Source: Minisyncoccota bacterium
GTDB taxonomy: Bacteria; Patescibacteriota; Minisyncoccia; Minisyncoccales; CSSED10-335
DNA length: 64,000 bases
Assembly (NCBI GenBank): GCA_028701035.1
Contig: JAQVRO010000001.1
Location: 5,497 to 69,496 of the forward strand
Direction: 5' to 3'
The position numbers and the translations under genes are program-made. This document shows, piece after piece, positions 1 to 64,000 of the stretch; the stretch's first letter is position 1, and each line of letters starts with the position of its first letter. The notes under the pieces were generated by a model. It did no database searches. It saw nothing but the letters and a program-made list of their open reading frames with translations, and was not told the DNA's origin.

Positions 1-2162
1 TGCTCTTTGCTTAATGGCTCAAAAAGAACAACTGAACTAAAACGATTGATAAATTCGGGCTTAAATATTGATTCTTTAAAGAAATAATTTAAAAGCTCTA
101 ACTTTAAAGACTCGGAACTAACATTATCTTTCGCGCGCTCTAGTATTAAATTACTTCCAGCATTACTGGTTGCAATGATAATGCAATTTTTAAAATCAAC
201 TCTTTGCCCCATACCATCAGTAATACTACCCTCGTCTAATACCTGCAAAAACAAATTTAAAATATCCTTGTGTGCTTTTTCTAATTCGTCTAATAATATT
301 AAAGAAAATGGCTTTTGCTTAACTTGGCTAGTAAGCAACCCCTCACTTTTAGTAGATCCTATCAACCTCTCAATATCATTAAGTGTTTGAAATTCAGACA
401 TATCAATACGAATCATATTTCTCACATCTTTAAAGTAAACCTCGGCTAAAGCTTTGGCGGTTTGAGTTTTACCAACTCCGGTGGGGCCAATAAAAAGAAA
501 TGATCCGATTGGTTTGTCGTGTGAAGAAATATCAGAACGAGACCTTCTAAGAGCTGAAGATATTTCTTTAACAGCACTGTCTTGATTGATGAGCCTTTGA
601 TGAATCAACGATTCGAGATTAACTAAAATATCCTTTTCTTGAGTATCCATCGCCCCAACTGGAATATTCATTTTACGAGAAACTATTTTCCGAATATGCT
701 CAGGCAAAAGAGTCTTTTCATTAATTTGACTAATATACATCATCGCCTCGTCAAGTAAATCTAGGGCTTTTTTAGGAAATGGCTCTTCGGGAATATATCT
801 ATCTGAACAAATAACAATCTCTTTAATGGCTTGATAAGATATAATCTTTTTATACTTAAACTCCATATTAATAGATTGTCTTTGTAAAAACATTATTGTA
901 TCTTTTTGAGATAACTCGGGCACATCTACTTTTTCAAAATACGATCCAACCGAAGAATTATTACTAATAGTTCGATACCCCTTGTAGTCAGTAATACCAA
1001 CAATAGGAAAACTATCAAAGGGAAGATAACTTGCTAATACACCAGAGACATCAACCTTACCCGGCTTTGATTCTCCAGATAAAAAATTATGAATATCGTT
1101 GATAAACAATATTGTGTTATTAGAATTAACGACTTCTTGGAATATATGATCTAGGACATTTTCTAATTCTTCACCATTTTCTACTTTAGCTATTAAAAAT
1201 GGTAAATCTAGCTCAACCACTCTTTTATGATTAAGGCCAACTAAGCTCTCAGCATAAAAACTCTTTTTTGCTAGTGCACGCATTATACAAATCCTCCCCA
1301 CTCCGGCGTCCCCAACTAATAAAACATTATTAATCCCTCCTTTGGCTAAAATTCTCTCAGTTTCTTCTATTTGTTTTGCGTGACCAATAATATCAGGAAA
1401 GTCATTTCTTTTAAAATAATCGGTCCAATTGATAGAAAACTTATCAAGCATTATCGTATAACCTGATGCCCAATCCTTAGCTAAAGATCCTTTTTTGACT
1501 AAGTTTTCCCATTTCCAAAACTTGCTTTGATTCTCAGCCCTCTTACGCATCCTATATATCCAATTGAAAACATTGCGCACATCTTCGGAATCAATATCAT
1601 AATTCTTAAAAACTTCTTTAAGTATAAAATGATTTTCTGAGGCAAAAACCAAAACATCATTTTTTTTAATTTTCACTCCCCCTCTATTCTTAGATTCGTT
1701 TAGAGAACCCTCTAGTAGTTTCCAGATATCGTCGTTATCTTTGGTTGTCTTTAATAATGCTCGCACCTCTCTAATATCAATACCTAATCTTGAAAAGACA
1801 AAAACAAAATCACTGTCCTCTAGTAAGTTGTAGAGAAACTGGCAGGTATTAGTAGAAAATGATCTAGCAACATCAAAGCTAAATAGCTCGGCAATATTAC
1901 CATTGTCTACTATTTTTGGATATTTTAATTTTACATTAAAAAAATATTCAATTTGGAAAAACAACAAAAACAAAGAGAAAGATAAAAATATTAAAGAAAC
2001 AAAATTATCATCAACAATTAAAAAGTAGAAAAGAAATATCAAGAAAAGAAGTAAAGATATTGTCTTTAATAATCGTGCCTTTCTAAAGACAACAAAGCGA
2101 TTCATTTTTACCGCGCTGTATATCGAAGAATTAACCAAATTAAATTGTTCTTTTATTGCCAT
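1..2162 (-). CDS. Clp/Hsp100-family double AAA+ ATPase (ClpA/ClpC-like), 3' end off window. It has an N-terminal two-helix membrane anchor and a degenerate first nucleotide-binding domain.
   Basis: Hand translation of the minus strand from ATG at 2162 is open to position 1. It shows a Clp N-domain-like repeat, a D1 P-loop reading GDAGVGRI (Lys to Arg, Thr to Ile) and a D1 Walker B reading FINDIH. D2 is canonical: Walker A GPTGVGKTQTAKALA, RIDMSEF, LLDELEKAH, sensor IIATSNAG. D1 to D2 spacing is about 280 aa (ClpA-like). Two hydrophobic stretches lie at residues about 35 to 75. The six-frame track did not list this ORF because it runs off the window edge. Confidence 0.7.
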   Translation of the reverse strand, partial: MAIKEQFNLVNSSIYSAVKMNRFVVFRKARLLKTISLLLFLIFLFYFLIVDDNFVSLIFLSFSLFLLFFQIEYFFNVKLKYPKIVDNGNIAELFSFDVARSFSTNTCQFLYNLLEDSDFVFVFSRLGIDIREVRALLKTTKDNDDIWKLLEGSLNESKNRGGVKIKKNDVLVFASENHFILKEVFKNYDIDSEDVRNVFNWIYRMRKRAENQSKFWKWENLVKKGSLAKDWASGYTIMLDKFSINWTDYFKRNDFPDIIGHAKQIEETERILAKGGINNVLLVGDAGVGRICIMRALAKKSFYAESLVGLNHKRVVELDLPFLIAKVENGEELENVLDHIFQEVVNSNNTILFINDIHNFLSGESKPGKVDVSGVLASYLPFDSFPIVGITDYKGYRTISNNSSVGSYFEKVDVPELSQKDTIMFLQRQSINMEFKYKKIISYQAIKEIVICSDRYIPEEPFPKKALDLLDEAMMYISQINEKTLLPEHIRKIVSRKMNIPVGAMDTQEKDILVNLESLIHQRLINQDSAVKEISSALRRSRSDISSHDKPIGSFLFIGPTGVGKTQTAKALAEVYFKDVRNMIRIDMSEFQTLNDIERLIGSTKSEGLLTSQVKQKPFSLILLDELEKAHKDILNLFLQVLDEGSITDGMGQRVDFKNCIIIATSNAGSNLILERAKDNVSSESLKLELLNYFFKESIFKPEFINRFSSVVLFEPLSKE

Positions 2163-2533
2163 ATTCCTAAAATAAAAGATAATATCATAATAAAAGGAAT
2201 TAGAATCCATGCCACGATTACTAAGCCACCCAAGAGAAACAAACTAAAACCAGAAACCACTCCAATAATAATTGTTAAAAACCTGACAAACCCACCCAGA
2301 ACCCGAGAGACAAAATTACCGAATAAAATATTAATATAATTCAATGGACCTGAGCTTCTTTCGTGAAACCAATTATAATTATGCCAATAGCAAAACATTG
2401 TTTTAAAAAGAAATCCAATAGAAAAGAAATTAAAGTTGAAAACAAGAATATCTTTAAAGGTTTTAATTATGAAAAAAGGGGCATCAACTAAATACCATTC
2501 AAACCAATTTATGATTATACTTTTTGATTTCAT
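2153..2533 (-). CDS. hypothetical small membrane protein (126 aa) immediately upstream of the Clp-like gene, probably co-transcribed with it
   Basis: ORF track entry with several hydrophobic segments (GGLVIVAWILIPFIMILSFILGIW). Its stop overlaps the downstream gene start by 10 nt. Confidence 0.4.
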   Translation of the reverse strand: MKSKSIIINWFEWYLVDAPFFIIKTFKDILVFNFNFFSIGFLFKTMFCYWHNYNWFHERSSGPLNYINILFGNFVSRVLGGFVRFLTIIIGVVSGFSLFLLGGLVIVAWILIPFIMILSFILGIWQ

Positions 2534-2647
2534 ATACTTAAAATCATTATACTTATTTTAAGGGTATTGACAAGAAAATCATCTTTCTTATAATGGCTCT
2601 TGTAAAGATAAAAGGTCGAAAACTACCTTTTTTAAAATAATAAAAAT

Positions 2648-2815
2648 ATGGTTATTGAAAAAACAATTATGCCACTTGTGGCACAAGACGAAGACGAGTT
2701 AGATGAAATAGAAGAAGATTTAGTAGAAGATGACATGGACGATGATTTACTAGATGATGATATTGACGATATAGAAGAGATAGAAGACGACCTCGAAGAC
2801 ATCACTGAAGAATAA
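2648..2815 (+). CDS. small, extremely acidic peptide (55 aa, almost entirely D/E/L/I)
   Basis: ATG at 2648 runs to TAA at 2813..2815 and is followed immediately by a strong intrinsic terminator. The antisense frame gives the Ser-rich ORF 2632..2895 in the track, which I consider a shadow ORF. Both are low complexity, so the protein-coding status itself is uncertain. Confidence 0.3.
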   Translation: MVIEKTIMPLVAQDEDELDEIEEDLVEDDMDDDLLDDDIDDIEEIEDDLEDITEE

Positions 2816-2821
2816 TTAAAA

Positions 2822-2846
2822 GACCGCCAAAAGGCGGTCTTTTTAT
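2822..2846. terminator. rho-independent terminator hairpin (GACCGCC-AAAA-GGCGGTC) flanked by A-run and T-run, likely bidirectional
   Basis: Perfect 7-bp GC-rich stem followed by TTTTT on plus and by an A-run (T-run on minus) on the other side. It sits between convergent features: the acidic peptide (+) and the histidine kinase (-). Confidence 0.6.
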
Positions 2847-2967
2847 AACCCAGGGAATTGATACAAAAATAACCAGATAACAACAACGGCAACAATAATT
2901 ATAATTATGTAATCACTAATATTCATACTTTAATAATATCAATTGTATTATAAAAAAACAAGAGGGT

Positions 2968-3918
2968 TTAAAAATTACCCTCCTTTATTTTGTATTTATC
3001 TTTTGAAACATAGATCTCAAACTTTGCTCCTTTACCATGCTCGCCTACTTCTCTGATAGAGATCCCTGTTATTGATAGAATCTCCTTGCAGAGGAAAAGG
3101 CCAAGCCCGGTGTTCTTGCCGAAACCTTTATGAAATATCCTTTCTTTATCAATATCAGGAACTCCGCATCCATCATCCAACCAAGTTATGACAAGGCCTT
3201 GATCGGACTCTTTGCATTTAATACAGACCTTAGTAGCAAGGCCATGCCTTCTACTGTTATCCAGTAAGTTATAAAAAACCTTACTAATCATAGGGTCGGC
3301 ATATATTTCTATGTTGCGACAATCATATCGTATATTTCCACGAAGATTTAATATAGTGCTCTCAAGAGAAACCCATGACAGGTCCTTACCTAAGTCGTCA
3401 TAGGCCCGAGTAAATTCAACAATCTCCTGAATTCCAGAGATTGATCTAGAGACTTCTTTAAGATACCTTGAAGAAGTCTCGTCAAGGGTATCTTCTCTTA
3501 TAAAATGAAGATACCCATTGGCTGCCATGATATAATTTAAAATATCATGGCGAGTGATTTGGGATAGAATCTGCAACTTTTCATTAGCAGACCTAAGAAC
3601 CTTTCCAAGCCTCTTCTTCTCTGTCATATCTTTAACAGAGATGATCACCTCCGACTCCGATGGAAAAACTCTTATATCAAAGATTTCTCCATTTAACTCA
3701 TACTCAACAAGTTCTGATTGTTGAGCGCGAACAACTCTTGCAACAACCTCTAAGGCCATCGCGAGATCGCCCTCCGGAATAATATCCGAAAGATGTTTTC
3801 CAACAATCGGTTCATTGGAAACCATTTTTACAATGTTTCCCGCTTCGTCAGTAATAATCACAATGTCCATAAACATTCCCCGCACCAAATTGTAAAAGTG
3901 CTGGCAATAGAATGCCAT
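2968..3918 (-). CDS. cytoplasmic sensor histidine kinase with a PAS-like N-terminal domain
   Basis: H-box region ITRHDILNYI. HATPase_c motifs DDGCGVP (G1) and GLGLFLCKEI (G2). No transmembrane segment. No response regulator is nearby. Confidence 0.75.
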   Translation of the reverse strand: MAFYCQHFYNLVRGMFMDIVIITDEAGNIVKMVSNEPIVGKHLSDIIPEGDLAMALEVVARVVRAQQSELVEYELNGEIFDIRVFPSESEVIISVKDMTEKKRLGKVLRSANEKLQILSQITRHDILNYIMAANGYLHFIREDTLDETSSRYLKEVSRSISGIQEIVEFTRAYDDLGKDLSWVSLESTILNLRGNIRYDCRNIEIYADPMISKVFYNLLDNSRRHGLATKVCIKCKESDQGLVITWLDDGCGVPDIDKERIFHKGFGKNTGLGLFLCKEILSITGISIREVGEHGKGAKFEIYVSKDKYKIKEGNF

Positions 3919-3940
3919 ATAAGATCGTTTTTGTAAAGGG

Positions 3941-4012
3941 TGAGTCCAGATGGATTTGAACCATCGACCTTTCGGATGTGAACCGAACGCTCTGCCCCTG
4001 AGCTATGGACTC
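3941..4012 (-). tRNA. tRNA-Val: tRNA-Val (anticodon CAC)
   Basis: Hand-folded cloverleaf: acceptor GAGTCCA/TGGACTC, D-stem GCTC/GAGC, anticodon stem TTCGG/CCGAA with loop TTCACAT, T-arm GATGG-TTCAAAT-CCATC, discriminator A, CCA not encoded. The ORF 3848..4048 in the track overlaps it and is spurious. Confidence 0.8.
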
Positions 4013-4042
4013 CTCGATATCCTTATATAATAAAAAGAAGGA

Positions 4043-4071
4043 TTGCACAATATTTTAAAAAGTACTATAAT
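4043..4071 (+). promoter_or_regulatory. sigma70-like promoter (TTGCAC-17-TATAAT) placing the transcription start within a few nt of the ATG at 4080 (leaderless or near-leaderless mRNA)
   Basis: -35 TTGCAC at 4043..4048, 17-nt spacer, -10 TATAAT at 4066..4071, ATG at 4080. No Shine-Dalgarno in between. Confidence 0.4.
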
Positions 4072-4079
4072 ACCTCATT

Positions 4080-5765
4080 ATGCAAATATTTGAATTTCAA
4101 TTTAATCCCAAAGTAAAAACCAAGAAGGTTGAGAACCTTTTTCAAGAGTTTGAATCAAGCGAACGCAACCTATATATTATTGGTGATCAAAAAAGAATCA
4201 TTCCCGGAAATGAAAAATTCTTAGCCAATATTATTAGAATGATAAAAGATGAATACGCTCTTAATGAACCAGAGAGTCACGAAAAAGCACTTCAAGAATG
4301 TTTGGTTAAAATAAACGATTACTTTAAAATTGAAATAGCTAGAGACAATATTGGCTGGATGGGTAATTTAAATCTAGTAATAGTTTCTCAATACAAAGAA
4401 GAGATCCATTTAACTAAAATGGGTAAATCAAAAGTTTATCTTTTAAAATATGAGAGTTATTCAGAATTAAATAATAAAAACAAAAAGGACTCTAGCTTTT
4501 TTGGAAGTATAATTTCTGGCAGAATGGTCTATGGCGACAGGTTGTGCGTTATATCAGAAGAATTAAACAAAATAATAGAAAAAAAGAAGGTATTAGAAGA
4601 AATAACTAAACTACCTTTCTTAGATCAAAAAATTGTAGACGAAATAATAGAACCTATTAAGAAAGATTTAGGTAAATCATCCGGCACATTCTTCCTCCTA
4701 GATAGTAAAGATAGCCCTAAGAAAAAAAATACATTAATGGAAGAGATAGAAATAGATTTTTCAATCAAAGAACTATACTATAGCATTAAAAGATTTGTTG
4801 ATAAAAAAACAAAGAAAACTCCAAAAATTGGGATTAACGAAGATCTTAAAAATCTCTTAAAGCCACTAATTGCCCTAGGATTGATACTATTAGTAGGATC
4901 TTTTGTTTTTGATAAAGAAGAAAAAGAAATAGTTAAAGAGCTAACCGTAGAAGAAAAGCTAGCTCAAATTGATATAACCAAAGAAGAATCTCTTCCTCTA
5001 TTAGCTGAATTGTATAATGAAGCGGACGACGAAACTGCCACAGAAATTCAAGAAATAATTGATTCTATGGCTAAGATATATAGAATTAATGATATTAGCA
5101 AATCAAAAGATTTTGAAGAAAATGTATCTAAAATACTTTTAAACAAATACGGCTATGACAACAACTTAGTAATATCTAGTAAAAAATATGAATCTAGTTT
5201 TCCAATAGATTTAGTGTTTGAGTTTCAAAACAGAATTCTTTTATTCTCTAAGCCAAACAAATTATTAGAGCTAAAGGATGATAAAATCACAGAACTAAAA
5301 CAACTTGAAATAGAAGCTCCCAATAACCCAACCCCCTATCTAAATAATATATACTTCACTAACAATAAAGAGATAATAAAATACGATTTAAATAATTATA
5401 CCAATTGGCTAAAATCTCCATTAAAACAATCGACCGACATTATTTCAATGTCAGTCGATGGTCATATTTGGATTTTAGATCAAGAGAATAAAATATCTAA
5501 ATATTATCTTGGCGAACATAGGGCAGATATTAATTTAAACATATTCCCAAGCTCTAAAAACTTTATTCAGATTTTAACTTCTACACAAACCGATTATATT
5601 TTTGCCTTAGATTCACTACATAATAGAATTATTGTAGCAGATAAAGACGGAAAATTAGTTAAACAAATTTGGAGCGAAAAATTTAACAACCTGAAACACA
5701 TCCAAATATCTAACAACAAACTATATATCTTAAACGAAAATACTGTTTACGAAACAACTATTTAA
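4080..5765 (+). CDS. hypothetical Lys-rich protein (561 aa) with one central transmembrane helix and a possible beta-propeller-like C-terminal region
   Basis: ORF track. Hydrophobic segment [18 protein letters not shown]. No recognisable catalytic motifs. Confidence 0.5.
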
Positions 5766-6198
5766 GTGTAATTGTAGCACCAGCTGCTTCAAACTTCTTC
5801 TTCATTTCTTCGGCATCTTCTTTACCGAGTCCCTCAGAAACAATTTGAGGTGAACCTGCTGCCTCGTCAACTAAATCTTTAGCTTCTTTAAGGCCTTTTC
5901 CGGTAACATCTCTTACTACTTTAATTACCTCAATCTTTTTGTCTCCGATAGCGCTAAGCTCAACATTAAATGAGCTCTTTTCTTCGGCGCCTGCACCAGC
6001 ATCACCAGCTACAGGAGCGGCGGCAACAGCCATAGGCATAGATGCAGAAACTCCAAACTTTTTCTCTAAAACCTTTACAAGCTCTGAAAGATCTAAAACC
6101 GACATATTAGCGATCTCGTCTACGATTTTAGCAAATTTCTCAGGAACTTGAACTTCCTCATCTTTCTTTATTTCTTCTGACATTTTTTTAAAAGCCAA
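5758..6198 (-). CDS. rplL: 50S ribosomal protein L7/L12
   Basis: Ala/Glu-rich hinge, C-terminal domain ...[21 protein letters not shown]...ATITLK. Located downstream of rplJ. Confidence 0.9.
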
Positions 6199-6208
6199 AT
6201 CTTATTTC

Positions 6209-6721
6209 TTAGGATTTAACTTGTTTAAGTGTGTAAATTAAACCTTTAATATTTCCCTCCAATACAGTGGCAAAACCAGAAATTGGAGCTTGGATTGTTC
6301 CAACCAATTGAGCCAAAAGTTCTTCCCTTGTAGGAAGCTTAGCTAATGCTAATACTTGCTCTTCAGATATTGCACTGCCATCCATAAACCCACTCACTAT
6401 TTTAAGGTTTGGATTTTCTTTAGAGAAATTATATGCAATCTTAGCTGGAGAAACTGGATCAGAAAAACCAAAAACAACACCAACTTCTTCTTTAAGGCTC
6501 TTGGCATCAATATCAATTTCGTTGTTTTTAAAAGCAACATTCATTAATGTCTTCTTAAAAACCGTAAACCCGGCATCGCTCTTTCTAAGCTCGCCTCTTA
6601 ATTCGGATATTTCATCCATTTTAAGACCTTTGAAGTTTACAAAAACCATTGCTTTTTGTTTCTTGATCTTACCATCTAAATCTTTAACTATCTCTTGTTT
6701 TCTTTCTTTGGTTAAAGGCAT
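6209..6721 (-). CDS. rplJ: 50S ribosomal protein L10
   Basis: L10 family similarity and the conserved rplJ-rplL order. Confidence 0.9.
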   Translation of the reverse strand: MPLTKERKQEIVKDLDGKIKKQKAMVFVNFKGLKMDEISELRGELRKSDAGFTVFKKTLMNVAFKNNEIDIDAKSLKEEVGVVFGFSDPVSPAKIAYNFSKENPNLKIVSGFMDGSAISEEQVLALAKLPTREELLAQLVGTIQAPISGFATVLEGNIKGLIYTLKQVKS

Positions 6722-6838
6722 ATTTTGTGTAATAAAAAACTACGTAAATACACGCAGGCAAAAGGACGACCTTTTAAGATTATACCTCGAGAGGATTTAT
6801 ACACCTCTTGTCTGCGGTAATTGAACAATATCAACTTT

Positions 6839-7354
6839 TTACTTTTTAGTCAAGAGACTTACAACCTCTACCCCAAACTCTTCTGCTACATCAGGCCCAT
6901 TAGCAGTAATAATATTACCGTCAACCACAACATCCTTATCTTCAAATATTGCTCCGTTTTCAGATAATGTCTTAATTGGACTTTTGTCCATATTAGATGA
7001 CCAAACAGTTGCCCTCTTATTTTTCAAAATCCCCGCTTTGGCTAGTATTATAGGAGATATGCATATTGCTCCTATTATCTTTGCCTTGTTAATCAGATTA
7101 TATGAAATATCATTATCTAGATTACCCAAACATCCAGATCCACCAGCAAAAACCAAAGCATCAAAATCATTCATATTAACTTCGCTAATTAATTGGTGTA
7201 TCTCTACCTCTCCCCCACTAACACCTAGCGCTATTCCTTTAGCATTACTAGCTGTAGCAACACTAAAACCATTATTCTCAAAGACTTCTTTGGGAATAAA
7301 ATACTCCTCGTCTTTAAAATTGTTATAGGCAATTACAAATAGTATTTTTTTCAT
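6839..7354 (-). CDS. DJ-1/PfpI family protein (class I glutamine amidotransferase-like)
   Basis: Conserved nucleophile elbow AICISPIILAKAGIL. Length about 170 aa, typical of the PfpI/YajL family. Confidence 0.75.
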   Translation of the reverse strand: MKKILFVIAYNNFKDEEYFIPKEVFENNGFSVATASNAKGIALGVSGGEVEIHQLISEVNMNDFDALVFAGGSGCLGNLDNDISYNLINKAKIIGAICISPIILAKAGILKNKRATVWSSNMDKSPIKTLSENGAIFEDKDVVVDGNIITANGPDVAEEFGVEVVSLLTKK

Positions 7355-8289
7355 TTTAAATATTTATTCTTAGCTTGTATATGCTCGTCAAAAGTTTTAC
7401 TAAAAACAGTTTCGCCATCTGGCTTAGAAAGATAAAAGAAGTATTCGCTATCTTTGGGATATATCGCCGCCTTGATACTATTAAGCCCCGGATTAGATAT
7501 TGGGCCAATTGGCAAGCCACGATTAATATATGTGTTATAGGGAGACTCTATCTTTGTTTCTTCGGTAGAAACTTGAACACTCTTTTTGCCAGTGATATAT
7601 ACTATCGTAGCACAAGATTGAAGTGGCGTTCCATATTCAATTCTTTTCCATAAAATCCCCGAAACTAATGCCATATCTTCGGAGCTTCTAACTTCTTTCT
7701 CAATAATTGACGCCATTGTAATAATCTCAAAGAGACTTTTATCCGCCATATCACTTCTCATCTCTTCAGTAATCTTGCTATTAAAGTTATCAATCATTAT
7801 CTTGATAATCTCTTTTTCAGAATAACTATAAGGAATGTTATAGGTGTCTGGAAAAAGATAACCTTCTAGGTTCTGACTATTAACTAAAGATAAAAAGTTG
7901 TCTTTATCAAAGTTATCTATTGTTTGAGATAAATATCCAGCAATATCATTTTTATTCCAACCCTCAATAATAGTAATCTTTTGATCAACCACATTGCCCG
8001 AATAAAGCAAATTAACCATATCAACAACCGTCACTGGATCTTTAATAAGATAATGACCAGCTTTAAGCTGACTCCCCTTGCCCGAAACAAAAGCACAAAT
8101 ATTAAAAAAATAGTGGTGCCAGATTAGATCTTCTTGGTATAGCTTTAATCCAATATTCTTTACTCCCTCACCGGGCAAGACAACAAAAAGAACATCGCCA
8201 TTATGTTCTTTTGAAGAATAAAAACCGAAGAGAAGAGAAATACTAATTATTAATATTAAAAAGAAGAAAATATATTTAATAAAATGCAT
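7351..8289 (-). CDS. mltG: endolytic murein transglycosylase MltG (YceG family)
   Basis: N-terminal TM anchor and YceG motif region EGYLFPDTYNIPYSYSEKEII. Confidence 0.8.
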   Translation of the reverse strand: MHFIKYIFFFLILIISISLLFGFYSSKEHNGDVLFVVLPGEGVKNIGLKLYQEDLIWHHYFFNICAFVSGKGSQLKAGHYLIKDPVTVVDMVNLLYSGNVVDQKITIIEGWNKNDIAGYLSQTIDNFDKDNFLSLVNSQNLEGYLFPDTYNIPYSYSEKEIIKIMIDNFNSKITEEMRSDMADKSLFEIITMASIIEKEVRSSEDMALVSGILWKRIEYGTPLQSCATIVYITGKKSVQVSTEETKIESPYNTYINRGLPIGPISNPGLNSIKAAIYPKDSEYFFYLSKPDGETVFSKTFDEHIQAKNKYLK

Positions 8290-8750
8290 TAGTTAAAAAT
8301 CTTCTTAATTTTATCGACTAAAGAAATATAATCAATAATCAATGTGCCGTTTAAGTGATCTATCTCGTGTTGTATGATTCTAGCCTCTAGGCCCTCTAGA
8401 TCGCACTCAATAGTATTTCCTTCAATGTCTAAAAATCTAACTCGCACATAGGTTGGTCTTTTAACATTAACTAATTGATCTGGAAGACTAAGACAACCCT
8501 CCTCAACAATATCTTTTTCGGATCCCCTTTCAAGAATAATTGGATTAATAAAAGGAACTATTTCGTTATCTTCAAACCTTACAAGAACCAATCTTTTTAA
8601 AACACCAACTTGAGGGGCAGCCAAACCCGCTCCACGCTCCAAATCAATTACATCTACCATTTGATCAACTAAATCCCGAATACTCCCATCTATTTCTAAG
8701 ACAGGTTCTGACTTCTGACGCAAAAACTTTAAATCTTTTCTTACCTCCAT
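8289..8750 (-). CDS. def: peptide deformylase
   Basis: Three PDF motifs: GAGLAAPQVG, EGCLSLPD, QHEIDHLNG. Confidence 0.85.
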   Translation of the reverse strand: MEVRKDLKFLRQKSEPVLEIDGSIRDLVDQMVDVIDLERGAGLAAPQVGVLKRLVLVRFEDNEIVPFINPIILERGSEKDIVEEGCLSLPDQLVNVKRPTYVRVRFLDIEGNTIECDLEGLEARIIQHEIDHLNGTLIIDYISLVDKIKKIFN

Positions 8751-8751
8751 G

Positions 8752-8822
8752 CGGGTCCGCCCTGATTCGAACAGAGAACTTTGCTTTTGGAGAGCAAAAT
8801 TATGCCATTTAACTACGAACCC
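8752..8822 (-). tRNA. tRNA-Trp: tRNA-Trp (anticodon CCA)
   Basis: Hand fold: acceptor GGGTTCG/CGGACCC (one G-U pair), D-stem GTTA/TAAT, anticodon stem TTGCT/AGCAA with loop CTCCAAA, 4-nt variable loop, T-arm CTCTG-TTCGAAT-CAGGG, discriminator G. Its 3' end lies 2 nt upstream of the def ATG. Confidence 0.7.
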
Positions 8823-8879
8823 AAATCAAAATCAAATTCAAAATGGAATTTGAAATCTTATTCTTCTAAATTAAGCAAA

Positions 8880-9053
8880 CTATTTCTTAGTTTCTTTGTG
8901 TGGCTTGTGGCCTCTGCACCAAGAACAAAACTTGCTCAATTCAAGCTTTTTTTCAATGTCCTGACCCTTGGATTTCTTAACTGAATAGTTAACTCTCTTG
9001 CAAGCGCCACATTGAAGCTTAACATATGCTTTCTTTTTTGATTTTGTAGCCAT
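8880..9053 (-). CDS. rpmG: 50S ribosomal protein L33 (zinc-ribbon type, 57 aa). Not in the ORF track.
   Basis: Hand translation gives MATKSKKKAYVKLQCGACKRVNYSVKKSKGQDIEKKLELSKFCSWCRGHKPHKETKK with two CxxC pairs. It sits in the classical position next to tRNA-Thr/Tyr/Trp. Confidence 0.8.
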   Translation of the reverse strand: MATKSKKKAYVKLQCGACKRVNYSVKKSKGQDIEKKLELSKFCSWCRGHKPHKETKK

Positions 9054-9066
9054 ATTTTTAATACTG

Positions 9067-9138
<72 letters not shown>

Positions 9139-9145
9139 AATAGTG

Positions 9146-9228
9146 TGGGTAGAGAGGGATTTGAACCCCCGTAGCCCGAAGGCGCCAGATTTACAGTCTG
9201 GTGCGATTGACCGCTCCGCCATCTACCC
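9146..9228 (-). tRNA. tRNA-Tyr: tRNA-Tyr (anticodon GTA) with long variable arm
   Basis: Acceptor GGGTAGA/TCTACCC, anticodon stem CCAGA/TCTGG with loop CTGTAAA, long variable arm GCCTTCGGGCTAC, T-arm GGGGG-TTCAAAT-CCCTC. Confidence 0.8.
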
Positions 9229-9257
9229 AACATTGTCAATAATTAGCAACAACGGAT

Positions 9258-9288
9258 TTTATACTACCATAAAACATTAATTTTTCAA
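9258..9288 (-). promoter_or_regulatory. candidate promoter for the tRNA-Tyr/tRNA-Thr/rpmG transcription unit
   Basis: On the minus strand TTGAAA (-35), an 18 to 19-nt spacer and TATAAA (-10) end about 25 nt upstream of the tRNA-Tyr 5' end. The spacer is slightly long. Confidence 0.3.
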
Positions 9289-9292
9289 TACA

Positions 9293-11968
9293 CTACCTCA
9301 AATCCTTGTATCTTAAATATTTATACAATTCCCCCATCCAAAGAACAAACGACGAGCCAATAATAATTAAAGCTAATTCAAATAAGTTGAGATGAACCAA
9401 ATGAAACACTGGATACAGAAAATGCATTGCGAGTAATTGCAATCCGACCGATAAGATTAATGCCCAAACAACATAGGGATTAGAGAATAATCCAATCTTA
9501 AAGATTGATCTTCTCATGGAGCGCATGTTTAAGACATTAAATAACTGAGTAAAAGCCATCGTTGCAAAGGCAGCGGTGCGGGCCTTTTCGATGTCTTGGT
9601 CAATAGACAAGTGATAACCAAAGAACCCTAAAGTAAGCACGGCCATTACAAAGACCATTATCAAAACAAAAGGTATCGTCTCTCTAGATAATATGTTTTC
9701 TGTTTTCTTTTTAGGAGGATCTTTTAGGACATCTCCATGTCCTGGCTCAGCCGCTAAGGCCAAACCAGCAAAACCATCTGTTACTAGATTGAGCCATAAA
9801 ATCTGCGTAGGTAAAAGAGGTAGTTGAGTAAAAAGAATAAGAGAACTAATTAATGTAACCGCTTCGGCAAAGTTGGTGGTAACCAAGAAGCTACTAGCTT
9901 GCCGAGTATTATTAAATACTATTCTCCCCTCTTCAATAGCACTAACAATGGATCTAAAGTTATCGTCGGTAAGTATAATCTCGCTAGCTTCTCGGGCAAC
10001 ATCGGTTCCGCTAATACCCATAGCAATACCAATATCTGCTTTTTTAAGAGCCGGTGCATCGTTGACCCCGTCTCCAGTCATAGCAACAATGTGACCTTGA
10101 CTCTGTAGCTCTTCGGCGATTCTAAGCTTCATATTAGGAGTAAGGCGAGCGAAAACATTGACTCGCTTTATAGCTCTAGAAAATTGGTCTTGAGACATAC
10201 ACAAAAGTTCAGATTCGGTAAGTGCATCGTTATCTTTTTCGTCTATTATTCCAACCTCTTTAGCTATTGCAAGACCAGTTCCTTTATGATCTCCAGTAGT
10301 CATTATAACTCGAATACCAGCTTGCTTGGCTTTTAAAACAGATTCTCTTGCCTCGGGTCTTGGGGGGTCAATAATTCCCACAACCCCCACAAAAACGATA
10401 TCAGAAACCAAATCATCAGATATAGTTTTCTGATTTTTTTTAACACTTCTATACCCTAGAGCTATCGTTCTCATGGATCTAGATGTAAGACGATTTGTTT
10501 TAGATAAAAATTCTTTCTTCTTAGTCCCAGTCAAAATATGCTCTCCCTTATCATCTAAAAAATATTTGGCTTTATCTAATAAAACCTCGGGGGAACCAAC
10601 GATATAAAGCTCTAAGTTATCTTTTCTAGAAATTAGAGATGCCCGATATCTCAATTCTGAACTAAAAGATTCGTCTTCTATTTTCTTTTCTTCTAAAATA
10701 TCTTTATTCAGTCCTGATTTTTGAGATAAAACAACTAGAGCAGCTTCTGTAGGATCTCCAATTACCCTATACTCACCACCCTCTTCTTTAAAAAGTCTAG
10801 CGTTATTACACAAGCAAGATATGTGCAATAGTTTAGCTAAAGAAGTATGCTCTAACGGAGAAATCTTAGTCTCGCTTAAAACAAAATCCCCTATTGAATC
10901 CCAACCATTACCAGTAACATCAATTGTATTGTCTGATAAAATAATACTCCTGACATTCATTGTGTTTTGAGTTAATGTTCCTGTTTTATCAGTACATATC
11001 ACGGTAGATACTCCCAAAGTTTCAGTGGAGGGCAATCGCCTCATAATTGCATTTCTACTAGCCATTCTACGAGCGCCAATAGCTAAAACAATAATTAAAA
11101 TTGCAGGTAATCCTTCAGGGATACCAGAAACCAAAGAAGCTATTGTGAAAAATAATATCTCTTCAAACTCTATCCCTTTGTAAACATAACCAACAATGAA
11201 TATTAGAAATGTTCCGATAACAGCAATGACTGCCATTTGCTTAGCCAATAAGTCTACCTTTAGCTCAAAAGGGCTCCTTCGTCTTTGAATGTTGCCAATA
11301 TCTTTGGCAATTGTTCCAAAAGTAGTTTCGTTTCCAGAAGCGACAACTACCGCTCGTGCATGGCCAGCAACAACAAACGTACCCATCCAAACCATATTAT
11401 TCCTGTCGGCAATCGTAACCTCTTTTTTAATCTTTAAACTATCCTTCGTTATTGGAGTTGACTCCCCCGTCAAAGCAGATTCTACCGTTTTAAAATTTCT
11501 ACAATCAATTATTCTAGCATCAACGGGTATTTTATCACCCTCCTCTAAAAAGATAACGTCACCAGGAACTAAATACTTGGCATCGATTTTGAACATTACT
11601 CCACTACGATAAACTTTAGCAGTTGGAACAATTATTTTCTTAAGAGACTGAATTGCTTTCTCGGCACGATACTCTTGAATAAATCCAACAATTGAATTGA
11701 TAAGAATAACAAAAAGAATTACATAAACATCTATCGTTTTGCCGTAAAACCACCCGATAACAGCGGCAACTATTAAAATATATATCAGAACACTATCAAA
11801 TTGCTTTAAAAATATGTATATTGGACGACTACTTTCTTTTTCTGTTATTTCATTGAAACCATAATCATCTAAACGACTTTTGGCCTCACTCTCGGACAAT
11901 CCAGACTCATCTGATTTAATATCGTTTAGAGTTTCTCTTGGTGATAGTAAATAAAAAGAATTTTTCAT
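9293..11968 (-). CDS. P-type cation-transporting ATPase, type IIA (SERCA-like Ca2+ ATPase)
   Basis: DKTGTLT phosphorylation motif, TGDGVNDAPALKKADIGIAMG hinge, and PEGLPA in TM4 (Ca-ATPase signature). 891 aa with about 10 TM segments. Confidence 0.85.
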   Translation of the reverse strand: MKNSFYLLSPRETLNDIKSDESGLSESEAKSRLDDYGFNEITEKESSRPIYIFLKQFDSVLIYILIVAAVIGWFYGKTIDVYVILFVILINSIVGFIQEYRAEKAIQSLKKIIVPTAKVYRSGVMFKIDAKYLVPGDVIFLEEGDKIPVDARIIDCRNFKTVESALTGESTPITKDSLKIKKEVTIADRNNMVWMGTFVVAGHARAVVVASGNETTFGTIAKDIGNIQRRRSPFELKVDLLAKQMAVIAVIGTFLIFIVGYVYKGIEFEEILFFTIASLVSGIPEGLPAILIIVLAIGARRMASRNAIMRRLPSTETLGVSTVICTDKTGTLTQNTMNVRSIILSDNTIDVTGNGWDSIGDFVLSETKISPLEHTSLAKLLHISCLCNNARLFKEEGGEYRVIGDPTEAALVVLSQKSGLNKDILEEKKIEDESFSSELRYRASLISRKDNLELYIVGSPEVLLDKAKYFLDDKGEHILTGTKKKEFLSKTNRLTSRSMRTIALGYRSVKKNQKTISDDLVSDIVFVGVVGIIDPPRPEARESVLKAKQAGIRVIMTTGDHKGTGLAIAKEVGIIDEKDNDALTESELLCMSQDQFSRAIKRVNVFARLTPNMKLRIAEELQSQGHIVAMTGDGVNDAPALKKADIGIAMGISGTDVAREASEIILTDDNFRSIVSAIEEGRIVFNNTRQASSFLVTTNFAEAVTLISSLILFTQLPLLPTQILWLNLVTDGFAGLALAAEPGHGDVLKDPPKKKTENILSRETIPFVLIMVFVMAVLTLGFFGYHLSIDQDIEKARTAAFATMAFTQLFNVLNMRSMRRSIFKIGLFSNPYVVWALILSVGLQLLAMHFLYPVFHLVHLNLFELALIIIGSSFVLWMGELYKYLRYKDLR

Positions 11969-12606
11969 AGTATTTTTTTATTCTTATCTCTCCACTCTTC
12001 TATTCTTTTATGATCTCCAGATAACAAAACACTAGGAACGGCCCATTTCCCGTAAACTGCCGGCCTAGTAAACTGCGGGTACTCAATAGCACTAACACTT
12101 TTGGTTCTTTTTTTCAAAAAGTCATCTGTACCAACAACCATAGGAACAAGACGAGAAACCGACTCTATTACCACCATAGCTGGAATTTCCCCACCCATTA
12201 GAACATAATCACCTATTGATATCTCTTCATCCGCAATATGTTTAGCTACCCTTTCATCAACTCCCTCATACCTACCGCATATCATAATAATTTGATCAGT
12301 TTTAGACAAGCGATGGGCGGTCTTTTGATCATACTTCTTCCCTCGAGGAGTAAAAAGGATAACCCTAGATTTTCCTTTCTTAATTGATTCAACTGCTTTA
12401 AATATTGGTTCAATCATCATTACCATCCCTACCCCACCACCAAATGGCTTATCGTCTACGGTCTTTCTTTTATCGGTTGTAAAATCTCTTAAATTGTGGA
12501 TATTAATATCTATTAATTTATCATCGCAAGCATTTTTCAAAATGCCACTTTTTTTATAAGGGGCAAAGAACTCAGGAAAAAGAGTAATTACTTCGAAATT
12601 AATCAT
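11965..12606 (-). CDS. trmD: tRNA (guanine37-N1)-methyltransferase
   Basis: TrmD family N-terminus MINFEVITLFPEFF and length 213 aa. Lies downstream of rpsP and the KH protein, as in the conserved operon. Confidence 0.85.
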   Translation of the reverse strand: MINFEVITLFPEFFAPYKKSGILKNACDDKLIDINIHNLRDFTTDKRKTVDDKPFGGGVGMVMMIEPIFKAVESIKKGKSRVILFTPRGKKYDQKTAHRLSKTDQIIMICGRYEGVDERVAKHIADEEISIGDYVLMGGEIPAMVVIESVSRLVPMVVGTDDFLKKRTKSVSAIEYPQFTRPAVYGKWAVPSVLLSGDHKRIEEWRDKNKKIL

Positions 12607-12608
12607 AA

Positions 12609-12644
12609 AAAAATTGTGCTATCTACAAGATAGCACAATTTTTA
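12609..12644 (-). terminator. perfect 12-bp stem-loop (AATTGTGCTATC-TACAA-GATAGCACAATT) followed on the minus strand by a T7 run that overlaps the trmD start codon. Intrinsic terminator or attenuator.
   Basis: Inverted repeat read directly. The minus-strand U-tract TTTTTTTAT runs into the ATG of trmD at 12606. Confidence 0.5.
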
Positions 12645-12661
12645 ATTTTAAGTAATACCCC

Positions 12662-12973
12662 CTAGAGGTTTAAATCGTCTAAATTAGTAGCTGACGATGG
12701 TCTTGCCTCTTCTACTCTTCTGCCTCCTTCTGGCTCTTCTATTTTTAAATTAACTCTTGCTTGGTTCTTTAAACCAATAATCCTAATCAAGTTTCTAATT
12801 GATTTTGCTGTAGCTCCAGCTCGACCAATAACTTGACCCATATCTTTCGAATTAATTCTCAAAGAGAGCAAAACTCCCATTTCGTCTACCTTTCTTTCAA
12901 CTTGAACATCTTCTGGATGATCAACTAAAGCCTTAACAACATATTCTAAGAATTCCTGGTCTGCAATAGGCAT
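12662..12973 (-). CDS. KH-domain RNA-binding protein (YlqC/UPF0109 family)
   Basis: KH motif VIGRAGATAKSIRNLI. Position between rpsP and trmD. Confidence 0.75.
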   Translation of the reverse strand: MPIADQEFLEYVVKALVDHPEDVQVERKVDEMGVLLSLRINSKDMGQVIGRAGATAKSIRNLIRIIGLKNQARVNLKIEEPEGGRRVEEARPSSATNLDDLNL

Positions 12974-13099
12974 AATATTTAATTCTGTTTTTTATTCTTC
13001 TTAACCTCGGTAGTCCGACCTTTGAATCTTACTGATAATTACAGTAAAATCACTGACCGTAATACTATATTTATATATTTCAAAAAGGAAAAAGTCAAA

Positions 13100-13615
13100 C
13101 TACTCTTTCTTTTCCTCCTCTACTGGAGCAGTTTCAACTTCCACTGGTTGTTCTTCAACTGGAGCTTCCTCTTCCTTTTCTGCTGGAGCAGTTTCCTCTA
13201 CTGGTTGTTCTACGATTTCAACCTCTGCTGGTTCTTCAGTTGGAACCTCCTCTTTCTCTTCCTCCTCTACTGAAGCACTTTCTTCTACTGGCTTCTCTTC
13301 AGTTTTAGTTTCTTCTTTCTTTTCTTCTTCTACTGGTTGTTCTTTTTTAGAAACACTATGTTTTGGTCTTTTAGGACCATCTACTATCTTCTCATCTACA
13401 AACATATTGAAAACAGTATCGGAAACCTGAACTCCATTTCCAAGCCAATATTTAACTCTTTCTGAGTTAATATTTCTTTGCTTTGTTGTTGGATCATAAA
13501 AACCAACTTCCTCGACAAAACGACCCCTTGCTGGAGCATTCTTTTTCTCAGTAACCACTATTTTATAAGCGGGCTGTCTTTTTCTACCTACTCTAAATAA
13601 TCTGATTGTTAACAT
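13100..13615 (-). CDS. rpsP: 30S ribosomal protein S16 with a ~90-aa acidic low-complexity C-terminal extension (PVEE/EEKKE repeats)
   Basis: N-terminus MLTIRLFRVGRKRQPAYKIVV matches S16. The C-terminal tail is E/K/P/V-rich. Confidence 0.85.
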   Translation of the reverse strand: MLTIRLFRVGRKRQPAYKIVVTEKKNAPARGRFVEEVGFYDPTTKQRNINSERVKYWLGNGVQVSDTVFNMFVDEKIVDGPKRPKHSVSKKEQPVEEEKKEETKTEEKPVEESASVEEEEKEEVPTEEPAEVEIVEQPVEETAPAEKEEEAPVEEQPVEVETAPVEEEKKE

Positions 13616-13640
13616 ATTTTTATACTAACTTAATTATAAA

Positions 13641-14348
13641 TTAATTGCAATCTTTACAAGGCCATCCCTTAACCTTTAATGCTTCCCCAGCTGCATCCTC
13701 TTCGCCAGCTTGTTTAGAAAAACCATTACCTCGAGCGACAAGATTGTCTCCCAAAAAAACTCCCACCGTAAAGTTTTTTCTGTGATCGGGGCCTTCTTCC
13801 GCCAAAACACTGTATGTTGGAGTAACTCCCAATATTCTTTGAGCTTCTTCTTGAAGTCTTGATTTATTATCCTTATCAAGGCCAAACTTGATAATATTAG
13901 GAAGTTTTGTTATCAAATTATTGTTAATAAATTCGTTGCAAGAATTATATCCTTGGTCAAGATATATCGCTCCAACTAAAGATTCAAATGTATTGGCTAA
14001 TATCGACTGTTTTGATTTACCAACTTCTCGGTTTTCACCCTTTGACAAAAGGATAAAATCATTAAATCCTAATTCTTCAGAAGTTTCAGAAAGAATTTTG
14101 GTATTAACTAATGCTGCCCTTAAACTTGTAAGGTCGCCTTCTGTCTTATCGGGATAATTCTTGTATAAGTATTCGGTTACAGTTAACTCAAGAACCGCAT
14201 CACCCAAAAATTCCATTCTTTCGTTGTGACCTAGTAAAAAATCAGGGTTTTCGTTGATATATGAACGATGACAAAAGGCCTGCAAAAGCAAGTCTTTGTT
14301 TTTGAAAACTATTCCAATATTATTCTCAAGTAAAGAAAAATCGTTCAT
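13641..14348 (-). CDS. rnc: ribonuclease III
   Basis: Signature ERMEFLGDAVLELTVTEYLY. C-terminal dsRBD. Confidence 0.85.
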   Translation of the reverse strand: MNDFSLLENNIGIVFKNKDLLLQAFCHRSYINENPDFLLGHNERMEFLGDAVLELTVTEYLYKNYPDKTEGDLTSLRAALVNTKILSETSEELGFNDFILLSKGENREVGKSKQSILANTFESLVGAIYLDQGYNSCNEFINNNLITKLPNIIKFGLDKDNKSRLQEEAQRILGVTPTYSVLAEEGPDHRKNFTVGVFLGDNLVARGNGFSKQAGEEDAAGEALKVKGWPCKDCN

Positions 14349-14352
14349 GGTA

Positions 14353-14790
14353 TTATCTATTCTCTATTTCTTCTTTCATTTCACGAAAGACGGTTCCTAA
14401 AACTCCGTTAACAAACCTTCCTGAGCTTTCTCCTCCAAAGCTTTTAGCTAGTTCTATAGATTCGTTTATGGCAACTTTTGGTGGAACCTCTTCTTTATCT
14501 CCAAATAAAAGCTCAAAAAGCCCGATTCGTAAAACATTTCTGTCTACAATTGCTACTTGCTCTATTGGCCACTCAGGAGCAGCTATCTTAATAATATCAT
14601 CTATTTTCTCAATATTGTCCATAATCCCTTTAACTAAAGAGAAAACAAATTCTTTTTCTTTGAGTCCTGGAGCAAATTCATCGATGTTTCTCTCTACGAT
14701 ACTATTTAGGTCCCCCACTCTTTTACCGAAAAAATCCCACTCATAAAAAGATTGGAGAACAATTGATCGTGACAAATGCCTAGAAGCCAT
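14353..14790 (-). CDS. nusB: transcription antitermination factor NusB
   Basis: NusB family, 145 aa, N-terminus [20 protein letters not shown]. Confidence 0.8.
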
Positions 14791-14824
14791 GATTTTTAAA
14801 AATTACAATAAATTGTCAAAAAAA

Positions 14825-15067
14825 CTACTTTGCGCTTGGACTATTCTGCATCTCTTTTTCTTTCTGCTTTCTTTCCTTTTTATCAAGCTTTTTAAGAACG
14901 TCTATCACTTCTCTGCCCTTGTAATAGCCGCAATTTTTACAAGCAGTATGAGGTAATGTTTCTTTACCACACTTAGGACATGAAACAAAACCAGTCTTTT
15001 CTAAAAAGATGTGCATCCTTCTGTTATTTCGTCTACCTTTGGTATGACGTTTTTTTGGTACAGCCAT
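14825..15067 (-). CDS. rpmF: 50S ribosomal protein L32 (start at the internal MAVPKKR; the track ORF is extended upstream)
   Basis: MAVPKKRHTKGRRNNRR is the canonical L32 N-terminus. CxxC...CxxC zinc ribbon. C-terminal K/E-rich tail. Confidence 0.8.
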   Translation of the reverse strand: MAVPKKRHTKGRRNNRRMHIFLEKTGFVSCPKCGKETLPHTACKNCGYYKGREVIDVLKKLDKKERKQKEKEMQNSPSAK

Positions 15068-15147
15068 ATTTTTATTTCTTGTTTTAACTGACGATAATAT
15101 ACCATAGCAAGTATAATTTTGCAAGCTAAAAATCAACAATCAATCTT

Positions 15148-15177
15148 TTGAGTACAATTGTACTCAATATTGAGTAC
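15148..15177. promoter_or_regulatory. perfect 20-bp palindrome TTGAGTACAATTGTACTCAA plus a third half-site TTGAGTAC, about 80 bp upstream of rpmF. Candidate operator for a dimeric DNA-binding protein.
   Basis: Read directly from the sequence, between rnhB and rpmF. Confidence 0.3.
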
Positions 15178-15180
15178 GCA

Positions 15181-15744
15181 CTATTTTAATTTAAAGCTCT
15201 TTCTGTGTATTTTAGAATAACCATACTTCTCAATAGCTAGTATGTGCTCTTTGGTTCCATAGCCCTTATTCCTCCTAAATCCGTATTCGGGATATTTTAA
15301 ATCATATTGATCCATTAACCTATCTCGAATAACTTTAGCAATAATACTTGCAACCCTACAAGAAACAATTCTTTCGTCGCCTTTAATAACTGGCAATTCT
15401 AAAGCATCAATCCCGATCTTAAAATTACCATCAATAATTACCAAATCGGGCTTAACATCTAAATCGTTTAGCGCTTTTCTCATGGCTAGTTTAGTTGCCT
15501 CCAATATATTTATCTTATCAATTATATTATTAGAGACCTTGCCAACCCCCCACTTAATTTCTTTTCTTGATTTAAAAAAATCAAACAATTCTTCTCTTCT
15601 TCTAGCGCTCATACTTTTAGAGTCTCCAAACTTCATATCTTTTAAAACACTGAAGTCAGTAATATGAACAGCTGTAGCAACAACTGGTCCCGATAAAGGA
15701 CCTCTCCCTACTTCGTCTAAACCAACAATACAGTTAAAATCCAT
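15181..15744 (-). CDS. rnhB: ribonuclease HII
   Basis: N-terminus MDFNCIVGLDEVGRGPLSGPVVATAV with the DEVGRG active-site motif. Confidence 0.85.
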   Translation of the reverse strand: MDFNCIVGLDEVGRGPLSGPVVATAVHITDFSVLKDMKFGDSKSMSARRREELFDFFKSRKEIKWGVGKVSNNIIDKINILEATKLAMRKALNDLDVKPDLVIIDGNFKIGIDALELPVIKGDERIVSCRVASIIAKVIRDRLMDQYDLKYPEYGFRRNKGYGTKEHILAIEKYGYSKIHRKSFKLK

Positions 15745-15782
15745 GTCTTTCTTTTTTTCAAATATTATTATATAATACCATT

Positions 15783-16469
15783 ATGCAAGAAACATATCAA
15801 TCTATTATTTCTCAAAAAGAAATTGACCAAATAATTAAAATTGCCGAATCGGAAAACACGCTTGCCGATTTCTCAAATATGACAATTCAAGAAATGAACT
15901 TGTCGGAAAGAGAAATAAGGTGTGGGTTGAATTTTACCAATACTGTTTTTTTAGGAAGTGTGTATATGGGCAGAACTATTGTTCATGGAAATATCGTTTT
16001 CAATGGCTCCGTAATCAATAACACAACTTACTTTGGAGAGATTAAGATAGCTGGAGATTTCTTAGCTACAAGAGTCGTAGTCAAAAACTCCCTTAATATG
16101 GTCAAGGGAGAAATTGATGGTCAATTTGTTATGGAAAAGGCCCACATCCAAGGATTTTTAGGGTTGAATAAGATAAAAGTTAAGGGAAACACTAATCTAA
16201 AAGGATTAAAGATAATAGGAATGGTTACTTCTAGTGGAATAATTAATGGAGATGTTTATTTACAAAATGCTGAAATACAAGGATCCCTAGATATGGAAAG
16301 TTGTAATATTACTGGTCTAGCCGATTTAAACAAAATTAATATATGGGGATTTCTTAATCTTGCTGATGGAGAAATTAAAGAAGCTCTTATTCTAAAAGAA
16401 AGCTATATCAAAGGAGAAACTTTATTTGAAGGACTTAAATGCAAAGAGAAGTTTGTTTCTTTTTTCTAA
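15783..16469 (+). CDS. hypothetical beta-helical repeat protein, bactofilin-like (polymer-forming cytoskeletal family)
   Basis: Repeated short units with alternating hydrophobic residues and Gly/Asn turns (GNIVFNGSVINN, KIAGDFLAT, VKGNTNLKGLKIIG, NGDVYLQNAEIQGSLDM). No catalytic motifs. Confidence 0.35.
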   Translation: MQETYQSIISQKEIDQIIKIAESENTLADFSNMTIQEMNLSEREIRCGLNFTNTVFLGSVYMGRTIVHGNIVFNGSVINNTTYFGEIKIAGDFLATRVVVKNSLNMVKGEIDGQFVMEKAHIQGFLGLNKIKVKGNTNLKGLKIIGMVTSSGIINGDVYLQNAEIQGSLDMESCNITGLADLNKINIWGFLNLADGEIKEALILKESYIKGETLFEGLKCKEKFVSFF

Positions 16470-16478
16470 AAAATACTA

Positions 16479-19400
16479 ATGACTAAATTTACTCACCTTC
16501 ATGTGCACTCTCACTACTCCCTATTAGATGGATTATCCAAAATAGATGATTTACTAGAACATATAAAGAGTTTGGGGATGGACTCGGTAGCGATAACCGA
16601 TCACGGTGTATTGTATGGTGCAGTTGAGTTTGCCCAAAAAGCAAAAAAGGCTGGCGTTAAACCAATTATTGGTTGTGAATTCTATGTTGCCCCTGATAGT
16701 CTTCATAATAAAAGGCCTGGTATTGATGATAAGAGACACCACCTAATACTTTTAGCTAAAAACGAAACGGGCTATAAAAATCTAGTCAAGATGGTAACTA
16801 TCGCTCACTTAGAAGGTTTCTATTACAAACCACGAATAGACGAAAATACTCTAAGACAATATTCCGATGGCCTTATTGGATTATCTGCTTGCGTCCAAGG
16901 AAAAATACCCCAACTCATTATCAATAATAATACAGTAGAAGCAGAAAAAACAGCCCTAGATTATGAAAAAATTCTAGGCAAAGGAAATTTCTACTTAGAA
17001 ATGCAAGATCATGAAAAAATACCAGATCAAGCAAAAGCCAATCAAGGACTTATACAAATATCAAAAAATACTGGTATTCCTCTAGTGGCAACTAACGATT
17101 GCCACTACCTAAACAAAGAAGATGCTCATGCTCAAGATGTATTAGTGTTAATTAACACAGGAGCAAAAATAGATGACCCCGAAAGGCTTAATATGCAAGA
17201 GTGTGATTTGTCTGTTAGAAGCCCAAAAGAAATGGCTGAGAGTTTTAAGAAAACACCCGAAGCCATAGAAAATACTCAAAAGATTAAAGATGCTTGTAAT
17301 TTTGAATTTGAATTTGGAAAAATTAAATTGCCTGAATTTGCACTACCTAAAGAAAAAACTGCTGAAAAATACTTAAGGGAGTTAACGCTAAAGGGCGCTG
17401 AAGAGAAATGTAGCAACTATAACTATCAAGAAAGAATTGATTACGAACTTAGCGTTATTGAAAAAACAGGTTTTGCCTCTTACTTTCTTATTGTCCAAGA
17501 TCTTATTAATTGGGCAAAAGGAAATGGTATTGTTGTTGGTCCAGGGAGAGGCTCAGCCGGAGGGTCGCTAGTTTCTTATTGCTTAGGAATTACCGACATC
17601 AATCCCCTAGACTACGATTTACTATTTGAAAGATTTCTAAATCCAGAGAGAATATCAATGCCTGATATTGATATTGATTTTGCCGACAGAAGAAGAGACG
17701 AAGTAATATATTATGTTTCGGAAAAATATGGTAGCGATCGTGTGGCACAAATTATTACATTTGGAACTATGGCCTCTCGTGCCGTTATAAGAGACACCGG
17801 AAGAGCCTTGCAATACCCATACAATTATTGTGACCAAATAGCCAAAATGATTCCTATGGGATTATCGCTAGAAGAAACTCTAGAAAAAATACCTGAGTTT
17901 AGACAATTATATAACACTGATACCAAAGCAAAAGATTTAATTGATGTTGCCAAAAAACTAGAAGGGGTTGCTAGACATGCCTCAACTCATGCATGTGGAG
18001 TTGTAATATCTAAAGATCCGTTAGACGAAATAATACCACTCCAACACTCAACTAATAACGAAGGAAGTACGGTCACACAATACGAAATGACATCGGTTGA
18101 AGCACTGGGAATGCTTAAAATGGACTTCTTAGGACTCAAAAACCTAACCACCATAGAAGACACTCTTTCTAAGATATATGCCATATACAAGAAAAACATA
18201 GACATCAGCTCACTACCACTAGATGACAAAAAGACTTATCAATTATTACAAAAGGGAGAAACAATTGGGGTATTTCAGCTAGAATCTGGCGGTATGCAAA
18301 GATATTTAAAACAATTAAAACCAACCGAATTTGAAGATATTATTGCTATGGTAGCACTTTATCGTCCTGGACCAATGGAGCTTATACCTGATTACATTGC
18401 TAGAAAAAACAAACAGAAAGCTCCAGAATATATCCACCCTAAATTAAAACCGATACTAGAAAGCACTTACTCTATTCCCCTATACCAAGAACAAGTAATG
18501 AAAATGGCTCAAGACCTTGCTGGGTTCTCTTTGTCAGAAGCAGACATATTAAGAAAAGCGATGGGCAAAAAGATTAAATCACTTCTAGACGAACAAAAAG
18601 ATAAGTTTATTGATGGGTGTATTAAGAATGGTGTTGAAGACAAGGTAGCTCAACAAATATGGGATTGGATTACTCCTTTTGCTAGTTATGGATTTAATAA
18701 GAGCCATTCAGCAGGATATGCCACGATAGCTTACCAGACCGCCTGGCTAAAAACTCACTACCCTTGCGAGTTTATGGCATCGCTTCTAGCATCAGAAAGA
18801 AAAGATATTGAAAGAATATCTTTCCTAATTGAAGAGTGTAAAAGAATGAAGATAGAAGTTTTACCACCTGATATTAACGAAAGTTATGTTTTCTTTAGCG
18901 TTGTCCCTCAAAAAAACCAAATTAGATTTGGCCTATCTGCTATTAAAAATGTAGGATTAGGAATAACCGAAAACATTGTTGCTGAAAGAAAAGCTAATGG
19001 TCCTTTTAAATCACTTAATGATTTCATATCTCGCATACAAGAAGGAAACATTAATAAAAAGTCGCTAGAAAGCATGACAAAAGCTGGAGTTTTTGATAGT
19101 ATAATAGAAAGGAATAAGATACTGGAAAATATGGATGATATTTTAAGTCATATTAGAGAGAAAACCAAAAACGACTCTAATGGACAAAAAAACCTTTTTG
19201 ACAATACAAGTTTTAAACACGAAGAAATACATCTTAAAGATGCTCTCCCTACTTCTAAGAGCGACCGCTTAAAATGGGAAAAAGAACTATTGGGTCTTTT
19301 TGTAACTAGCCACCCACTAGAAGATATGCGAGAGTTATTGAGAAAAAACACAACAGCTGTAATTGTCGCTCAAAGAGCAATATCAGGACAAAGAATAAGA

Positions 19401-19640
19401 CTAGGTGGAATAATATCTGGAATTAAAAAGATCTTAACCAAAAGCGGAAAACCAATGATGTTTATTACCCTAGAAGATTTAACTGGGAAGATAGAGGTTG
19501 TTGTTTTTCCCACGACACTAGAAAAATATCAAAGCATACTAGAAGAAAATAAAATAGTATTTATCGCTGGTAAAGTAGACCACAAAGACGGAGTTCCAAA
19601 AATAATATCTGATCAAGTAGAAGAAATTTTAGAAATATAA
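16479..19640 (+). CDS. dnaE: DNA polymerase III alpha subunit
   Basis: N-terminal PHP domain (FTHLHVHSHYSLLDG), polymerase core and OB fold. 1053 aa. Confidence 0.9.
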   Translation: MTKFTHLHVHSHYSLLDGLSKIDDLLEHIKSLGMDSVAITDHGVLYGAVEFAQKAKKAGVKPIIGCEFYVAPDSLHNKRPGIDDKRHHLILLAKNETGYKNLVKMVTIAHLEGFYYKPRIDENTLRQYSDGLIGLSACVQGKIPQLIINNNTVEAEKTALDYEKILGKGNFYLEMQDHEKIPDQAKANQGLIQISKNTGIPLVATNDCHYLNKEDAHAQDVLVLINTGAKIDDPERLNMQECDLSVRSPKEMAESFKKTPEAIENTQKIKDACNFEFEFGKIKLPEFALPKEKTAEKYLRELTLKGAEEKCSNYNYQERIDYELSVIEKTGFASYFLIVQDLINWAKGNGIVVGPGRGSAGGSLVSYCLGITDINPLDYDLLFERFLNPERISMPDIDIDFADRRRDEVIYYVSEKYGSDRVAQIITFGTMASRAVIRDTGRALQYPYNYCDQIAKMIPMGLSLEETLEKIPEFRQLYNTDTKAKDLIDVAKKLEGVARHASTHACGVVISKDPLDEIIPLQHSTNNEGSTVTQYEMTSVEALGMLKMDFLGLKNLTTIEDTLSKIYAIYKKNIDISSLPLDDKKTYQLLQKGETIGVFQLESGGMQRYLKQLKPTEFEDIIAMVALYRPGPMELIPDYIARKNKQKAPEYIHPKLKPILESTYSIPLYQEQVMKMAQDLAGFSLSEADILRKAMGKKIKSLLDEQKDKFIDGCIKNGVEDKVAQQIWDWITPFASYGFNKSHSAGYATIAYQTAWLKTHYPCEFMASLLASERKDIERISFLIEECKRMKIEVLPPDINESYVFFSVVPQKNQIRFGLSAIKNVGLGITENIVAERKANGPFKSLNDFISRIQEGNINKKSLESMTKAGVFDSIIERNKILENMDDILSHIREKTKNDSNGQKNLFDNTSFKHEEIHLKDALPTSKSDRLKWEKELLGLFVTSHPLEDMRELLRKNTTAVIVAQRAISGQRIRLGGIISGIKKILTKSGKPMMFITLEDLTGKIEVVVFPTTLEKYQSILEENKIVFIAGKVDHKDGVPKIISDQVEEILEI

Positions 19641-19644
19641 AAAA

Positions 19645-21237
19645 ATGACACAAATATCAAAAGAAACAAAAGATTTAATCTTGGGATACCAAAAATGGCA
19701 AGAATCACTCCAAAAGAAAGAAGGAGTTTCTACGATTCATGTCGACGAAGTCGCTTCTAAGGTTGCTGCCTTTTATGAAAAGATAAGAGGCATTATAGAC
19801 TGGAAAGAAGAACACCTAATTAAAATAGGTGTGATTGAAAGATCTGTTAGGAAAAGAATTATTCCTAAAATTGGAGTAAAAGAAGAAATAAAAGTGGATG
19901 CCGAGTCGTTAGTATTAGAACTAATAAGGTCTGGCCACTTTCCTAACGATAAGATAGAAGAATCTAAAATAGCAAAAATTCAAACAATAATTAATAAATA
20001 CATATATATTATTGGAAAACATTCAGAAAATGTTCAACTCATCCAATGGCTATCGTCAATCCTATCTTGCGAAATAGAAGAAGCCCTTACGCCATCCATT
20101 AAAGAAAAAGCTTTGATGGATTTTATGTATAATAAAATGAAGGCGTCTACCTTCTTAAGCAAAGATTTAATAGAAAAAGAAGGGATAACCGAAGAAGAAA
20201 AAAACATACAAATATTTATTAATATTCAACGAGCCCTTTTCGATTTAGACGACTCAATAATTGGATACCATCTTATAAAATACAAACACCCCAATTGGTC
20301 AAAATTATCAGACGAGGAATTAAAGGTAATTTCTCTAGATATAATTAAAATAAAAAAAGATATTGACTATGATCTAGATCATCCACTTAAAGGAAAGATT
20401 GGTCAACTTTGTAATAAATACAATACTCCTTATTTGATACTAAATGACATTATATTAGAAAATCCTTTTGAAGCAGAAAATAAAATCGCTAACCCAGCCC
20501 TTTTAGAATCTCTTATTAAAAAGTACTACGAAAAGAGATTAACTAATATGCAATCTCGTATGGTTCGAGCTGGATTCTATTCTACTCTATCAATATTTAT
20601 TACCAATATAGCGTCCCTTCTATTAATAGAAATGCCTGTAGCTAAATACTTCGGTCAATTTTCTAATACTGCCTACATCGTTGATATTTTTGTCCCAACA
20701 GCACTAATGGCAATACTAGTCTTAGCAATAGACCAACCACCAAAAGGAAATCTAGAAAGAGTAATAATGGAGACAATTAAAATATCTTACAATGACGAGA
20801 AAAAAGAAATCTATGAAATTAAAAGATTTAAAAAACGAGGCCCAATATTCAATTTTTTCATATCTTTAATATACGCCGTAAGCTTTATCTTAAGCATGAG
20901 TGCTCTTTACTGGTCTTTAAGCTTAATTAACTTCCCTCCCTTCTCATACATTGTGTTTATAATCTTCCTCTCACTTATTGCTTTCGCAGGAACTAAAATA
21001 AGAGAACGAGCAAAAGAACTACACATGGTAGACCAAAAAGATGGTTTTATTGCAACGATCACCGACTTATTGGCCCTACCAATTATTCTCTTAGGTAAAT
21101 GGCTTACTCTAAGATGGAAAAAATACAATATTATATCCGCTGTATTTAACGCACTAATAGATATGCCTTTATCTATATTTGTTGAATTTATTGAACAATG
21201 GAGATACTTCCTACAAGAAAAGAAAGAAAGACTCTAA
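19645..21237 (+). CDS. hypothetical membrane protein (530 aa): soluble N-terminal half, 4 to 5 TM helices in the C-terminal half
   Basis: ORF track and hydrophobic segments (LSIFITNIASLLLIEMPV, LMAILVLAI, FISLIYAVSFILSMSALYW). Confidence 0.45.
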   Translation: MTQISKETKDLILGYQKWQESLQKKEGVSTIHVDEVASKVAAFYEKIRGIIDWKEEHLIKIGVIERSVRKRIIPKIGVKEEIKVDAESLVLELIRSGHFPNDKIEESKIAKIQTIINKYIYIIGKHSENVQLIQWLSSILSCEIEEALTPSIKEKALMDFMYNKMKASTFLSKDLIEKEGITEEEKNIQIFINIQRALFDLDDSIIGYHLIKYKHPNWSKLSDEELKVISLDIIKIKKDIDYDLDHPLKGKIGQLCNKYNTPYLILNDIILENPFEAENKIANPALLESLIKKYYEKRLTNMQSRMVRAGFYSTLSIFITNIASLLLIEMPVAKYFGQFSNTAYIVDIFVPTALMAILVLAIDQPPKGNLERVIMETIKISYNDEKKEIYEIKRFKKRGPIFNFFISLIYAVSFILSMSALYWSLSLINFPPFSYIVFIIFLSLIAFAGTKIRERAKELHMVDQKDGFIATITDLLALPIILLGKWLTLRWKKYNIISAVFNALIDMPLSIFVEFIEQWRYFLQEKKERL

Positions 21238-22358
21238 TGAAAAAGTATAAAATTATAACTTATGGATGTTTGGCCAACTATTCTGACAGCGAAAGAATTG
21301 AAAAAAAATTAAAAGATAAGGGCTATTTAGCGAGCGAAAATCCAGATCTTGTAATAATTAATATCTGCTCAATAAGACAATCAGCTGTGGATCGAGCCTT
21401 TGCTCAAGCAAAAAAATATAAAAAAGTAATAGTTACTGGTTGTTTACTAGATTCGGATCGTGATAAATTCGCCAAATACGCTAAGATTGTTAAAAAAGAA
21501 GACTGCCTCAAGACAAAAATCACTCACTCTTGCCTTGTTCCAATAATGACGGGGTGCAATAATTTCTGTAGTTATTGCGTTGTCCCCTATACTCGGGGAC
21601 GAGAATACTCTAGACCTCAAGAAGAAGTTATCAAAGAAACAAAATCTTTTATTAAAAATGGAGCAAAAGAAATTTGGCTTTTGGGACAAAATGTAAATTC
21701 ATATAAATATGATTTTCCAAAATTGCTAAAAAACATTAACTCTATTCCGGGAGATTTTTGGATAAGATTTTTGAGCTCTCATCCAAAAGATATGAGTCGC
21801 GAATTAATTAAAAGCGTAAAAGAATTACCAAAAGTTACCGAATATATTAATTTGGCGGTTCAATCGGGAGACAATGAAATACTTAAAAAGATGAACCGAA
21901 AATACACCATAGAAGAATACAAGAAGTTAGCACTAAAGATTAAAAAAGAAATTCCTAATGTTTGCTTGTCAACCGATGTAATTGTTGGATTTCCCGGAGA
22001 AACAAAAAATGCTTTCAAAAATACATTGAAACTATTTAAAGAGATTGAATTTGATATGGCATATATTTCAAAATACTCTCCAAGACCAGGAACTCTAGCA
22101 TCAAAGATGGATAATCAAATATCGTTTGAGGAAAAGACAAAGAGATACAACGAATTGAATGATTTGCTTAAAAAAATATCTCTAAAAAGGAACAAGCAAC
22201 TAGTTGGGCAAAACACTAGAGTATTAATAAATAAAAACTCCATCGGAAAAACAAGAGAATACAAAACAATAAAAGTTGAGGGTGCCAGCGATAATTCTTT
22301 TGTTGATGTAGAAATAACAAAAGCTTTAATATGGGGACTAGAAGGAAAGATAAAATAA
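21237..22358 (+). CDS. miaB: radical-SAM methylthiotransferase, MiaB family (tRNA ms2i6A37 synthase-like), with TRAM domain
   Basis: N-terminal MTTase cysteines (TYGC...ICS), radical SAM CNNFCSYC. Start chosen at MKKYKIITYGC (ATG overlaps the upstream stop, TAATG). Adjacent to miaA. Confidence 0.7.
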   Translation: MKKYKIITYGCLANYSDSERIEKKLKDKGYLASENPDLVIINICSIRQSAVDRAFAQAKKYKKVIVTGCLLDSDRDKFAKYAKIVKKEDCLKTKITHSCLVPIMTGCNNFCSYCVVPYTRGREYSRPQEEVIKETKSFIKNGAKEIWLLGQNVNSYKYDFPKLLKNINSIPGDFWIRFLSSHPKDMSRELIKSVKELPKVTEYINLAVQSGDNEILKKMNRKYTIEEYKKLALKIKKEIPNVCLSTDVIVGFPGETKNAFKNTLKLFKEIEFDMAYISKYSPRPGTLASKMDNQISFEEKTKRYNELNDLLKKISLKRNKQLVGQNTRVLINKNSIGKTREYKTIKVEGASDNSFVDVEITKALIWGLEGKIK

Positions 22359-23206
22359 TAGCTATTTTAGGAGCAACTGCTTCTGGAAAAAGCGATTTAG
22401 CGGTCACACTAGCTCAAAAATTTAATGGTGAGGTAGTTTCTGCCGATTCTAGACAAGTATATATCGGCATGGATATTGGTAGTGGCAAAATTACTAAAAA
22501 AGAAATGAAGGGTGTCCCCCACCACCTACTAAGCATTGCTAGTCCAAAAAGAAATTTTAGCGCTGGACAATATCAGAAAAAAGCAGATCAAATAATTAAT
22601 CAAATTTTAAAAAAGAGTAAACTCCCTATTATTTGTGGAGGAAGTAATTTCTATATCAACACCATTACCAAAGGACTGGTTATGCCTAGCACAAAACCAG
22701 ACTATAAGTTAAGAAGTAAATTAAATAAAAAAAGTAACGAAGAGCTATACAAGATACTTAAAAACTTAGACCCATTAAGAGCGAAAAATATTGATAAAAA
22801 TAATCCTAGAAGATTGATAAGAGCAATTGAGGTTGCCCCCTCAGCTCCTCTTAAAGAAGACCCAAAATACGATTGCTTAGAGTTAGCAATTAAAAAGGAT
22901 AACTTGGAGCTTTTAATCAAAAAAAGAATTGATAAAAGAATTAAAATCGGAATGATTAAAGAAGTTAAAAGACTGAGAATTGGTGGCCTCTCGTGGCAAA
23001 GAATAGAAAACTTTGGACTAGAATACAAATGGATTGCAATCTACTTACAAAACAGAATATCAAAACAAAATATGATTGATGGAATCTTGCAGAGTTCAAT
23101 TAAATTAGCCAAGAGTCAAAACTCTTGGCTAAAAAAAGAAAAAAATATATACTGGATTAAAAATAAGAATGAGGCAGAAAAATTAATAAAAAATTTCCTA
23201 AATTAA
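22331..23206 (+). CDS. miaA: tRNA dimethylallyltransferase
   Basis: P-loop GATASGKS and DSRQVYIGMDIGSGKIT motif. Confidence 0.8.
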   Translation: MGTRRKDKIIAILGATASGKSDLAVTLAQKFNGEVVSADSRQVYIGMDIGSGKITKKEMKGVPHHLLSIASPKRNFSAGQYQKKADQIINQILKKSKLPIICGGSNFYINTITKGLVMPSTKPDYKLRSKLNKKSNEELYKILKNLDPLRAKNIDKNNPRRLIRAIEVAPSAPLKEDPKYDCLELAIKKDNLELLIKKRIDKRIKIGMIKEVKRLRIGGLSWQRIENFGLEYKWIAIYLQNRISKQNMIDGILQSSIKLAKSQNSWLKKEKNIYWIKNKNEAEKLIKNFLN

Positions 23207-24661
23207 TTTCTCTTTAAGTATCTTTTCTATTACTTTTGGATTAGCTCGGCCCTTAGTTTTAGCCATTATCCCACCAATTAAAAACTTAAAAGACGCTTCC
23301 TTGCCTTGCCTATAATCTTCAACTGCTTTAGGGTTTTCTTTAATGACCATCTCTATCATTAACTCAATTTCAGACTCATCTTCAAGCTCTGTGAGCCCTT
23401 TGTCTTTAATGATCTGAGATGGGTCACCACCAGTATTAAACATCTCTTTTAAGACCTCTTTCGCAACCTTACTAGACATTTTGTCTTTGTAAATTAAACA
23501 AACAAACTCGGCAAAGTTCTCGGGATCAATTGGAAGCTCGTCTCCGGTGCGTAAAGACTGAAAATCAGTCAAAAGATAATTTGCAGCCAGTCTTGATAGT
23601 TTTGGCATAACATCATCAACACTAAGAGTTATGTCTGTCTCTTTAATCCAATTTCTAAGCTCACTTACTACTTTTTCGTAATAATCTCCTAATTCCTTAT
23701 CTGTTACTAAAAACTCTGTTTCTTTATCAGAAAGGCTATACTCTTCTTGAAAACGGGATCGTCTTTGTTGAGGCAACTCAACAATAGATGATTTTATTCT
23801 TTGTAAATCAATACCGCTGTCTTTGATATAAACTGGAGGCAAATCGGGGTCGGGAAAATAGCGATAATCATGAGACTGCTCCTTGCTTCTTTGTCCAATA
23901 GTTATTTGTTTATTATCATCCCAACCCCTAGTTTCTTGAACAACAACTCCCCCACTATCCAATAATTCTTGCTGTCTTTTTATTTCATACTCCAACGCTC
24001 TCTCTATTGACCTAAAAGAGTTTAGATTCTTAATTTCTACTCTTACACCGTCTAGTTTGCCTGGGGCTGAAGATAACGAAATATTGGCATCAGCTCTCAT
24101 TTCTCCTTTTTCCAAGTCAACATTAGAAACATTCAAATACTTTAAAATCAAACGCAACTCTTGAGCAAAGCGAGTTGCTTCCTTGGCAGATTTAATAACT
24201 GGTTCCGTAACAAGCTCCATTAAAGGAACGCCGGATCTATTAAAATCAACCAAAGAACTATCAGAATCGGACGAATGAACCAATTTGCCCGCATCCTCTT
24301 CAAGATGAATTCTAGTTATTTTAATATCTCGCCCATCAACATTAAGAGAACCTCCTAGACAAAAAGGGTTTTCGTTTTGGCTAATCTGATAAGCTTTTGG
24401 TAAGTCGGGGTAAAAATAGTTTTTTCTATCAAATTTAGAATACTCTGGAATTTGACAACCAAGAGCAAGACCAACCCTAATAGTCTTCTCGATCGCTTTT
24501 TTATTAGCCACCGGTAAAGTTCCGGGGTGACCAGAACATACTGGACAAATATTAATATTAGGTGTCTTGTTATCAGATTCGTTTTTACAAGAGCAAAACA
24601 TTTTAGAATCTGTGTTAAGCTCTACATGAACTTCAAGACCAATGACAGTTTCGTATTTCAT
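23198..24661 (-). CDS. gatB: aspartyl/glutamyl-tRNA amidotransferase subunit B
   Basis: N-terminus MKYETVIGLEVHVELNTDSKMFCSC is typical GatB. 487 aa. Confidence 0.9.
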   Translation of the reverse strand: MKYETVIGLEVHVELNTDSKMFCSCKNESDNKTPNINICPVCSGHPGTLPVANKKAIEKTIRVGLALGCQIPEYSKFDRKNYFYPDLPKAYQISQNENPFCLGGSLNVDGRDIKITRIHLEEDAGKLVHSSDSDSSLVDFNRSGVPLMELVTEPVIKSAKEATRFAQELRLILKYLNVSNVDLEKGEMRADANISLSSAPGKLDGVRVEIKNLNSFRSIERALEYEIKRQQELLDSGGVVVQETRGWDDNKQITIGQRSKEQSHDYRYFPDPDLPPVYIKDSGIDLQRIKSSIVELPQQRRSRFQEEYSLSDKETEFLVTDKELGDYYEKVVSELRNWIKETDITLSVDDVMPKLSRLAANYLLTDFQSLRTGDELPIDPENFAEFVCLIYKDKMSSKVAKEVLKEMFNTGGDPSQIIKDKGLTELEDESEIELMIEMVIKENPKAVEDYRQGKEASFKFLIGGIMAKTKGRANPKVIEKILKEKLI

Positions 24662-25317
24662 TATTTCAAACCTTTCATTATTTTAACTCCAGAGCTAGTT
24701 CCGACGATACTAGCCCCCGCCTTTAGGGCTTTCTTAACATCTTCCACTGTTTTAATATTACCCGAGGCCTTAACAACTAAACCTGAATGCTTCTTCATCA
24801 ATTTCAAATGAATAATCTTTTCGTCCATTTCTCTATTCTCTAACGGGTCCTTAGAAGTTGCAGTTTTGATACAAAAAGCACCAGATTCTTTAACAACCTT
24901 GGAAACTTTAATAATCTCATCGTCGGTTAAAAACCCCGAACCAATTATTACCTTAGTTGGTAATATTTTACAAAGAGGCTTTAAATCTTTTAAAACCTTG
25001 TCATATCGGTCATATTTAACATCAATAACATTTAAGACAATATCTAACTCGTCAGCTCCATCTTTTTTAGCCTTTTTGCACATCGCTAATCTCTTAGCAT
25101 GAGCAGATAACCCCATATGCGGATCAATTAAAACAACTGTTTTGACTGAAGTCCCTTTTAATTCTTTGGCGACCAGAGAAACAAATTTAGGATTAACACA
25201 AACCCCATGAAAACCATAAAGCTTGGCCTCCAAACATCTCTCTTTAATATCTTTAGTTGTTGCCTCGGACCTAATATCAGTATGATCTATTGTGCTTGCT
25301 ATTTTTTTTATTGTCAT
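24661..25317 (-). CDS. deoC: deoxyribose-phosphate aldolase
   Basis: DeoC-like pattern IDHTDIRSEATTKDIKERCLEAKLYGFHGVCVNP and Schiff-base lysine region VVKASGNI. Confidence 0.65.
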   Translation of the reverse strand: MTIKKIASTIDHTDIRSEATTKDIKERCLEAKLYGFHGVCVNPKFVSLVAKELKGTSVKTVVLIDPHMGLSAHAKRLAMCKKAKKDGADELDIVLNVIDVKYDRYDKVLKDLKPLCKILPTKVIIGSGFLTDDEIIKVSKVVKESGAFCIKTATSKDPLENREMDEKIIHLKLMKKHSGLVVKASGNIKTVEDVKKALKAGASIVGTSSGVKIMKGLK

Positions 25318-25997
25318 ATCTTTATTATTTTTAATATTTTTTGATTAATATCTTCGGGACTTAAAATATTATCCCCCACCATACAGTCTATAAACTTAAA
25401 ATCTCGGGGGTATGCTTTGGTTAATTCGATGTAAGCATTAAGACTATTTTTCAAATGCTCTTTATCATTCTCATGGATATCTTTCTTTTTCCCTAAAAAA
25501 CTAACCGCTTTTTTCTTTTGACTTTTATTCTTAGAAAGCTTGTAAGAAAAATCCACAGAAACTTTAAGAATAATTGTTAAATCTGGTTTTGGTATTTTAA
25601 ATATTCCATACTCTAAATTATATAACCATTTTAAATACTCCTCTCTTTTAGCTTTGCTCTTAATTTTACCTCCCTGATGACCGATATTAGAAGCGATATA
25701 GCGATCGGCAATCACAATATTTCCTTCGTCGATCCATTTTTTAATTTGAAAAGATGAGGCATAACGGTCAACTGCATAAAAAATAGATGCTCTGTATGGT
25801 CCAACCTCGTTAGCACTACCATAATTACCAGCCAAATACTCTTCTATTGATCCAGCTGATTTTTCTCCATATCTGGGAAAATCTATTTTCTTAACCTTCA
25901 ATCCTTTGGAAATTAATTTATCTGTTAATAGCTTAACCTGAGTAGCTTTTCCCGAGCCATCAACACCCTCTATGACTATAAATTTTCCTGGTTTCAT
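25314..25997 (-). CDS. tmk: thymidylate kinase
   Basis: P-loop IEGVDGSGKATQ and the DRY...Q(G) motif of the dTMP kinase family. Confidence 0.75.
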   Translation of the reverse strand: MKPGKFIVIEGVDGSGKATQVKLLTDKLISKGLKVKKIDFPRYGEKSAGSIEEYLAGNYGSANEVGPYRASIFYAVDRYASSFQIKKWIDEGNIVIADRYIASNIGHQGGKIKSKAKREEYLKWLYNLEYGIFKIPKPDLTIILKVSVDFSYKLSKNKSQKKKAVSFLGKKKDIHENDKEHLKNSLNAYIELTKAYPRDFKFIDCMVGDNILSPEDINQKILKIIKI

Positions 25998-26473
25998 TAT
26001 CCTAAAAATGTTATATCTTGATTAGGTTTATCTAAAATATCAACTTGAACACCTGCTTCTTTAAATAATTCGATAAAAGAATCATCGGCATAATTACTAA
26101 AAGTTACATACCTATTAATCTTTGAATTAACTAACATTTTGGCACAAATAATACAAGGAGTGTGAGTGCAATAAACGGTAGCTCCGGCTAAAGAAATACC
26201 ATGAAGAGAGCTTTGAATTATTACATTTTGCTCTGCATGAATAGCTCGACATATTTCGTGCTTAGTTCCAGAAGGTATACCATTTTGATCTCTTAAACAT
26301 CCGAGTTCAAGACAATCTTTAAGACCTGATGCTGCCCCATTATATCCTGTTGCTAATATGTGCTTGTCTTTTACAGCAACTGCGCCGACATGATGTCTGA
26401 CGCAGGTAGATCTCTCAGCAACAACGAGAGCAATTTTTAAAAAATACTCATCTATTGAGATTCTTTTCATCAA
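25997..26473 (-). CDS. dCMP deaminase (CMP/dCMP deaminase zinc-binding family)
   Basis: HAEQNVI and CTHTPCIICAKML zinc-binding motifs. Confidence 0.8.
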   Translation of the reverse strand: MMKRISIDEYFLKIALVVAERSTCVRHHVGAVAVKDKHILATGYNGAASGLKDCLELGCLRDQNGIPSGTKHEICRAIHAEQNVIIQSSLHGISLAGATVYCTHTPCIICAKMLVNSKINRYVTFSNYADDSFIELFKEAGVQVDILDKPNQDITFLG

Positions 26474-26474
26474 A

Positions 26475-26900
26475 TTATTTTTTTATTTCTATTCCCATAT
26501 TTTTCGCAGTCCCCTCTATCGTTCTCATAGCCGCATCAATATCGTTAGCGTTGAGATCAACCATCTTTTTTTCTGTAACCTCTTTTAGTTGATCTTTAGT
26601 AATTGTAGCTACCTTTTGCTTGTTAGGAGTTTTAGCACCCTTTTCTATTCCTGCAACTTTCTTTAAAAGCTCCGATGCTGGAGGTTGCTTCATTTTGAAA
26701 GCATAAGTTCTATCTTCAAATATAGTAACCTCTACTGGCACAGTAAATCCAGCCTTATCTTTACTCTGATCGTTAAACTTTTGACAAAACTCTGCGATAT
26801 TTAATCCATGTGGTGCCAAAGAAGGCCCAACTGGAGGAGCTGGTGTTGCTTTACCGGCTGCTATTTGTAATTTTACAACTGCTTTAATTTTTTTAGCCAT
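26475..26900 (-). CDS. rplK: 50S ribosomal protein L11
   Basis: N-terminus [31 protein letters not shown]. Confidence 0.9.
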
Positions 26901-26904
26901 AATA

Positions 26905-27450
26905 TTATATCTTATTAATCTGTAGAGAGTCCAATTCTACCGGAGTATCCCTACCAAACATATTAACCAAAACTTTTATCTTGCCCCTTTCAGAATCAAT
27001 TTCAGAAACTCGTCCATCGAAATCTTTAAAAGGTCCATCCACTATTTTAACTGCATCGCCTACTATAACATCTATCTTAAATCTTGGAACCTCAGCACCC
27101 ATTCTCTTTTTTAATAAATCAACTTCTTCAAAAGATAGTGGAAGTGGAGTTGTTCCCGCACCAACAAAACCAGTAACATTTGGCGTGTTTCGAACCACAT
27201 ACCAAGAATCATCGGTAACTATCATTTCTACTAAAACATAACCTGGATATATCTTTTCTTCAACAGATTTTCTTTTGCCATTCTTAATCTTGACTTTCTT
27301 CTCTTTAGGAACGATAACACTAAAAATCTTATCTTCCATACCTAAAGATTCAGCTCTTTGACGTAAGTTTTTAGCTACCGCTTCCTCATATCCAGAATAA
27401 GTATGAATGACGTACCATCTTTTTTCTTGTGAAAATTGTTGTTTGGACAT
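26905..27450 (-). CDS. nusG: transcription termination/antitermination factor NusG
   Basis: NGN domain ([13 protein letters not shown]) and KOW motif ([18 protein letters not shown]). Confidence 0.9.
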
Positions 27451-27452
27451 AT

Positions 27453-27677
27453 TTAAAGAATAAAGTTTCTAAAAAGAGTAGTGAATATATAATCAAATCC
27501 TCCAAGCATTATTGCTGTTATTATAGAGGCAACAATAACAATTAAACCATATTTTATAGCATAGTTTGAAGTAGGCCAAGTCACTTTGGCTGTTTCTTGT
27601 CTAACTTCTCTAAAGAATGTTCCTATGTTGTTTATAATCATGTTTTGTATAATAGCTAAACAAAGCTCTTTTGTCAA
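27453..27677 (-). CDS. secE: preprotein translocase subunit SecE
   Basis: 74 aa with a single C-terminal TM helix, immediately upstream of nusG. Confidence 0.75.
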   Translation of the reverse strand: MTKELCLAIIQNMIINNIGTFFREVRQETAKVTWPTSNYAIKYGLIVIVASIITAIMLGGFDYIFTTLFRNFIL

Positions 27678-27679
27678 CC

Positions 27680-29593
27680 TTAAATATCTAAATTTCTAGC
27701 GCTCTTGGCTCTGCTTTGAATAAACTTTTTACGAGGCAAAACATCGTCACCCATTAAAACATCAAAAACTCTATCGGCTTCTTGAGCATCATCTATTTTA
27801 ACTTGCAAAAGAATTCTATTCTCCGGGTTCATGGTTGTCTCCCATAATTGCTCTGGATTCATTTCACCCAGACCCTTATACCTCTGTATTGAAATATTTG
27901 TCTTTTCCTTGCTCATAGAATCTAAAATTTCTTGTTTTTCATCTTCTAAATAAGCATACTCTACTCTTTTGCCAGCTTGTATTTTATACAAAGGAGGTTG
28001 GGCGACATAAACATAACCCGCCTCTATTAATGCCTTAAAATATCTATAAAACAAAGTAAGAATTAGTGTCTTAATATGATTTCCATCAGAATCGGCATCG
28101 GCCATGATAATAATTCTTTGATATCTAAGTTTCTCAATATTAAAGTCCTCGGCAATTGCGGTTCCAAGAGCAATAATTAAAGCTTTTATTTCTTTTGATG
28201 CTAGTATCTTGTCCAAACGAGCTCGCTCAACATTTAAAACTTTACCTCTTAATGGAAGAATGGCCTGAAACCTTCTGTCTCGAGCACCCTTACAAGAACC
28301 TCCTGCAGACTCCCCCTCTACAATATACAACTCTGATTCTTCTGGCTTTCTAGAAGAACAATCTGCTAGTTTGCCCGGTAAAGACAACCCCTCTAAGACA
28401 CCCTTTCTCAATACTGTTTCTCTGGCTGCTTTAGCTGCTTTTCTAGCTTTAGAAGAAAGGAGACATTTTTCAATAATAATCTTAGCATCTTGAGGATTTC
28501 TTTCTAAAAAGTCGGCTAAATATTCAGCCACAACAGCCTCAACGGCTGGCTTAACCTCAGGATTACCTAGCTTCGCTTTGGTTTGTCCTTCAAATTGAGG
28601 TTCTCTAATTTTAACCGATACCACTGCAGTGAGTCCCTCTCTAATATCTTCTCCGCCAAGATTATCATCGGTATTTTTTAATATTCCGTTCTTCTTGGCG
28701 TAATCGTTTAGTGTTCTAGTCAATGCAGATCTAAATCCTGTTAAGTGACTTCCTCCTTCTTTAGTAATAATATTATTAGCAAAACTTTCTTCGTAAGATT
28801 CGTATTCTTCAGTATAGACAAAAGAGGCTTCTACCGCTATTTCGTCTTTAACTCCCGTGCAATAAAATACGTTTTGGTGTCTTTTAATTGAACCTCTAGT
28901 TAAGTGTTTGACATAAGACAATAACCCTCCTTCAAAATAGAAAAAATAACCTTTTTTGTCTTTGGGATCTCTAAAATCGAAAAAACTAACAGCAATAGCC
29001 TTAGTTAAATATGATTGTTGTCTTAGATGAGACAATATTTTTTTAGTACTAAAAGATATTTCTTTAAATATTTCTGGATCGGCCTGAAAAGTAATTACTG
29101 TTCCTCTTTTGTTTGTCTTACCGTCTTTAATAAGCTTTGTCTTGACCTTACCCTTAGAATATTCTTGATAGTATTTATAACCATCACGATAAACATCGGC
29201 TCGCATCCATGTAGAAAGAGCACAGACAACCGACACCCCTACTCCATGAAGTCCGCCAGACACCTGATACGCATCTCCTCCAAACTTTCCACCAGCATGA
29301 AGCGTTGTCATAACTGTTTCTAGGGCAGACTTTTTGGTTTGAGCATGAACATCTATTGGTATTCCTCTACCATCATCTGCCACACTTACAATATTATCAG
29401 GTAAAAGCGTAATCTCTATATTCTTCGCATACCCTCCGATAGCTTCATCTAAAGAGTTATCGGTACACTCCCATATTAAATGATGTAGCCCTTCTGGTCC
29501 AGTAGAACCAATATACATACCAGGCCTTTTTCTTACAGGATCCAAACCTTCCAAAACAAAAATGTCTTTTGAAGTATATTCTTTTTTTGCCAT
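27680..29593 (-). CDS. gyrB: type IIA topoisomerase ATPase subunit (DNA gyrase B; could alternatively be ParE)
   Basis: GHKL ATPase N-terminus (LEGLDPVRKRPGMYIGSTG), Toprim region (EGESAGGS), PLRGKVLNVE. Confidence 0.85.
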   Translation of the reverse strand: MAKKEYTSKDIFVLEGLDPVRKRPGMYIGSTGPEGLHHLIWECTDNSLDEAIGGYAKNIEITLLPDNIVSVADDGRGIPIDVHAQTKKSALETVMTTLHAGGKFGGDAYQVSGGLHGVGVSVVCALSTWMRADVYRDGYKYYQEYSKGKVKTKLIKDGKTNKRGTVITFQADPEIFKEISFSTKKILSHLRQQSYLTKAIAVSFFDFRDPKDKKGYFFYFEGGLLSYVKHLTRGSIKRHQNVFYCTGVKDEIAVEASFVYTEEYESYEESFANNIITKEGGSHLTGFRSALTRTLNDYAKKNGILKNTDDNLGGEDIREGLTAVVSVKIREPQFEGQTKAKLGNPEVKPAVEAVVAEYLADFLERNPQDAKIIIEKCLLSSKARKAAKAARETVLRKGVLEGLSLPGKLADCSSRKPEESELYIVEGESAGGSCKGARDRRFQAILPLRGKVLNVERARLDKILASKEIKALIIALGTAIAEDFNIEKLRYQRIIIMADADSDGNHIKTLILTLFYRYFKALIEAGYVYVAQPPLYKIQAGKRVEYAYLEDEKQEILDSMSKEKTNISIQRYKGLGEMNPEQLWETTMNPENRILLQVKIDDAQEADRVFDVLMGDDVLPRKKFIQSRAKSARNLDI

Positions 29594-29641
29594 TTGAATT
29601 AATTAATTTACTCTTCTATTCTAGCTTAATTTATATTAAAA

Positions 29642-29668
29642 AACAAGAGGTATTTTTCCTCTTGTTTT
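29642..29668 (-). terminator. rho-independent terminator downstream of the tRNA-Met/tRNA-Asp unit
   Basis: Hairpin AACAAGAGG-7 nt loop-CCTCTTGTT followed by T6 on the minus strand (and a T-rich run on plus). Confidence 0.55.
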
Positions 29669-29674
29669 CTCTTT

Positions 29675-29752
29675 TGGCGCGGGCGATGGGATTCGAACCC
29701 ACGATCTCTACCGTGACAAGGTAGCGCTTTAACCTGGCTAAGCCACGCCCGC
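29675..29752 (-). tRNA. tRNA-Asp: tRNA-Asp (anticodon GTC), 3' CCA encoded
   Basis: Acceptor GCGGGCG/CGCCCGC, anticodon stem CTACC/GGTAG with loop TTGTCAC, T-arm GTGGG-TTCGAAT-CCCAT, discriminator G then CCA. Confidence 0.8.
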
Positions 29753-29766
29753 AAAAAATAAAGATA

Positions 29767-29840
29767 TGCCGGCGGGAGGACTCGAACCTCCGACCTACAG
29801 CTTATGAATCTGTCGCTCTAACCAGCTGAGCTACGCCGGC
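29767..29840 (-). tRNA. tRNA-Met: tRNA with CAT anticodon (elongator Met or lysidine-modified Ile2; not initiator-like)
   Basis: Acceptor GCCGGCG/CGCCGGC with a 1:72 base pair, anticodon stem ACAGA/GCTGT with loop TTCATAA, T-arm GGAGG-TTCGAGT-CCTCC. Confidence 0.75.
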
Positions 29841-29847
29841 AAACATG

Positions 29848-29921
29848 TTGCGGGGGCCGGAATTGCACCGGCGCCTTAAGGTTATGGGCCTCACATGGTA
29901 CTACTCCACCACCCCGCTATA
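29848..29921. other. GC-rich (~65% GC) structured element adjacent to the tRNA cluster. tRNA-like in size, but it does not fold into a canonical cloverleaf (possible tRNA remnant or small structured RNA).
   Basis: Closed by GCGGGG...CCCCGC. Internal CCGG-AATTGCA-CCGG hairpin. A near-canonical T-loop is present on the minus reading (TGCAATT) but no anticodon arm. Confidence 0.2.
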
Positions 29922-30021
29922 TAACTACATACTAGTATATTTTTTAACTCAGGTCAAGACTTAGTCTTATCCAACGCAACGATAGCATGAAATGCCCCCC
30001 GCTTTCCAATACAAGATTCCA

Positions 30022-30148
30022 TTAAGGAGCTAAGCTCCTTAATCCAACCTCCTTAACCTATACTTCGCTTAATTAAGGAGCTTAGCTCCTTAATCCGACC
30101 TCCTTAATTTCGTTAAGGGGCTTAGCGCCTTAATCTAGGCTCCTTAAG
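30022..30148. repeat. three tandem REP-like palindromic units. Each is a TTAAGGRGCT-N-AGCKCCTTAA core plus a TCYRACCTCCTTAA tail.
   Basis: Cores at 30022..30042, 30074..30094 and 30114..30134 read directly. Same family as the repeats at 53914, 56879, 56930, 57668, 57813 and inside the RAYT gene. Confidence 0.65.
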
Positions 30149-30189
30149 ACAATCTTATTTTCATACTCATTACTGGATTAAAAAATACT

Positions 30190-30702
30190 CTACAAAAAAC
30201 CTAAACTCTTAAAAGATGTTTCGTAAACTTTAAGCACCTCTCTCACATTATCTTCGGTAAGTTTAAAATCTGGCTCTTGGATTATAGAATTTCTGGTTTT
30301 TCTAACTTCTCTTAATTCGTTGATATTAGCAATATCAATTGATGTTAATCTCTCTACTTTTTCTTCGGTTGTTTCTTCAGTATAACCCATAAACTTAAGC
30401 ATATCATCTAATAGTGCATCTGCTTCAATAACAGCAAGCTTGTATTCCGACTCAATCCCAGTATCAATCTTCTTTAAAATCTTTTTCCATTCTTTAGCGT
30501 ATTTATTGCTACCATAGGGTTTAAACATTACAAACTCAACAATATCTTCCCAAAATCTAAAACGAATCCAACTAGTTGTTGCCAAAGAGTAGAATATTAT
30601 AAAAACAAAGAATACCGACAATCCAATAAAAAGAACTCTCGCTCCTAGATAAATATATAGATAAGGATAAGGTATTAAAGATGGATCTATTAAATATTCC
30701 AT
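30190..30702 (-). CDS. hypothetical membrane protein (170 aa)
   Basis: ORF track. Two N-terminal hydrophobic helices. Overlaps the gatA start by 13 nt. Confidence 0.4.
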   Translation of the reverse strand: MEYLIDPSLIPYPYLYIYLGARVLFIGLSVFFVFIIFYSLATTSWIRFRFWEDIVEFVMFKPYGSNKYAKEWKKILKKIDTGIESEYKLAVIEADALLDDMLKFMGYTEETTEEKVERLTSIDIANINELREVRKTRNSIIQEPDFKLTEDNVREVLKVYETSFKSLGFL

Positions 30703-32099
30703 ATTTTTTCAAATTGTTTACCGGCTGATAATATTTTAGCTTCGTCAAAATGCTTACCTATTACTTGTATTCCCACTGGAAGATTATCAAGTTTTTTACA
30801 AGGCATAGACAATGCTGGAAGTCCTGCTAAGTTTATCGTAACAGTAAATATATCTAAAAGATACATCTCTAATGGATCCGTTGCCTTTTCCCCTATCTTA
30901 AAAGGAAAAGACGGAGACACTGGAGCAATTATTAAATCAACTTTTTTAAATGCATCTATAAAATCCTGACGAATAAAATGACGGACCTCGAGAGCTTTCT
31001 TGTAATATGCATCTTTATATCCAGCAGAGAGCGTGTGAGTTCCTAGAATAATTCTTCTTTTTACTTCCTTACCAAAACCATTACCTCGGTTTTGAAAATA
31101 GCTATCTATCAAGTCCTTGGCATCATCGTCCGAAAATCCATATCTCAGTCCATCATACTTACCCATATTAGAAGATACTTCTGATGATGTAATAATATAA
31201 TATGTAGAAAGAGCGTATTTAGTGTGAGGTAGAGAAATATCCACAACCTCAACTCCAAAATTACGCAACTCGTCAATGCTTTTATCAATTTCTTTTTTCA
31301 TATTCAGATCGATACCATCAATAAAATACTCTTTTGGGATGCCAACTTTTAATTTGGAAATTTCAACATTACATTCTTTAAATGAATAATCAGCCGAAGT
31401 AGAGTCTAAATTGTCCCGCCCCGAAATATTTTTGAAAACAATTTCAGCATCTTCAACATTCTTAGATATTACTCCAATTTGATCTAGTGAAGAAGCCATA
31501 GCCGCGAGCCCATAACGAGAAACTGCACCATAAGTGGGTTTAAGCCCAACAACGCCACAGAAGGCCGCTGGTTGCCTTATAGAGCCACCCGTATCAGAAC
31601 CTAGCGCCACTGTAGTTGTGCCCGAAGCTACTGCGGCCGCCGAACCACCCGAAGAACCCCCTGGAACTCTTGTTTTATCAATTGGATTTAGAGTAGCTCC
31701 AAAGAAAGAACTCTCAGTAGAAGAACCCATAGCAAACTCATCTAAATTGGTTTTACCTAAAAATACAGCTCCAGATTCTTTTAGCTTTTTAATAACACTG
31801 GCGTCGTATGGCGGAGTATAGTCTTTTAGAGCCAAAGATGCCGAGGTGCATTTTACCCCCCTGATCATAATATTATCTTTTATTGCTATAGGAATTCCAA
31901 GCAAGTCCCCTCTTTCTCCATTTTTAATACGCTCATCTGCTCTTTTAGCTTGCTCTAATGCAAGCTCTTTATTCTTTGAAATATATGCCGAGCAAGAATC
32001 TTCTTTGTTTAAGAAAAACTCAGTAAGCTCTACTGAAGAAAATTTACCATCGTATAATCCACTAGAAAGTTCTTTAATTGTCATTAACGAATAATCCAT
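30690..32099 (-). CDS. gatA: glutamyl-tRNA(Gln) amidotransferase subunit A
   Basis: Amidase signature GGSSGGSAAAVA with Ser-cisSer-Lys triad context. 469 aa. Confidence 0.9.
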   Translation of the reverse strand: MDYSLMTIKELSSGLYDGKFSSVELTEFFLNKEDSCSAYISKNKELALEQAKRADERIKNGERGDLLGIPIAIKDNIMIRGVKCTSASLALKDYTPPYDASVIKKLKESGAVFLGKTNLDEFAMGSSTESSFFGATLNPIDKTRVPGGSSGGSAAAVASGTTTVALGSDTGGSIRQPAAFCGVVGLKPTYGAVSRYGLAAMASSLDQIGVISKNVEDAEIVFKNISGRDNLDSTSADYSFKECNVEISKLKVGIPKEYFIDGIDLNMKKEIDKSIDELRNFGVEVVDISLPHTKYALSTYYIITSSEVSSNMGKYDGLRYGFSDDDAKDLIDSYFQNRGNGFGKEVKRRIILGTHTLSAGYKDAYYKKALEVRHFIRQDFIDAFKKVDLIIAPVSPSFPFKIGEKATDPLEMYLLDIFTVTINLAGLPALSMPCKKLDNLPVGIQVIGKHFDEAKILSAGKQFEKIWNI

Positions 32100-32103
32100 A
32101 TAT

Positions 32104-32370
32104 TTAAAGAATTGGTTTTACTTTTAAGAATCTACCCTCTTTGTTATTAAAAGAATTAATAATTAAATCTTTATCATCAAAATCAATTGCGACATCGTCT
32201 CTAAAAACACTACTCAAATCGCTTTGGAAATAATCTTGTTGTTTATGGGAAATATTGGCTTCCTTTAAATCATCTACATAATCTAAAACGATAGCGATAT
32301 CTTTTCTTAAATCTTCTTCCTCTTTTGGATCAAAGCTTATTCTTGCTAAATTAGAAAGTTTTTTAATCAT
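32104..32370 (-). CDS. gatC: glutamyl-tRNA(Gln) amidotransferase subunit C
   Basis: 88 aa, immediately upstream of gatA. N-terminus MIKKLSNLARISFDPKEEEDL is GatC-like. Confidence 0.75.
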   Translation of the reverse strand: MIKKLSNLARISFDPKEEEDLRKDIAIVLDYVDDLKEANISHKQQDYFQSDLSSVFRDDVAIDFDDKDLIINSFNNKEGRFLKVKPIL

Positions 32371-33437
32371 TATCTTGGAGTTTCAATCGTATCAGTGTCA
32401 ACTAATACTTCTTGAAGTTCGTCTATATTTTCTAATACGAAACCTGCGCCACGAGCAACAGCAGTTAAAGGATCGTCCACAATAGTTGTTTTAATTTTTG
32501 TTTCTTGCGTAATTAATGTGTCTAATCCCTTTAATAAACTTCCACCACCCATAAGAAATATTCCTTTATTCATAATATCAGCCAAAAGTTCGGGTGGTGT
32601 TTCTTCAACAATCATTTTTATAGTTGAAACAATTTCTTTTACCGACTTTTCCATCGCCTTCCTGGCATTTTTGTCATTAATAATTATCTCTTCGGGCAAC
32701 CCACTTACCAAATTTCTACCTCTAATCGGCATCTCTAGTTTATCTTTAAGTGGATAAGCCGATCCAATATTAATCTTAACATTTTCTGCGGTTCTTTCTC
32801 CAATTAATAGCTTGTACTCCTCTTGAGCAAATTTAATAATATCTTCGTTAAGTCTGTCTCCAGCAACTCTTAAACTTTTAGCAACCACAATACCTCCTAA
32901 AGATATTACCGCAACCTCGGTAGTTCCTCCACCGATATCTACAACGAAATTACCACCGGCATCTTGGACTGGTAAGCGTGCTCCAATAGCTGAAGCCATT
33001 GGCTCCTCAATAAGATAAACAACGCTAGCTCCGGCACTTATACCTGCGTCTTGAACTGCCTTCCTCTCTACCTCAGTTACACCAACAGGGATACCAACTA
33101 TTAATCTTGGTCTAAAGCTAAAAGGAAATTTTCTTTGATATGCTTTATCAATAAAATAACGAAGCATTTGTTCGGTTACTTCAAAGTCAGAAACAACTCC
33201 AGAAACCAAAGGCCTAGTCGCCACAATATGGGCTGGAGTTTTTCCAACCATTCTTTTGGCTTCTTCACCAATTGATAAAATCTGACCCGTTTTTTGATTT
33301 ACCGCAACTACCGAAGGTTCAGAGATTATAATACCACGACCTCGCACATAAACTAAAGAATTAGCTGTTCCTAGGTCTATAGCAATATCGGTAGAAAATT
33401 TATTCAAGCTATCAGATAAAAATTTGTTTTTAAACAT
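32370..33437 (-). CDS. mreB: actin-like rod-shape protein MreB (paralog 1)
   Basis: Actin fold phosphate-1 motif IAIDLGTANSLVYV and adenosine motif. 355 aa. Confidence 0.85.
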   Translation of the reverse strand: MFKNKFLSDSLNKFSTDIAIDLGTANSLVYVRGRGIIISEPSVVAVNQKTGQILSIGEEAKRMVGKTPAHIVATRPLVSGVVSDFEVTEQMLRYFIDKAYQRKFPFSFRPRLIVGIPVGVTEVERKAVQDAGISAGASVVYLIEEPMASAIGARLPVQDAGGNFVVDIGGGTTEVAVISLGGIVVAKSLRVAGDRLNEDIIKFAQEEYKLLIGERTAENVKINIGSAYPLKDKLEMPIRGRNLVSGLPEEIIINDKNARKAMEKSVKEIVSTIKMIVEETPPELLADIMNKGIFLMGGGSLLKGLDTLITQETKIKTTIVDDPLTAVARGAGFVLENIDELQEVLVDTDTIETPR

Positions 33438-33450
33438 ATTTGTAATTAAA

Positions 33451-34515
33451 TTATCGGAATATATCGTAAAATGTAACGATTACGAAAAGACAAAGTAAAA
33501 CAATAAAAGATCCGGCAATAAGACTCTGCTCTATCTTTTCGCTAACTGGCGAACCCTTAATCTTTTCAATAAGCAAGAATAATAACCGACCACCATCTAG
33601 GGCTGGTATTGGTATCAAATTAAATATCGCTAAAGATATAGAAACCATAACCATTACTTGCAAATAATCAATTATTCCTCGATCAAGCGCACCAACAAAA
33701 AAATCTTTAACAATGCCAACTGGACCAGCTACTTGAACTCCCGCGGGTAATTCTTCTCGAAACACAGCATTTTTAGCGCTAGTGCCTAATATTTTGACTA
33801 CATTAAATGTTATCTTGCCAGTCATTGTTGCTCCATATATTGGTGCTTCGTACCAAGGATATTTTACTGTTTCTACTCTGGCTAAGAAAAATCCAACTAC
33901 TCCGTCCTCTGCCAAAGATTGCACAACGACCTCTTCTTGTTTTTTGCCTCTCTCAATAGTTAGCGTAATAGGTTCTCCTGCATAATTGGATAAAAAGTTA
34001 CTTGCTTCATATCTTCTAGATACATCAATCTTTTCTGTGGCTGATTCCATACTTAAAATAATATCTCCCGATCCAAGACCAGCAACTGATGCCGGATAAT
34101 CCTTTTCTACACCAGTAATCATGACTTTGGCATTTGGAGATTCAACACTGTCTATGATTGCTTGAGGCATACCAATCATCGCCATAAGGGTTAGCAATAA
34201 AAAGGCTACTATCCAAAAAGCAACAACTCCGCCTAAAAGTATTAAGGCTCTTTGATATATTGGCTTTTGACTAAAGCTTCTTTCTCCGTCAGCTGCTTTT
34301 TGTTCTCCGTACATATTCACAAAAGCACCAATTGGTAGAAGATTTAAAGAGTATTCGGTCTCCCCTATTTTCTTAGCACAAATTCTAGGTGGAATTCCAA
34401 TACCAAACTCTTCAACTCTTACATTGTAATACTTGGCTACTAAAAAATGTCCTAGCTCGTGCAAAGCCACCAATAAGACTAAACTAGCAATTGAGATGAT
34501 GATATATAATAGCAT
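33451..34515 (-). CDS. rseP: site-2 zinc metalloprotease RseP family (with PDZ domain)
   Basis: HELGHFLVAKYY (HExxH) in an N-terminal TM segment, a central PDZ-like region, and the C-terminal LDGGR motif. Confidence 0.8.
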   Translation of the reverse strand: MLLYIIISIASLVLLVALHELGHFLVAKYYNVRVEEFGIGIPPRICAKKIGETEYSLNLLPIGAFVNMYGEQKAADGERSFSQKPIYQRALILLGGVVAFWIVAFLLLTLMAMIGMPQAIIDSVESPNAKVMITGVEKDYPASVAGLGSGDIILSMESATEKIDVSRRYEASNFLSNYAGEPITLTIERGKKQEEVVVQSLAEDGVVGFFLARVETVKYPWYEAPIYGATMTGKITFNVVKILGTSAKNAVFREELPAGVQVAGPVGIVKDFFVGALDRGIIDYLQVMVMVSISLAIFNLIPIPALDGGRLLFLLIEKIKGSPVSEKIEQSLIAGSFIVLLCLFVIVTFYDIFR

Positions 34516-34516
34516 T

Positions 34517-35077
34517 TTAGTTTTCCATTATTTCTTTTTTCTTTCTATCAGAAATATTTTCTATTTTCTGATTATATTCGTCGACTGTTTTTTGAAGATC
34601 ATCTTTTCCTTTGAACTTATCATCTTCTCTAATTAATCCGTCTTTAAAACCATCTTGGATCTCTTTCCAAGATTCTTCGCGAACCTTTCTTAGTGAAACT
34701 CGGGCGTCCTCGCTCTTTTCATTTAAGATTTTAACAAGATTAGTCCTAAACTCCTCTGTTAGTGGTGGTAAAAATATATTAATAGAATCTTGATCGGTTG
34801 AAGGGTTAACTCCAAGATCAGACTGAGAAATGGCCTTTTCTATTACTTGATTTAGTGTTCTGTCCCATGGCTGGATACTTATCGCTCTAGGACCCGATAT
34901 GTTTATTGAGGCGACCTGCTTAATAGGCATCTTAGTCCCATAAGAATCAACCATGATATTTTCCACCAAAGAAGTAGATGCTCGACCAGTTCTAATGCTA
35001 GAAATGTCTTTTTCGTAAAAATCAATTACTTTGTCAAAATCAATTCTTGTTTTTTTAATAATATCTTTAATATCCAT
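34517..35077 (-). CDS. frr: ribosome recycling factor
   Basis: RRF family, 186 aa. VDSYGTKMPIKQVASINI region. Confidence 0.9.
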   Translation of the reverse strand: MDIKDIIKKTRIDFDKVIDFYEKDISSIRTGRASTSLVENIMVDSYGTKMPIKQVASINISGPRAISIQPWDRTLNQVIEKAISQSDLGVNPSTDQDSINIFLPPLTEEFRTNLVKILNEKSEDARVSLRKVREESWKEIQDGFKDGLIREDDKFKGKDDLQKTVDEYNQKIENISDRKKKEIMEN

Positions 35078-35080
35078 ATT

Positions 35081-35938
35081 TTACATTTTAATAATTAATG
35101 TTTCTAAGACTATTTTCTTATTAGTATTTGTTCTTGCTATTAAGCAAATTGCGTTTTCTAACGCTACCAATACTTCACTTATTTTAGAAATTGAATAGCT
35201 AGTTTTTTCTCCATTAACAGACTTGATCATAAGGGCTCGAAAATAGCTTAACCATATTTCTAATAAATCTTGGGGCTCTTCTATTTCTTTAATATATTGA
35301 AACTTTTTAAAGACAGGCGTTTTGGGTGAAATTAAAACCATTAGCTCTTTGATCTTTTCTCGTCTCAACGATATTTTAGAATAATCATTTTTAAAATCTA
35401 TTGCAAGCCCTGGTCTTCCAAAAGAAAAAAGGGCAATCTCCTCTGCAACTTTATCTTGACAATCAAGATATGTCAAATGCTTTTTTACTTCACTAAAGCT
35501 TACTGGAAAGAATTTTATCTTAGACATTCTAGAGCGAACAGTATTTAGTAGAGAATCGCTATGATCAGTTACAAGAATAAGAACTGAATCTCCAGTTGGC
35601 TCTTCTAGTATTTTTAAAATAGAATTCTGAGCAAAATCATTCATTAAATGAGCATCGTTGATAATAACAACTTTATACTGTGCAGAGTATGGCTTCATCG
35701 AAAATCTTTCAATCAAAGAACGAATTTGACCTATTTTAATTTCCCCATCTTCGGGCTCAACAATTAATAAGTCGGGATGATTTAGATTGGGGCTAGAAAG
35801 TAATTGACTTGCAAAATCTAGGGCTACCGTTTTTTTCCCAAGACCAGATAATCCCTCAAAAAGCATCGCGTGGGGAACTTTCCCCGATTTAATCATGTTT
35901 GATAATACTTGCCTTTGTTGGCTGTGTCCGACAACCAT
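35081..35938 (-). CDS. holB: DNA polymerase III delta-prime subunit (clamp-loader AAA+)
   Basis: PHAMLFEGLSGLGKKTVALDFAS P-loop-like region and a DnaX-like box. Confidence 0.7.
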   Translation of the reverse strand: MVVGHSQQRQVLSNMIKSGKVPHAMLFEGLSGLGKKTVALDFASQLLSSPNLNHPDLLIVEPEDGEIKIGQIRSLIERFSMKPYSAQYKVVIINDAHLMNDFAQNSILKILEEPTGDSVLILVTDHSDSLLNTVRSRMSKIKFFPVSFSEVKKHLTYLDCQDKVAEEIALFSFGRPGLAIDFKNDYSKISLRREKIKELMVLISPKTPVFKKFQYIKEIEEPQDLLEIWLSYFRALMIKSVNGEKTSYSISKISEVLVALENAICLIARTNTNKKIVLETLIIKM

Positions 35939-35940
35939 AA

Positions 35941-36948
35941 TTATTTCTTAATCATTATACTTCTCTTATAGGCATCAATGTGATCCAATACCTCGCTAGT
36001 TCCCTTGGCGACGCAAACAAGTGGATCTTCGGCAATAAAACAAGGAACTCCTGTGCTCTCAGAAATCAAAACATCTATTTCTCTTAATAGTGCTCCTCCA
36101 CCAGCAACAACCATACCTTTGTCCATAATATCAGCTGAGAGCTCGGGCGGTGTATCTCGCAAAACCTGGCGAATGGCTTTAATCATTTCGTCTAGCGTCC
36201 CCTCCATTGCCTCGGCAACCTCATTAGAGCTAACATCAATATTTCTTGGCAAACCCAAGATAAGGTCTCGCCCCCTTACATTCATAGTCATTTCTTCTTT
36301 TACTGGAACTGCGGTTCCTATCTTAATTTTAATATCCTCGGCAGTTTGAATTCCAATAGCCAACTTATACTTCTTTTTTATATACTCTACTATAGACTCA
36401 TCAAGTTTATCTCCAGCTGTTCTTAGAGAGTAATATGTTACAATACCACCTAGGGATAATACTGCCACCTCTGAAGTTCCTCCACCAATATCAACAATCA
36501 TATGACCTGAGCAAGAGTTAATTGGTATACCGGCTCCAATAGCAGCCAAAACTGGCTCTTTAGTTAGGTAAACATTTTTAGCACCAGCTAGAGTGCCTGC
36601 TTCAATTACTGCTCTCTTCTCTGTTGATGTAATGCCAGCAGGAACACCAACAACTAAATCGGGTTTGAAAAAACTCCAACGCCCCAAACTCTTCTCAATA
36701 AAATAGCGAAGCATTGCCTCGGTAATCTTATACTCGGCAATGACGCCATCTCTCAGTGGACGATATACTTTTATAGTATCAGGAGTTCGGCCAATCATTT
36801 TTTTGGCCTCAGCACCAACAGCCATAACCTTGTTTTCTAAAACAGAAACAGCCACAACAGATGGCTCGTTAATAACAACACCTTTTCCCGGCACAAAAGC
36901 TAGTGAATTACATGTTCCTAAATCTATTCCAATTTTTCTTACAAACAT
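35941..36948 (-). CDS. mreB: actin-like rod-shape protein MreB (paralog 2)
   Basis: IGIDLGTCNSLAFV and an overall MreB pattern. 335 aa. Confidence 0.8.
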   Translation of the reverse strand: MFVRKIGIDLGTCNSLAFVPGKGVVINEPSVVAVSVLENKVMAVGAEAKKMIGRTPDTIKVYRPLRDGVIAEYKITEAMLRYFIEKSLGRWSFFKPDLVVGVPAGITSTEKRAVIEAGTLAGAKNVYLTKEPVLAAIGAGIPINSCSGHMIVDIGGGTSEVAVLSLGGIVTYYSLRTAGDKLDESIVEYIKKKYKLAIGIQTAEDIKIKIGTAVPVKEEMTMNVRGRDLILGLPRNIDVSSNEVAEAMEGTLDEMIKAIRQVLRDTPPELSADIMDKGMVVAGGGALLREIDVLISESTGVPCFIAEDPLVCVAKGTSEVLDHIDAYKRSIMIKK

Positions 36949-36950
36949 AT

Positions 36951-38225
36951 TTATGATTCTAAAGTTATTCTTTTAATGTCCCCCCCAATACCTTGCAATC
37001 TTTCTTCTATTTTTTCATAACCACGATCAATCTGCTCCATATTATGAATTGTGGTTATTCCTTGAGCCGCCAAACCTGCAGATATTAAAGCAGCTCCAGC
37101 ACGCAGATCAAATGTTCTTAAATCGGTTCCATATAATTGAGTTGGCCCACCAATAATTGCCCTATGAGGATCACATACAATAATCCTCGCCCCCATCTTA
37201 TTGAGTTCTTCTAAATACTTTAATCTTCCTTCATACATTGGATCATGAATTAAAGTAGAGTCTATTGTCTGAGTAGCCAAAACCCCAAACATAGACTGTA
37301 AGTCAGTTGGAATGCCTGGATAAGGAAGAGCTTGAATAGAAGCCATCTTCATATTAGAGGAACCATTGACTAATACTGTTTTGCTATCAATAATTTTAAT
37401 ATCAACCCCAAAGGACTTAAGATTTTTTATTAACAAATGCAAATAGTCTACTGGTGTATTTTTAACAATAACAGAACCACCAACAGTGGCAGTCATTAAA
37501 ATATATGTTCCCGCTTCAACATAGTCATATTGAATTGTATGTTCTGCTCCTTTTAGCTCTTTGTTTCCAATTAATTCAATTGTATGAGTTCCCTCTCCTT
37601 TAATTTGAACTCCCATCTTTTTTAAAAACAATGCAAGGTCTTGAATATGGGGCTCACAAGCTGCTAAATCAATAGTTGTTTTGTTGGGGCATAAAGCTAC
37701 CGCCATCATTACATTTTCTGTTGCCGTTACCGAGAACTCATCTAAAATAATATGGCCACCTTTTATACCGTCTTTGGCTTTCAAATAATACAATTCGTCT
37801 GATTGTTCAATAGTAACGCCGAGATCTCTAAAAGCATTCAAGTGAACATCTATTGGTCTAGCTCCGATAATACATCCCCCCGGCTTGTTAATCTCTGCCA
37901 TATTAAGTCTAGCTAACAATGGACCAATAATTAAAACCGAAGAGCGCATCTTTGTAACCAAAGATTTGTTTGTGATATTAGAAGTTATTTCTTTTGCTTG
38001 AACTTTTATCTTTCTTTCACTCAACCATTCAACCTCTGCACCCAAATCTTGAAGAAGCTCTATCATTTTAAAAACATCTTCAATCAATGGAATGTTATCA
38101 ATAATACAAGGTTGATCTGTCAAAAGTGTTGCAGCCAAAATCGGAGTTGCCGCATTCTTGGAACCCCTTACTTCTATTTCTCCTTTTAGTGGTTTTCCAC
38201 CATTAATTACAAACTTTTCAGGCAT
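36951..38225 (-). CDS. murA: UDP-N-acetylglucosamine 1-carboxyvinyltransferase
   Basis: N-terminus FVINGGKPLKGEIEVRGSKNAATPILAATLL. 424 aa. Confidence 0.9.
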   Translation of the reverse strand: MPEKFVINGGKPLKGEIEVRGSKNAATPILAATLLTDQPCIIDNIPLIEDVFKMIELLQDLGAEVEWLSERKIKVQAKEITSNITNKSLVTKMRSSVLIIGPLLARLNMAEINKPGGCIIGARPIDVHLNAFRDLGVTIEQSDELYYLKAKDGIKGGHIILDEFSVTATENVMMAVALCPNKTTIDLAACEPHIQDLALFLKKMGVQIKGEGTHTIELIGNKELKGAEHTIQYDYVEAGTYILMTATVGGSVIVKNTPVDYLHLLIKNLKSFGVDIKIIDSKTVLVNGSSNMKMASIQALPYPGIPTDLQSMFGVLATQTIDSTLIHDPMYEGRLKYLEELNKMGARIIVCDPHRAIIGGPTQLYGTDLRTFDLRAGAALISAGLAAQGITTIHNMEQIDRGYEKIEERLQGIGGDIKRITLES

Positions 38226-38268
38226 AACACTATCATATAACAGATTTAGGAAGTTGGCAAGAGGTAGC

Positions 38269-39309
38269 CTAAGGCACCATTTTCCTTGATTCCATCAACT
38301 GATTATTACTTAAAATGTATAGTTTTTTGTTTTTTTGATTGAAATATATGCTTTCGTGGTCAATATATTCTAAATCTACAGTATTGACCTTATCTCTATT
38401 ATCAATCTCAATACTTTTAATTTCTCCCGAAACATTGAAAATTAAATAATGTGAATTTAGCCAATAAAGGTCTTTAATCTTTTTAGAGACTCTAGTAAGA
38501 AATACTTGCTCCAAATCGCTTAAGAATAAAACCTTAATCTCGTTACTATTAAAATAAGCTAGTTTGTTTTTATCGGGCGATAGTATGGGATCGTTGGGTG
38601 AACTAAACAGTAATTCGTATTCTAAATCTTTATTAAGGAAATAGAAGTCGTCATCAGCCCTGACCACTATACTGTTTAAATAATATAGTTTGTATTCTAC
38701 CCCCTCTACTATTTCTAATGGCTTCATCTTCATTACCCCACTACCCTTTTTAATAAAGCCATCTTTAGTAAGAGTAATTACTTCTTTACCACTAATCATA
38801 TAAGCTAACACATCTTCATCAATAATACTTTCTTCAGGCAAATCTTCTATGTCTCCACTAATACTGTAAGTTGAGTCATCTAGTGTAACTACACCATTAG
38901 AAAAATCTAAAACGTTTTCTTCAATAACAACAAATCCTAAATCTTTTGGTAATAATGTAATGTTATTAGCCTCAGTTACTTTCTTAGGATTAACATCGAG
39001 ATTCTTCTCCCAAGAATGATAACCATCTTTACTCACGACAACTCTGTATTTTTGAGGAATTAAATTCTCAATATATGATGTTCCAAAAAAGAAACTCGTT
39101 TCTTTTTCAATCACTAATTGATCTTTTTTAGTAATTGATATTTTAGCTTCGCGAGGTGTAACATAGAAATAAAAAGCTCCAGTTTGGACAATTTCAAAAT
39201 TATCGAAATCAAATCGATATCCTTGAGAATAGAAAACTACTGTCGGTGCAAAGATTAAAAAAAGCAAAGTAGTAACAGTAAAAAGAATGTTTCTTGTTTT
39301 TTGAGTCAT
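38269..39309 (-). CDS. hypothetical envelope protein: N-terminal TM anchor, PEGA-like domain and C-terminal beta-propeller-like region
   Basis: KYRVVVSKDGYHSWEKNLDV resembles the PEGA motif. SPDKNKLAYFNSNEIKVLF resembles TolB-type propeller blades. This assignment is weak. Confidence 0.4.
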   Translation of the reverse strand: MTQKTRNILFTVTTLLFLIFAPTVVFYSQGYRFDFDNFEIVQTGAFYFYVTPREAKISITKKDQLVIEKETSFFFGTSYIENLIPQKYRVVVSKDGYHSWEKNLDVNPKKVTEANNITLLPKDLGFVVIEENVLDFSNGVVTLDDSTYSISGDIEDLPEESIIDEDVLAYMISGKEVITLTKDGFIKKGSGVMKMKPLEIVEGVEYKLYYLNSIVVRADDDFYFLNKDLEYELLFSSPNDPILSPDKNKLAYFNSNEIKVLFLSDLEQVFLTRVSKKIKDLYWLNSHYLIFNVSGEIKSIEIDNRDKVNTVDLEYIDHESIYFNQKNKKLYILSNNQLMESRKMVP

Positions 39310-39322
39310 AAATTATGTTAAA

Positions 39323-39347
39323 TATCCTGCTACTAGGTAGCAGGATA
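39323..39347 (-). terminator. intrinsic terminator after rpsI
   Basis: Inverted repeat TATCCTGCTAC-TAGG-TAGCAGGATA followed by a T-rich run on the minus strand. Confidence 0.5.
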
Positions 39348-39359
39348 CTCGTAAGCAAA

Positions 39360-39812
39360 CTATCTCTTCTTCCATTGAGGAGCTCTTCTAGCTCTCTTGA
39401 GACCAAACTTCTTTCTTTCTCTTTGTCTTGGATCTCTAGTTAAGAATCCTGCTCTTCTTAGTCTTTTTCTAAACTCTTCGTTAAATTCTACCAATGCTCG
39501 AGAAATTCCGTGTCTTACTGCTTCGGCTTGAGAGTTAACTCCACCACCATGAACTTTAACCGATACCATAAACTTATCGTCACAATTCATTCTTTTTAGT
39601 GGAGAAATACAAATTTCTTGAAGAATTTTGGTAGTAAAGTATTTGTCAAATGATTTATCATTAACTGTTATCCCTTTGTCTCCTTTGGTATACATTCGAA
39701 CTCGAGCAACCGATGTCTTTCTTCTTCCAATAGTTTCAATATATCCTTTTACCTCGACAACTTCGGGCTCTTTTACTTCTTCCTTTTTGATTGTCTTTTT
39801 TTCTTCAGCCAT
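39360..39812 (-). CDS. rpsI: 30S ribosomal protein S9
   Basis: C-terminus ...RRAPQWKKR is typical of S9. 150 aa. Confidence 0.9.
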   Translation of the reverse strand: MAEEKKTIKKEEVKEPEVVEVKGYIETIGRRKTSVARVRMYTKGDKGITVNDKSFDKYFTTKILQEICISPLKRMNCDDKFMVSVKVHGGGVNSQAEAVRHGISRALVEFNEEFRKRLRRAGFLTRDPRQRERKKFGLKRARRAPQWKKR

Positions 39813-40160
39813 TTATTTAATAGTTAACCTTTTAATCATTAATGCTCTCAATTTGTTTTTGGGCAACATCCCCATTACTGCATTGCGTAATACTGTGCCT
39901 GGCTTTCTAATTTCCAAATCCTTCATTAATTCGCCCTTTAATCCTCCGGGGTATCCGCTGTGACGATAATATGTCTTCTGATCCATTTTTCTACCCGTAA
40001 TCTTAATTTGATTAGAGTTTTCAACCACAACAAAACCACCAGCATCTTTATTAGGCATAAAATCAACTCTATTTTTACCTCTTAAAAGAGTTGCAATTTC
40101 AGTTGCTAGTCTTCCTAAAGATTTACCTTTACCGTCTATATTATATGTTTCTCTTTCCAT
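39813..40160 (-). CDS. rplM: 50S ribosomal protein L13 (short form)
   Basis: GKSLGRLATEIATLLRGKNR motif. 115 aa. Confidence 0.85.
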   Translation of the reverse strand: MERETYNIDGKGKSLGRLATEIATLLRGKNRVDFMPNKDAGGFVVVENSNQIKITGRKMDQKTYYRHSGYPGGLKGELMKDLEIRKPGTVLRNAVMGMLPKNKLRALMIKRLTIK

Positions 40161-40167
40161 AGTCGTA

Positions 40168-40515
40168 TTAAACTAATTCTATAAAAGCCATTTTGGCTCC
40201 ATCGGTCTTTCTTGGACCTACTTTAGTAATTCTAGTATAACCACCAGATCTATCCTTGTATTTTACTGCTAATTCTTCTACCATCTTTTTGGCAACATCT
40301 GGTGAGAAATTCTTCATTAAATTTCTTCTAGCATGAAGATCCTGACCTTTGGCAATTGTAATTTGTTTATCAAAAAATCGTGAAACTTCTTTTGCTTTTG
40401 CCTCGGTAGTTTTAATTTTACCATTCAAAACAATACCTCTGGCTAAAGAATTAAGAAGAGCGTCTCTTTGGCCTTTTTCTCTAGATAATATTCTTCCTTT
40501 TACTTTTTTTCTCAT
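40168..40515 (-). CDS. rplQ: 50S ribosomal protein L17
   Basis: L17 family. Downstream of rpoA. Confidence 0.9.
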   Translation of the reverse strand: MRKKVKGRILSREKGQRDALLNSLARGIVLNGKIKTTEAKAKEVSRFFDKQITIAKGQDLHARRNLMKNFSPDVAKKMVEELAVKYKDRSGGYTRITKVGPRKTDGAKMAFIELV

Positions 40516-40517
40516 AA

Positions 40518-41495
40518 TTATTTAAGCTCCAATCCTAATTTTTCTAATGCAGATACAATCTCGTCTACCCCCTTGTTACCCATACCATCTATTTCTAATA
40601 AAGACTCTCTGCTCTTTTTAACAAGACCAGCAACGGTTTTTATCTTAGCAGAAGTAAGGCTGTTTATTGTTCTTGAGCCAACACCTAAATCTTCTATTTT
40701 CATCTTTAAAACATCTTCTGTTTTTTCTTCAACCTTAACCGACTCTTCAACAACAACTTCTACTTCTTCGGGAACATCGTTTGATATCTCGCCTAACAGA
40801 GCAAGAAACTGGTTAGATAATATCTTAGCAGCCATATCAAATGCTTCAGTAGGTTCTATTGTTCCATCGGTTTCAACTTCTAAGAATAACTTATCAAAAT
40901 CGGTTCTCTTCCCAACTCTCATATTCTCTACCCTGAAATTGACACTTCTCATTGGTGTAAATATAGCATCTACTGATATTTGACCAACTTCTAGCTTTTC
41001 TCTTTTTTGTTGATCAGCAACAGTATAGCCCAAACCTCTTTCTACTAATATTTCCATTGTTAATTCTGCTTTCTTATCAGTTAAAGTAGCAATATGTTGT
41101 TCGGGATTAATCAGCTCTACTTGAGTAGGCATCTTAAAATCAGCTCCGGTTACCTCCTTTTCCCCTTTTACGCTAAGAATAATTCTCTGAGATTCATCGT
41201 CATGCATCTTAAATCTTAATTTCTTAAGGTTTAAAACAATAGTAATAATATCTTCTAAGACCCCGTCTTTAGTAGTAAACTCATGACTCACTCCATCTAT
41301 TTTAACTTGGGTCACTGATGCTCCCACGATAGAAGAGAACAAAACTCTTCTTAAACTATTTCCTAGAGTAACACCATAGCCAGGATAAAGACCTTCTATT
41401 TCAAAGATAGCTTTGTTTTTATCTTGGTTTATAACTTTTGGCTTTGCGGGTAATAGAATCATATTTTTATTTTTATTATTTAGAATAAAACTCAA
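40518..41495 (-). CDS. rpoA: DNA-directed RNA polymerase alpha subunit
   Basis: N-terminal domain (GYGVTLGNSLRRVLFSS) and alpha-CTD (INSLTSAKIKTVAGLV). Confidence 0.9.
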   Translation of the reverse strand: MSFILNNKNKNMILLPAKPKVINQDKNKAIFEIEGLYPGYGVTLGNSLRRVLFSSIVGASVTQVKIDGVSHEFTTKDGVLEDIITIVLNLKKLRFKMHDDESQRIILSVKGEKEVTGADFKMPTQVELINPEQHIATLTDKKAELTMEILVERGLGYTVADQQKREKLEVGQISVDAIFTPMRSVNFRVENMRVGKRTDFDKLFLEVETDGTIEPTEAFDMAAKILSNQFLALLGEISNDVPEEVEVVVEESVKVEEKTEDVLKMKIEDLGVGSRTINSLTSAKIKTVAGLVKKSRESLLEIDGMGNKGVDEIVSALEKLGLELK

Positions 41496-42111
41496 AGATT
41501 AGAGATGTTTCTATCGGAATGTTAGCTTCTTCGGCTGTAGGAAGCTTAACAACCTTTCCTTTAAGGTTATCTTTGTCTAGCGTAAGCCAAAGTGGAGCAG
41601 TAAAACCCTTTAATGTTTTTTTAAGTTCTTGGAATTTTGGCATTTCTCTAGATTCTTTCTTTACTTCAATTTCATCTCCCTCAATTAATTCATAAGAAGG
41701 AATGTCAACCTTCTTACCGTTAACTGTAAAATGTCCATGATTAACCATCTGCCTTGCTTCAGAATGAGATGCGGCAAAACCAAGACGAAATACAACATTA
41801 TCAAATCTACTTTCTAATATTCTCATTAATTGATCTCCGGTGCTAAGATTAGAATCCTTAGAACCACCAGATAAAATATTATTAACATAGCTAGCAAACT
41901 GAGATTCACTTAAGTTGTACCAATTTTTAGCTTTTTGCTTTTCCATTAATCCTTTTCCGTATTCAGATATCTTACCACCTCTCTTTTTTGATCTTATTCC
42001 TGGAGGATAATTTCTTTTGATAATCTCACATTTCTGACCAAAACAACGCTCCCCTTTCAAAAAAAGCTTAACACCTAATCTTCTACAAATTTTACATTTT
42101 GGACCTATCAT
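41476..42111 (-). CDS. rpsD: 30S ribosomal protein S4
   Basis: N-terminus MIGPKCKICRRLG (zinc-finger form). Confidence 0.9.
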   Translation of the reverse strand: MIGPKCKICRRLGVKLFLKGERCFGQKCEIIKRNYPPGIRSKKRGGKISEYGKGLMEKQKAKNWYNLSESQFASYVNNILSGGSKDSNLSTGDQLMRILESRFDNVVFRLGFAASHSEARQMVNHGHFTVNGKKVDIPSYELIEGDEIEVKKESREMPKFQELKKTLKGFTAPLWLTLDKDNLKGKVVKLPTAEEANIPIETSLIFEFYSK

Positions 42112-42115
42112 ATTA

Positions 42116-42532
42116 TTATATTCTTCTTGGTTTCTTAGCTCGACAACCGTTATGAGGAATTGGAGTAACGTCTTTAATTAAAGAAACATCTAAACCTTTA
42201 TTAACCAAAGATCTAATTGCAGAATCTCTACCGCCACCAACTCCCTTAACATATATCCTTACTTTATCTATACCTAACTTTTGAGCTTTTTGAGTAATGG
42301 CATCGGCTACTTTAGAGGCCGCAAAAGGTGTTGCCTTCTTGCTACCCTTAAAGCCAAGATTACCCGAAGTGGACCAACCTAAAACATCTCCATTCTGATT
42401 GGCTAAGGTTATTACAGTATTGTTGTAAGTGCAAGTAATGTAAACACTGGCCTCTTTAATACCCCTTACCTTAGGCTTAACTTCTTTCTTTGCTTCTCCT
42501 TCAGCTTTTTGTATAGTTTGCTTTTTTGCCAT
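42116..42532 (-). CDS. rpsK: 30S ribosomal protein S11
   Basis: S11 family. Operon position. Confidence 0.9.
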   Translation of the reverse strand: MAKKQTIQKAEGEAKKEVKPKVRGIKEASVYITCTYNNTVITLANQNGDVLGWSTSGNLGFKGSKKATPFAASKVADAITQKAQKLGIDKVRIYVKGVGGGRDSAIRSLVNKGLDVSLIKDVTPIPHNGCRAKKPRRI

Positions 42533-42540
42533 ATTTCTAA

Positions 42541-42930
42541 TTATTTAGGAGCTGGAGCACCCTTTCTTCCAGAACCAACAGTCTTTTTAACATTGCCTCT
42601 TACTGTTCTGTTGTTAGTTTTAGTTCTCTGTCCACGAACTGGAAGACCCTTCATATGCCTTAATCCTCTCCAACAACTAATTTCTTTTAAACGTTTAACG
42701 TTTAACATTCTATCTTTTCTTAAATCACCCTCTACCTTGTATTCTTTTTCAATAATTTCTTTCAGCTTTTGAACCTCTTCAGAAGTCAACTCTGATGTTT
42801 TCTTGTCTTTATCAATGCCAGCTTGATTTAGTATCTTCTTACTTAAAAAAGGTCCAATCCCAAAAACATATGTGAGCGAAATCTCAACTCTCTTACTTTC
42901 TGGTATGTTTATTCCTGCTATTCTTGGCAT
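42541..42930 (-). CDS. rpsM: 30S ribosomal protein S13 (start at [10 protein letters not shown]; the track ORF is extended upstream)
   Basis: [26 protein letters not shown] is the canonical S13 N-terminus. The ATG at 42930 sits 3 nt after the rpmJ stop. Confidence 0.9.
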
Positions 42931-42932
42931 AA

Positions 42933-43049
42933 TTATCCTTGTCGCTGTTTGTGCTTTTGATTCGCGGGGCAAATAATATGAATACGGCCCTTTCTTCTAA
43001 CGGCTTTACAGTCTTTACAAATTTTTTTAACAGACGACCTTACTTTCAT
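42933..43049 (-). CDS. rpmJ: 50S ribosomal protein L36 (38 aa). Not in the ORF track.
   Basis: Hand translation [38 protein letters not shown] with C-x2-C...C zinc ribbon. Classical position between infA and rpsM. Confidence 0.8.
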
Positions 43050-43056
43050 TTAATTA

Positions 43057-43278
43057 TTATTTTTTTCTGTAAACAATTCTTCCTCGGGTATCGGTTGGAG
43101 AGCTCATTTCTAGCGTAACCTTATCTCCTAGCATTACTCTAATACGAAACATTCTCATCTTTCCAGCCAAGTGAGCCATTACTTCCCCACCCTCATCTAA
43201 TTTAACCTTGAAATGAGCATTGGGCAATGCCTCTACTATGACTCCCGTTTTTTGTATAACTCCTTTTTTTTGATCCAT
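43057..43278 (-). CDS. infA: translation initiation factor IF-1
   Basis: S1-like fold sequence GVIVEALPNAHFKVKLDEGGEVMAHLAGKMR. 73 aa. Confidence 0.85.
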   Translation of the reverse strand: MDQKKGVIQKTGVIVEALPNAHFKVKLDEGGEVMAHLAGKMRMFRIRVMLGDKVTLEMSSPTDTRGRIVYRKK

Positions 43279-43362
43279 TTTTTAAACCACCCTTTTAAAA
43301 GGTAGAGTACCAAACCACTAACAAGTGGACAATACCAAAAAGTTTAAGTTAAGTCAAGGGGT

Positions 43363-44601
43363 CTACTCGAAATTAATTTCGATAGATATTTTGTCTGAAG
43401 TAGGAACTTTTCTCATCCAAGATGGTCTGGTGTATATAGAAATCTTTTCTATGTTTTGATAATCTCTAAGTATTATCTCTGCTTGATCTAAGCTCATACC
43501 AGCAATCTCACTCTTTAACAAATCTTGTCTTATTGGAGAATAGGATAAGGCAGAAGCGTCTATTAAGATATTGGCTTCGCCAGAAGATATTGACTTTGAA
43601 TCTAGGGTATAGTTATAGTCTAAGCTATCTTGCCATATATTTTTAGGAGAAAACATTACATCAATTACATCTTCTTCGTCGCTAACTTGAGCTAAGAAAG
43701 ATCTAGTTAAAAACTTATTCATATCTTCAACTTTAAAACCCAGAAAACTTACTTCTAGCTTCATATAATAATCAAAGTCTTCGTAGTTCTCCCCCACTTC
43801 TGGCTCAACTGATTCTTCAATAATGATAATGTCTGTTAGATCTTCGCTAAAAGAATATTCGGGGTAACTGTTCTTTACTTCTGTTTTAGCTTCCTCAACT
43901 AGTGCATCGAATAATATTTCTTTAGCACCAACAACATCATCTTCTACTATTTTAGGAGCTTCCCCTGTAAAACCACCCTTTATTGGTGTTTCGTTTTCTG
44001 CATAAATACTACCAAACATTGCAGTTCCTTGAAGTCCCGGTATTGAGAAATTAGTTTTCTTCTCAATATTGTAATCTACTCCAGCTTCAACTGCACGAAC
44101 TAAGACTTCTGCTACACCAGGAGTATCACCACTTTTGCCAGGGACAACAATTCTTTCTGTTGATCTAAAAAGCTTGCCATCGGCTGAGACAAATCTTGTC
44201 TCGGCTATTAATGTTTGATTGTTAGTAGAATACTCATTATATACTTTTAGGGTGCCTTCGGCTTTCTTTTCTTCTACTGATTTACCAGACGAAAGAAAGT
44301 TTCTTTTTTCTTCTTTGTTAATAGTGAAAACTTTAGCAGGAATAACATCATCTTCTATGTGAAGATACTCTGCAGACAACTTAACAGTTTCGTTGTAGCT
44401 AAGCTGTTCGGTTTCAGGCCAAATATTAATTTCGAATTTGAATGTTGAAAAGTATACAAAACCCAAAATAATTAAAAAACCCAATCCAAAGACAACGCCA
44501 ACCTTCTTACTCTTTATGGGACGAAAACTGGGCTTGATAGCACCCACTACACTATCTCTTCTTTTGCTTGGCGGAAATATATCGTATATTTTTTTTGTCA
44601 T
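43363..44601 (-). CDS. hypothetical membrane-anchored protein (412 aa)
   Basis: ORF track, one N-terminal TM helix. Occupies the position where map/adk/secY usually sit upstream of infA. Confidence 0.45.
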   Translation of the reverse strand: MTKKIYDIFPPSKRRDSVVGAIKPSFRPIKSKKVGVVFGLGFLIILGFVYFSTFKFEINIWPETEQLSYNETVKLSAEYLHIEDDVIPAKVFTINKEEKRNFLSSGKSVEEKKAEGTLKVYNEYSTNNQTLIAETRFVSADGKLFRSTERIVVPGKSGDTPGVAEVLVRAVEAGVDYNIEKKTNFSIPGLQGTAMFGSIYAENETPIKGGFTGEAPKIVEDDVVGAKEILFDALVEEAKTEVKNSYPEYSFSEDLTDIIIIEESVEPEVGENYEDFDYYMKLEVSFLGFKVEDMNKFLTRSFLAQVSDEEDVIDVMFSPKNIWQDSLDYNYTLDSKSISSGEANILIDASALSYSPIRQDLLKSEIAGMSLDQAEIILRDYQNIEKISIYTRPSWMRKVPTSDKISIEINFE

Positions 44602-44641
44602 AATTTGATTATAATATATAAAAATTAAAAATAAAAGGGTC

Positions 44642-46465
44642 TCATTCTAAAACTGCCTTAATTCTTCTAATCCCCTCTCCCGAAGACTCTTGTTTGGTAA
44701 TCCTAAAACTCCCTAATTCCGATGTTCTCTTAGCGTGAGGTCCTCGACATATTTCTCTAGACAAACCACTAATAGAGTAAACCGTAACCAAATCGGGGTA
44801 TCTTTCTCCAAAGAAAGCTAGGGCTCCTGATTTTAGAGCATTGTCTAAGGACATCTCTTCTTTGGTAACCTCTAAATCGTCAGCTATTATTCTATTAACC
44901 ATTTTTTCTACTTCTAAAATTTCTTCATCAGTTAATTTTCTCTCAAAAGAAAAATCAAATCTTAATCTTTCTTTGGTGATATTGCTTCCTCTTTGAGCTA
45001 CACTATCGCCTAAAATATTTCTTAAGGAGTATAGTAAAATATGGGTAGCTGTATGAAGTTTGGTAGTTAAGTCATCACTATCAGCCAATCCGCCCTTAAA
45101 CATCCCAGAGGATGCTGTTTGTGATAATCCTTTGTGCTTATCCATTTCTAAGTTAAAGCTATCCATATCAACTTTTTTGCCACTTTCTTGTGCAAGCTCT
45201 TCGGTAATTTCTATCGGAAAACCATACGTTTGGTATAAATTAAAGGCGTCTTTGCCAGAAATAACATCGCTCTCTATTTTGTTAAACTCCTTTAATCCTT
45301 TATCTAGAGTCTTTCTAAACTTATCTTCTTCTTTCTGAATTTCGCTAACTACAAAATCATAGTTATCTACTAATTCAGGATAATATTCTTTGTAAATATT
45401 AATTACCTCTTTAACCAAATCAACACTAAAAGATTCTATGCCAATATTTCTTCCGTAAACAATAGCTCGCCTTATTAATCTCCTTACAAAATATCCTTGT
45501 TGTTTGTTACTAGGTGGAACTCCCCTTACATCGCCCAAAACAAAACAACTTGCCTTAATATGATCTGCTATAATCTCAAAAGAAACTACATTTTCAGAAT
45601 ACTTTTTTCCAGAGAGTTCTTCTATTTTAGATATTATTGGCAAAAACAAATCGGTTTCAAAGATACTACTTGCACCCACAGAAACCATAGCTAATCGCTC
45701 TAATCCTCCACCAAAATCAACATTCTTGTTCTTTAACTCTTTCCATCCATCTTCTGTTTTAATATATTGCATAAAAACAGAGTTACCAATTTCTATAAAT
45801 CTACCACAATCACAATTAGGATGACAAAACTCTCCATAAGAACTATCATGTTCTTTTCCAGTATCATAAAATGTTTCTGAGTCTGGGCCTCCCAATTCCC
45901 CTACTGCATCGCCTCTTTGCCACCAATTTTTATCCCGATAACTAAATATTTTAAACTTTGAAAAATCAATTTCTTCTTTAGGAGAACCGCTTAACATTTC
46001 CTTGCCCTCATAAGCATCAATACCATGTTTAGTATATATCTTTTTCAAAACCTCTATTGATTCGTTATCTTTTGGAATAGAATCATTACCCAAATATACT
46101 GTTTGATATAATTTGTTAGGATCTAGACCAATTTCGTTAATAATAAAATCAAACCACCAATTGAGTTGCTCTTCTTTAAAATAATCTCCCAAAGACCAAT
46201 TGCCTAACATTTCAAAAAATGTTGTATGACGCTTATCACCAACATCATTGATATCATCGGTTCTAAAAGACCTTTGGTAATTGACTAATCTACTCCCTAA
46301 AGGATGCTTTTCGCCTGAGAGATATTGAGTTAGAGGAAACATACCCGAATTAACAAAAAGTAGCGTAGAGTCATTTTCTGGTATTAAAGAAACCGAAGGA
46401 ATTGTTTTGTGTTCCTTTTGGTTATAAAAAGTTATAAATTTATTTCTGATTTCTTTTGAATTCAT
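44642..46465 (-). CDS. alaS: alanine--tRNA ligase, short form lacking the C-terminal C-Ala domain
   Basis: Class II catalytic N-terminus (SVSLIPENDSTLLFVNSGMFPL) and editing-domain motifs (HTATHILLYSLRN and CRGPHAKRTSELGSFRI). Only 607 aa. Confidence 0.8.
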   Translation of the reverse strand: MNSKEIRNKFITFYNQKEHKTIPSVSLIPENDSTLLFVNSGMFPLTQYLSGEKHPLGSRLVNYQRSFRTDDINDVGDKRHTTFFEMLGNWSLGDYFKEEQLNWWFDFIINEIGLDPNKLYQTVYLGNDSIPKDNESIEVLKKIYTKHGIDAYEGKEMLSGSPKEEIDFSKFKIFSYRDKNWWQRGDAVGELGGPDSETFYDTGKEHDSSYGEFCHPNCDCGRFIEIGNSVFMQYIKTEDGWKELKNKNVDFGGGLERLAMVSVGASSIFETDLFLPIISKIEELSGKKYSENVVSFEIIADHIKASCFVLGDVRGVPPSNKQQGYFVRRLIRRAIVYGRNIGIESFSVDLVKEVINIYKEYYPELVDNYDFVVSEIQKEEDKFRKTLDKGLKEFNKIESDVISGKDAFNLYQTYGFPIEITEELAQESGKKVDMDSFNLEMDKHKGLSQTASSGMFKGGLADSDDLTTKLHTATHILLYSLRNILGDSVAQRGSNITKERLRFDFSFERKLTDEEILEVEKMVNRIIADDLEVTKEEMSLDNALKSGALAFFGERYPDLVTVYSISGLSREICRGPHAKRTSELGSFRITKQESSGEGIRRIKAVLE

Positions 46466-47115
46466 ATAATACTATTAAACTCTGGCTTAAGAGATAATCC
46501 TCCCACCAAAAGACCATCAAAGTTAGAATAATCTAAATAATTATCTTGATTAACGCTACCACCATACAAAACCTTAGAATTAACAACTCCTTTTATTACA
46601 ACCCTCCTATTCTCGGCTATTATCGGGCTACAAGCCTTACCGCTACCAATAGCCCAAAATGGCTCATAGGCAATAATAACTTTACTTAAATCCCTGCCAA
46701 CATCCTTAATAGAATCTTTGATTTGTTTAATTAAATAACTATCATCCAGCTTGTCTTCGCCAACGCATAAAATTACATTAAGGTTGTTTTTTAGAGCAGC
46801 TTTTAGTTTAAGATTAATTGTCTTGCTATCTTCGCCAAATATACTTCTTCTTTCAAAATGACCCAAAATAACATACTTACAACCAAAACTCTTAATCATC
46901 TTTGGCGAAATCTCTCCAGTTAATGAACCGCTGTCTACCCAAGAACAATTCTGAGCTCCAAGCTTAGCATTATTTAATTTAATCTTTCCTAAAAATATAG
47001 ATGGCGGACAAACAACCAAATTAGAAACATCCCTATACCTTCTAATAATAGCTTCCGCTTGCTTTAGTGTCGGCGGATTCATCTTCCAATTAGCAACTAT
47101 TAGTTTCTTTTTCAT
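46462..47115 (-). CDS. tpiA: triosephosphate isomerase
   Basis: ANWKMN, AYEPFWAIGSGK and LYGGSV motifs. Confidence 0.8.
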   Translation of the reverse strand: MKKKLIVANWKMNPPTLKQAEAIIRRYRDVSNLVVCPPSIFLGKIKLNNAKLGAQNCSWVDSGSLTGEISPKMIKSFGCKYVILGHFERRSIFGEDSKTINLKLKAALKNNLNVILCVGEDKLDDSYLIKQIKDSIKDVGRDLSKVIIAYEPFWAIGSGKACSPIIAENRRVVIKGVVNSKVLYGGSVNQDNYLDYSNFDGLLVGGLSLKPEFNSII

Positions 47116-48245
47116 ACTTTTTGGTTTCTAAGATATTTGGCGGCTTCTTCTGGCTCAATTGTAGATATTTCTATTCCAACTCCAAGCTCAAAACCAGCCC
47201 AAATAGATGTTTTGGGTAATATTGTCCAATGCCAATGATAATATGAATGATCGGCATTGTCCGATGGAGCCGAGTGAAGATAAAAATTATAAGCTGGGTC
47301 TCCCAAGGCTTTGTATAGCTTCTTTAAAACAACGCGAAAGATATCGGCCAAGCTTTCTTTTTCTGCTTCAGTAATATTTTCGAAATGCGACAGATGTTTT
47401 TTAGGAGAAATGATTACTTGAAATGCAACCTTAGATGCGAAAGGACAAATAGCCATAAAATGTTTGTTTTGATAAACAATTCTCTCTTTCTCTTTTATCT
47501 CCCAATCATTCATTTTACAATAAATACAATCCCCATCTTTTTTATACTTCTTAGATTTAGCTAATGCTTTCTTTAGATCATAATCTATCAGCGGTATACC
47601 CGCTATTTGAGAATGAGGATGGCTCATAGATGCTCCTGCCTCAGGGCCATGATTATGGAATATGGCGACATAATTTATATTATCTTCTTTAATTAGTGCA
47701 TTATACCTATCAGCATAAACATCAATAACTTCTTTTACTTCTAGTAAGGACAACTGCCCCAAAGATTTATTATGATTCTTAGTAACAACAACCTCGTGAG
47801 CACCAACCGCATTCATTGTTTCAAAAAACTCACCTTTCTTTTTCCTATTAAGCTTACTAGAACGAACAAATGCTGGAAATTTATTAGGAATAACAACTGT
47901 GGTCCATTTTTTAATACCCTCAACCTCTTTGCCTTTATAGTATACAAGCAAGGGCTTTTCTTGAGTCTCAATATTACAGAAGAAACAGTCTTTTTTTAGT
48001 GACTTTATTTTACTATCTTTTGGCTTCTTAAAAGACTCGGGCCTTTTGGCCCTACCTGTAGCAATAACAACCCAATTGCCCGATGCTTTGTCTAGGCGTA
48101 ATTCTGATGGAAATTTATCTTCTTTCATATTTGATATTATAGCAAATGTTAGGGAAAAAACAAGAATCCGCTTAAAAGCGGATTCAAGTATTGGGCACAA
48201 ATCGTAATTATTGAATAACCTCAACCTCCTCTGCTTCTGTAGCAT
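47112..48245 (-). CDS. galactose-1-phosphate uridylyltransferase family protein (HIT superfamily). The true start may be an internal Met.
   Basis: CFFC zinc motif and the HPHSQ nucleotidyl-histidine motif (HxHxQ). Confidence 0.6.
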   Translation of the reverse strand: MLQKQRRLRLFNNYDLCPILESAFKRILVFSLTFAIISNMKEDKFPSELRLDKASGNWVVIATGRAKRPESFKKPKDSKIKSLKKDCFFCNIETQEKPLLVYYKGKEVEGIKKWTTVVIPNKFPAFVRSSKLNRKKKGEFFETMNAVGAHEVVVTKNHNKSLGQLSLLEVKEVIDVYADRYNALIKEDNINYVAIFHNHGPEAGASMSHPHSQIAGIPLIDYDLKKALAKSKKYKKDGDCIYCKMNDWEIKEKERIVYQNKHFMAICPFASKVAFQVIISPKKHLSHFENITEAEKESLADIFRVVLKKLYKALGDPAYNFYLHSAPSDNADHSYYHWHWTILPKTSIWAGFELGVGIEISTIEPEEAAKYLRNQKV

Positions 48246-48615
48246 TTGAAGTAATTTTTATTCTTGTGTTGGTTGTTGGATTGTCAAACTGAATCAAATA
48301 GCCATCATCGCCAGTTGAAGGATCTACTGGAATTCCTCCAATATGATCGCCCACTAAATCACTACTACAACTTAATACGGTTGCTGTTGAACCATCGGTT
48401 GGAATACAAGAAGGATAAACTCCTTGGTTTGATATAACATAAGAATAAACTGCGTTGGCAATACTATTCATGTTACTCCATCGTGTTGCATTTCTAGCTT
48501 GTTCAAATTGTCTACCAGGATTAATTGCAATAATAATTGCAGCTGCAAGAATTGCTATAATACCGATAACGATAAGCAACTCAATTAATGTAAAACCTTT
48601 TTTATTGTTCTTCAT
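48208..48615 (-). CDS. type IV pilin / pseudopilin
   Basis: Prepilin leader and N-methylation motif KKGFTLIELLIVIGIIAILAA. Confidence 0.7.
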   Translation of the reverse strand: MKNNKKGFTLIELLIVIGIIAILAAAIIIAINPGRQFEQARNATRWSNMNSIANAVYSYVISNQGVYPSCIPTDGSTATVLSCSSDLVGDHIGGIPVDPSTGDDGYLIQFDNPTTNTRIKITSNATEAEEVEVIQ

Positions 48616-48631
48616 ATTTTTTAAAAATAAA

Positions 48632-48994
48632 TTAATTGCCGACCTTTATGAAATCTTGACTAACCCATACTAATAAGTCATTATCTAAAATAATTTGGGA
48701 CCATCCATCAACGCCCCCCACTAATTCGTATTCTCCAGCTTCAATTAATCCAATCTCTTCCGATTCGTAACTAGGTTCAGTATAACCATAAACTTCATCG
48801 CCCGCAATAACTACAAAGTCTTTCATATCTAATTTAGCTTGCTCTATTTGAAACATAACAACGATTCTTTGTTTTAACGGTTGCATGGAATATGGCACAG
48901 GAAAATTAACCACATACCATAGAGAAAATACAAAAAATCCAAGCCCAGCAAATGCTATCATTAATGATGTTAAATATCCCGGTAATTTATCCAT
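48632..48994 (-). CDS. hypothetical single-pass membrane protein. Its extracytoplasmic domain is paralogous to the C-terminal domain of the neighbouring PilM-like protein.
   Basis: One TM helix, then PVPxxMxPLKxR and a beta-rich domain ending in W...I.V, similar to the tail of the 48996..50858 protein. Confidence 0.35.
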   Translation of the reverse strand: MDKLPGYLTSLMIAFAGLGFFVFSLWYVVNFPVPYSMQPLKQRIVVMFQIEQAKLDMKDFVVIAGDEVYGYTEPSYESEEIGLIEAGEYELVGGVDGWSQIILDNDLLVWVSQDFIKVGN

Positions 48995-48995
48995 A

Positions 48996-50858
48996 TTATT
49001 CTATAATAGTTTCTTCTAATAATAAATCTTCCTCTGAATCTTCCCCTGACTCTTCCTCTGGCTCATTAATATTAATAACTTCTATGTGTTCTTCGTTTGC
49101 CCAGCCCTCAAAACCTGCTACCTTTAGTTTATACCAAATATCAATTTTTTGCAACAATTCTATTTCATCTTCTACCGTTGCAACATATAAAACTTCGCTC
49201 CTCTCTCCCGGCAAAGCATAGATGTTTATGCCACTTTCAATAAACTCTTCTCTTATCTTAACCAGCAACTCTTCTTTATCTTTTTCTAAATAAAACTGAG
49301 TCATTACTCTGTGTTTTAATGGAACCATTGGTGCAGGGACAGGCAAAAGCACAAGATAAAGTATTGATAACGATAAAAGAAATATACCTGATAGAGCTAC
49401 AATTAACGAAGCCATCAAAACAGATTTTTGCTTACCTTGTTGAGTTTTAATCTCTTTTGCCTTTACTTCAGATGGCAAAAGGTTTATTCCATCTCTTACT
49501 GGATCTTCTGCGCCCCCTCTCAGGGCAAGACCAATAACATTAGAATATATTACTCCTTTAGTATCATCAAGATTACTCGTATCTTTAATTTTAGTTAAAG
49601 GATTGCCAATTTCAACTTTATTCCCAAAGAACTTTTGGAAAAACAAATCAATTTCTGGCAACAGCGCCGAGCCTCCAGCTAGAATAATCCTTTTAATATC
49701 CTTCTTGAATTCTTTCTTATAAAAAGACTCTGCTTCTTTAGCTTCGTTCACTATCCTTACGGCTTCTTTTTCAATTACCGAGTAGAACTGTGTTTGGCTC
49801 TTAAAACCATCCCTTACCTTTATTTCTTCAGCTTTATCTTTAGCTATATTCAAACTATCAGCAATTTTTTGTGTAAAATTAAAACCAGCTACAGGCACAG
49901 AAACAGCGAAACATATCGCACCAGCACTATCGTATACAGATATAATAGTGCTCTTTGCTCCAATATCTAAAATCATCGTATCCTCTATCTCGTCTTTTTT
50001 AACAACTTCTTTCTTCTTTTTAAATACACTTTTCTTGTTCTTGTTTTCTTCAGCAATAGGATCGTAAACCTTTCTTAATAACCCTCGCCCAGTAGCAAAA
50101 GACTCAACATCTAGAGCAACCGGCGTAATATTGGCTGCTCTTAAAAAATAAATATAGTTATCAACAACATCTTTATCTACCGCAACACAAATTACATCTA
50201 TCTGATTCTCTTTTTCTTGATTAGTAATCTTTAAGAAGTCCCAAGATATCTTCTTTAAAGGTAAAGGTATCGTTGTTTCTATCTTCTTAGTTAGCGCGTT
50301 ATAAAAGTTTTCTTTTGCATCTATTTGAAAATGATATATGTATGTTTTGCTCTCTGGTAAGCTAATAATCGCCTTTAGCTCTTTTATCTCTTCGGCAATC
50401 AAAGGAAATGGTTTTGTTTCTTTTAGAGTTTTGTTTAAGATGCTTATTAATTCCTTTTGGTTCTTGATATCCCCATCTTCCACAATACCTTCTGGTAATA
50501 TGGCTCTACCATAAGAGACAATTTTGCCTTGCCTGTTTAACTGCATTATCTCTATTGAGTGGTCACTTACATCTATACCAACGACTGGTTGCTTAGTGAC
50601 ATCTAATAAATCACTAACAACTTGAGATTGCCTAATTTTAGCCAACTGCAACTTCCAACCTTCATTAGGTTTTTCTTTTTTAATTTCTTTGCTTTGCTTA
50701 ATAATCTCGTTTATAATCTGAGTTGGGTTGGCGCCTCTTTTCTGGGCCTGCTCTAACAAAGCTTTCTTTTCTGGATTTGATTCAATTATCTTCTTTAATA
50801 TTAAATCATCTCCGGCTCCTCTTTCTCTAGCTTTTTTAATTGTTTCTTCTATTGACAT
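48996..50858 (-). CDS. PilM-like actin-fold pilus assembly protein fused to a C-terminal TM segment and a PilN/PilO-like periplasmic domain. About 100 aa of N-terminal extension.
   Basis: VGIDVSDHSIEIMQL and later actin-like ATPase segments. TM helix LMASLIVALSGIFLLSLSILYLVLL. C-terminal domain similar to the 48632 ORF. Confidence 0.5.
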   Translation of the reverse strand: MSIEETIKKARERGAGDDLILKKIIESNPEKKALLEQAQKRGANPTQIINEIIKQSKEIKKEKPNEGWKLQLAKIRQSQVVSDLLDVTKQPVVGIDVSDHSIEIMQLNRQGKIVSYGRAILPEGIVEDGDIKNQKELISILNKTLKETKPFPLIAEEIKELKAIISLPESKTYIYHFQIDAKENFYNALTKKIETTIPLPLKKISWDFLKITNQEKENQIDVICVAVDKDVVDNYIYFLRAANITPVALDVESFATGRGLLRKVYDPIAEENKNKKSVFKKKKEVVKKDEIEDTMILDIGAKSTIISVYDSAGAICFAVSVPVAGFNFTQKIADSLNIAKDKAEEIKVRDGFKSQTQFYSVIEKEAVRIVNEAKEAESFYKKEFKKDIKRIILAGGSALLPEIDLFFQKFFGNKVEIGNPLTKIKDTSNLDDTKGVIYSNVIGLALRGGAEDPVRDGINLLPSEVKAKEIKTQQGKQKSVLMASLIVALSGIFLLSLSILYLVLLPVPAPMVPLKHRVMTQFYLEKDKEELLVKIREEFIESGINIYALPGERSEVLYVATVEDEIELLQKIDIWYKLKVAGFEGWANEEHIEVININEPEEESGEDSEEDLLLEETIIE

Positions 50859-50863
50859 TTAAT

Positions 50864-53842
50864 TTAAAATTTAAGGTCTAAGTCAGAGATATCAACTTCC
50901 TTTGGTTTTTCCTCTTTTTTAGTTTCAACTATTTTTTTGTCTTGTTGTTTATCCTCTGGCTCTTTTTGTTCTTCCTTAACTTCAATCTTTTTTTCAGCTA
51001 TAGCATCCTTTCTCTTGGCTTCTTGTTCTTCTTGGGCTCTCTTCTTAGCTTCGGCTTCTTTTTTTTGTTGCTCTATCTTTTTCAAGTAATCCTCGGCTTG
51101 TTCGTATATTGATTTAGCAGAGAAAAATCCAGCTTTCTTTTCAGGTTTGGTAGCTTTAGTTAATACTTCCTTAAATGCAGTAGCACTTTCTTCTAGCTTA
51201 TGACTATTATACATAGAAACTGCATTTTTGAAAAGACTATTAATTTCTAATTCTTTTTCTTTATCGACTTGTGGCCTCTCCTGTTGGACTTTAGCTATAA
51301 CTTCTCTTCTTTTAGATTCTTGTTCTTCTTGGGCTCTCTTCTTAGCTTCAGCTTCTTTTTTTTGTTGTTCTATCTTTTTCAAGTAATCTTCAGCTTGCTC
51401 GTATATTGATTTAGCAGAGAAAAATCCAGCTTTCTTTTCAGGCTTTGAGGCTTTAGTTAATACCTCTTTGAATGCAGTAGCACTTTCTTCTAACTTATGA
51501 CTGTTATACATAGAAACTGCATTTTTGAAAAGACTATTAATTTCTAATTCTTTATTTTTCTTTACTTCTTCTGCTTCTTTCTTTTGTTTTATCTTAAGAG
51601 CTTCTTCGGATTTTTTAAGATATTCTTCGGCTTGTTCATATAATGTTTTGGCAGAAAATAGTCCAGATTTTTTTTCGGGCTTAGGGTCTTTCTCCATTAC
51701 CTTTTTGAAACAAACTATACTTTCTTCTATCTTTTGATGATTATACAAAGATACCGCATTATTAAAAAGATTTTTAATTTCTAATTCTTTCTTTTTCTGG
51801 TCCTCCAACTCTTCTTGAGCTTTCTTCTTAGCCTCAGCCTCGGCTTTTTCTTTGGCGATTCTCTCGGCTTCAATTTTCTTCATTGCTTCTTCCCTGGCAC
51901 GCCTTTCTTCCTCTTGCCTCTTCTTAGCTTCAGCCTCAGCTCTTTGTTTATTCTCTTCTTCTTGTTTTCTCCATCTAAGTTCTTTTTCTGCCTTAATTAT
52001 ATAGTTTTCAGCTTTAAGTTTAAGAGAAATTCCTTTATCTTTAGATAAAGATACAAATATGTCTGGGTTTTGGTTGATTTTTTCTAATTTATTTAAAACA
52101 CTATTAAAGCCAACCAAGCTCTCTTCGAATTTACCTTGATCGAATAGATTAACCGAATCATCTATTATCTTGTTTAACTCTTGACGAACAAGCTCTTCTT
52201 TAGCTTTTCTTTCAAACTCATATTCAATTTCTTTTTTAGCCTCCTCTTTAGCTCTTCTTTCAATCTCCCGCCTTTCTGCATCTTGTTTTATCTTTGATAT
52301 TTGATTTTCAGCTTTTAAATATATTGGGTGATTTTTGTCTAGCTTGCTCATTAGTTGCTGAAACCCTTTCATGCAACTATCTAAGTCTCCATTTTGGTAT
52401 AGATTATTGCATCGCTCAAATTCATTAACAAGTTCTTTTTCTTTCTCTTCTTGGGCTCTTCTTGCTTCTTCCATTGATCTTTGCTCTTCTAATTCTTTTT
52501 GTTTTCTTAATTCTTCTGCCTCTTGAATACGCTTCTTCTCTTCTTCTTGCCTCTTCCACCTAATATCTTTCTCTGCTTTCAAGATGTAGTTCTCTGCTTT
52601 GAGTTTAAAAGATACTCCCGCGTCGGCTAGTGAAGTAAATTCGTTTAGCTTAGATAATACATTTTTAAAAGATACAATACTCTCTTCAAGTTTGCCTGAT
52701 TCGTAGAGAGAAATACCTTCAGCTAAAATGGAATTGAGCTCGACTCTTTGTTGTTCTTGTAGCTGGCGTTGCCTAGCTAGTTCTGCTTCCCTTTCTAGTC
52801 TTTCTTGTTCTTCTTTTTTAGCTCTTTCTTCTTGGGCTCTTCTTTCTTCTTCTTGCCTCTTCCACCTAATATCTTTCTCTGCTTTCAAGATGTAGTTCTC
52901 TGCTTTGAGTTTAAAAGACACTCCCTCGTCGGCTAGTGAAGTAAATTCGTTTAGCTTAGATAATACATTTTTAAAAGATACAATACTTTCTTCGAGTTTG
53001 CCTGATTCGTAGAGAGAAATACCTTCAGTTAAAATGGAATTAAGCTCAGCTCTTTGTTGTTCTTGTAGCTGGCGTTGCCTAGCTATTTCTGCTTCCTTTT
53101 CTAGTCTTTCTTGTTCTTCTTTTTTAGCTCTTTCTTCTTGAGCTCTTCTCGCTTCTTCTATTGCTCTTTGTTCCTCTAATTCTTTTTGTCTTCTTAATTC
53201 TTCTGCCTCTTGAGCCATTCTTCTTTCTTCTTCTTCTTTTTGTTGCTTAAGAATTCTGTGCTCTTCGTGCATCTTTTCGAGATCAATAGCACTATCAAGA
53301 TCTCTTAAGTTCTTTGTTAAAGTGTTAAGTTCTATTAAAGCCTTATCTGTTTTTTGTTTTAACTCAGCGATATTAGATTGTTCAACGCTATAATTCTCAG
53401 TTATTCTTTCAATGTTTTGAGCTCTTTTAGATATTTGACTTTCTAGTTGACCTACCTTCTCTTCTATTGCCCATCTTTTATCTTCTAGCTCTCTTCTTTT
53501 GTCTACCAATGCCCATCTTTCACGCTCAATCTTTCTCTTCTTTTCTATGTCATCAGTAGATGTTTCTTGGTTTTCAATATTCTCTTTTTCTTTATCGAGA
53601 ACTTCTTTTTCTTTTAAGATATATTCTATTTCTTTCGAAAGATTAGCTTTCTCGTCAACATCCTTAGTCATTGCTAATTCTTCAGCTTCTTTTTCCCTAA
53701 GAGCACTGTTTAGATATTCGTCTTTTACTTTTTTGAGTTCACTTAAACGCTCTGCTTCTTTTTGCAGAAGCGAAGAGTTTTGCTCAATTGATTTTTTTTG
53801 CAACTCCAACTCTTTTATTTTACTGTTGGTGATTTCTTGCAT
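50864..53842 (-). CDS. giant coiled-coil repeat protein (992 aa) with E/K/R/Q-rich heptad regions. Single TPR-like modules (SLYESGKLEESIVSFKNVL, SMYNSHKLEESATAFKEVL) are embedded between charged linkers. No signal peptide.
   Basis: ORF track. Two protein-level tandem duplications are mirrored by near-identical DNA repeats. Confidence 0.6.
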   Translation of the reverse strand: MQEITNSKIKELELQKKSIEQNSSLLQKEAERLSELKKVKDEYLNSALREKEAEELAMTKDVDEKANLSKEIEYILKEKEVLDKEKENIENQETSTDDIEKKRKIERERWALVDKRRELEDKRWAIEEKVGQLESQISKRAQNIERITENYSVEQSNIAELKQKTDKALIELNTLTKNLRDLDSAIDLEKMHEEHRILKQQKEEEERRMAQEAEELRRQKELEEQRAIEEARRAQEERAKKEEQERLEKEAEIARQRQLQEQQRAELNSILTEGISLYESGKLEESIVSFKNVLSKLNEFTSLADEGVSFKLKAENYILKAEKDIRWKRQEEERRAQEERAKKEEQERLEREAELARQRQLQEQQRVELNSILAEGISLYESGKLEESIVSFKNVLSKLNEFTSLADAGVSFKLKAENYILKAEKDIRWKRQEEEKKRIQEAEELRKQKELEEQRSMEEARRAQEEKEKELVNEFERCNNLYQNGDLDSCMKGFQQLMSKLDKNHPIYLKAENQISKIKQDAERREIERRAKEEAKKEIEYEFERKAKEELVRQELNKIIDDSVNLFDQGKFEESLVGFNSVLNKLEKINQNPDIFVSLSKDKGISLKLKAENYIIKAEKELRWRKQEEENKQRAEAEAKKRQEEERRAREEAMKKIEAERIAKEKAEAEAKKKAQEELEDQKKKELEIKNLFNNAVSLYNHQKIEESIVCFKKVMEKDPKPEKKSGLFSAKTLYEQAEEYLKKSEEALKIKQKKEAEEVKKNKELEINSLFKNAVSMYNSHKLEESATAFKEVLTKASKPEKKAGFFSAKSIYEQAEDYLKKIEQQKKEAEAKKRAQEEQESKRREVIAKVQQERPQVDKEKELEINSLFKNAVSMYNSHKLEESATAFKEVLTKATKPEKKAGFFSAKSIYEQAEDYLKKIEQQKKEAEAKKRAQEEQEAKRKDAIAEKKIEVKEEQKEPEDKQQDKKIVETKKEEKPKEVDISDLDLKF
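51005..51595. repeat. intragenic tandem duplication, 2 copies of ~296 bp, >90% identical
   Basis: Identical strings such as ttcttgttcttcttgggctctcttcttagcttc recur at 51022 and 51318. Each copy contains a T9 or T10 homopolymer. Confidence 0.7.
52480..53110. repeat. intragenic tandem duplication, 2 copies of ~308 bp, >90% identical
   Basis: tcttcttgcctcttccacctaatatctttctctgctttcaagatgtagttctctgctttgagtttaaaaga recurs at about 52545 and 52851. Confidence 0.7.
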
Positions 53843-53861
53843 GTTTATTATTTATATTTCT

Positions 53862-53889
53862 ATTATATACAATGTATATTTTTTTGCAA
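53862..53889 (-). promoter_or_regulatory. near-consensus sigma70 promoter TTGCAA-16-TATAAT driving the coiled-coil gene. Part of a ~75-bp cassette repeated at 57716..57790.
   Basis: On the minus strand, -35 at 53889..53884 and -10 at 53867..53862, with ATG at 53842. About 85% identical to the cassette upstream of the RAYT gene. Confidence 0.55.
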
Positions 53890-53913
53890 TAGTTCTTGCT
53901 GTTTAGCTTCTGA

Positions 53914-53934
53914 TTAAGGCGCTAAGCGCCTTAA
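53914..53934. repeat. REP-like palindrome TTAAGGCGCTAAGCGCCTTAA
   Basis: Perfect 10-1-10 palindrome immediately upstream of the promoter cassette. Confidence 0.65.
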
Positions 53935-54078
53935 TCTGCCATTGCCTTATTTTAAATATTTCAATATTATTTTATCACAAAAAATTAAAAAATCTAGCAC
54001 CTGATTAATTGGAGAAATAATTTATATGTTAATTCTCTGATATTAATTAATAAAATAATAAAAACGGCATCCACATAC

Positions 54079-54927
54079 TCAACACACATAGTATCTTCCC
54101 CTATCCTTCTTCACAATTCCTTTTAAGCAAAGAATAGAAAGCGTCGTGTTCGTCTGTGAAATATTCATCTCTATAATCTTACAAATACTGTTTGCATCCA
54201 TCGCTTCGCTTTTCAAAACATCAAAAACTTTCTTTTCGTTTTCTGAAAGTCCTTCTACTTTTTTTGCACTTCTTTTCTCTGAGCTTTTATTAAAAAAAGA
54301 AAGTATTTCTTCTGCTGAAAGAACACTCTTGGCCAATCCTTCTTTGATAATTCTGTTTGTCCCTTGTGATGTGGGATTAAATATAGAACCAGGGACGGCA
54401 AAAAGTTTTCTTTTGTATTTAACTGCTAAATTCACCGAAATAAGTGTTCCGCTTTTTTCTTCTGCTTCAACGGCAAGCACTGCTTTTGAAAGTCCAACAA
54501 CAATCCTATTTCTTTTTGGATAAGTCCACTTGCTAGGAGGGTATCCGTTATCAAACTCAGAAAGAATAAGACCCTTCTCTTCTATCTCTTTGTAAAGATC
54601 TCTTTGATAAGCAGGATGAATAACATCAACCCCACACGGCATAACAGCAATTGTTTTTCCACCCACACTTAACGCTGCACGGTGTGCCGCCGCATCAACG
54701 CCATACATAAATCCAGAAACAATAGTCACTCCTTCTTTAGCAACCTTTGAAACAATTTCCTCAACAACTCTCTTGCCATAACTAGTTATTCTCCTTGAAC
54801 CAACAACCGCCAAAGTATCACTAAAAATACTCTCATCAAAATCCCCTCTATAATTCAAAGCAACAGGAGCATCCTCAATCCCCTTTAAAATACTAGGATA
54901 GTTTTTATTATCAAGAAATATCTTCAT
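54079..54927 (-). CDS. dprA: DNA processing protein A (Smf)
   Basis: Rossmann-like core LAVVGSRRITSYGKRV...GVDAAAH and a C-terminal winged-helix domain. Confidence 0.8.
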   Translation of the reverse strand: MKIFLDNKNYPSILKGIEDAPVALNYRGDFDESIFSDTLAVVGSRRITSYGKRVVEEIVSKVAKEGVTIVSGFMYGVDAAAHRAALSVGGKTIAVMPCGVDVIHPAYQRDLYKEIEEKGLILSEFDNGYPPSKWTYPKRNRIVVGLSKAVLAVEAEEKSGTLISVNLAVKYKRKLFAVPGSIFNPTSQGTNRIIKEGLAKSVLSAEEILSFFNKSSEKRSAKKVEGLSENEKKVFDVLKSEAMDANSICKIIEMNISQTNTTLSILCLKGIVKKDRGRYYVC

Positions 54928-55267
54928 AATGCGTAATTCTCTCTACTCCCCCATTATTATTTAGCACAATACAAATCAAATCTATTCTGTATTGCCCCTT
55001 GTAGTTTTTTCTTTGAGCGTATCCTAATGCCCCTCTTCTTAATCTCCTTGTCTTATCTTTTTTGATTGTTTCTTCTGGACTACCAAATCTTTCGCTAGTT
55101 TTTGTTCTTACTTCCACAAAAACAAGCTCATCATCTTTACTAGCAACAATATCAATTTCTACATATTCTGTTTTGTAATTCCTTTCTAAGATCTGAAAGT
55201 CATTCTTTTGTAAGTATTCACAAGCAATATCTTCTCCTTTTATTCCTACATCTTGTTTGTTATGCAT
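54911..55267 (-). CDS. yraN: YraN family endonuclease (UPF0102, PD-(D/E)xK fold)
   Basis: GIKGEDIACEYL...ILERNYK...EIDIVA...VFVEVRT. Confidence 0.7.
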   Translation of the reverse strand: MHNKQDVGIKGEDIACEYLQKNDFQILERNYKTEYVEIDIVASKDDELVFVEVRTKTSERFGSPEETIKKDKTRRLRRGALGYAQRKNYKGQYRIDLICIVLNNNGGVERITHYEDIS

Positions 55268-55278
55268 TATAATCGTTA

Positions 55279-56805
55279 CTATTTTCTCGGTTCATCTAGG
55301 CGATACTGCAACGCCTCAGCAATATGCTCTATTTTTATTTCTTCACTTCGACCAAGATCAGCAATTGTTCGCGCAACTTTTATTACTTTAAAATATGCTC
55401 TCGCAGACAAGTGAAACTCCAACGAAGCACTGACTAAAACATCCTCTACTTCTTTAGATAAAGAAGCATACTTTTCTATCTGCTTGTTCTTCATTTCAGA
55501 GTTTGTAAAAATATTTTCCTCTTTAAACCTCTCTTTCTGTAATTCTCTTGCTTTCTCAACTCTCTTTCTTATCTCTTTTGACTTTTCATTATTTGCCCTC
55601 TTCTTTTCTTCCGCAGTTAATTTTTTAGTTTCTACATCGGGAACCTCTATATGAATATCAATCCGATCAAGCATCGGGCCAGAAACTCTTTTCCTATACC
55701 TTTCAACTTCTCTCTCAGTGCAACTACACTGTTTCTTTTCACTGTTAAGATATCCACAAGGGCAGGGATTAGCAGCAGCAACAAACATATATCGTGCGGG
55801 ATAAACAACACTCTCAATACTTCTTGAAATATTTACATATCCGTTCTCCATCGGTTGTCTTAGAGCTTCCAACGCCGATCTTTGAAACTCGTTTAGCTCA
55901 TCTAAAAACAATACTCCTCTATGGGCAAGTGTCACTTCTCCGGGCCGAGGACGAGTTCCTCCGCCAGTAAGTCCAATTGAAGATATCGTGTGATGTGGAG
56001 CACGAAAAGGACGATTTTGAATAAGCGAACTTCCCGGAGGCAGATTGCCAGAAACAGAATATATCTTTGTTACTTCAATTGACTCTTCTTCATTTAATTT
56101 TGGGAGAATCCCCGAAAAAGCTCTTGCAAGCATTGTTTTCCCACTTCCCGGACCACCAATCATAAACAAATTATGCCCTCCCGCTGCCGCTATCTCTAAG
56201 GCTCTCTTTGCTTCTTCTTGTCCTAAAACTTCTTCCATATCAAACTCACAGAAAAAATCCTCCTTCTGTTTCTTGTACTTCGCTCTTTCCGGCTGTTCCC
56301 TTCCACTTAAAAATGCTGTTAATTGCGAAAGATCTTTTACTGGATAAACATTTACTCCCGCCACTACCGACGCCTCGTTAGCCGAAAGCATAGGAAGAAA
56401 TATATTTTTGTATCCGTTTTCTTTTGCAAAAAGAGCAAGTGGAAGCGCTCCTTTTGTATGCCTCAACTCTCCATTTAAAGAAAGCTCTCCAAAGAACAAA
56501 CTTTTTTCAGGAATGGTTAAATTTAAAACCGAAGCAATAATTCCAGTAGCTATCGGCAGATCATAACAAGAACCATCTTTGGGAACATCAGCTGGAGCAA
56601 GGTTAACAATTATTCTCCTTCTGGGAAACTCTATTTTTGAGTTGCTTATTCCCGCCCGAACTCGCTCCTTACTCTCATCAACAACCTTCGCTGGAAGTCC
56701 AACAATATCAAAACTGGGAAGCCCCTTCTTCATCACATTGACTTCCACATCAACCCCAATAGAATTAAGGCCTAAATGAGCGACAGATGGTATCTTAATA
56801 AACAT
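55279..56805 (-). CDS. comM: Mg-chelatase-like AAA+ ATPase YifB/ComM
   Basis: N-terminal Lon-like domain, Walker A GGPGSGKTMLA, Walker B LFLDELNEF, and a C-terminal Mg-chelatase subunit ChlI domain. Confidence 0.85.
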   Translation of the reverse strand: MFIKIPSVAHLGLNSIGVDVEVNVMKKGLPSFDIVGLPAKVVDESKERVRAGISNSKIEFPRRRIIVNLAPADVPKDGSCYDLPIATGIIASVLNLTIPEKSLFFGELSLNGELRHTKGALPLALFAKENGYKNIFLPMLSANEASVVAGVNVYPVKDLSQLTAFLSGREQPERAKYKKQKEDFFCEFDMEEVLGQEEAKRALEIAAAGGHNLFMIGGPGSGKTMLARAFSGILPKLNEEESIEVTKIYSVSGNLPPGSSLIQNRPFRAPHHTISSIGLTGGGTRPRPGEVTLAHRGVLFLDELNEFQRSALEALRQPMENGYVNISRSIESVVYPARYMFVAAANPCPCGYLNSEKKQCSCTEREVERYRKRVSGPMLDRIDIHIEVPDVETKKLTAEEKKRANNEKSKEIRKRVEKARELQKERFKEENIFTNSEMKNKQIEKYASLSKEVEDVLVSASLEFHLSARAYFKVIKVARTIADLGRSEEIKIEHIAEALQYRLDEPRK

Positions 56806-56968
56806 AATACAATTTGATTAAATTCTAACAAATATAATACAATTATTAATACTTATTTAATCTCTATACTTCGCTTAATTAAGGCGCCTGGCGCCTTAAT
56901 CTAACCTCCTTAATTTATACTTCGCTTAATTAAGGCGCCTGGCGCCTTAATCTGAACTCCTTAATACT

Positions 56969-57640
56969 TTAATCCTTTTCTATTAAATATTTATCTATAT
57001 CTTTTTTATTACGGCTTTCCTCAATCACCATTTTGACAAACTTTTTATACTCCACTACCGAATTTGACCCTTGTGCTTCAGAAAAATGATCAAGAATAAT
57101 GTCTTTACTCGCAACCAAATCGTCTGGCCTTTCTCCTAAGAAATATCCATAGCTTGTCCATGGATAATCTTCAACATCAGCTATTTTATGAATTTGTGAA
57201 TTACCATTGATATAGGCAGACAGCCAAAGAAGATAATCATCATTATCAATATGAATTGCTTTGTAAGCTCCTTGGAATAATCTACCTGGGCGATTGTATT
57301 TTTTATTAATAAAATTAGTATAGCTGTGTCCTATTTTGTGTAAAAATTTAGAAATACCATCATCGGTTAATTGTTGTAATATCAAATGATAATGATTAGG
57401 TAATAAATTATAAGCATTTATTGTGACTATTTTTTCTAATCCCTCTAAGAAGGAGCTTAGCTCCTTAATATCTTTACGAGCCACAGATGCCCTTTCTTCG
57501 TAATAAGATTTATTATTAAAATCCTTTAAGCCTCTTTTAAACATTTTATAATCTTCGTCTTCTCTAAAAAGCAATGAATCAGCTACAGCTCGATTATAAA
57601 CATGATAGTATTCACCATTGGTAAATTTTATTTTTCTCAT
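56969..57640 (-). CDS. REP-associated tyrosine transposase (RAYT; IS200/IS605-like Y1 HuH transposase)
   Basis: N-terminal YHVYNRA motif, HuH motif LPNHYHLILQ, downstream conserved Tyr region RLFQGAYKAIHID. 223 aa. Flanked by REPs. Confidence 0.7.
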   Translation of the reverse strand: MRKIKFTNGEYYHVYNRAVADSLLFREDEDYKMFKRGLKDFNNKSYYEERASVARKDIKELSSFLEGLEKIVTINAYNLLPNHYHLILQQLTDDGISKFLHKIGHSYTNFINKKYNRPGRLFQGAYKAIHIDNDDYLLWLSAYINGNSQIHKIADVEDYPWTSYGYFLGERPDDLVASKDIILDHFSEAQGSNSVVEYKKFVKMVIEESRNKKDIDKYLIEKD

Positions 57641-57748
57641 ATAACTTTTTTCGTTAAGGAGCCTGGATTAAGGAGCCAGGCTCCTTAATCTAACCTCCTT
57701 AATTTGTTGCTGTTGGTTATTGCTTGCATATTTATTATTTATATCTCC

Positions 57749-57776
57749 ATTATATATAATGTGTATTCTTTTGCAA
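57749..57776 (-). promoter_or_regulatory. sigma70 promoter TTGCAA-16-TATAAT upstream of the RAYT gene (second copy of the cassette)
   Basis: On the minus strand, -35 at 57776..57771 and -10 at 57754..57749. The transcript would traverse the REP at 57706..57654 before the RAYT ATG at 57640. Confidence 0.5.
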
Positions 57777-57849
57777 GCGTTCAGTTGTTTGGTTCTTGGT
57801 TAAGGAGCCTGGGTTAAGGAGCCAGGCTCCTTAATCCGACCTCCTTAAT

Positions 57850-59547
57850 TTATTTGGTGGTCCAGGTGGGGCCGTCTCCAACAGGTAAGAGGGTTCCGTG
57901 GTTGTCGTTTCCGCTTCTGTCGTAGGCGGTTTCGCCTTGACCTTCGTTTAATGGCCAGTGGCCAACGAGGCCGTTTCTGATATCGTAGCCTTTGTAGAGT
58001 TGCTCTACTTCTTCTGCAGAGAGAGCTCGGTTGTATATACGGACATCGTCGATAAGACCGTCCCAAAAATAAATATCAATACCCCCCACTCTTAAAGGTC
58101 CTACTATATCAATACTTGTAGAATCGACCCTACTTCCTATAAAAGAATTGTCAATAAATAGATTTGCATTAGATCCATTTCTAGAAAAAAATAAATAATG
58201 CCACTCTCCATCATTGTAATTCTCAGTTGTTGTTATTCTATTCGTACCTCCCCCCATCCAATAAACCCAAACTCCGTAAGGCTCATTATTAAAATTAAAA
58301 GATATATTATTAGCACTATAACTTGATCCAAAATTTAAAGCATGCATCCTCTTATTTGATATTTCGCTTTTAAACCAGAAACCAACCGAAAGATTATTTG
58401 TCCCAAAATCCCAGGCAGAATCATTCGGAATATTCGCATAATCGTTAGTGCCGTCGAAGTTTAGGGCGATTTCGGGGGCGCCGGTGGAAACTTCTTTGGT
58501 TTCGTCTTCAGTGGATTTTAAGGAAATGTTTTTGGTGACGGGGTTTTGCCAAATGGTATATTTGCTAGAATATTCGTAGTTGTATAGGTCTTGGATTTCT
58601 TCTGCTGATAGTGCTCGGTTATAGATGCGGACATCGTCGATAAGACCTTCCCATGACTGAGTTGTACTCCCTGGAAGGACTTGCCCAAATACATCATTTT
58701 CAGTATTATCGCCTAAAGTATCCAGAGATCCTGTTTCAGTTCCAGTTAAATTGCCATTTTTATAAGCTTTATAGGTTGTGCCATTTTTTACCCATGTAAT
58801 GTGTGTCCACTCATTTTCGGAGATAGTTCCAAAGTTTCCTCCTGTCCAGATGTCAATCCAATTACTGCCGGAGCCACTATAAAAAGAAATATTCTCTCCG
58901 TATATACCGACATAAAGAACCCCTTCCTTAGAAAATACTCTGTGATGTCCTGATGAAATTGGAGTCTTTACCCATGCTCCCAAAGACACCTCTGTTAAGT
59001 TGCTAGGGATTTTTACATCTCCTAAATCAATATAATCGTTATCTCCATCAAAATCTAAAGCTTCGCCCATTTTACCATCTACCCATGTAGGCCCATTAAA
59101 CAAAGTCCCATGGTTTTCGTTGCCACTGGCGTCATAGGCAGTTGTTCCACTTCCCTCGTCGAACTTCCAGTGTCCAACAAGCCCATCGGTAATATTACTT
59201 CCAGATATACTTCCCTCTTTTGGATCAACTAAATACTTACTTAAGTAGTTTGGTTTTAAGCAATCATACAAGTCATACTCTCCTGGGCCTGTGCCGATTG
59301 CAGTAAACTTATCTTGTGGAAGTGGTCCACTAGGACAATTCCAACCTCTATCGTTTTTTACTTTCTGTTGCACAGAGAGTAATATACTATTTAAATCTGA
59401 TTCTCTTTGAGAATCTCTTTGCGCTTTGATTTTTCCTACTGGGTCTACTGCTACCACAAAGAAAACTCCAAATATTATCATAACGCCAACGACAATCAAT
59501 AGCTCTATATATGTAAACCCTTTTGTTTTGTATAAATATTCTTTCAT
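57850..59547 (-). CDS. pilin-like protein with type IV pilin N-terminus and two LamG (concanavalin-like, Laminin_G_3) domains. The 3' end appears truncated by REP insertion.
   Basis: KGFTYIELLIVVGVMIIF. Two copies of GLVGHW..EGSG..AYD.SGN.NHGTL....W.......DFDG.NDY and LIDDVRIYNRALSAEE. The gene ends ...GPTWTTK, and its TAA stop is the first triplet of the REP tail. Confidence 0.7.
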   Translation of the reverse strand: MKEYLYKTKGFTYIELLIVVGVMIIFGVFFVVAVDPVGKIKAQRDSQRESDLNSILLSVQQKVKNDRGWNCPSGPLPQDKFTAIGTGPGEYDLYDCLKPNYLSKYLVDPKEGSISGSNITDGLVGHWKFDEGSGTTAYDASGNENHGTLFNGPTWVDGKMGEALDFDGDNDYIDLGDVKIPSNLTEVSLGAWVKTPISSGHHRVFSKEGVLYVGIYGENISFYSGSGSNWIDIWTGGNFGTISENEWTHITWVKNGTTYKAYKNGNLTGTETGSLDTLGDNTENDVFGQVLPGSTTQSWEGLIDDVRIYNRALSAEEIQDLYNYEYSSKYTIWQNPVTKNISLKSTEDETKEVSTGAPEIALNFDGTNDYANIPNDSAWDFGTNNLSVGFWFKSEISNKRMHALNFGSSYSANNISFNFNNEPYGVWVYWMGGGTNRITTTENYNDGEWHYLFFSRNGSNANLFIDNSFIGSRVDSTSIDIVGPLRVGGIDIYFWDGLIDDVRIYNRALSAEEVEQLYKGYDIRNGLVGHWPLNEGQGETAYDRSGNDNHGTLLPVGDGPTWTTK

Positions 59548-59551
59548 ATTA

Positions 59552-60799
59552 TTAATATGGTTTTGTACTTTCGTATAATAACTTTACTTCGCTTGGAGAC
59601 AAAGCTCGGTTGTATATACGAACATCGTCGATTTGTCCGTTGAAATAATCGACCAGAGAAGACCCGATTAACAATGGATAATTATTATTTATATTATATG
59701 GCCCTGTGCCTGTTTTTCTGATTGTTGTTAGTGACTTAGACTCCCCATCAACATAAACATAATGATTATCCCCTTTTCTTATAGCAACAACATTGTGCCA
59801 ATTACCATCTATAATGTCATCAGTTGTATACAGACGCACTTCATTGTCTGTGTCAGCTCGAACCCACCAACTTATTTTTTTTGATTCACTATGAACTCCA
59901 CCGAATGTCACTGTACCAATATAAATACTAACAAAATTGTATGGATCTATGGACTGTCTTTTTAATACAAGGCCCGCTATCTGGTCATTATTCAGTGCTA
60001 AAAACCATAACGATATTGACAAATCACTTATATTTGGTCTTAATTCAGGAGTATCTCCAATCTCCACATAATCCCCAACTCCATCAAACTCCAGTGCTCT
60101 ATCTTCTTCAAAAAACCTATTCTCCGACCAATCTGGTGCTCCAACTAATGTTCCATGATTATCGTTTCCACTAAAGTCATAGGCTGTTAGTCCTTTACCT
60201 TCGTTAAATGTCCAGTGGCCTACAAGTCCATCTGTTAAAAGCTTATCCGAAGGCTTTGAATTCTTGGCTCTTAAAGTATAAGCAGATATGAATTGGTCTG
60301 AAAAGTCATATTCTGGATAATTCTGCGGATTATAATACGAGGCTCCAATGGTTATTTGTACCGAACCAGGATCTTTAGGAAGACCAACATTTCTAAAGGT
60401 AAGACTATCAATCACTATACTTGATGCTGTTATTTTCTCCTGAGGATAACCTGCCACCTTCATTACAATAGCTCCGTCTTCAAGCCAAAAGAGAACTGGA
60501 TCGTTTTCATTGTTTGTTCTAAGCCATAACATATTTCCTGTTCTACCAGGTAATACTATCGTATCTGCATTCCTTATCTCTGCACCAATCTTTTGCATTG
60601 CAAAACGAACATTGTATGTTACCTCTTCTACAATTTCAGAATTAGAACTAGATGATAAAACATTGACTGCAATACCACCCATAGCCAAAAGAATACCCGA
60701 AAGAAGAAATGTATAAACAAGAAACTCAATAAAAGTAAAGCCTCTCTCCCTTTTCTTATTTAAATTATATTCTTTTAGAATCATAGTATTACCTAACAA
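59552..60799 (-). CDS. pilin-like protein with LamG domain (paralog 2)
   Basis: RGFTFIEFLV prepilin motif. GLVGHWTFNEGKGLTAYDFSGNDNHGTL...FDGVGDYVEIG...IDDVRIYNRALSPSEV. Confidence 0.7.
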   Translation of the reverse strand: MLGNTMILKEYNLNKKRERGFTFIEFLVYTFLLSGILLAMGGIAVNVLSSSSNSEIVEEVTYNVRFAMQKIGAEIRNADTIVLPGRTGNMLWLRTNNENDPVLFWLEDGAIVMKVAGYPQEKITASSIVIDSLTFRNVGLPKDPGSVQITIGASYYNPQNYPEYDFSDQFISAYTLRAKNSKPSDKLLTDGLVGHWTFNEGKGLTAYDFSGNDNHGTLVGAPDWSENRFFEEDRALEFDGVGDYVEIGDTPELRPNISDLSISLWFLALNNDQIAGLVLKRQSIDPYNFVSIYIGTVTFGGVHSESKKISWWVRADTDNEVRLYTTDDIIDGNWHNVVAIRKGDNHYVYVDGESKSLTTIRKTGTGPYNINNNYPLLIGSSLVDYFNGQIDDVRIYNRALSPSEVKLLYESTKPY

Positions 60800-61892
60800 C
60801 TTCTATTCTGCCTTGACGACCAACATTAATTTTAACAGAATCGCTACCGTCACTTAGCTCAATAATATTATCATCTACACCATCAAGCCCAGATTCATAT
60901 ATCAACCTTATTTCTTCCGCTGTAAGAGCACGATTGTAGATGCGGATGTCGTCAATAGAGCCGTTAAAAAATTGAGCGTAACCAGATAACGAACCAAGAT
61001 AAAGATTGGCACTTCCCCAATTATTCATGGTTCCACTAAAGGCTATAGTAGCTACCTGCATTCCGTCTATATATAAAAATTTATTCGTTCCGTTCCAGAC
61101 CCCTACCACATTGTGCCAATTTCCATCATTATAAGTTAATGGTGAAGTTAAAGTATTTGAATTGCCCGTATCCGTTAGAGTATAAAACTTTATAATATTA
61201 TTAGTAGAATCATCAACGCCAATAGCGTAACTACTATGAGAAGTATCTAAACGACGAAAGATAAAACAGCGAGTATTTTGAGAAGTATTAAATTTTATCC
61301 ATTGCGATATTGAAACTTGTGTTGTAATTGAATCTAAGCTTGTTCCACTTCCGCAATTCACATAATCGTCTGTTCCATCGAAATCTAGCGCCCCGCCAAC
61401 CTTACCATTTGCCCATGTAGGATCGTTAACCAAAGTTCCGTGGTTCTCCTGACCACTTAAATCGTGTGCTACGCCTCCCTCCCCTTCGTTCATTGTCCAA
61501 TGACCAACCAAGCCCTCAATTTGGGGTTTACCGCTATTATCAAAAACAATCTCTGGAGCTCCAGCAATAGTTATGTCTGAATAAAGTTCAAACACTTCGT
61601 CATATAAAGGATCTCTTTCTTCATAAGAGTTACCTTTAAAAGATGTATATGTTTCTGGTGTAAAATATACTCCCCAAAGGCTATCATCTCTACCTTTCAT
61701 TGACTTTGCCTGTGTTTGTCTTAAAACACTTAATAACTGAGAAGCTTCTTCTTCAACGGATTGTTTTTTTAAAGAACCAAAGCTTATTGGTATTGTCATA
61801 GCTGACAACATTGCAATCATTGAAACAACAAGCATAAGCTCAATGAAAGTGAACCCTTTTTGTCTTTTGCTTTTTTTTATAATCCAAAACAT
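60789..61892 (-). CDS. pilin-like protein with LamG domain (paralog 3)
   Basis: KGFTFIELMLVVSMIAML. GLVGHWTMNEGEGGVAHDLSGQENHGTL...FDGTDDYVNCG...IDDIRIYNRALTAEEI. Confidence 0.7.
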   Translation of the reverse strand: MFWIIKKSKRQKGFTFIELMLVVSMIAMLSAMTIPISFGSLKKQSVEEEASQLLSVLRQTQAKSMKGRDDSLWGVYFTPETYTSFKGNSYEERDPLYDEVFELYSDITIAGAPEIVFDNSGKPQIEGLVGHWTMNEGEGGVAHDLSGQENHGTLVNDPTWANGKVGGALDFDGTDDYVNCGSGTSLDSITTQVSISQWIKFNTSQNTRCFIFRRLDTSHSSYAIGVDDSTNNIIKFYTLTDTGNSNTLTSPLTYNDGNWHNVVGVWNGTNKFLYIDGMQVATIAFSGTMNNWGSANLYLGSLSGYAQFFNGSIDDIRIYNRALTAEEIRLIYESGLDGVDDNIIELSDGSDSVKINVGRQGRIEVVR

Positions 61893-61904
61893 ATTTTAGT
61901 GATA

Positions 61905-64000
61905 TTAACGGTTAACATGATACTCTAAACCTCTTTGGTACAAAAACTTTATTTCGTCTTCTGTGAGAGCACGGTTGTAGATGCGAACATCGTCTATAAG
62001 GCCGTTAGTATAATCAACATTAGCCTGATCTCTTTTTCCGATCCATAAGTCATCATCACCAGCAACAACTGCTTTAGGTGTTCCAGAATAAGAACCATTA
62101 ATATATTGTCCATCTATATAAAGCGATAACGTAGTTCCACTCCAAGTCATCATATAATGATGCCAATTATTATCTTGTAGAACTGTATGTCTTTTGTAGT
62201 AACCATCACTCGCCATCATGTCTATCGTTCCGTTATTATGGGATGAATAATAAACCTGATAACCTTCTAATTGATCATGGTTTGCATTCTTTTTCGAAAT
62301 CATGAAACTGCTGTCTATTCCAACTGTTCCTTGAAATTTACTCCACAATGATATTGATAAATCGCTATCTAGCGCCAAACTCGCATCATTTCCCACATCC
62401 ACATAATTTCCGACTCCATCGAAGTCCAAAGATTTGTCGTGGCGGCCATCTACCCATCTAGTGTATCTTATGATAACAATGCCAGAACCACCAGAACCAC
62501 CATCTCCAATGGGAGTAGTGTCGCTATGAGCACCTCCTCCTCCTCCACCACCACCTGTATTGGACAAAGCATCTTCTCCTTTCTGTTCTTCACTACTTGA
62601 AGTGTCATATCCATCACCTCCGTCACCACCACCTCCAGATCCTCCCTCCCCAGGGTTAACTCTATCTATAGTGGCATCGTTTCCCCCAATTGCACCACCT
62701 CCACCACCTGCGAACCAACCATATTCTCCATAATTATCTCCGAAAGTATGACCAAAATAAAGACCGTCTCCACCATCTTGAGCAACTGTTCCATCTGAAG
62801 AACCTCCTGGTTCTGAAGCACCTCCACCACCTGCCGAACTACCACCAGGACCATAATAATCCCCCCCCTTATTTCCTTGATTAAGGGTTCCTGCGCCACC
62901 CTCAACAGGATGATCAACATGCCTTGCACCTCCTCCACCGGATCCTCCACTATGTGGACTATTCTCAGAGATATTGTCAATGCTTGCACCCCTTCCACCC
63001 CCTACTGCTACAAGTGTATCGAATACTGAATTTTCACCATCTTGAGGAGCAGTGTCATTGTACCCACCTGCCCCGCCGTCACCGACATTAATTGAGATAC
63101 TACTTCCTGAGACTACATTGTATGAATCATCGAAAATCAACCCTCCAGCTCCTCCGCCGCCGCCGGCAGTATGATGATAGGTGCCACCATTATTAAGTCC
63201 ACCTCCTCCGCCGCCGCCGACAACAAGAACATCTACTTCCGTTACTCCTTCTGGCACAGTCCAGGTGTGACTACCTACTGTGGTAAAAGCTTCTATACCA
63301 ACATACTTTCCTTTAGAGCCACCTCTCTTGGCTCCATAAATAGTGCCATGATTATTATTCCCAGAACTATCAACAGCTAAATCACCAAATGTTTCATCCA
63401 TATCCCAATGACCGACTAAACCATCTGTGATGTTTTCTGTTTCGTTATAAAGTTTTTGAATTTCTGTTTCTGACAAAGCTCGGTTATAAATGCGGACATC
63501 ATCAATGAGACCATCAAAAAAACTAATCCAATCGCTACCGTTATACCTGCCCCCTATAGTAAAATAATTAGCGCCTTTTTTTAAAGTAGAATCTGATATT
63601 ATAGCACTATTTACAAAAACTCCATCAACATAAATACTGGCTTCTTTGGTAGAGCTATCAAACACACCAACAAAATGAATCCAATCATTAGTTTTTGAAA
63701 TTCCAGAACTAATCTCATAATAACCAGTGCTATCTCTAACAAGAAAAATAAACTCTCCACTTTCATTTATTCTTAAATCATACTGCTCCATTGAATTCTG
63801 TGCTCTTCCAGCGATAATAGTCCATGTATTCGGAACAGTATTTGCTTTTACCCAAGACGAAATAGTAACAGATCCATCTACTTCTGTTTCTGAAGAAGCT
63901 CCCATTGTCACATAATCGTCCACTCCGTCAAAATCTAAATATGATTCTCTATCGTCCGATGCCTCGTTATAAACAGCAGTGCCTCTGCCCTCATTCATTG
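61905..64000 (-). CDS. LamG-domain protein with a long Gly-rich low-complexity region (paralog 4), 5' end off window
   Basis: The ORF is open to the window edge. Three LamG-like modules (LDFDGVDDYV..IDDVRIYNRALSETEI; GLVGHWDMDETFGDLAVDSSGNNNHGTI; LDFDGVGNYVDVG..IDDVRIYNRALTEDEI). G-rich 62450..63260 with a G8 tract. Confidence 0.6.
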   Translation of the reverse strand, partial: MNEGRGTAVYNEASDDRESYLDFDGVDDYVTMGASSETEVDGSVTISSWVKANTVPNTWTIIAGRAQNSMEQYDLRINESGEFIFLVRDSTGYYEISSGISKTNDWIHFVGVFDSSTKEASIYVDGVFVNSAIISDSTLKKGANYFTIGGRYNGSDWISFFDGLIDDVRIYNRALSETEIQKLYNETENITDGLVGHWDMDETFGDLAVDSSGNNNHGTIYGAKRGGSKGKYVGIEAFTTVGSHTWTVPEGVTEVDVLVVGGGGGGGLNNGGTYHHTAGGGGGAGGLIFDDSYNVVSGSSISINVGDGGAGGYNDTAPQDGENSVFDTLVAVGGGRGASIDNISENSPHSGGSGGGGARHVDHPVEGGAGTLNQGNKGGDYYGPGGSSAGGGGASEPGGSSDGTVAQDGGDGLYFGHTFGDNYGEYGWFAGGGGGAIGGNDATIDRVNPGEGGSGGGGDGGDGYDTSSSEEQKGEDALSNTGGGGGGGGAHSDTTPIGDGGSGGSGIVIIRYTRWVDGRHDKSLDFDGVGNYVDVGNDASLALDSDLSISLWSKFQGTVGIDSSFMISKKNANHDQLEGYQVYYSSHNNGTIDMMASDGYYKRHTVLQDNNWHHYMMTWSGTTLSLYIDGQYINGSYSGTPKAVVAGDDDLWIGKRDQANVDYTNGLIDDVRIYNRALTEDEIKFLYQRGLEYHVNR

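Follow-up and report, generated by a model that had tools for sequence, protein, structure and literature searches.

Hsp100 proteins serve as the standard example of how aromatic pore loops thread a substrate. Such threading requires these loops, above all in the second AAA+ ring, AAA2 (PMC8129007). The ATPase encoded at the start of the window, that is, the whole 64,000-nucleotide stretch of Minisyncoccota DNA analysed here, shares with ClpB and Hsp104 the order of N-domain (a divergent, putative one here), D1, D2 and C-terminal small domain, a D2 core that is 40-50% identical and carries Walker A and B, sensor 1, arginine finger and sensor 2 (GAR), and the absence of a ClpP-docking loop. Unlike them, the ATPase family has an N-terminal membrane hairpin, a degenerate D1, no M-domain coiled coil, no pore-loop tyrosine in either module, a D2 loop shorter by six residues, and a small membrane protein paired with it in 68 of 73 species. 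ClpA, ClpC and ClpE resemble it in their double AAA+ architecture, in the short D1-D2 spacing typical of ClpA and in supplying, with ClpC chains, its top Foldseek matches. However, the ATPase has neither an IGL- or VGF-type ClpP loop nor the ClpC M-domain nor pore loops, its D1 is degenerate, and a membrane hairpin stands where ClpE has an N-terminal zinc finger.

Other membrane-associated or two-ring AAA+ proteins offer partial parallels. Torsins, which are related to Clp/Hsp100 proteins and depend on the membrane-protein cofactors LAP1 and LULL1, have, like the ATPase, an AAA+ module akin to the D2 of Clp/Hsp100 proteins, attach to membranes by a hydrophobic N-terminal region and lack aromatic pore loops (PMC5425593). 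They differ in having one AAA+ module, whose missing arginine finger a cofactor supplies, and in residing in the ER lumen, whereas the ATPase is cytoplasmic and has two modules with an invariant D2 arginine finger (R707), and its small partner shows no AAA-like fold; the relation is thus one of analogy, not membership. FtsH and Msp1 also use an N-terminal anchor to place a hexameric AAA+ ring at the cytoplasmic membrane face, but they are members of the classical AAA clade, built as one ring whose pore loops are aromatic, and FtsH adds an M41 protease domain; none of this is true of the ATPase. In NSF (D2) and Pex1/Pex6 (D1), a conserved non-hydrolysing ring acts as scaffold while the other ring is the motor; these proteins come from another AAA+ clade and still have pore loops in the motor ring.

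Locus, reading frame and gene neighbourhood

The ATPase gene and its upstream neighbour lie on the reverse strand:

1..2162, reverse strand: Clp/Hsp100-like ATPase gene, truncated where the window begins; amino acids 1-720 of 808 correspond to nucleotides 3-2162, and nucleotides 1-2 are a partial codon
2153..2533, reverse strand: gene for a 126-amino-acid membrane protein, its stop end sharing 10 nt with the start of the ATPase gene
2546..2573, reverse strand: promoter-like site TTGTCA-16-TATAAT, a consensus match only (11 of 12 positions), 13 nt upstream of the small-gene ATG

Translation revealed an uninterrupted ATPase reading frame across 1..2201 on the reverse strand, and the coding part within the window is open over all 2,160 nt. 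The start is most likely the ATG at 2162 (MAIKEQFNL...), which we prefer because a 99%-identical protein (P0001) and the NCBI protein MDD4062162.1 begin there, and because the 25 residues ahead of the first helix form a conserved family motif. The ATG at 2105 was rejected, as the 19 residues upstream of it are conserved in the family and present in database proteins. Whichever start is taken, both hydrophobic helices fall inside the protein, which removes one objection to an earlier, sequence-only reading of this DNA, namely that translation might begin past the hydrophobic region. The full-length protein, recovered from an independent assembly (L088) with an identical 720-residue stretch, comprises 808 amino acids. 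A second objection, that sequencing errors lie behind the unusual Walker motifs described below, is answered by the presence of the same substitutions in three independently assembled runs, in an NCBI metagenome-assembled genome and in relatives at 84-89% identity. Apart from its odd motifs, nothing favours an artefact or a decaying gene, be it through a wrong start, sequencing errors or pseudogenization, and data in hand already refute this explanation: the sequence is identical in three independent assemblies and the NCBI genome, its architecture recurs in over 100 relatives (44-89% identity) and in 72 species, the frame is open throughout, and all ATPase domains are under purifying selection.

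The small upstream open reading frame, also seen in the sequence-only reading, was confirmed. Its product has a basic, aromatic-rich N-terminal part of 85 amino acids and a hydrophobic 40-residue region at the end. Searches against Pfam and NCBIfam, and against the PDB by Foldseek, returned no match, and all of the at least 1,386 clusters of its family are annotated 'hypothetical'. The suspected link between the two proteins is backed by gene order, since the small gene lies directly upstream of the ATPase gene on the same strand, usually overlapping it, in the 68 species mentioned above; the five that lack it there count against a partnership. On the other side, mraZ follows the ATPase gene in 49 of 53 species, the position of the ATPase gene being fixed just upstream of the mraZ-rsmH-ftsL-ftsI cluster. 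This position is a hint, and only that, of a role in envelope or division; synteny with mraZ and L10/L12 may be inherited gene order without functional meaning.

As far as we searched, the ATPase and the small membrane protein form a two-gene module specific to Patescibacteria, which is also present in the complete genomes CP179887.1 and CP179888.1. The pair is real and uncharacterised, and a literature search, which missed most subscription journals, found no published description of a membrane-anchored Hsp100 in Patescibacteria. We propose a new Patescibacteria family marked by an N-terminal motif, a two-helix hairpin, a Trp/Lys-rich linker, a GRK-type D1 P-loop, a short D2 loop and the small gene upstream; the window protein has all of these except the P-loop, which reads GRI.

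Membrane hairpin and N-terminal region

Ahead of the AAA+ modules, five segments were distinguished, all on the reverse strand:

2088..2162, reverse strand: conserved cytoplasmic N-terminal motif, amino acids 1-25 (MAIKEQFNLVNSSIY...), with F7 and I14 nearly invariant
2016..2078, reverse strand: transmembrane helix 1, amino acids 29-49, from hydropathy, an AlphaFold2 helix at 29-49 and a positive-inside charge pattern
1926..2009, reverse strand: transmembrane helix 2, amino acids 52-79, from hydropathy, AlphaFold2 and the charge pattern
1524..1910, reverse strand: divergent helical domain resembling the Clp N-domain, amino acids 85-213, from a family profile and Foldseek
1428..1523, reverse strand: family-specific Trp/Lys-rich linker, amino acids 214-245 (KFWKWENLVKKGSLAKDWASGYTIMLDKFSIN), with 58% pairwise identity

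The N-terminal motif, with the family consensus MxxFNFNLKKAxIYQAVKW, leads into two helices joined by a very short outside loop (DD). Three lines of evidence agree on these helices: Kyte-Doolittle 19-mer means of 2.57 and 2.08, the AlphaFold2 model (pLDDT 85.6 for the whole model), and the distribution of Lys and Arg across 106 relatives, which averages 4.3 residues ahead of the first helix, 0.9 in the loop and 3.9 past the second. The N-terminus is thereby shown to be a two-helix membrane hairpin with both ends inside, holding the cytoplasmic body at the inner membrane face, just as had been supposed from the hydrophobic start of the protein and its proposed tethering. The further suggestion that the protein might act on secreted substrates finds no support, as only a few residues of the ATPase and of the small protein reach the outside of the cell. 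For the same reason we set aside an FtsEX-like mode, in which ATP would drive a signal through the membrane to a target outside.

The description of the following region as a clear N-domain repeat was an overstatement. Pfam, run also on a 23-sequence alignment of the N-domain, gave no Clp_N match for the ATPase at E<=0.01, and the family N-domain profile only weakly matches Clp N-domains in the PDB (20 of 25 matches; E from 1.3e-3, the best, to 0.9), including those of HSP101, ClpV, Hsp104, ClpC, ClpA and ClpB. Precomputed annotation places Clp_N in 21 of 120 relatives, among the matches listed, and Foldseek aligned the ATPase model to full-length ClpC over about 820 columns. The linker, with the pattern GSLAKEWxxGYT, is more strongly conserved than the N-domain; its core was the single peptide pattern by which family members were recovered from the genome collection.

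A degenerate D1 and a catalytically intact D2

The ATPase is a class-I Clp/Hsp100-type double-AAA+ protein, with clear homology and fold, as the sequence-only reading had it. Pfam recognized AAA_2 (4.5e-46), AAA (5.8e-17) and AAA_lid_9 (7.6e-9), with AAA and AAA_lid_9 covering D1 and AAA_2 covering D2, and ClpB_D2-small is present in full-length relatives. By sequence, the ATPase comes closest to the D2 of ClpB (9e-110 in the PDB), and Foldseek retrieved ClpC and ClpB at E 1e-49 to 1e-37 (ClpC 5.8e-49). It was also rightly set apart from standard ClpA, ClpB and ClpC, scoring far below the NCBIfam cut-offs: 367.5 against 1232.1 for ClpB (TIGR03346, matched in two pieces), 343.7 against 993 for ClpA (TIGR02639) and 305.8 against 885 for ClpV/TssH (TIGR03345). 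ClpV/TssH of type VI secretion was rejected on this score and on its neighbours, which are ribosomal, CAP, sortase and dcw genes. No M-domain was found in the ATPase; ClpB residues from about 427 to 473 have no counterpart, whereas ClpA matches as one stretch. Between sensor 1 and PEF, the ClpP-docking tripeptide [ILVM]G[FLM] is absent from 107 of 107 members, this segment being ClpB-like and predicted to be helical. These traits, like those of D1 and D2 described below, are family-wide, extending over more than 100 Patescibacteria proteins and 72 species.

The first module contains the following sites:

663..1427, reverse strand: D1, the first AAA+ module, amino acids 246-500, catalytically degenerate yet conserved
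1290..1313, reverse strand: D1 P-loop GDAGVGRI, with the Walker A Lys replaced by Arg and the Thr by Ile
1164..1199, reverse strand: D1 pore-loop site FLIAKVENGEEL, with Asn at the position of ClpB Tyr251
1089..1115, reverse strand: D1 Walker B TILFINDIH (FINDIH at 1089..1106), with DE replaced by ND
933..953, reverse strand: D1 arginine-finger site SVGSYFE, aligned with ClpB ALERRFQ, both Arg being lost

Translation and alignment to E. coli ClpB placed GDAGVGRI on GEPGVGKT and FINDIH on FIDELH, bearing out the substitutions on which D1 had been called a pseudo-ATPase, and added the losses of the arginine fingers and the pore-loop tyrosine. In place of the GKT, DE and arginine fingers of a catalytically competent D1, the window protein has GRI, ND and SY. 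Within the family, the Walker A Lys is replaced by Arg in 100 of 115 relatives (by species, R in 58 and K in 12 of 72), the P-loop Thr is found in just two of 72 species, DE is retained in only 27 of 72, and the two arginine-finger residues RR have become SL or NL. Most members carry two basic residues in succession in the P-loop (GRK, GKR or GKK), which, judging from sequence, might bind nucleotide or another anion; the window protein has degenerated beyond this type. At the position of Tyr251, the five commonest residues (N37, S33, D21, T15, G5) account for 111 of 115 relatives, with no aromatic among them. The D1 loop occurs in 64 variants in 72 species; most members have an aliphatic I, L or V two positions before the lost Tyr. 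D1 is less conserved than D2 (57% against 73% pairwise identity) and is shown to be still under purifying selection. Together, the motifs support D1 as a putative pseudo-ATPase, although some distant members retain GKT or GKS and may thus have an active D1.

The second module is represented by:

3..581, reverse strand: D2, the second AAA+ module, amino acids 528-720 in the window and the rest beyond it, with intact catalytic motifs
465..488, reverse strand: D2 Walker A GPTGVGKT, GP[TS]GVGKT in 72 of 72 species
330..368, reverse strand: truncated D2 pore loop, RLIGSTKSEGLLT against ClpB RLVGAPPGYVGYEEGGYLT, with six residues deleted, GYVG with them, and no aromatic left
279..302, reverse strand: D2 Walker B LILLDELE, with D625 and E626 invariant

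D2 had been taken to be fully canonical, which holds for its catalytic motifs: Walker A, Walker B, sensor 1, arginine finger and sensor 2 are all retained, and the catalytic residues are invariant in the family. It does not hold for the pore loop, where the six-residue deletion takes out GYVG. Thirteen residues long in ClpB, this loop has seven here and in 64 of 72 species. It occurs in 55 variants across the 72 species and contains an aromatic residue in five of them; a subclade at about 55% identity carries a Tyr in the short loop (YEG). The LLT that follows the loop is conserved. Of the aromatic pore loops of Hsp100 proteins (KYR in D1, GYVG in D2), the Tyr of the former is Asn and the latter is deleted.

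Possible modes of action and their meaning

Source records label the ATPase 'ATP-dependent Clp protease ATP-binding subunit ClpC/ClpE', and, together with its ClpA-like D1-D2 spacing, this annotation would make it a ClpP partner. The missing docking tripeptide, the ClpB-like segment in its place, the profile scores and the lack of pore loops all speak against that role, as does the absence of a ClpP or ClpX domain (clpP, clpX) among the 53 scanned window open reading frames of at least 120 amino acids. The ClpB D2 matches and the ClpB-like docking region would fit a disaggregase of the ClpB type whose place at the membrane is incidental; yet the M-domain, without which ClpB cannot team up with Hsp70 (PMC8129007), is absent, as are the pore-loop tyrosines, D1 appears inactive, and the ClpB profile score is low. 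Given the family-wide state of D1, D2 loop, M-domain and ClpP loop, both assignments are unlikely, and we grant neither of them more than a very slight chance.

More serious is the idea, essentially that of the sequence-only reading, of an unfoldase or extractase that does thread, drawing membrane proteins out of the bilayer like FtsH or Msp1 through a non-canonical pore, the small protein serving as adaptor or as a gate for substrates. Given where the anchor lies, the D1 face and the putative N-domain would be turned to the membrane, the side on which substrates enter an Hsp100, and the wholly intact D2 ATPase site, the conserved partner gene and the Tyr that one subclade has in its short D2 loop fit as well. 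However, the great majority of members have no aromatic residue in either pore loop, the loop residues are poorly conserved in both modules, the D2 loop is six residues shorter than in ClpB, ClpA and ClpC, and characterised Hsp100s need the AAA2 pore loop for threading (PMC8129007). The term 'unfoldase' is therefore doubtful, as neither ring has an aromatic pore loop and that of the sole catalytic ring is short and variable, and we regard extraction by threading as possible but rather improbable.

The best reading in our view, held with about as much doubt as conviction, is a membrane remodeller powered by D2 that does without threading and acts together with the small partner. D1 would be a non-hydrolysing scaffold or regulatory ring, resembling the inactive rings of NSF (D2) and Pex1/Pex6 (D1), and D2 the sole motor. 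Substrates would not be threaded processively, since both rings lack the canonical means of gripping a polypeptide; more probably, ATP-driven ring movements would serve to remodel, assemble or release some partner located at the membrane. This partner would most plausibly be the co-encoded small protein or something that it recruits, an arrangement loosely analogous to Torsin and its membrane cofactors. The missing aromatic pore loop is negative evidence, and the aliphatic D1 residue or the D2 LLT could contact substrate; the Tyr-bearing YEG loop likewise counts against a non-threading mode.

The ATPase thus probably works otherwise than its 'Clp protease subunit' label says, and reconstructions of metabolism and proteostasis from these genomes are probably misled by source records that name it ClpC, ClpE or 'Clp protease ATP-binding subunit'. 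In this large and conserved family of bacterial proteins, the Hsp100 fold persists with its D2 ATPase site intact, while both pore loops, M-domain, ClpP loop and D1 catalysis have been lost and a membrane anchor and a conserved partner in the membrane have been acquired. If the non-threading mode is true, it would be a second way for the Hsp100 fold to operate in bacteria. More speculatively, and in our judgement a long way from established, the module might be a bacterial counterpart of the Torsin-cofactor principle, in which threading was abandoned and D2 hydrolysis, with D1 as fixed scaffold, drives assembly or disassembly of a membrane complex around the small partner, as a Patescibacteria-specific core envelope or division function reflected in the position before mraZ-ftsL-ftsI. 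Patescibacteria genomes are tiny, and little is retained in them without need; if true, the gene pair would represent an unstudied core function in these bacteria.

The ATPase gene, its membrane hairpin and the upstream small gene

Translation of the minus strand revealed one uninterrupted ATPase reading frame, extending from the window start to at least nt 2201. The most likely start codon is ATG 2162, giving a protein that begins MAIKEQFNLVNS...; we prefer this start because both P0001, a 99%-identical database protein, and NCBI MDD4062162.1 begin there, and because a motif conserved in the family precedes the first helix. Nothing supported a start downstream of the hydrophobic helices. Directly upstream lie the following features:

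2153..2533, minus strand: small-protein ORF, 126 aa
13 nt upstream of the small gene: promoter-like TTGTCA-16-TATAAT, a match to the consensus pattern only

The stop codon of the small ORF (TAA, 2155..2153) is located 10 nt inside the ATPase frame, and a stop/start overlap of this kind usually marks translationally coupled genes in an operon. The identical gene pair was present in independent assemblies of three sequencing runs, in which the full-length ATPase comprises 808 aa; the window carries residues 1-720.

The ATPase contains two hydrophobic segments with Kyte-Doolittle means of 2.57 and 2.08, and its AlphaFold2 model (pLDDT 85.6, pTM 0.71) shows helices at residues 29-49 and 52-79. Among 106 relatives, lysine and arginine residues number 4.3 before helix 1, 0.9 in the loop and 3.9 after helix 2, indicating a hairpin of N-in/C-in topology whose outside loop is very short. 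Hydropathy, modelled helices and charge pattern together bear out the membrane anchor proposed in the sequence-only reading of this DNA.

That reading had also linked the ATPase to the upstream membrane protein, a link upheld by conserved gene position: 68 of the 73 species with enough upstream sequence have the small gene ahead of the ATPase gene and on its strand, with at most 80 nt between the two or an overlap in 64 of those 68. Five ATPase-bearing species (loci L028, L031, L038, L068 and L077) had no small gene detectable in the locus upstream, tblastn included. The small-protein family spans at least 1386 clusters, all 'hypothetical', without a Pfam domain and, wherever source names are given, from Patescibacteria. 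Residues 1-85 are rich in Arg, Lys and aromatics, and the last 40 residues are hydrophobic, an invariant Gly lying midway along them; the protein probably has a cytoplasmic half close to the membrane and, after it, a membrane hairpin. In its AlphaFold2 model (pLDDT 88), residues 6-36 form a helix and residues 63-125 a long one, and a Foldseek search of this model against the PDB returned nothing similar. In the family alignment, a Glu falls within the hydrophobic C-terminal region in more than 90% of sequences (consensus GLLxEIF); the window protein has Gly at position 95.

The full ATPase protein retrieved more than 300 relatives. The best 120, almost all 800-890 aa long, carry source names exclusively from Patescibacteria (Parcubacteria, Minisyncoccales, Nealsonbacteria, Paceibacterota), existing annotations of relatives being ClpC, ClpE or 'AAA family ATPase'. 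Querying a library of 1.84 billion proteins with the N-terminal 241 residues yielded 84 cluster representatives, and the full-length ones examined kept both the N-terminal hydrophobic segments and the canonical D2 Walker A. Complementarily, a species scan with one genome each gave 122 confirmed loci, and the best 80 of these all belong to records that carry Patescibacteria group labels (among them 'Saccharibacteria' titles, a label only). Full-text searches of one literature library found no description of such a membrane-anchored Hsp100 family.

Catalytic motifs and pore loops of the two AAA+ modules

The D1 P-loop GDAGVGRI (encoded at 1290..1313) and the motif FINDIH (1089..1106) correspond to GEPGVGKT and FIDELH of E. 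coli ClpB in a HMMER alignment. Translation and comparison with ClpB confirmed every sequence feature reported earlier, and independent assemblies carry the same substitutions, as do relatives at 84-89% identity, which excludes sequencing error. The proposed pseudo-ATPase D1 was likewise corroborated, with degeneration going further than initially stated. Aligning 115 full-length relatives with ClpB revealed that the D1 arginine fingers (ClpB ERRF) read SY in the window protein and SL or NL in most members, and that the pore-loop Tyr (ClpB Y251) is Asn in the window protein; the five commonest residues in this column (N, S, D, T and G), none of them aromatic, cover 111 of the 115 relatives.

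A full-length gene was available for motif counts in 72 species. In D1, 58 of them have R in place of the Walker A Lys and 12 have K, Thr persists at its P-loop position in only two (K or R in 63), and 27 retain the Walker B DE; 64 sequence variants of the D1 loop exist. A few distant members retain GKT or GKS in D1, so inactivation appears to have arisen within the family, with the window's clade (GRV or GRI) at its degenerate end. Mean pairwise identity is 57% for D1, 73% for D2 and 45% for the N-domain; judging by sequence comparison, D1 is still under purifying selection.

D2 had been called fully canonical, a description that fits its catalytic motifs and fails for its pore loop. Walker A (GPTGVGKT), Walker B (LLDELE), sensor 1 (TSN) and the arginine finger (PEFINRF) are intact and invariant in the family, as is sensor 2 (GAR), which lies outside the window; Walker A reads GP[TS]GVGKT in all 72 species. 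The pore loop, in turn, is RLVGAPPGYVGYEEGGYLT in ClpB and RLIGSTKSEGLLT in the window protein, a six-residue deletion that takes out GYVG. This loop, 13 residues long in ClpB, is shortened to 7 in 64 species and to 10 in the other 8, and exists in 55 sequence variants, with an aromatic residue in only 5 of the 72 species.

Gene neighbourhood and other features of the window

In 49 of 53 species, mraZ is found no more than 4.7 kb downstream of the ATPase; the five loci viewed with called genes continue from mraZ into rsmH, an ftsL-sized gene and ftsI. One to four variable genes intervene before mraZ, in the window's organism a CAP-domain protein and a sortase. Gene order upstream is shared as well (trmD, def, yceG, DJ-1, L10, L12). 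Gene order by itself hints at a cell-division link of the ATPase. Further features of the window are:

2648..2815, plus strand: acidic ORF, 55 aa with 30 Asp/Glu, MVIEKTIMPLVAQ then an acidic tail
2968..3918, minus strand: histidine-kinase-like protein, 316 aa, HATPase_c as the only Pfam match, no evident membrane segment
4080..5765, plus strand: 561-aa ORF, no Pfam match
32370..33437 and 35941..36948, minus strand: two MreB paralogues, Pfam E near 1e-133 each, about 2.5 kb apart
54079..54927, minus strand: competence-related DprA
55279..56805, minus strand: ComM-like Mg-chelatase-type AAA+ protein, competence-related
56969..57640, minus strand: ORF resembling an IS200-type Y1 transposase, adjoining the DprA and ComM-like genes
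57850..63998, minus strand: run of four Laminin_G_3 (concanavalin-like) protein genes

The acidic ORF and the small-gene/ATPase pair are divergently transcribed. The ORF has a promoter-like site with a perfect 12/12 match (2567..2594) and is followed by a terminator-like hairpin (2818..2843, a palindromic stem-loop assigned by the scan to the minus strand). Comparable acidic ORFs whose N-termini are related (MxxEK..P..) were located at this divergent position in 10 of 62 species loci; L001, a Minisyncoccales locus, and L088 have one called as a gene. Between the acidic ORF and the 561-aa ORF sits the histidine-kinase-like gene, where L001 has a Na/Ca exchanger instead. The 561-aa ORF converges on the L7/L12 gene, overlapping its 3' end by 8 nt; at the same position, L001 carries a 614-aa ORF, likewise without a Pfam match. 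An M50 (RseP-like) protease, ribosome recycling factor and the DNA polymerase III delta' subunit are encoded between the MreB paralogues. One Laminin_G_3 protein contains N_methyl, the N-terminal pilin-type methylation motif, which points to adhesins associated with pili or the cell surface; genes for a PilM-like protein (48996..50858) and a 992-aa TPR protein lie near this run.

Class assignment and possible mechanism

By fold and D2, the ATPase belongs to the Hsp100 superfamily, and about 820 columns of its model align to full-length ClpC in Foldseek. Its N-domain is only weakly recognisable from sequence: Pfam Clp_N does not match the window ATPase and is precomputed for 21 of 120 relatives, and Clp N-domains make up 20 of 25 PDB matches of the family profile, all weak (E 1.3e-3 to 0.9). 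NCBIfam scores against ClpB, ClpA/C/E and ClpV reach a third of the cut-offs, and the hallmark of each class is missing. The M-domain that defines ClpB is absent: the match to the ClpA model is continuous, whereas that to ClpB is split in two, leaving ClpB residues about 427-473, part of the M-domain region, without a counterpart. The ClpP loop that defines ClpA/C/E is missing too: the docking tripeptide [ILVM]G[FLM] is absent in 107 of 107 members, and the equivalent segment is ClpB-like and predicted to be helical. The window has 58 ORFs of 120 aa or more; Pfam scans of 53 of them showed no ClpP or ClpX domain. Finally, the type VI secretion context of ClpV is absent around the gene, and the active D1 and aromatic pore loops of working Hsp100s in general are both lacking.

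The protein is a membrane-tethered Hsp100 fold in which D1 lacks the hydrolysis residues, D2 has all of them and neither ring has a canonical substrate-gripping loop. In Hsp100s, aromatic pore loops apply the pulling force and are crucial for activity, AAA2 is the main threading motor with an essential pore loop, and the M-domain is required for the ClpB-Hsp70 partnership (PMC8129007). Given these roles, we infer that the ATPase is neither a ClpP partner, which the missing ClpP loop and low NCBIfam scores argue against, nor a ClpB-type disaggregase, which would need the M-domain and pore loops. D1 would instead be a ring that does not hydrolyse ATP and has a scaffolding or regulatory role, while D2 would power non-threading remodelling at the cytoplasmic membrane face, directed at the small partner or at something the partner recruits. 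The nearest precedent is Torsin, a membrane-associated, Clp/Hsp100-related AAA+ protein that has no aromatic pore loops and depends on a membrane cofactor (PMC5425593); unlike Torsin, the ATPase has two rings and its own D2 arginine finger, making the analogy one of principle only.

That the ATPase still threads through a non-canonical pore, for example to extract membrane proteins, is the main rival explanation. It stays plausible because one subclade has a Tyr in its short D2 loop and aliphatic residues are conserved close to both loops, whereas the loss of the canonical gripping loop in both rings speaks against it and leaves the earlier term 'unfoldase' unsupported. Of the earlier interpretation overall, the anchor, the pseudo-ATPase D1 and the partner link stand; 'unfoldase' and 'canonical D2' are not upheld. 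The conservation of an Hsp100 family that has lost its pore loops, with membrane-face remodelling as its putative function, would surprise an AAA+ specialist.

Follow-up and report, generated by a model that had tools for sequence, protein, structure and literature searches.

A lineage-restricted protein with seven TPR/MIT-like modules on charged helical linkers, encoded beside type IV pilus genes in an ultrasmall Paceibacteria bacterium

The window (the whole stretch of DNA that was analyzed, 64 kb) contains, at positions 50864..53842 of the minus strand, one uninterrupted open reading frame (ORF) of 992 amino acids (aa) plus a stop codon, as found by ORF calling. The product is a real, lineage-restricted protein of an ultrasmall Paceibacteria/CPR bacterium, and it has four parts: an N-terminal helix pair, seven three-helix modules (knots), charged helical linkers, and a C-terminal peptide. 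Signals on either side delimit an apparent four-gene unit in which this gene comes first, followed by genes for a PilM-PilN fusion, a protein with a transmembrane (TM) segment and an SH3-like domain, and a type IV pilin. From this setting we propose, with a confidence that stops a little short of probable, that the protein is a multivalent cytoplasmic spacer or scaffold for the platform that assembles the type IV (competence) pilus. An earlier note on this DNA gave the 992-aa ORF at exactly these positions and omitted its strand. The features of the gene are as follows.

50864..53842, minus strand: whole gene (NCBI MDD4062219.1; metagenome-assembled genome [MAG] Candidatus Pacebacteria PHV25_00355), encoding a predicted cytoplasmic, all-alpha modular protein
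53288..53842, minus strand: N-terminal domain, aa 1-185, with helices 2-93 and 99-183 joined by a 5-residue loop (AF2, pLDDT up to 92)
53471..53566, minus strand: RW motif, aa 93-124, E..RW.....RR..E...W (alignment A3)
52853..53053, minus strand: module M1, aa 264-330, a TPR/MIT-like three-helix knot (AF2 of the module, pLDDT 88)
52547..52747, minus strand: module M2, aa 366-432, a recent duplicate of M1
52265..52438, minus strand: module M3, aa 469-526, a short-loop variant
51959..52186, minus strand: module M4, aa 553-628, which is the most highly conserved of the seven
51602..51787, minus strand: module M5, aa 686-747, which contains the best Pfam TPR_2 stretch (aa 692-721)
51362..51550, minus strand: module M6, aa 765-827 (module alignment, repeat search)
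51065..51253, minus strand: module M7, aa 864-926, a recent duplicate of M6
50867..50917, minus strand: C-terminal peptide, aa 976-992, KEEKPKEVDISDLDLKF, acidic and predicted to be disordered
52532..53159, no strand assigned: tandem duplication 1, period 306 nt (102 codons), two copies at 95-96% identity; the unit is an ER/K linker plus M1
50993..51567, no strand assigned: tandem duplication 2, period 297 nt (99 codons), two copies at 90% identity, with a third copy at 51527-51804 at 60%

The protein is rich in E (19.8%), K (15.8%), Q (6.8%), and R (6.2%). Because the maximum value in a Kyte-Doolittle 19-residue window was 0.5, there is no TM segment; nor is there a signal peptide, as the earlier note had said. 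The AF2 model of the full-length protein is helical throughout (mean pLDDT 69), and its long helices span the linkers and continue as helices A and C of the knots. A Foldseek search with this model was uninformative, returning only generic TPR proteins at TM scores of ∼0.05. Searches of PADLOC, PHROGs, and NCBIfam with the protein gave no match that was kept, and a weak match to YmfI (20.8 bits versus a cut-off of 140) was rejected.

The seven modules are homologous to one another and are each ∼65 aa long. TPR families were tested with Pfam PF07719 and PF00515, the criterion being a 34-residue profile above the gathering score. The whole protein scored 40.3 with TPR_2 versus a cut-off of 27 (E = 2.2e-10), and no stretch was significant alone. 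This score and the seven modules bear out the previous description of single TPR-like hairpins that alternate with charged linkers. A PDB profile search with the module profile also matched designer PPR/TPR consensus proteins; a word-indexed search with that profile, saturated by low-complexity words, gave no match. Canonical TPR proteins have at least three adjacent repeats that form a superhelix. The match to TPR profiles covers helices A and B of each module, but no tandem array of that kind was found; each module is one A/B hairpin plus a third helix, and each is isolated from the next by a charged helix of 29 to 77 residues. In Foldseek searches with the module model, the nearest PDB folds were the TM1634 TPR-like domain and MIT domains (TM scores of 0.6 to 0.7, not significant at E values of at least 0.16). 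The MIT matches were VPS4, NRBF2, and MITD1 (TM scores of 0.6 to 0.66, not significant at E values of at least 0.18), and Pfam MIT had no match in the protein. MIT and TPR units bind short peptides, and the seven knots would be candidate peptide-binding sites.

The linkers are 57% to 68% charged and 10% to 18% hydrophobic, with a net charge near zero and dense pairs of opposite charges at i/i+4. They are helical in the AF2 model. Hydrophobic periodicity of 3.5 residues was absent from linkers L0 to L4 (z < 0) and present to some extent in L6 (z = 3.6). Because the ER/K-rich linkers have no hydrophobic heptad seam, they fit an ER/K single-alpha-helix-like structure, not a coiled coil, and would behave as monomers. 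ER/K single alpha-helices serve as spacers in myosin-6/10 and in the KER region of CAF-1 (PMC5347031, PMC10335832). Like those, the linkers have ∼60% E/K/R, few hydrophobic residues, opposite charges at i/i+4, and predicted continuous helices that could act as semi-rigid spacers. Known cases come mostly from eukaryotes, each with one spacer; here a bacterial protein has eight of them in alternation with knots, and their monomeric behavior is predicted from composition.

The N-terminal 185 aa differ from the linkers in that both helices, each ∼90 residues long, have significant heptad periodicity compared to shuffled sequences (z = 2.8 for helix 2-93 and z = 8.7 for helix 99-183). The pair is most simply modeled as an antiparallel hairpin, a packing suggested by the predicted structure. 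The RW motif (E-x2-RW-x5-RR-x2-E-x3-W) follows a short T/S-rich loop that joins the two long helices. Across nine sequences from six proteins, the residues E93, E106, R109, W110, R116, R117, E120, and W124 are invariant, and the 992-aa protein has all eight. The domain recurs in other CPR proteins (P0007, P0010, P0011, and P0014; phmmer E values of 7.5e-6 to 8.8e-4 for the whole library), and no Pfam or NCBIfam model matches it. A word-indexed search with the RW profile, again saturated by low-complexity words, found P0014 only. Elsewhere the domain occurs in nonpilus contexts, always adjoining pnp, in a neighborhood of pnp, DksA, and LysM-M23 genes; one of the CPR proteins carries it in fusion with a TM segment and a GH3 NagZ-like cell wall enzyme. 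Because other CPR proteins use the same domain, it probably has a role in oligomerization or anchoring.

The periodicity bears on a different reading, in which the protein is a classical two-stranded coiled-coil, filament-forming protein and its charged segments are heptad coiled coils, as the earlier note had described them. We consider this reading improbable, despite the heptads of the N terminus, the periodicity of L6, and weak matches in the PDB of the A3 (RW) profile to coiled-coil entries (ZapB, BAP31, and GCN4 fusions; E values of at least 0.01). The heptad periodicity is confined to the N-terminal helices and was not found in the linkers, which form most of the protein; the composition and periodicity of L0 to L4 given above argue against it, their near-zero net charge and i/i+4 pairs are the signature of ER/K single alpha-helices, and the three-helix knots break the helices every ∼100 residues.

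Among 1.84 billion proteins searched exhaustively with HMMER, there were only about three orthologues. A word-indexed search with the full protein, likewise saturated by low-complexity words, found only the protein itself and P0002, which is from a second assembly (a 165-kb contig). Profile scans of genome contigs with PilMN and with the C-terminal alignment found no relative. P0016 (51 aa, in the cluster containing P0003) pointed to an unrelated contig, L012, and P0006 was set aside as a generic kinase-TPR protein. The syntenic orthologue is on L001, a contig of a sister species. Identity to it varies by part: 72% in the N-terminal domain, 84% in M4, ∼50% to 60% in the linkers, and 100% (17 of 17 residues) in the C-terminal peptide KEEKPKEVDISDLDLKF, the segments flanking which are 31% to 48% identical. 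The peptide is a candidate docking motif. The structured parts are conserved to the same degree as PilMN (75%) and the pilin (73%).

A further group of proteins (P0004, P0005, P0008, P0009/P0019, and P0012; 750 to 1,015 aa) has the same alternation of one TPR-like unit and an ER/K linker. Their phmmer matches are weak, with whole-library-significant E values of 1e-8 to 6e-4, and the similarity may be partly compositional. Unlike the 992-aa protein they have neither the RW domain nor the C-terminal peptide, and because they have signal peptides they are extracytoplasmic. Their contexts are a TpsB-transglutaminase operon, a Wza-like fusion, and a site near an MshE ATPase. The DprA, ComM, YraN, and RAYT genes beside P0009/P0019 were considered as a link to competence, a link that was rejected as a likely coincidence: these genes are convergent, and P0009/P0019 is in a TpsB-transglutaminase operon of its own.

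Both internal repeats that the earlier note had described (∼296 and ∼308 bp, at 51005..51595 and 52480..53110) are present, the figures being approximately right. TRF gave the first as 52532-53159 (period 306, 2.0 copies, 95% matches, score 1156), and a repeat search aligned 52539-52838 with 52845-53144 at 96%; for the second, 50993-51270 aligned with 51290-51567 at 90% and a spacing of 297. Because 306 and 297 are divisible by 3, whole protein units (102 and 99 codons) were duplicated, and the older, diverged third copy of the 297-nt unit means that this unit had been duplicated before. There are seven modules here versus five in the L001 orthologue, which has no large repeats. The change from five knots to seven is, as read from the repeats, the result of two recent in-frame duplications of spacer-plus-knot units, which unequal recombination could have produced; rod length and valency would therefore have changed. 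Between lineages, then, the prediction of recent expansion and variation in repeat number was correct. P0002 shares the M6/M7 duplication, has the end of a seventh module, and is colinear with the protein over aa 319-992 without indels. At three positions both copies agree within a genome and differ between genomes, and unit ends are swapped between the genomes, which shows an apparently concerted or mosaic evolution of the copies.

Expanded or collapsed repeats in a short-read assembly could give such a structure, and the sequence does derive from a MAG; in addition, the P0002 gene call begins within the first repeat region, perhaps because of a problem in the assembly or the frame. We nevertheless consider an artefact extremely improbable: the copies differ at 13 positions in the 306-nt unit and at ∼10% of positions in the 297-nt unit with the frame intact, the third copy implies an earlier duplication, and the independent, different contig of P0002 has the same C-terminal duplication. 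A contingency gene, in which expression or length is switched at high frequency within a population by poly-A/T slippage or by recombination between the 300-nt repeats, is very unlikely. In its favor are the two ∼300-nt repeats with 90% to 96% identity, the mosaic or concerted patterns in two genomes, and the four runs of T8 (51059-51066, 51356-51363, 51668-51675, and 53792-53799) in this 3-kb gene versus 13 A/T runs of at least 8 in the whole window. But the tracts, two of which had been listed as T9 or T10, are each just T8 and correspond on the coding strand to AAA-AAA, two Lys codons, in a gene whose product is 16% Lys. The L001 orthologue lacks the repeat unit that bears two of them, copy number is equal in the two closest assemblies, and no length variant of the kind expected from phase variation separates P0001 and P0002.

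The features around the gene are as follows.

53914..53934, no strand assigned: REP-like palindrome TTAAGGCGCTTAGCGCCTTAA, between dprA and the promoter
53862..53889, minus strand: promoter-like site TTGCAA-16-TATAAT, 20 nt upstream of the ATG, with 10 of 12 consensus matches; conserved in L001
48996..50858, minus strand: PilM-PilN fusion gene, downstream across a 5-nt gap (PilM at aa 94-447, INLLP motif, TM segment, C-terminal SH3-like domain, 90-aa N-terminal extension)
48632..48994, minus strand: gene in the PilO position for a 120-aa protein with a TM segment and an SH3-like domain
48208..48615, minus strand: type IV pilin gene, 135 aa (N_methyl / GFxxxE)
48164..48185, minus strand: terminator-like hairpin and T-run just past the pilin stop, where the four-gene unit probably has its 3' end

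The REP palindrome, the TTGCAA-16-TATAAT site, the leader, and the first ∼8 codons occur together twice in the window, which supports the REP-associated promoter cassette of the earlier note as a REP-linked promoter sequence. No terminator-like site was found between the 992-aa gene and 48185..48164, and the gene would be transcribed from its own promoter as the first of the four. Next on the same strand are galT, tpiA, and alaS; the start of the galT orthologue is residue 40 of the galT ORF here. L001 and L005 both keep the order ComM-YraN-DprA-[orthologue]-PilMN-TM/SH3-pilin-GalT-TIM-AlaRS. Because these are close relatives (neighboring genes 70% to 94% identical), the synteny is weak evidence of functional coupling. 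The pilus/competence neighborhood itself, claimed previously, was found, with PilM-PilN, the pilin, DprA, and ComM all nearby.

There are precedents for cytoplasmic organizers of type IV pili. FimV/HubP proteins organize pilus components in Pseudomonas and Vibrio and, like the 992-aa protein, are large and highly charged, have TPR-type motifs dispersed in a long cytoplasmic region, and are tied genomically or functionally to pili (PMC12918733). However, the protein lacks three things found in FimV/HubP: a LysM domain in the periplasm, a TM segment, and the FimV TPR domain at the C terminus; no LysM or FimV family match was found, nor a phmmer match from the 992-aa protein, which may be at most functionally FimV/HubP-like and is not a member of the family. 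In Myxococcus xanthus, SgmX (TPR) and FrzS (coiled coil) are cytoplasmic and recruit or activate the pilus machine (PMC7519303, PMC9811614, PMC7668184). The likeness is that of cytoplasmic proteins with TPRs and long helices. The TPRs of SgmX, an effector of MglA, form contiguous arrays, and FrzS includes a receiver domain. Here isolated knots lie on ER/K spacers; phmmer found no homology to either protein, and there is no GTPase or receiver partner nearby.

Because the gene is first in an apparent unit with PilM-PilN, TM-SH3, and pilin genes, we infer an accessory pilus scaffold or spacer in the cytoplasm that would bind pilus components. ER/K single-helix spacers of 29 to 77 residues would separate the knots, the RW helix pair would oligomerize or anchor the rod, and the conserved acidic C-terminal peptide would dock it. 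The rod could then hold or position partners at set distances from the pilus platform, as FimV/HubP or SgmX/FrzS do elsewhere. The same facts can be read as those of a general cytoskeletal or cell-organizing scaffold (division, shape, nucleoid, or envelope) that is not specific to pili, its place before pilMN reflecting gene packing in a reduced genome; we think this unlikely, but it is a serious alternative. Unrelated genes are packed tightly in CPR genomes, as are the housekeeping genes downstream on the same strand, and the synteny comes from close relatives only. In addition, the RW domain is found elsewhere beside pnp and in one case with a TM segment and a cell wall enzyme. Further points count against the pilus scaffold itself: the look-alikes in other bacteria are periplasmic and in unrelated operons, published Saccharibacteria pilus loci list no such component (PMC12206443), the fold matches of the modules are not significant, and the single alpha-helices are called from composition only. 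Against a general scaffold are the promoter-like site before the gene and the terminator-like hairpin after the pilin, the 5-nt gap to pilMN, and conserved parts that evolve about as fast as PilMN, TM-SH3, and the pilin. A cytoskeletal or scaffold role, which the earlier note had thought possible, is suggested by the gene's context; of the two readings, we prefer the pilus scaffold.

In CPR/Patescibacteria, type IV pili have a central role both in episymbiotic life and in DNA uptake, and, to our knowledge, pilus annotation there is limited to the core machine genes. More speculatively, and with rather low confidence, the protein may represent a new class of accessory proteins that serve the CPR type IV/competence pilus from the cytoplasm: a "knotted ruler" of peptide-binding knots on ER/K single helices with an RW-hairpin anchor and C-terminal docking, its length and valency tuned by in-frame duplication. 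The ruler could be up to ∼90 to 100 nm long (estimated as 388 linker residues × 0.15 nm, plus knots and hairpin), and the C-terminal peptide might dock onto its own knots to give a network. If this is true, a lineage-specific rod encoded with PilM-PilN would be a candidate organizer of the site or mode of pilus assembly in cells a few hundred nanometers wide, and it would be a natural bacterial case of ER/K single-helix spacers repeated within one protein. The practical value is modest, the protein being confined to a narrow Paceibacteria lineage. The RW helical hairpin, a small conserved CPR domain, merits family definition.

The earlier note on this DNA was largely right, with corrections to the strand, the lengths of the T tracts, the repeat boundaries, and the "coiled-coil" linkers. 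Its coordinates for the ORF (50864..53842) and the length of the protein (992 aa) are exact, but the strand is minus. The protein has an extreme composition (E 19.8%, K 15.8%, L 8.7%, A 8.3%, Q 6.8%, R 6.2%). Its highest Kyte-Doolittle 19-residue window is 0.5; because there is no hydrophobic segment, it would have no signal peptide, as previously stated, and no TM helix, and is predicted to be cytoplasmic. The T runs are present, but they are T8 (51059-51066 and 51356-51363) instead of T9 or T10, and the gene has two further T8 runs. These tracts are Lys-Lys codons (QQKKEA); Lys makes up ~16% of the residues.

The protein is made of four kinds of parts: an N-terminal domain, seven modules, linkers, and a C-terminal tail. 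AF2 in single-sequence mode modeled aa 1-185 as two long helices (2-93 and 99-183) with a 5-residue loop between them (pLDDT up to 92). In both helices, hydrophobic residues recur with a 3.5-residue period (z=2.8 and 8.7 versus 1000 shuffles), and the simplest reading is an antiparallel hairpin with presumed packing. Across nine aligned sequences from six proteins, the E..RW.....RR..E...W motif of this RW domain is conserved, with E93, E106, R109, W110, R116, R117, E120, and W124 invariant. Read directly from the sequence, W110, R117, and W124 lie at 7-residue intervals, and E106, D113, and E120 do likewise, which would place each set as a stripe on one helical face. The unit recurs every 130-137 residues in three other proteins (P0007, P0010, and P0014), and Pfam, NCBIfam, PADLOC, and PHROGs held no matching model. 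It appears to be a small, previously undescribed domain associated with CPR (Patescibacteria-type) bacteria. The RW-hairpin proteins P0007, P0010, and P0011 (loci L002 8001-9434, L003 8001-10460, L004 3593-6052, and L006 1547-2005) are all three encoded directly downstream of pnp (polynucleotide phosphorylase). The neighborhoods of P0007 and P0010 include DksA/TraR zinc-finger and LysM-M23 peptidase genes, and P0010 combines two RW hairpins, a TM segment, and a GH3 NagZ-like domain in one fusion.

The seven modules are homologous and ~60-75 aa each, as aligned:

aa 264-330, module M1
aa 366-432, module M2
aa 469-526, module M3
aa 553-628, module M4
aa 686-747, module M5
aa 765-827, module M6
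aa 864-926, module M7

A local HMM of this alignment matched the protein exactly seven times (every i-E <= 3e-25). With the seven copies as input, AF2 modeled the module as a three-helix knot (2-16, 20-36, and 43-66; pLDDT 88, pTM 0.74). Pfam TPR_2 (whole-protein score 40.3 versus a cut-off of 27) matches helices A and B, as do designer PPR/TPR consensus proteins, so profile and model agree with the TPR-like hairpins proposed earlier. Among PDB folds, the module comes closest to the TPR-like soluble domain of TM1634 and to the VPS4, NRBF2, and MITD1 MIT domains (TM 0.6-0.7, probability up to 1.0), but with E-values of at least 0.16 the likeness is a resemblance, not a classification.

The linkers between modules (29-77 residues; 57-68% charged, 10-18% hydrophobic, net charge near zero) are rich in opposite-charge pairs at i/i+3 and i/i+4. 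The full-length model shows them as unbroken helices that join helix C of one knot to helix A of the next. They are charged, as had been noted, but linkers L0-L4 have no 3.5-residue periodicity (z<0) and few hydrophobics; in this they resemble ER/K single alpha-helix spacers (PMC5347031, PMC10335832) and not coiled coils. The tail (aa 950-992) is predicted to be disordered (pLDDT <50) and ends in KEEKPKEVDISDLDLKF.

The distribution of the protein appears very narrow: when 1.84 billion representatives were searched exhaustively with phmmer, only 13 matched at E <= 1e-3. True orthologues are P0002 (674 aa, 91% identical, colinear with aa 319-992 without indels) and P0003 (a 208-aa fragment, 51% identical, with the same C-terminal peptide). 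A metagenome scan gave an 830-aa orthologue on contig L001 (Ga0255347_1005829) with identical synteny (ComM-YraN-DprA-[orthologue]-PilMN-120 aa-pilin-GalT-TIM-AlaRS), the downstream stretch of which is also in contig L005; neighbor proteins are 70-94% identical between the target genome and L001. Identity to the L001 orthologue is 72% in the N-terminal domain, 84% in M4, and 100% in the last 17 residues, versus ~50-60%, with indels, in the linkers; the segments flanking the C-terminal peptide are 31-48% identical. These regional values point to purifying selection on the structured parts and the C-terminal peptide, about as strong as that on PilMN (75% identical) and the pilin (73%).

Both tandem DNA duplications described earlier were recovered, with adjusted boundaries:

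52532-53159, duplication 1 by Tandem Repeats Finder (period 306, 2.0 copies, 95% matches, score 1156)
52539-52838/52845-53144, duplication 1 by pairwise repeat search (96% identity)
50993-51270/51290-51567, duplication 2 by repeat search (spacing 297, 90% identity)
51527-51804, older third copy of the duplication 2 unit (60% identity)

Periods 306 and 297 are both multiples of three (protein-level offsets of 102 and 99 residues). The duplications are real, because they are present in two assemblies, as well as recent and in frame, each copying a whole spacer-plus-knot unit. An assembly artefact, the explanation that the earlier note had set against them, is very unlikely given that the assembly encoding P0002 shares them; further copies may be collapsed in the assembly. 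With neither the M2 nor the M7 duplicate, the L001 orthologue has five modules and is free of large tandem repeats, so module number differs between sister lineages (five versus seven), in keeping with the proposed recent expansion and repeat-number variation. P0002 has six modules and, where its N-terminus is truncated, the last part of a seventh. Its gene call begins at target-frame residue 319 (MKAEKDIRW versus LKAEKDIRW), within the first tandem repeat, a start that may reflect a frameshift, misassembly of the repeat, or genuine truncation. The M6 and M7 copies are alike within each genome but differ between the target and P0002 at three positions (S/N, T/I, and I/V), and the variant unit ends KRRE and KRKD are exchanged between the genomes; gene conversion or unequal crossing-over between copies would produce both patterns.

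The pilus/competence neighborhood holds. Upstream on the same strand are genes for LamG-domain pseudopilins, a RAYT-like Y1 transposase, ComM/YifB, YraN, and DprA, the last separated from the target by 236 nt; pilMN and a pilin gene lie downstream:

53914-53934, REP-like palindrome in the DprA-target gap, recurring at 30022-30133 and 56879-56950 (0 expected by chance)
53889..53862, promoter-like TTGCAA-16-TATAAT, 20 nt ahead of the target ATG, the best site of the region, kept in L001
48996-50858, minus, PilM-PilN fusion gene (620 aa), after a 5-nt gap
48632-48994, minus, 120-aa TM + SH3-like protein in the place expected of PilO, followed by a 135-aa pilin gene
48185..48164, terminator-like hairpin and T-run after the pilin gene
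47112-48245, minus, longest galT ORF (377 aa)

The promoter- and terminator-like signals thus delimit a putative four-gene unit (target, pilMN, TM/SH3, pilin). The 620-aa protein (PilM TIGR01175 score 134 versus a cut-off of 133) has a PilM core followed by an INLLP motif like that of PilN, a TM segment, and, at the C-terminus, an extracytoplasmic SH3-like domain; its 90-aa N-terminal extension is two similar RGA-containing helical motifs. The galT ORF overlaps the hairpin (48164-48185) only via a 39-codon 5' extension that has no counterpart in its orthologue, the alignment of which begins at residue 40; the true start is probably 39 codons further in. Housekeeping genes make up the rest of the window, and no pilB, pilT, or pilC was identified within it. 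Two full-length MreB paralogues (32370-33437 and 35941-36948, minus; Pfam MreB_Mbl E ~1e-133 each) lie <4 kb apart in this reduced genome, flanking RseP-like, RRF, and HolB-like protein genes.

The palindrome beside the promoter-like site agrees with the REP-associated promoter cassette of the earlier note. REP-like clusters (TTAAGG[A/C]GC...GC[G/T]CCTTAA) occur at 30022-30133, 56879-56950, and 57660-57840, often preceded by TTAAGGAGG. They adjoin the RAYT-like gene (56969-57640; 31.5 bits to NCBIfam REP_Tyr_transpos, under the cut-off of 80) and, on a reading of the sequence, two apparent tRNA genes (~29700-29850). A second copy of palindrome, promoter, leader, and first ~8 target codons (57700-57845, minus, versus 53800-53945, minus; 89% identical over 46 nt) precedes the RAYT-like gene (ATG at 57640), flanked by more REP palindromes, and its gene start reads ATGCAAG.AAT.ACCAACAG. 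Copying of the REP elements seems to have taken a promoter and gene start along. Beyond it (57850-63998, minus), four consecutive large proteins have Laminin_G_3/ConA-like lectin domains, one with an additional Gly_rich_2 domain; two would be giant minor pilins or pseudopilins because they have prepilin N-methylation motifs.

The rod form, knots, terminal peptide, N-terminal domain, and apparent cotranscription with pilMN would most simply cast the protein as a multivalent scaffold or spacer within the platform on which pili are assembled, a reading from context that we put forward tentatively. The cytoplasmic rod would offer seven knots as potential peptide-binding sites, an N-terminal domain of oligomerization type, and a conserved terminal peptide, and its apparent partner in transcription, PilM-PilN, is a cytoplasmic/membrane platform protein. 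The main rival, a general cell-organizing scaffold with an incidental genome position, seems to us somewhat less likely. Caution is called for, nonetheless, because the RW domain is also in other CPR proteins, consistently encoded just downstream of pnp, the TPR + ER/K look-alikes in other bacteria are extracytoplasmic, with their genes in unrelated operons, and no such gene is listed in descriptions of Saccharibacteria pilus loci. The look-alikes are signal-peptide proteins of 750-1015 aa from other bacteria that share the plan of one TPR unit plus an ER/K linker (loci L007 2405-5431, L010 9001-12048, L009 7001-9256, and L008 7001-10045). Among them, P0009/P0019 come after TpsB/ShlB-type transporter and transglutaminase-core genes and are convergent with a DprA-ComM-YraN-RAYT cluster; P0004 includes a fused Wza-like Poly_export/SLBB domain; and P0012 is ~5 kb from an MshE-type ATPase gene.

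For the proposed role at the pilus platform, FimV/HubP (PMC12918733) and SgmX/FrzS (PMC7519303, PMC9811614) would be functional analogues, but the protein falls outside both groups: it has no LysM domain, TM segment, FimV domain, or contiguous TPR array, and no detectable homology to either. It is a variation, of unusual architecture, on the TPR-scaffold theme.

Follow-up and report, generated by a model that had tools for sequence, protein, structure and literature searches.

A probable REP/RAYT-type system in a Patescibacteria (CPR) genome, with cognate hairpins around and inside a RAYT-like gene

Results

The stretch of DNA analysed here (64 kb, hereafter the window) carries on its minus strand, at 56969..57640, an intact ORF of 223 aa that is present there in one copy and has no tnpB adjoining it. 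A sequence-only reading had pointed to the motif NHYHLIL in this ORF and called the product a Y1/HuH transposase of the RAYT kind, and both statements held. The motif occupies aa 82-88, and the Pfam Y1_Tnp profile (PF01797) matches the protein with 31.1 bits against a cutoff of 23 (E 2.8e-7, aa 61-146), the N-terminal strand lying outside the match because of an insertion there. The HuH is formed by H83-Y-H85 and the putative catalytic tyrosine is Y143, in YINGNS; H83, H85 and Y143 are unchanged across 30/30 homologues in our alignment. In an AF2 model (pLDDT 88.7) the HuH lies on strand E83-90 and the tyrosine on helix H134-145, and the top Foldseek match of this model was 4er8_A, the E. coli RAYT with its REP (E 3.5e-7, target TM-score 0.69), followed by the TnpA proteins of IS608, ISDra2 and IS200 at E values of about 1e-4 to 1e-3. 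Searches of PDB sequences with phmmer and a family profile returned nothing relevant and no 4ER8 match, so that the protein is linked to 4ER8 by fold comparison only, and its score against NCBIfam NF047646, the E. coli-type RAYT equivalog, was 31.5 bits, below the cutoff of 80. A Pfam scan of the protein found no HTH (DnaA_C-like) domain. Judged by its modelled fold, the protein is a single-domain HuH/Y1 ssDNA endonuclease/transferase, fold-level kin of E. coli TnpA-REP and of the IS200/IS605 transposases. The motifs of its family are NH[YF]H, FQ, Y..LN and a W-S-S tail; the Y motif, YINGNS in the window, has the family consensus YVNGN/YVNLN and becomes YIHLNP only in more distant homologues.

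The genome had been described as CPR-like, a description borne out by a GC content of 33-38%, by a neighbouring comM-like protein that is 93% identical to proteins named Patescibacteria/Pacebacteria, and by the homologues of the RAYT-like ORF, nearly all of which come from Patescibacteria MAGs. In the window's lineage the gene has comM-yraN-dprA and pilus genes (pilM, pilins) as its neighbours. Upstream of it, at 57707..57782 (minus strand), lies a duplicate of the promoter (TTGCAA-16-TATAAT) and first ~8 codons of a 992-aa gene, 86% identical to 53820-53895. A promoter scan predicted promoters running from 57776 to 57749 and from 53889 to 53862, and the duplicated one probably drives the RAYT-like gene. 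The duplicated segment encodes a mini-ORF (MQAITNSNKLRRLD, then a stop) that runs into a REP. The promoter duplication and the REP arrangement upstream of the gene are also found in the relative L001 (96% identical DNA); the promoter/5'-ORF duplication is absent from L002 and is thus lineage-specific.

The 21-nt palindrome TTAAGGNGCYNRGCNCCTTAA occurs exactly at 30022, 30073, 30113, 53914, 56879, 56930, 57668 and 57814; together with a copy inside the ORF that has 2 mismatches, this makes 9 matches in the window compared with 0.01 expected from shuffles. Our counts confirm that the palindrome brackets the gene and recurs elsewhere, with two exact copies on each side and the rest at two other intergenic sites. 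The additional half-site tail that had been noticed, (A/C)CTCCTTAA, was found behind the four gene-flanking palindromes (56904-56914, 56955-56965, 57693-57702 and 57839-57848). Read in gene sense, the repeat unit of ~51 nt is TTAAGGAGG-TYRGA-palindrome, in which TTAAGGAGG repeats, on the 5' side and in direct orientation, the left arm of the hairpin, and TYRGA is a short linker. The REP hairpin itself measures 21-25 nt, with a stem of 9-11 bp, a loop of 3 nt and the foot GATTAAGG/CCTTAATC; folded as ssDNA, the units at the window sites reach -10 to -17 kcal/mol (z -4.2 to -7), and the in-ORF copy is weaker.

All of the sites read on the minus strand. Downstream of the gene, the proximal REP unit of 51 bp (56916..56966; -10.4 kcal/mol, z -4.2) starts 3-4 nt past the RAYT stop codon and reads, in gene sense, TTAAGGAGT-TCAGA-TTAAGGCGCCAGGCGCCTTAA-TTAAGCGAAGTATA; the second unit (56865..56915; -11.7 kcal/mol, z -5.0) is a tandem 51-bp copy of it. 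Upstream, a compound REP with four half-sites and a nested hairpin (57654..57702; -17 kcal/mol, z -7.0) ends 13 nt ahead of the ATG, and a distal compound REP (57800..57848; -15.1 kcal/mol, z -5.5) starts ~2 nt past the stop codon of a 565-aa pilin-like/LamG-like gene. When the window is compared with L001, the 97-nt spacer between the two upstream units is identical and both hairpins show the same compensatory C-G to T-A switch. A solitary dispersed REP, GATTAAGGCGCTTAGCGCCTTAATC (53912..53936; -12.9 kcal/mol, z -4.9), occupies the stretch bounded by the dprA-like gene and the 992-aa gene's promoter, and L001 has it in the same place. Three further dispersed units stand in tandem at 30022..30148, between the stop of gene 30190..30702 and a tRNA-Met promoter, and are missing from the orthologous spacer of two 81%-identical relatives (L130 and L144). 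This triplet is enclosed by the arms of a composite inverted-repeat element (29945..30200; -40.1 kcal/mol, z -5.8), whose right arm is a ~60-nt module also found beside REPs of other genomes, at L106, L116, L119, L128 and L150. An Rfam search with the repeats and the composite element returned no family.

The sequence-only reading had taken the copies to be inverted and the architecture to be that of classic REPINs, which is not what we observe. Judged by their asymmetric flanks, all eight window copies are co-oriented, and the units repeat directly with a 51-bp tandem periodicity rather than as inverted doublets. Among the oriented adjacent pairs, 26 were co-oriented and 9 'mixed', the latter being the two feet of single double-foot palindromes. 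REPIN (inverted-doublet) organisation is not supported; positions 29945-30200 do form a larger composite inverted repeat. A GT[AG]G tag is absent from the 5' foot of the hairpins, the 5' flank being TYRGA/GA followed by TTAAGG. Nor is the alternative raised at the outset upheld, that the repeats are ordinary terminators: a scan for intrinsic terminators called 0 intergenic REP units, and there is no T-run in gene sense. They may still act at the RNA level in addition. The Shine-Dalgarno (SD) core AAGGAGG, said to lie in the palindrome, is present in the tail half-site; the palindrome arms themselves read AAGGAG(C) or AAGGCG(C). The REP tail presumably resembles the 16S 3' end; the window contains no 16S gene. 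A special role for an SD-like core finds no backing in other lineages, where most of the homologues' cognate hairpins, TGTAGACGTC, TGACAAGG and ACTTGGAAGC among them, do not resemble an SD sequence. A reading of the 51-bp arrays as CRISPR arrays was rejected because the 'spacers' are themselves conserved (TTAAGCGAAGTATAG and TTAAGGAGGTYRGA).

A metagenome scan yielded 65 REP-bearing stretches, of which only 3 carry a RAYT homologue and ~62 do not. REP copies were intergenic in 121/129 cases, and 5 of the 8 genic matches fell in the Y1 gene itself. One 93-kb contig held ~17 copies, and the density came to about one cluster per 10-15 kb, REP and RAYT counts per genome being extrapolated. Tandem spacing has its mode at 51 nt, with arrays of up to 4-5 units. 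Units often begin 3-20 nt past a stop codon, and relative to their two neighbouring genes 38 were oriented same/same and 12 opposite/opposite. Stem position N7:N15 is Watson-Crick paired in 102/132 copies, with four pair types; REP stems stay paired through compensatory changes.

The degenerate palindrome inside the ORF (57448..57468, minus strand) is in frame and encodes I-K-E-L-S-S-F-L (aa 58-65). In the AF2 model it lies in a helical insertion (helix H58-66) between helix alphaA and the strand preceding the HuH, and as ssDNA it folds weakly (-6 kcal/mol, z -1.6). KELSSFL is nearly conserved among homologues and duplicated in some, and L001, L008 and L010 have an identical 17-mer, AAGGAGCTAAGCTCCTT, in the corresponding position, though dS exceeds 1.4 for L008 and L010. 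In L008 and L028 the ORF contains perfect hairpins. The sole REP-related call of the terminator scan also falls on this in-ORF copy, on the plus strand, antisense to the RAYT-like gene.

Co-variation of hairpins and genes was followed across 84 Patescibacteria homologue loci, most of which have lineage-specific hairpins around, and often inside, the gene, typically 0-40 nt from its start and stop. At 25/33 loci the 6 nt adjoining the loop are the same in the upstream and the downstream hairpin (1.5% in a cross-locus control), and 42/51 in-ORF hairpins agree with the flank of their own gene (control 1.7%). Two paralogues in one Moranbacteria genome (L016 and L025) each have their own palindrome. 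Across the family the in-ORF hairpins occur at three places: ahead of the HuH (aa ~58-66), directly behind the Tyr helix, and within the C-terminal tail. These comparisons show for each gene of the wider family a hairpin sequence of its own, both in the flanks and within the ORF. Most of the distant homologue loci have few same-family hairpins within +/-10 kb away from the gene, and in many lineages the hairpins may thus belong mainly to the gene, like the ends of an IS.

Purifying selection acts on the RAYT-like gene, which is intact and which relatives carry in synteny. The gene keeps its position in 96%- and ~77-90%-identical relatives, with variant palindromes flanking it, and its chromosomal position is the same in relatives at dS 0.6. 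Flanking palindromes were found in L001 (96%), in L002-7 and L152 (86% at the protein level), in L008 (68%) and in L010 (59%); in L008 the genomic context is a different one, recA/rpsR-ssb. The overall dN/dS is 0.07-0.19, with 0.12 at dS 0.6 and 0.07 at dS ~2.8. The exact 223-aa protein has no database record, and its closest homologue among GTDB representatives is 59% identical.

Discussion

We favor the view, with a probability of roughly 0.75, that the locus is a genuine REP/RAYT-type system (a 'REPtron') of a Patescibacteria (CPR) genome. The protein would bind the hairpin when it is extruded in ssDNA, most likely on the lagging-strand template, which here carries the gene-sense sequence. 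Y143 may then cleave near the foot of the hairpin, and the unit may be re-joined at sites rich in TTAA. Such sites are on offer at stop codons and in REPs already present, and this would account for the positions behind stop codons as well as for the tandem arrays. REP copies, including those of the protein's own gene, could be homogenised by the same activity, and low RAYT expression is the probable consequence of the compound hairpin that separates the duplicated promoter from the ATG. Cleavage and mobilisation by the RAYT-like protein are inferred, and the co-orientation of the units with genes fits a role at the transcript level equally well.

The best structural match of the protein, E. 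coli TnpA-REP (RAYT, YafM; REP/BIME; subclass 2.2; 4ER8), shares with the window system the HuH/Y1 fold, a single gene flanked by cognate extragenic hairpins that are also dispersed, and an apparently vertical, syntenic inheritance under purifying selection. It differs in that the window protein has no sequence-level match to it and falls below the NCBIfam equivalog cutoff, and in that the 223 aa of the window protein include an additional helical insertion as well as a C-terminal tail. The window hairpins, unlike those of E. coli, have short perfect stems of 9-11 bp with a 3-nt loop and lack the GT[AG]G tag, and they form direct 51-bp tandem arrays in place of the alternating doublets of BIMEs/REPINs.

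By its motifs, rather than by phylogeny, the protein appears closest to TnpA-Y1 subclass 2.1 (TIRYT; Bertels group 1), with which it shares NH[YF]H, FQ in place of W[EQ], an S-S tail motif, a length of ~220-240 aa and, in its more distant homologues, Y[IV]HLNP. Subclass 2.1 has been reported to be without REP-like sequences nearby and to carry a DnaA_C/HTH-like C-terminal domain (PMC6006769, PMC3733652), and among the repeats that flank TIRYTs some are self-complementary and occur in moderate numbers (PMC3733652, PMC6006769). The window's clade, in contrast, has clear cognate hairpins, and Pfam detects no HTH domain in the window protein. The Y motif of class 2 TnpA-Y1 proteins is given as Y---NP (Quentin et al. 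2018, PMC6006769); the window protein has Y143-I-N-G-N-S at this position.

REPs inside the gene are already known from RAYT subclass 2.4 (Bertels group 4; Cyanobacteria, Bacteroidetes), in which they occur inside the tnpA-REP gene with the frame kept and in which 'double-foot' REPs have also been described (Quentin et al. 2018, PMC6006769). The window system resembles subclass 2.4 in its in-frame copies and in its upstream units, which are nested double-foot hairpins, but it has FQ and YINGN/YVNLN where that subclass has WQ and YIxNNP, its REPs are without GTAG, and its in-gene REPs lie at the three places given above. Palindromic repeats in frame in protein-coding genes of a reduced genome also recall the Rickettsia palindromic elements, which (as cited in PMC3733652) are about 100-150 bp long and occur in many unrelated genes with no linked Y1 gene; the in-frame copies here are almost confined to the Y1 gene (5/8 genic matches).

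A bolder proposal is that in a large clade of Patescibacteria the in-frame hairpins have a function within the system and are not tolerated junk, being either protected 'master' REP copies that RAYT-mediated templated replacement keeps identical to the flanking and dispersed ones, or sites in the gene or mRNA to which the protein binds to limit its own expression. We regard this as speculative and rather doubtful. If true, streamlined CPR genomes would maintain a self-referential REP-RAYT partnership, possibly of benefit to the host, in a Y1 subclass thought to be REP-free.

The foremost alternative to a REP/RAYT-type system is an autonomous IS200/IS605-like insertion sequence, in which the hairpins are the left and right ends, a unit of ~0.8-1 kb transposes, and solitary hairpins are excision/insertion scars or MITE-like derivatives. 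The fold does match TnpA of IS608 and ISDra2 as well, subterminal hairpins on both sides and the presumed lagging-strand-template ssDNA chemistry are common to both systems, and the same explanation would accommodate the close spacing of hairpins to gene ends in most of the 84 loci with few same-family copies in the surrounding +/-10 kb, the different context of L008 and the two paralogues in one genome. We nevertheless consider it unlikely: (i) the gene keeps its position in relatives at dS 0.6 with a dN/dS of 0.12; (ii) it does not appear to be multicopy, since the 64 kb contain it once, near-identical second copies were not encountered, and the protein clusters mostly occur on one contig; (iii) its Y motif differs from the Y...Q of IS200, tnpB is missing next to it, and its product has 223 aa as against ~150; and (iv) the hairpins of both sides are of one family that also occurs alone, the REP units far outnumbering the genes.

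It is also conceivable that the hairpins are primarily RNA-level elements of the host (3' mRNA stabilisers, terminators or SD-sequestering modulators of translation), with the link to the Y1 gene being secondary, a possibility that we judge very unlikely. REPs in E. coli have such roles in mRNA stabilisation, termination and translation modulation, and the units studied here are extragenic, mostly co-oriented with both neighbouring genes and often close behind stop codons; moreover, the window version has TAAGGAGGT beside a hairpin with SD-like and anti-SD-like arms. This likeness to SD sequences is not conserved in other lineages, however, and termination neither requires tandem arrays of up to 4-5 units nor fits the missing T-run and the outcome of the terminator scan, and the Rfam search gave no family. 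A further point against it is that the same hairpins are found within the reading frame of Y1, with which they co-vary from lineage to lineage. That the palindromes are DNA-uptake-type signals or protein-binding sites tied to the adjacent competence genes (comM, dprA, pilM, pilins) is scarcely credible. The gene does adjoin comM-yraN-dprA and pilus genes in the window's lineage, and uptake sequences in Neisseria are often inverted pairs after genes, but this neighbourhood is not kept in other lineages, the density of clusters is far below that of known uptake sequences, and every Y1 paralogue has a palindrome sequence of its own, even inside one genome.

The window system, whose gene looks like a domesticated ssDNA transposase, adds CPR bacteria to the range of REP/RAYT, so far mostly recorded in Proteobacteria and Cyanobacteria, and does so with some unusual features; a literature search on RAYT or REP in CPR or Patescibacteria found only incidental KEGG annotation. 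Among intragenomic replicators that are vertically inherited and long-lived, REP-RAYT is the prime example, and its benefit or cost to the host is debated. CPR genomes of ~1 Mb are under strong streamlining, yet here one holds a selected RAYT-like gene with its own population of hairpins, so that either such systems persist despite scarce spare DNA or they serve a useful role there. The wider protein family, comprising about 4,250 clusters at 50% identity (E <= 1e-10), offers many natural pairs of protein and hairpin specificity, two of them in one genome, for studying how Y1 proteins read hairpins. For such a gene the annotation 'transposase' alone is inadequate, and REP repeats will fragment CPR metagenome assemblies.

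A RAYT-like gene in a Patescibacteria host

The ORF at 56969..57640 (minus strand) encodes a 223-aa protein with the HuH motif NHYHLIL, as the sequence-only reading had claimed, and its assignment to the Y1 transposases was borne out by Pfam Y1_Tnp (31.1 bits, cutoff 23). The NCBIfam REP-associated tyrosine transposase (RAYT) equivalog scored 31.5 bits, below its cutoff of 80, and no solved Y1 enzyme was matched by sequence, either with the protein itself or with a 30-sequence profile. An AlphaFold2 model of the protein is confident (pLDDT 88.7), and its top PDB match is 4er8_A, the E. coli RAYT in complex with a REP hairpin (E 3.5e-7, target TM-score 0.69), followed by IS608, ISDra2 and IS200 TnpA. 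The metal-binding H83 and H85 and the catalytic Y143 are invariant across homologues, and dN/dS against relatives is low (0.12 at dS 0.6; 0.07 at dS ~2.8), indicating that the protein is maintained by selection.

The window has a GC content of 33-38%, and the comM-like protein adjoining the gene shares 93% identity with proteins labelled Patescibacteria/Pacebacteria. Homologues of the ORF come almost throughout from Patescibacteria MAGs and form 4,254 clusters at 50% identity (E <= 1e-10), some being named 'REP element-mobilizing transposase RayT' in IMG already. The family is marked by NH[YF]H, FQ in place of W[EQ], Y[IV]N(G/L)N and a W-S-S tail motif; more distant homologues have YIHLNP in place of Y[IV]N(G/L)N. 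Judged by these motifs, it resembles TnpA-Y1 subclass 2.1 (TIRYT; Quentin et al. 2018). That subclass was reported without REPs, however, whereas the family described here carries REP hairpins.

REP units in the window

Across the window, TTAAGGNGCYNRGCNCCTTAA is matched eight times exactly and once with two mismatches, against 0.01 matches expected from shuffles. Two tandem 51-bp units lie 3' of the gene (56865-56966; palindromes at 56879 and 56930) and two units lie 5' of it (57654-57702 and 57800-57848; palindromes at 57668 and 57814). The two-mismatch copy is inside the ORF (57448), a tandem triplet (30022-30148; palindromes at 30022, 30073 and 30113) separates a protein gene from a tRNA operon, and a single site (53912-53936; palindrome at 53914) is between dprA and a 992-aa gene. 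The association of gene and palindromes first noticed by eye is thus real, with copies on both sides and elsewhere; the description of those copies as inverted did not hold. The palindrome core is symmetric and only the flanks give polarity, and by their flanks 8/8 copies point in the same direction. Read in the gene sense, every copy is TTAAGGAGG-TYRGA-TTAAGGNGCYWRGCNCCTTAA, with either TTAAGCGAAGTATAG or a fourth half-site, CCCAGGCTCCTTAA, on its 3' side. Folding energies of the units as single-stranded DNA are -10 to -17 kcal/mol (z -4.2 to -7), both upstream units forming nested 'double-foot' hairpins. A CRISPR array as the reading of the 51-bp arrays was ruled out, the 'spacers' being conserved.

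Several features were seen beside these units. A conserved module of ~60 nt, GGAATYTTGTATTGGAAAGCGGGGGGYATTTCATGCTATCGTTGCGTTGGAYRAGACT, lies directly 3' of REP units in the window (29945-30200, minus strand) and in five other retrieved stretches (L106 2150-2400; L116 7440-7560; L119 13800-13900; L128; L150 690-790), ending ~9 nt ahead of a -35-like hexamer in 6/6 places. In the window and L106 a left arm pairs with the module, so that a long composite hairpin forms (-40 kcal/mol, z -5.8) with the REPs at its apex. The module is missing from the orthologous spacer of the 81%-identical relatives L130 and L144 and has no match in Rfam; it could represent a MITE or a mobile cassette combining terminator and promoter. 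The stretch 57707-57782, which separates the two upstream units, duplicates 53820-53895 (86% identity), comprising the promoter (TTGCAA-16-TATAAT) and initial ~8 codons of the 992-aa gene and yielding a 14-codon mini-ORF (MQAITNSNKLRRLD*) that terminates within a REP. This duplication is present in L001 and absent from L002, both close relatives, and so looks like a recent, REP-bounded event.

Concerted change in close relatives

In L001 (96% DNA identity) and in L002-L007 and L152 (86% protein identity), the gene has the same position upstream of comM-yraN-dprA and has palindromes of the window's family on both sides, in differing stem variants. The 97-nt spacer separating the upstream units is identical in the window and L001, the differences in this region are confined to the REP units, and both hairpins share one compensatory C-G to T-A switch (GGAGCCTGGCTCC vs GGAGCTTAGCTCC), a case of concerted change. 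In L008 (68% identity) the gene sits between recA and rpsR-ssb, is also flanked by TTAAGGAGCTAAGCTCCTTAA and has two in-frame copies within the ORF.

Dispersal of the palindrome

That the palindrome extends beyond the gene was confirmed by scanning JGI metagenome contigs for GATTAAGGNGCNNNGCNCCTTAA, which found 65 stretches, only 3 of them with a RAYT homologue. Several long contigs of another genome resemble the window at the REP level only and hold many clusters, one 93-kb contig carrying ~17 copies. Over 565 kb, 121/129 copies (<=2 mismatches) were intergenic, and five of the eight genic copies were within RAYT ORFs. The variable stem position was paired as C-G 47, A-T 45, G-C 8 and T-A 2 times in 132 copies; with this pairing and the intergenic dispersal, 'repetitive extragenic palindrome' is an accurate name. 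Tandem units were most commonly spaced by 51 nt. Oriented units frequently began 3-20 nt past an upstream stop codon, and they matched the direction of both neighbouring genes in 38 cases and opposed both in 12.

Hairpins around and inside homologous genes

Among 84 homologue loci with complete ORFs, scanned for perfect hairpins with stems of >=8 bp, hairpins occurred within 200 nt upstream in 50, downstream in 42 and inside the ORF in 46. They are lineage-specific (for example ACTTGGAGGTCGAACCTCCAAGT in L031, ACTTGGGAGCTCAACTCCCAAGT in L028, TGTAGACGTCCGACGTCTACA in L047 and TGACAAGGTCGAACCTTGTCA in L075) with a common architecture, a stem of ~10 bp and a 3-nt loop. The six loop-adjacent bases agreed between upstream and downstream hairpins in 25/33 loci (cross-locus control 1.5%) and between an in-ORF hairpin and its own flank in 42/51 cases (control 1.7%). 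One Moranbacteria genome has two paralogues (L016, L025), each with a separate palindrome. In-ORF hairpins cluster at three places in the protein alignment: an insertion flanked by helix alphaA and the strand that precedes HuH (in the window IKELSSFL, helix 58-66 of the model), immediately past the catalytic-Tyr helix, and in the C-terminal tail. Their reading frames vary by lineage, so that the shared entity is DNA and not peptide. Further dispersed palindromes with 10-bp stems and 3-nt loops (TTCCAAGACTAAGTCTTGGAA x4, ACTTGGAAACTTAGTTTCCAAGT x3 and TGCCAAAGCCTTGCTTTGGCA x3, for example) were seen in L016 and L025 (Moranbacteria LBYD01), L027, L029 and L084; none is found beside the Y1 gene of the same locus, suggesting that one genome holds several REP families.

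Proposed mechanism and precedent

Earlier work (PMC6006769, PMC5581495) has established that RAYT genes are flanked by REPs, co-evolve with them and are inherited vertically as single copies. In-frame REPs within the tnpA-REP gene, between HuH and Y, have been reported, as a 'unique feature', for subclass 2.4 from Cyanobacteria and Bacteroidetes (PMC6006769). The Patescibacteria family has in-gene hairpins too, but at different, recurrent positions; these, the host clade, the non-GTAG hairpin and the direct 51-bp arrays are new here. Our literature search found no paper tying REP or RAYT to CPR/Patescibacteria, save an incidental KEGG label.

The comparisons demonstrate the gene and its repeats together with their association, dispersal and co-variation; they also show that the gene is under purifying selection. 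By analogy with the Y1 chemistry of IS608/ISDra2 and with E. coli TnpA-REP, the protein would bind the hairpin extruded in single-stranded DNA; Y143 would then cleave near the hairpin foot, and the strand would be re-joined elsewhere. A proposed preference for TTAA-like targets would account for the post-stop positions and the tandem arrays. Plus-strand GC skew is ~-0.2, near 0 only at gene strand switches, so the minus strand is probably the leading strand. If it is, the lagging-strand template would present the units in their gene-sense form, in line with expectation for Y1 enzymes; the same orientation also fits co-orientation with transcription.

A purely RNA-level role of the hairpins may coexist with such mobilization, but as the whole explanation we disfavor it, given that T-runs are absent and that units occur in tandem arrays and within ORFs. 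We likewise disfavor an autonomous IS200-like element, against which stand the synteny of the gene, its presence in just one copy in the window and the surplus of units that stand alone. A role of the palindromes as uptake sequences is unlikely.

Probable rearrangement at REP units, and other repeats

In L002 (220-235) the pilin-like gene upstream takes its stop codon from a REP (CCAGATTAAGGCGC), that is, the 3' end of a gene remodelled by REP insertion. In L130 (12816-12900) a duplicated 3' half of a nearby tRNA-Met gene (ATAAGCTGTAGGTCGGAGGTTCGAG...) directly follows a REP unit and resembles an integration or rearrangement scar. The 992-aa gene (50864-53842, minus strand) has internal tandem repeats of ~300 nt (90-96% identity; families D1, D2, D9, D16), and its homologues in L001 and L002 are 791-830 aa, so repeat number varies among close relatives. 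Four consecutive large genes at 57850-64000 (minus strand; 565, 415, 367 and 697 aa) have common ~74-nt repeats (families D3, D7, D10); the 565-aa product has, by eye, a type IV pilin-like N-terminus (KGFTYIELLIVV), and the four appear to be an array of paralogous surface proteins of pilin-like/LamG-like type.
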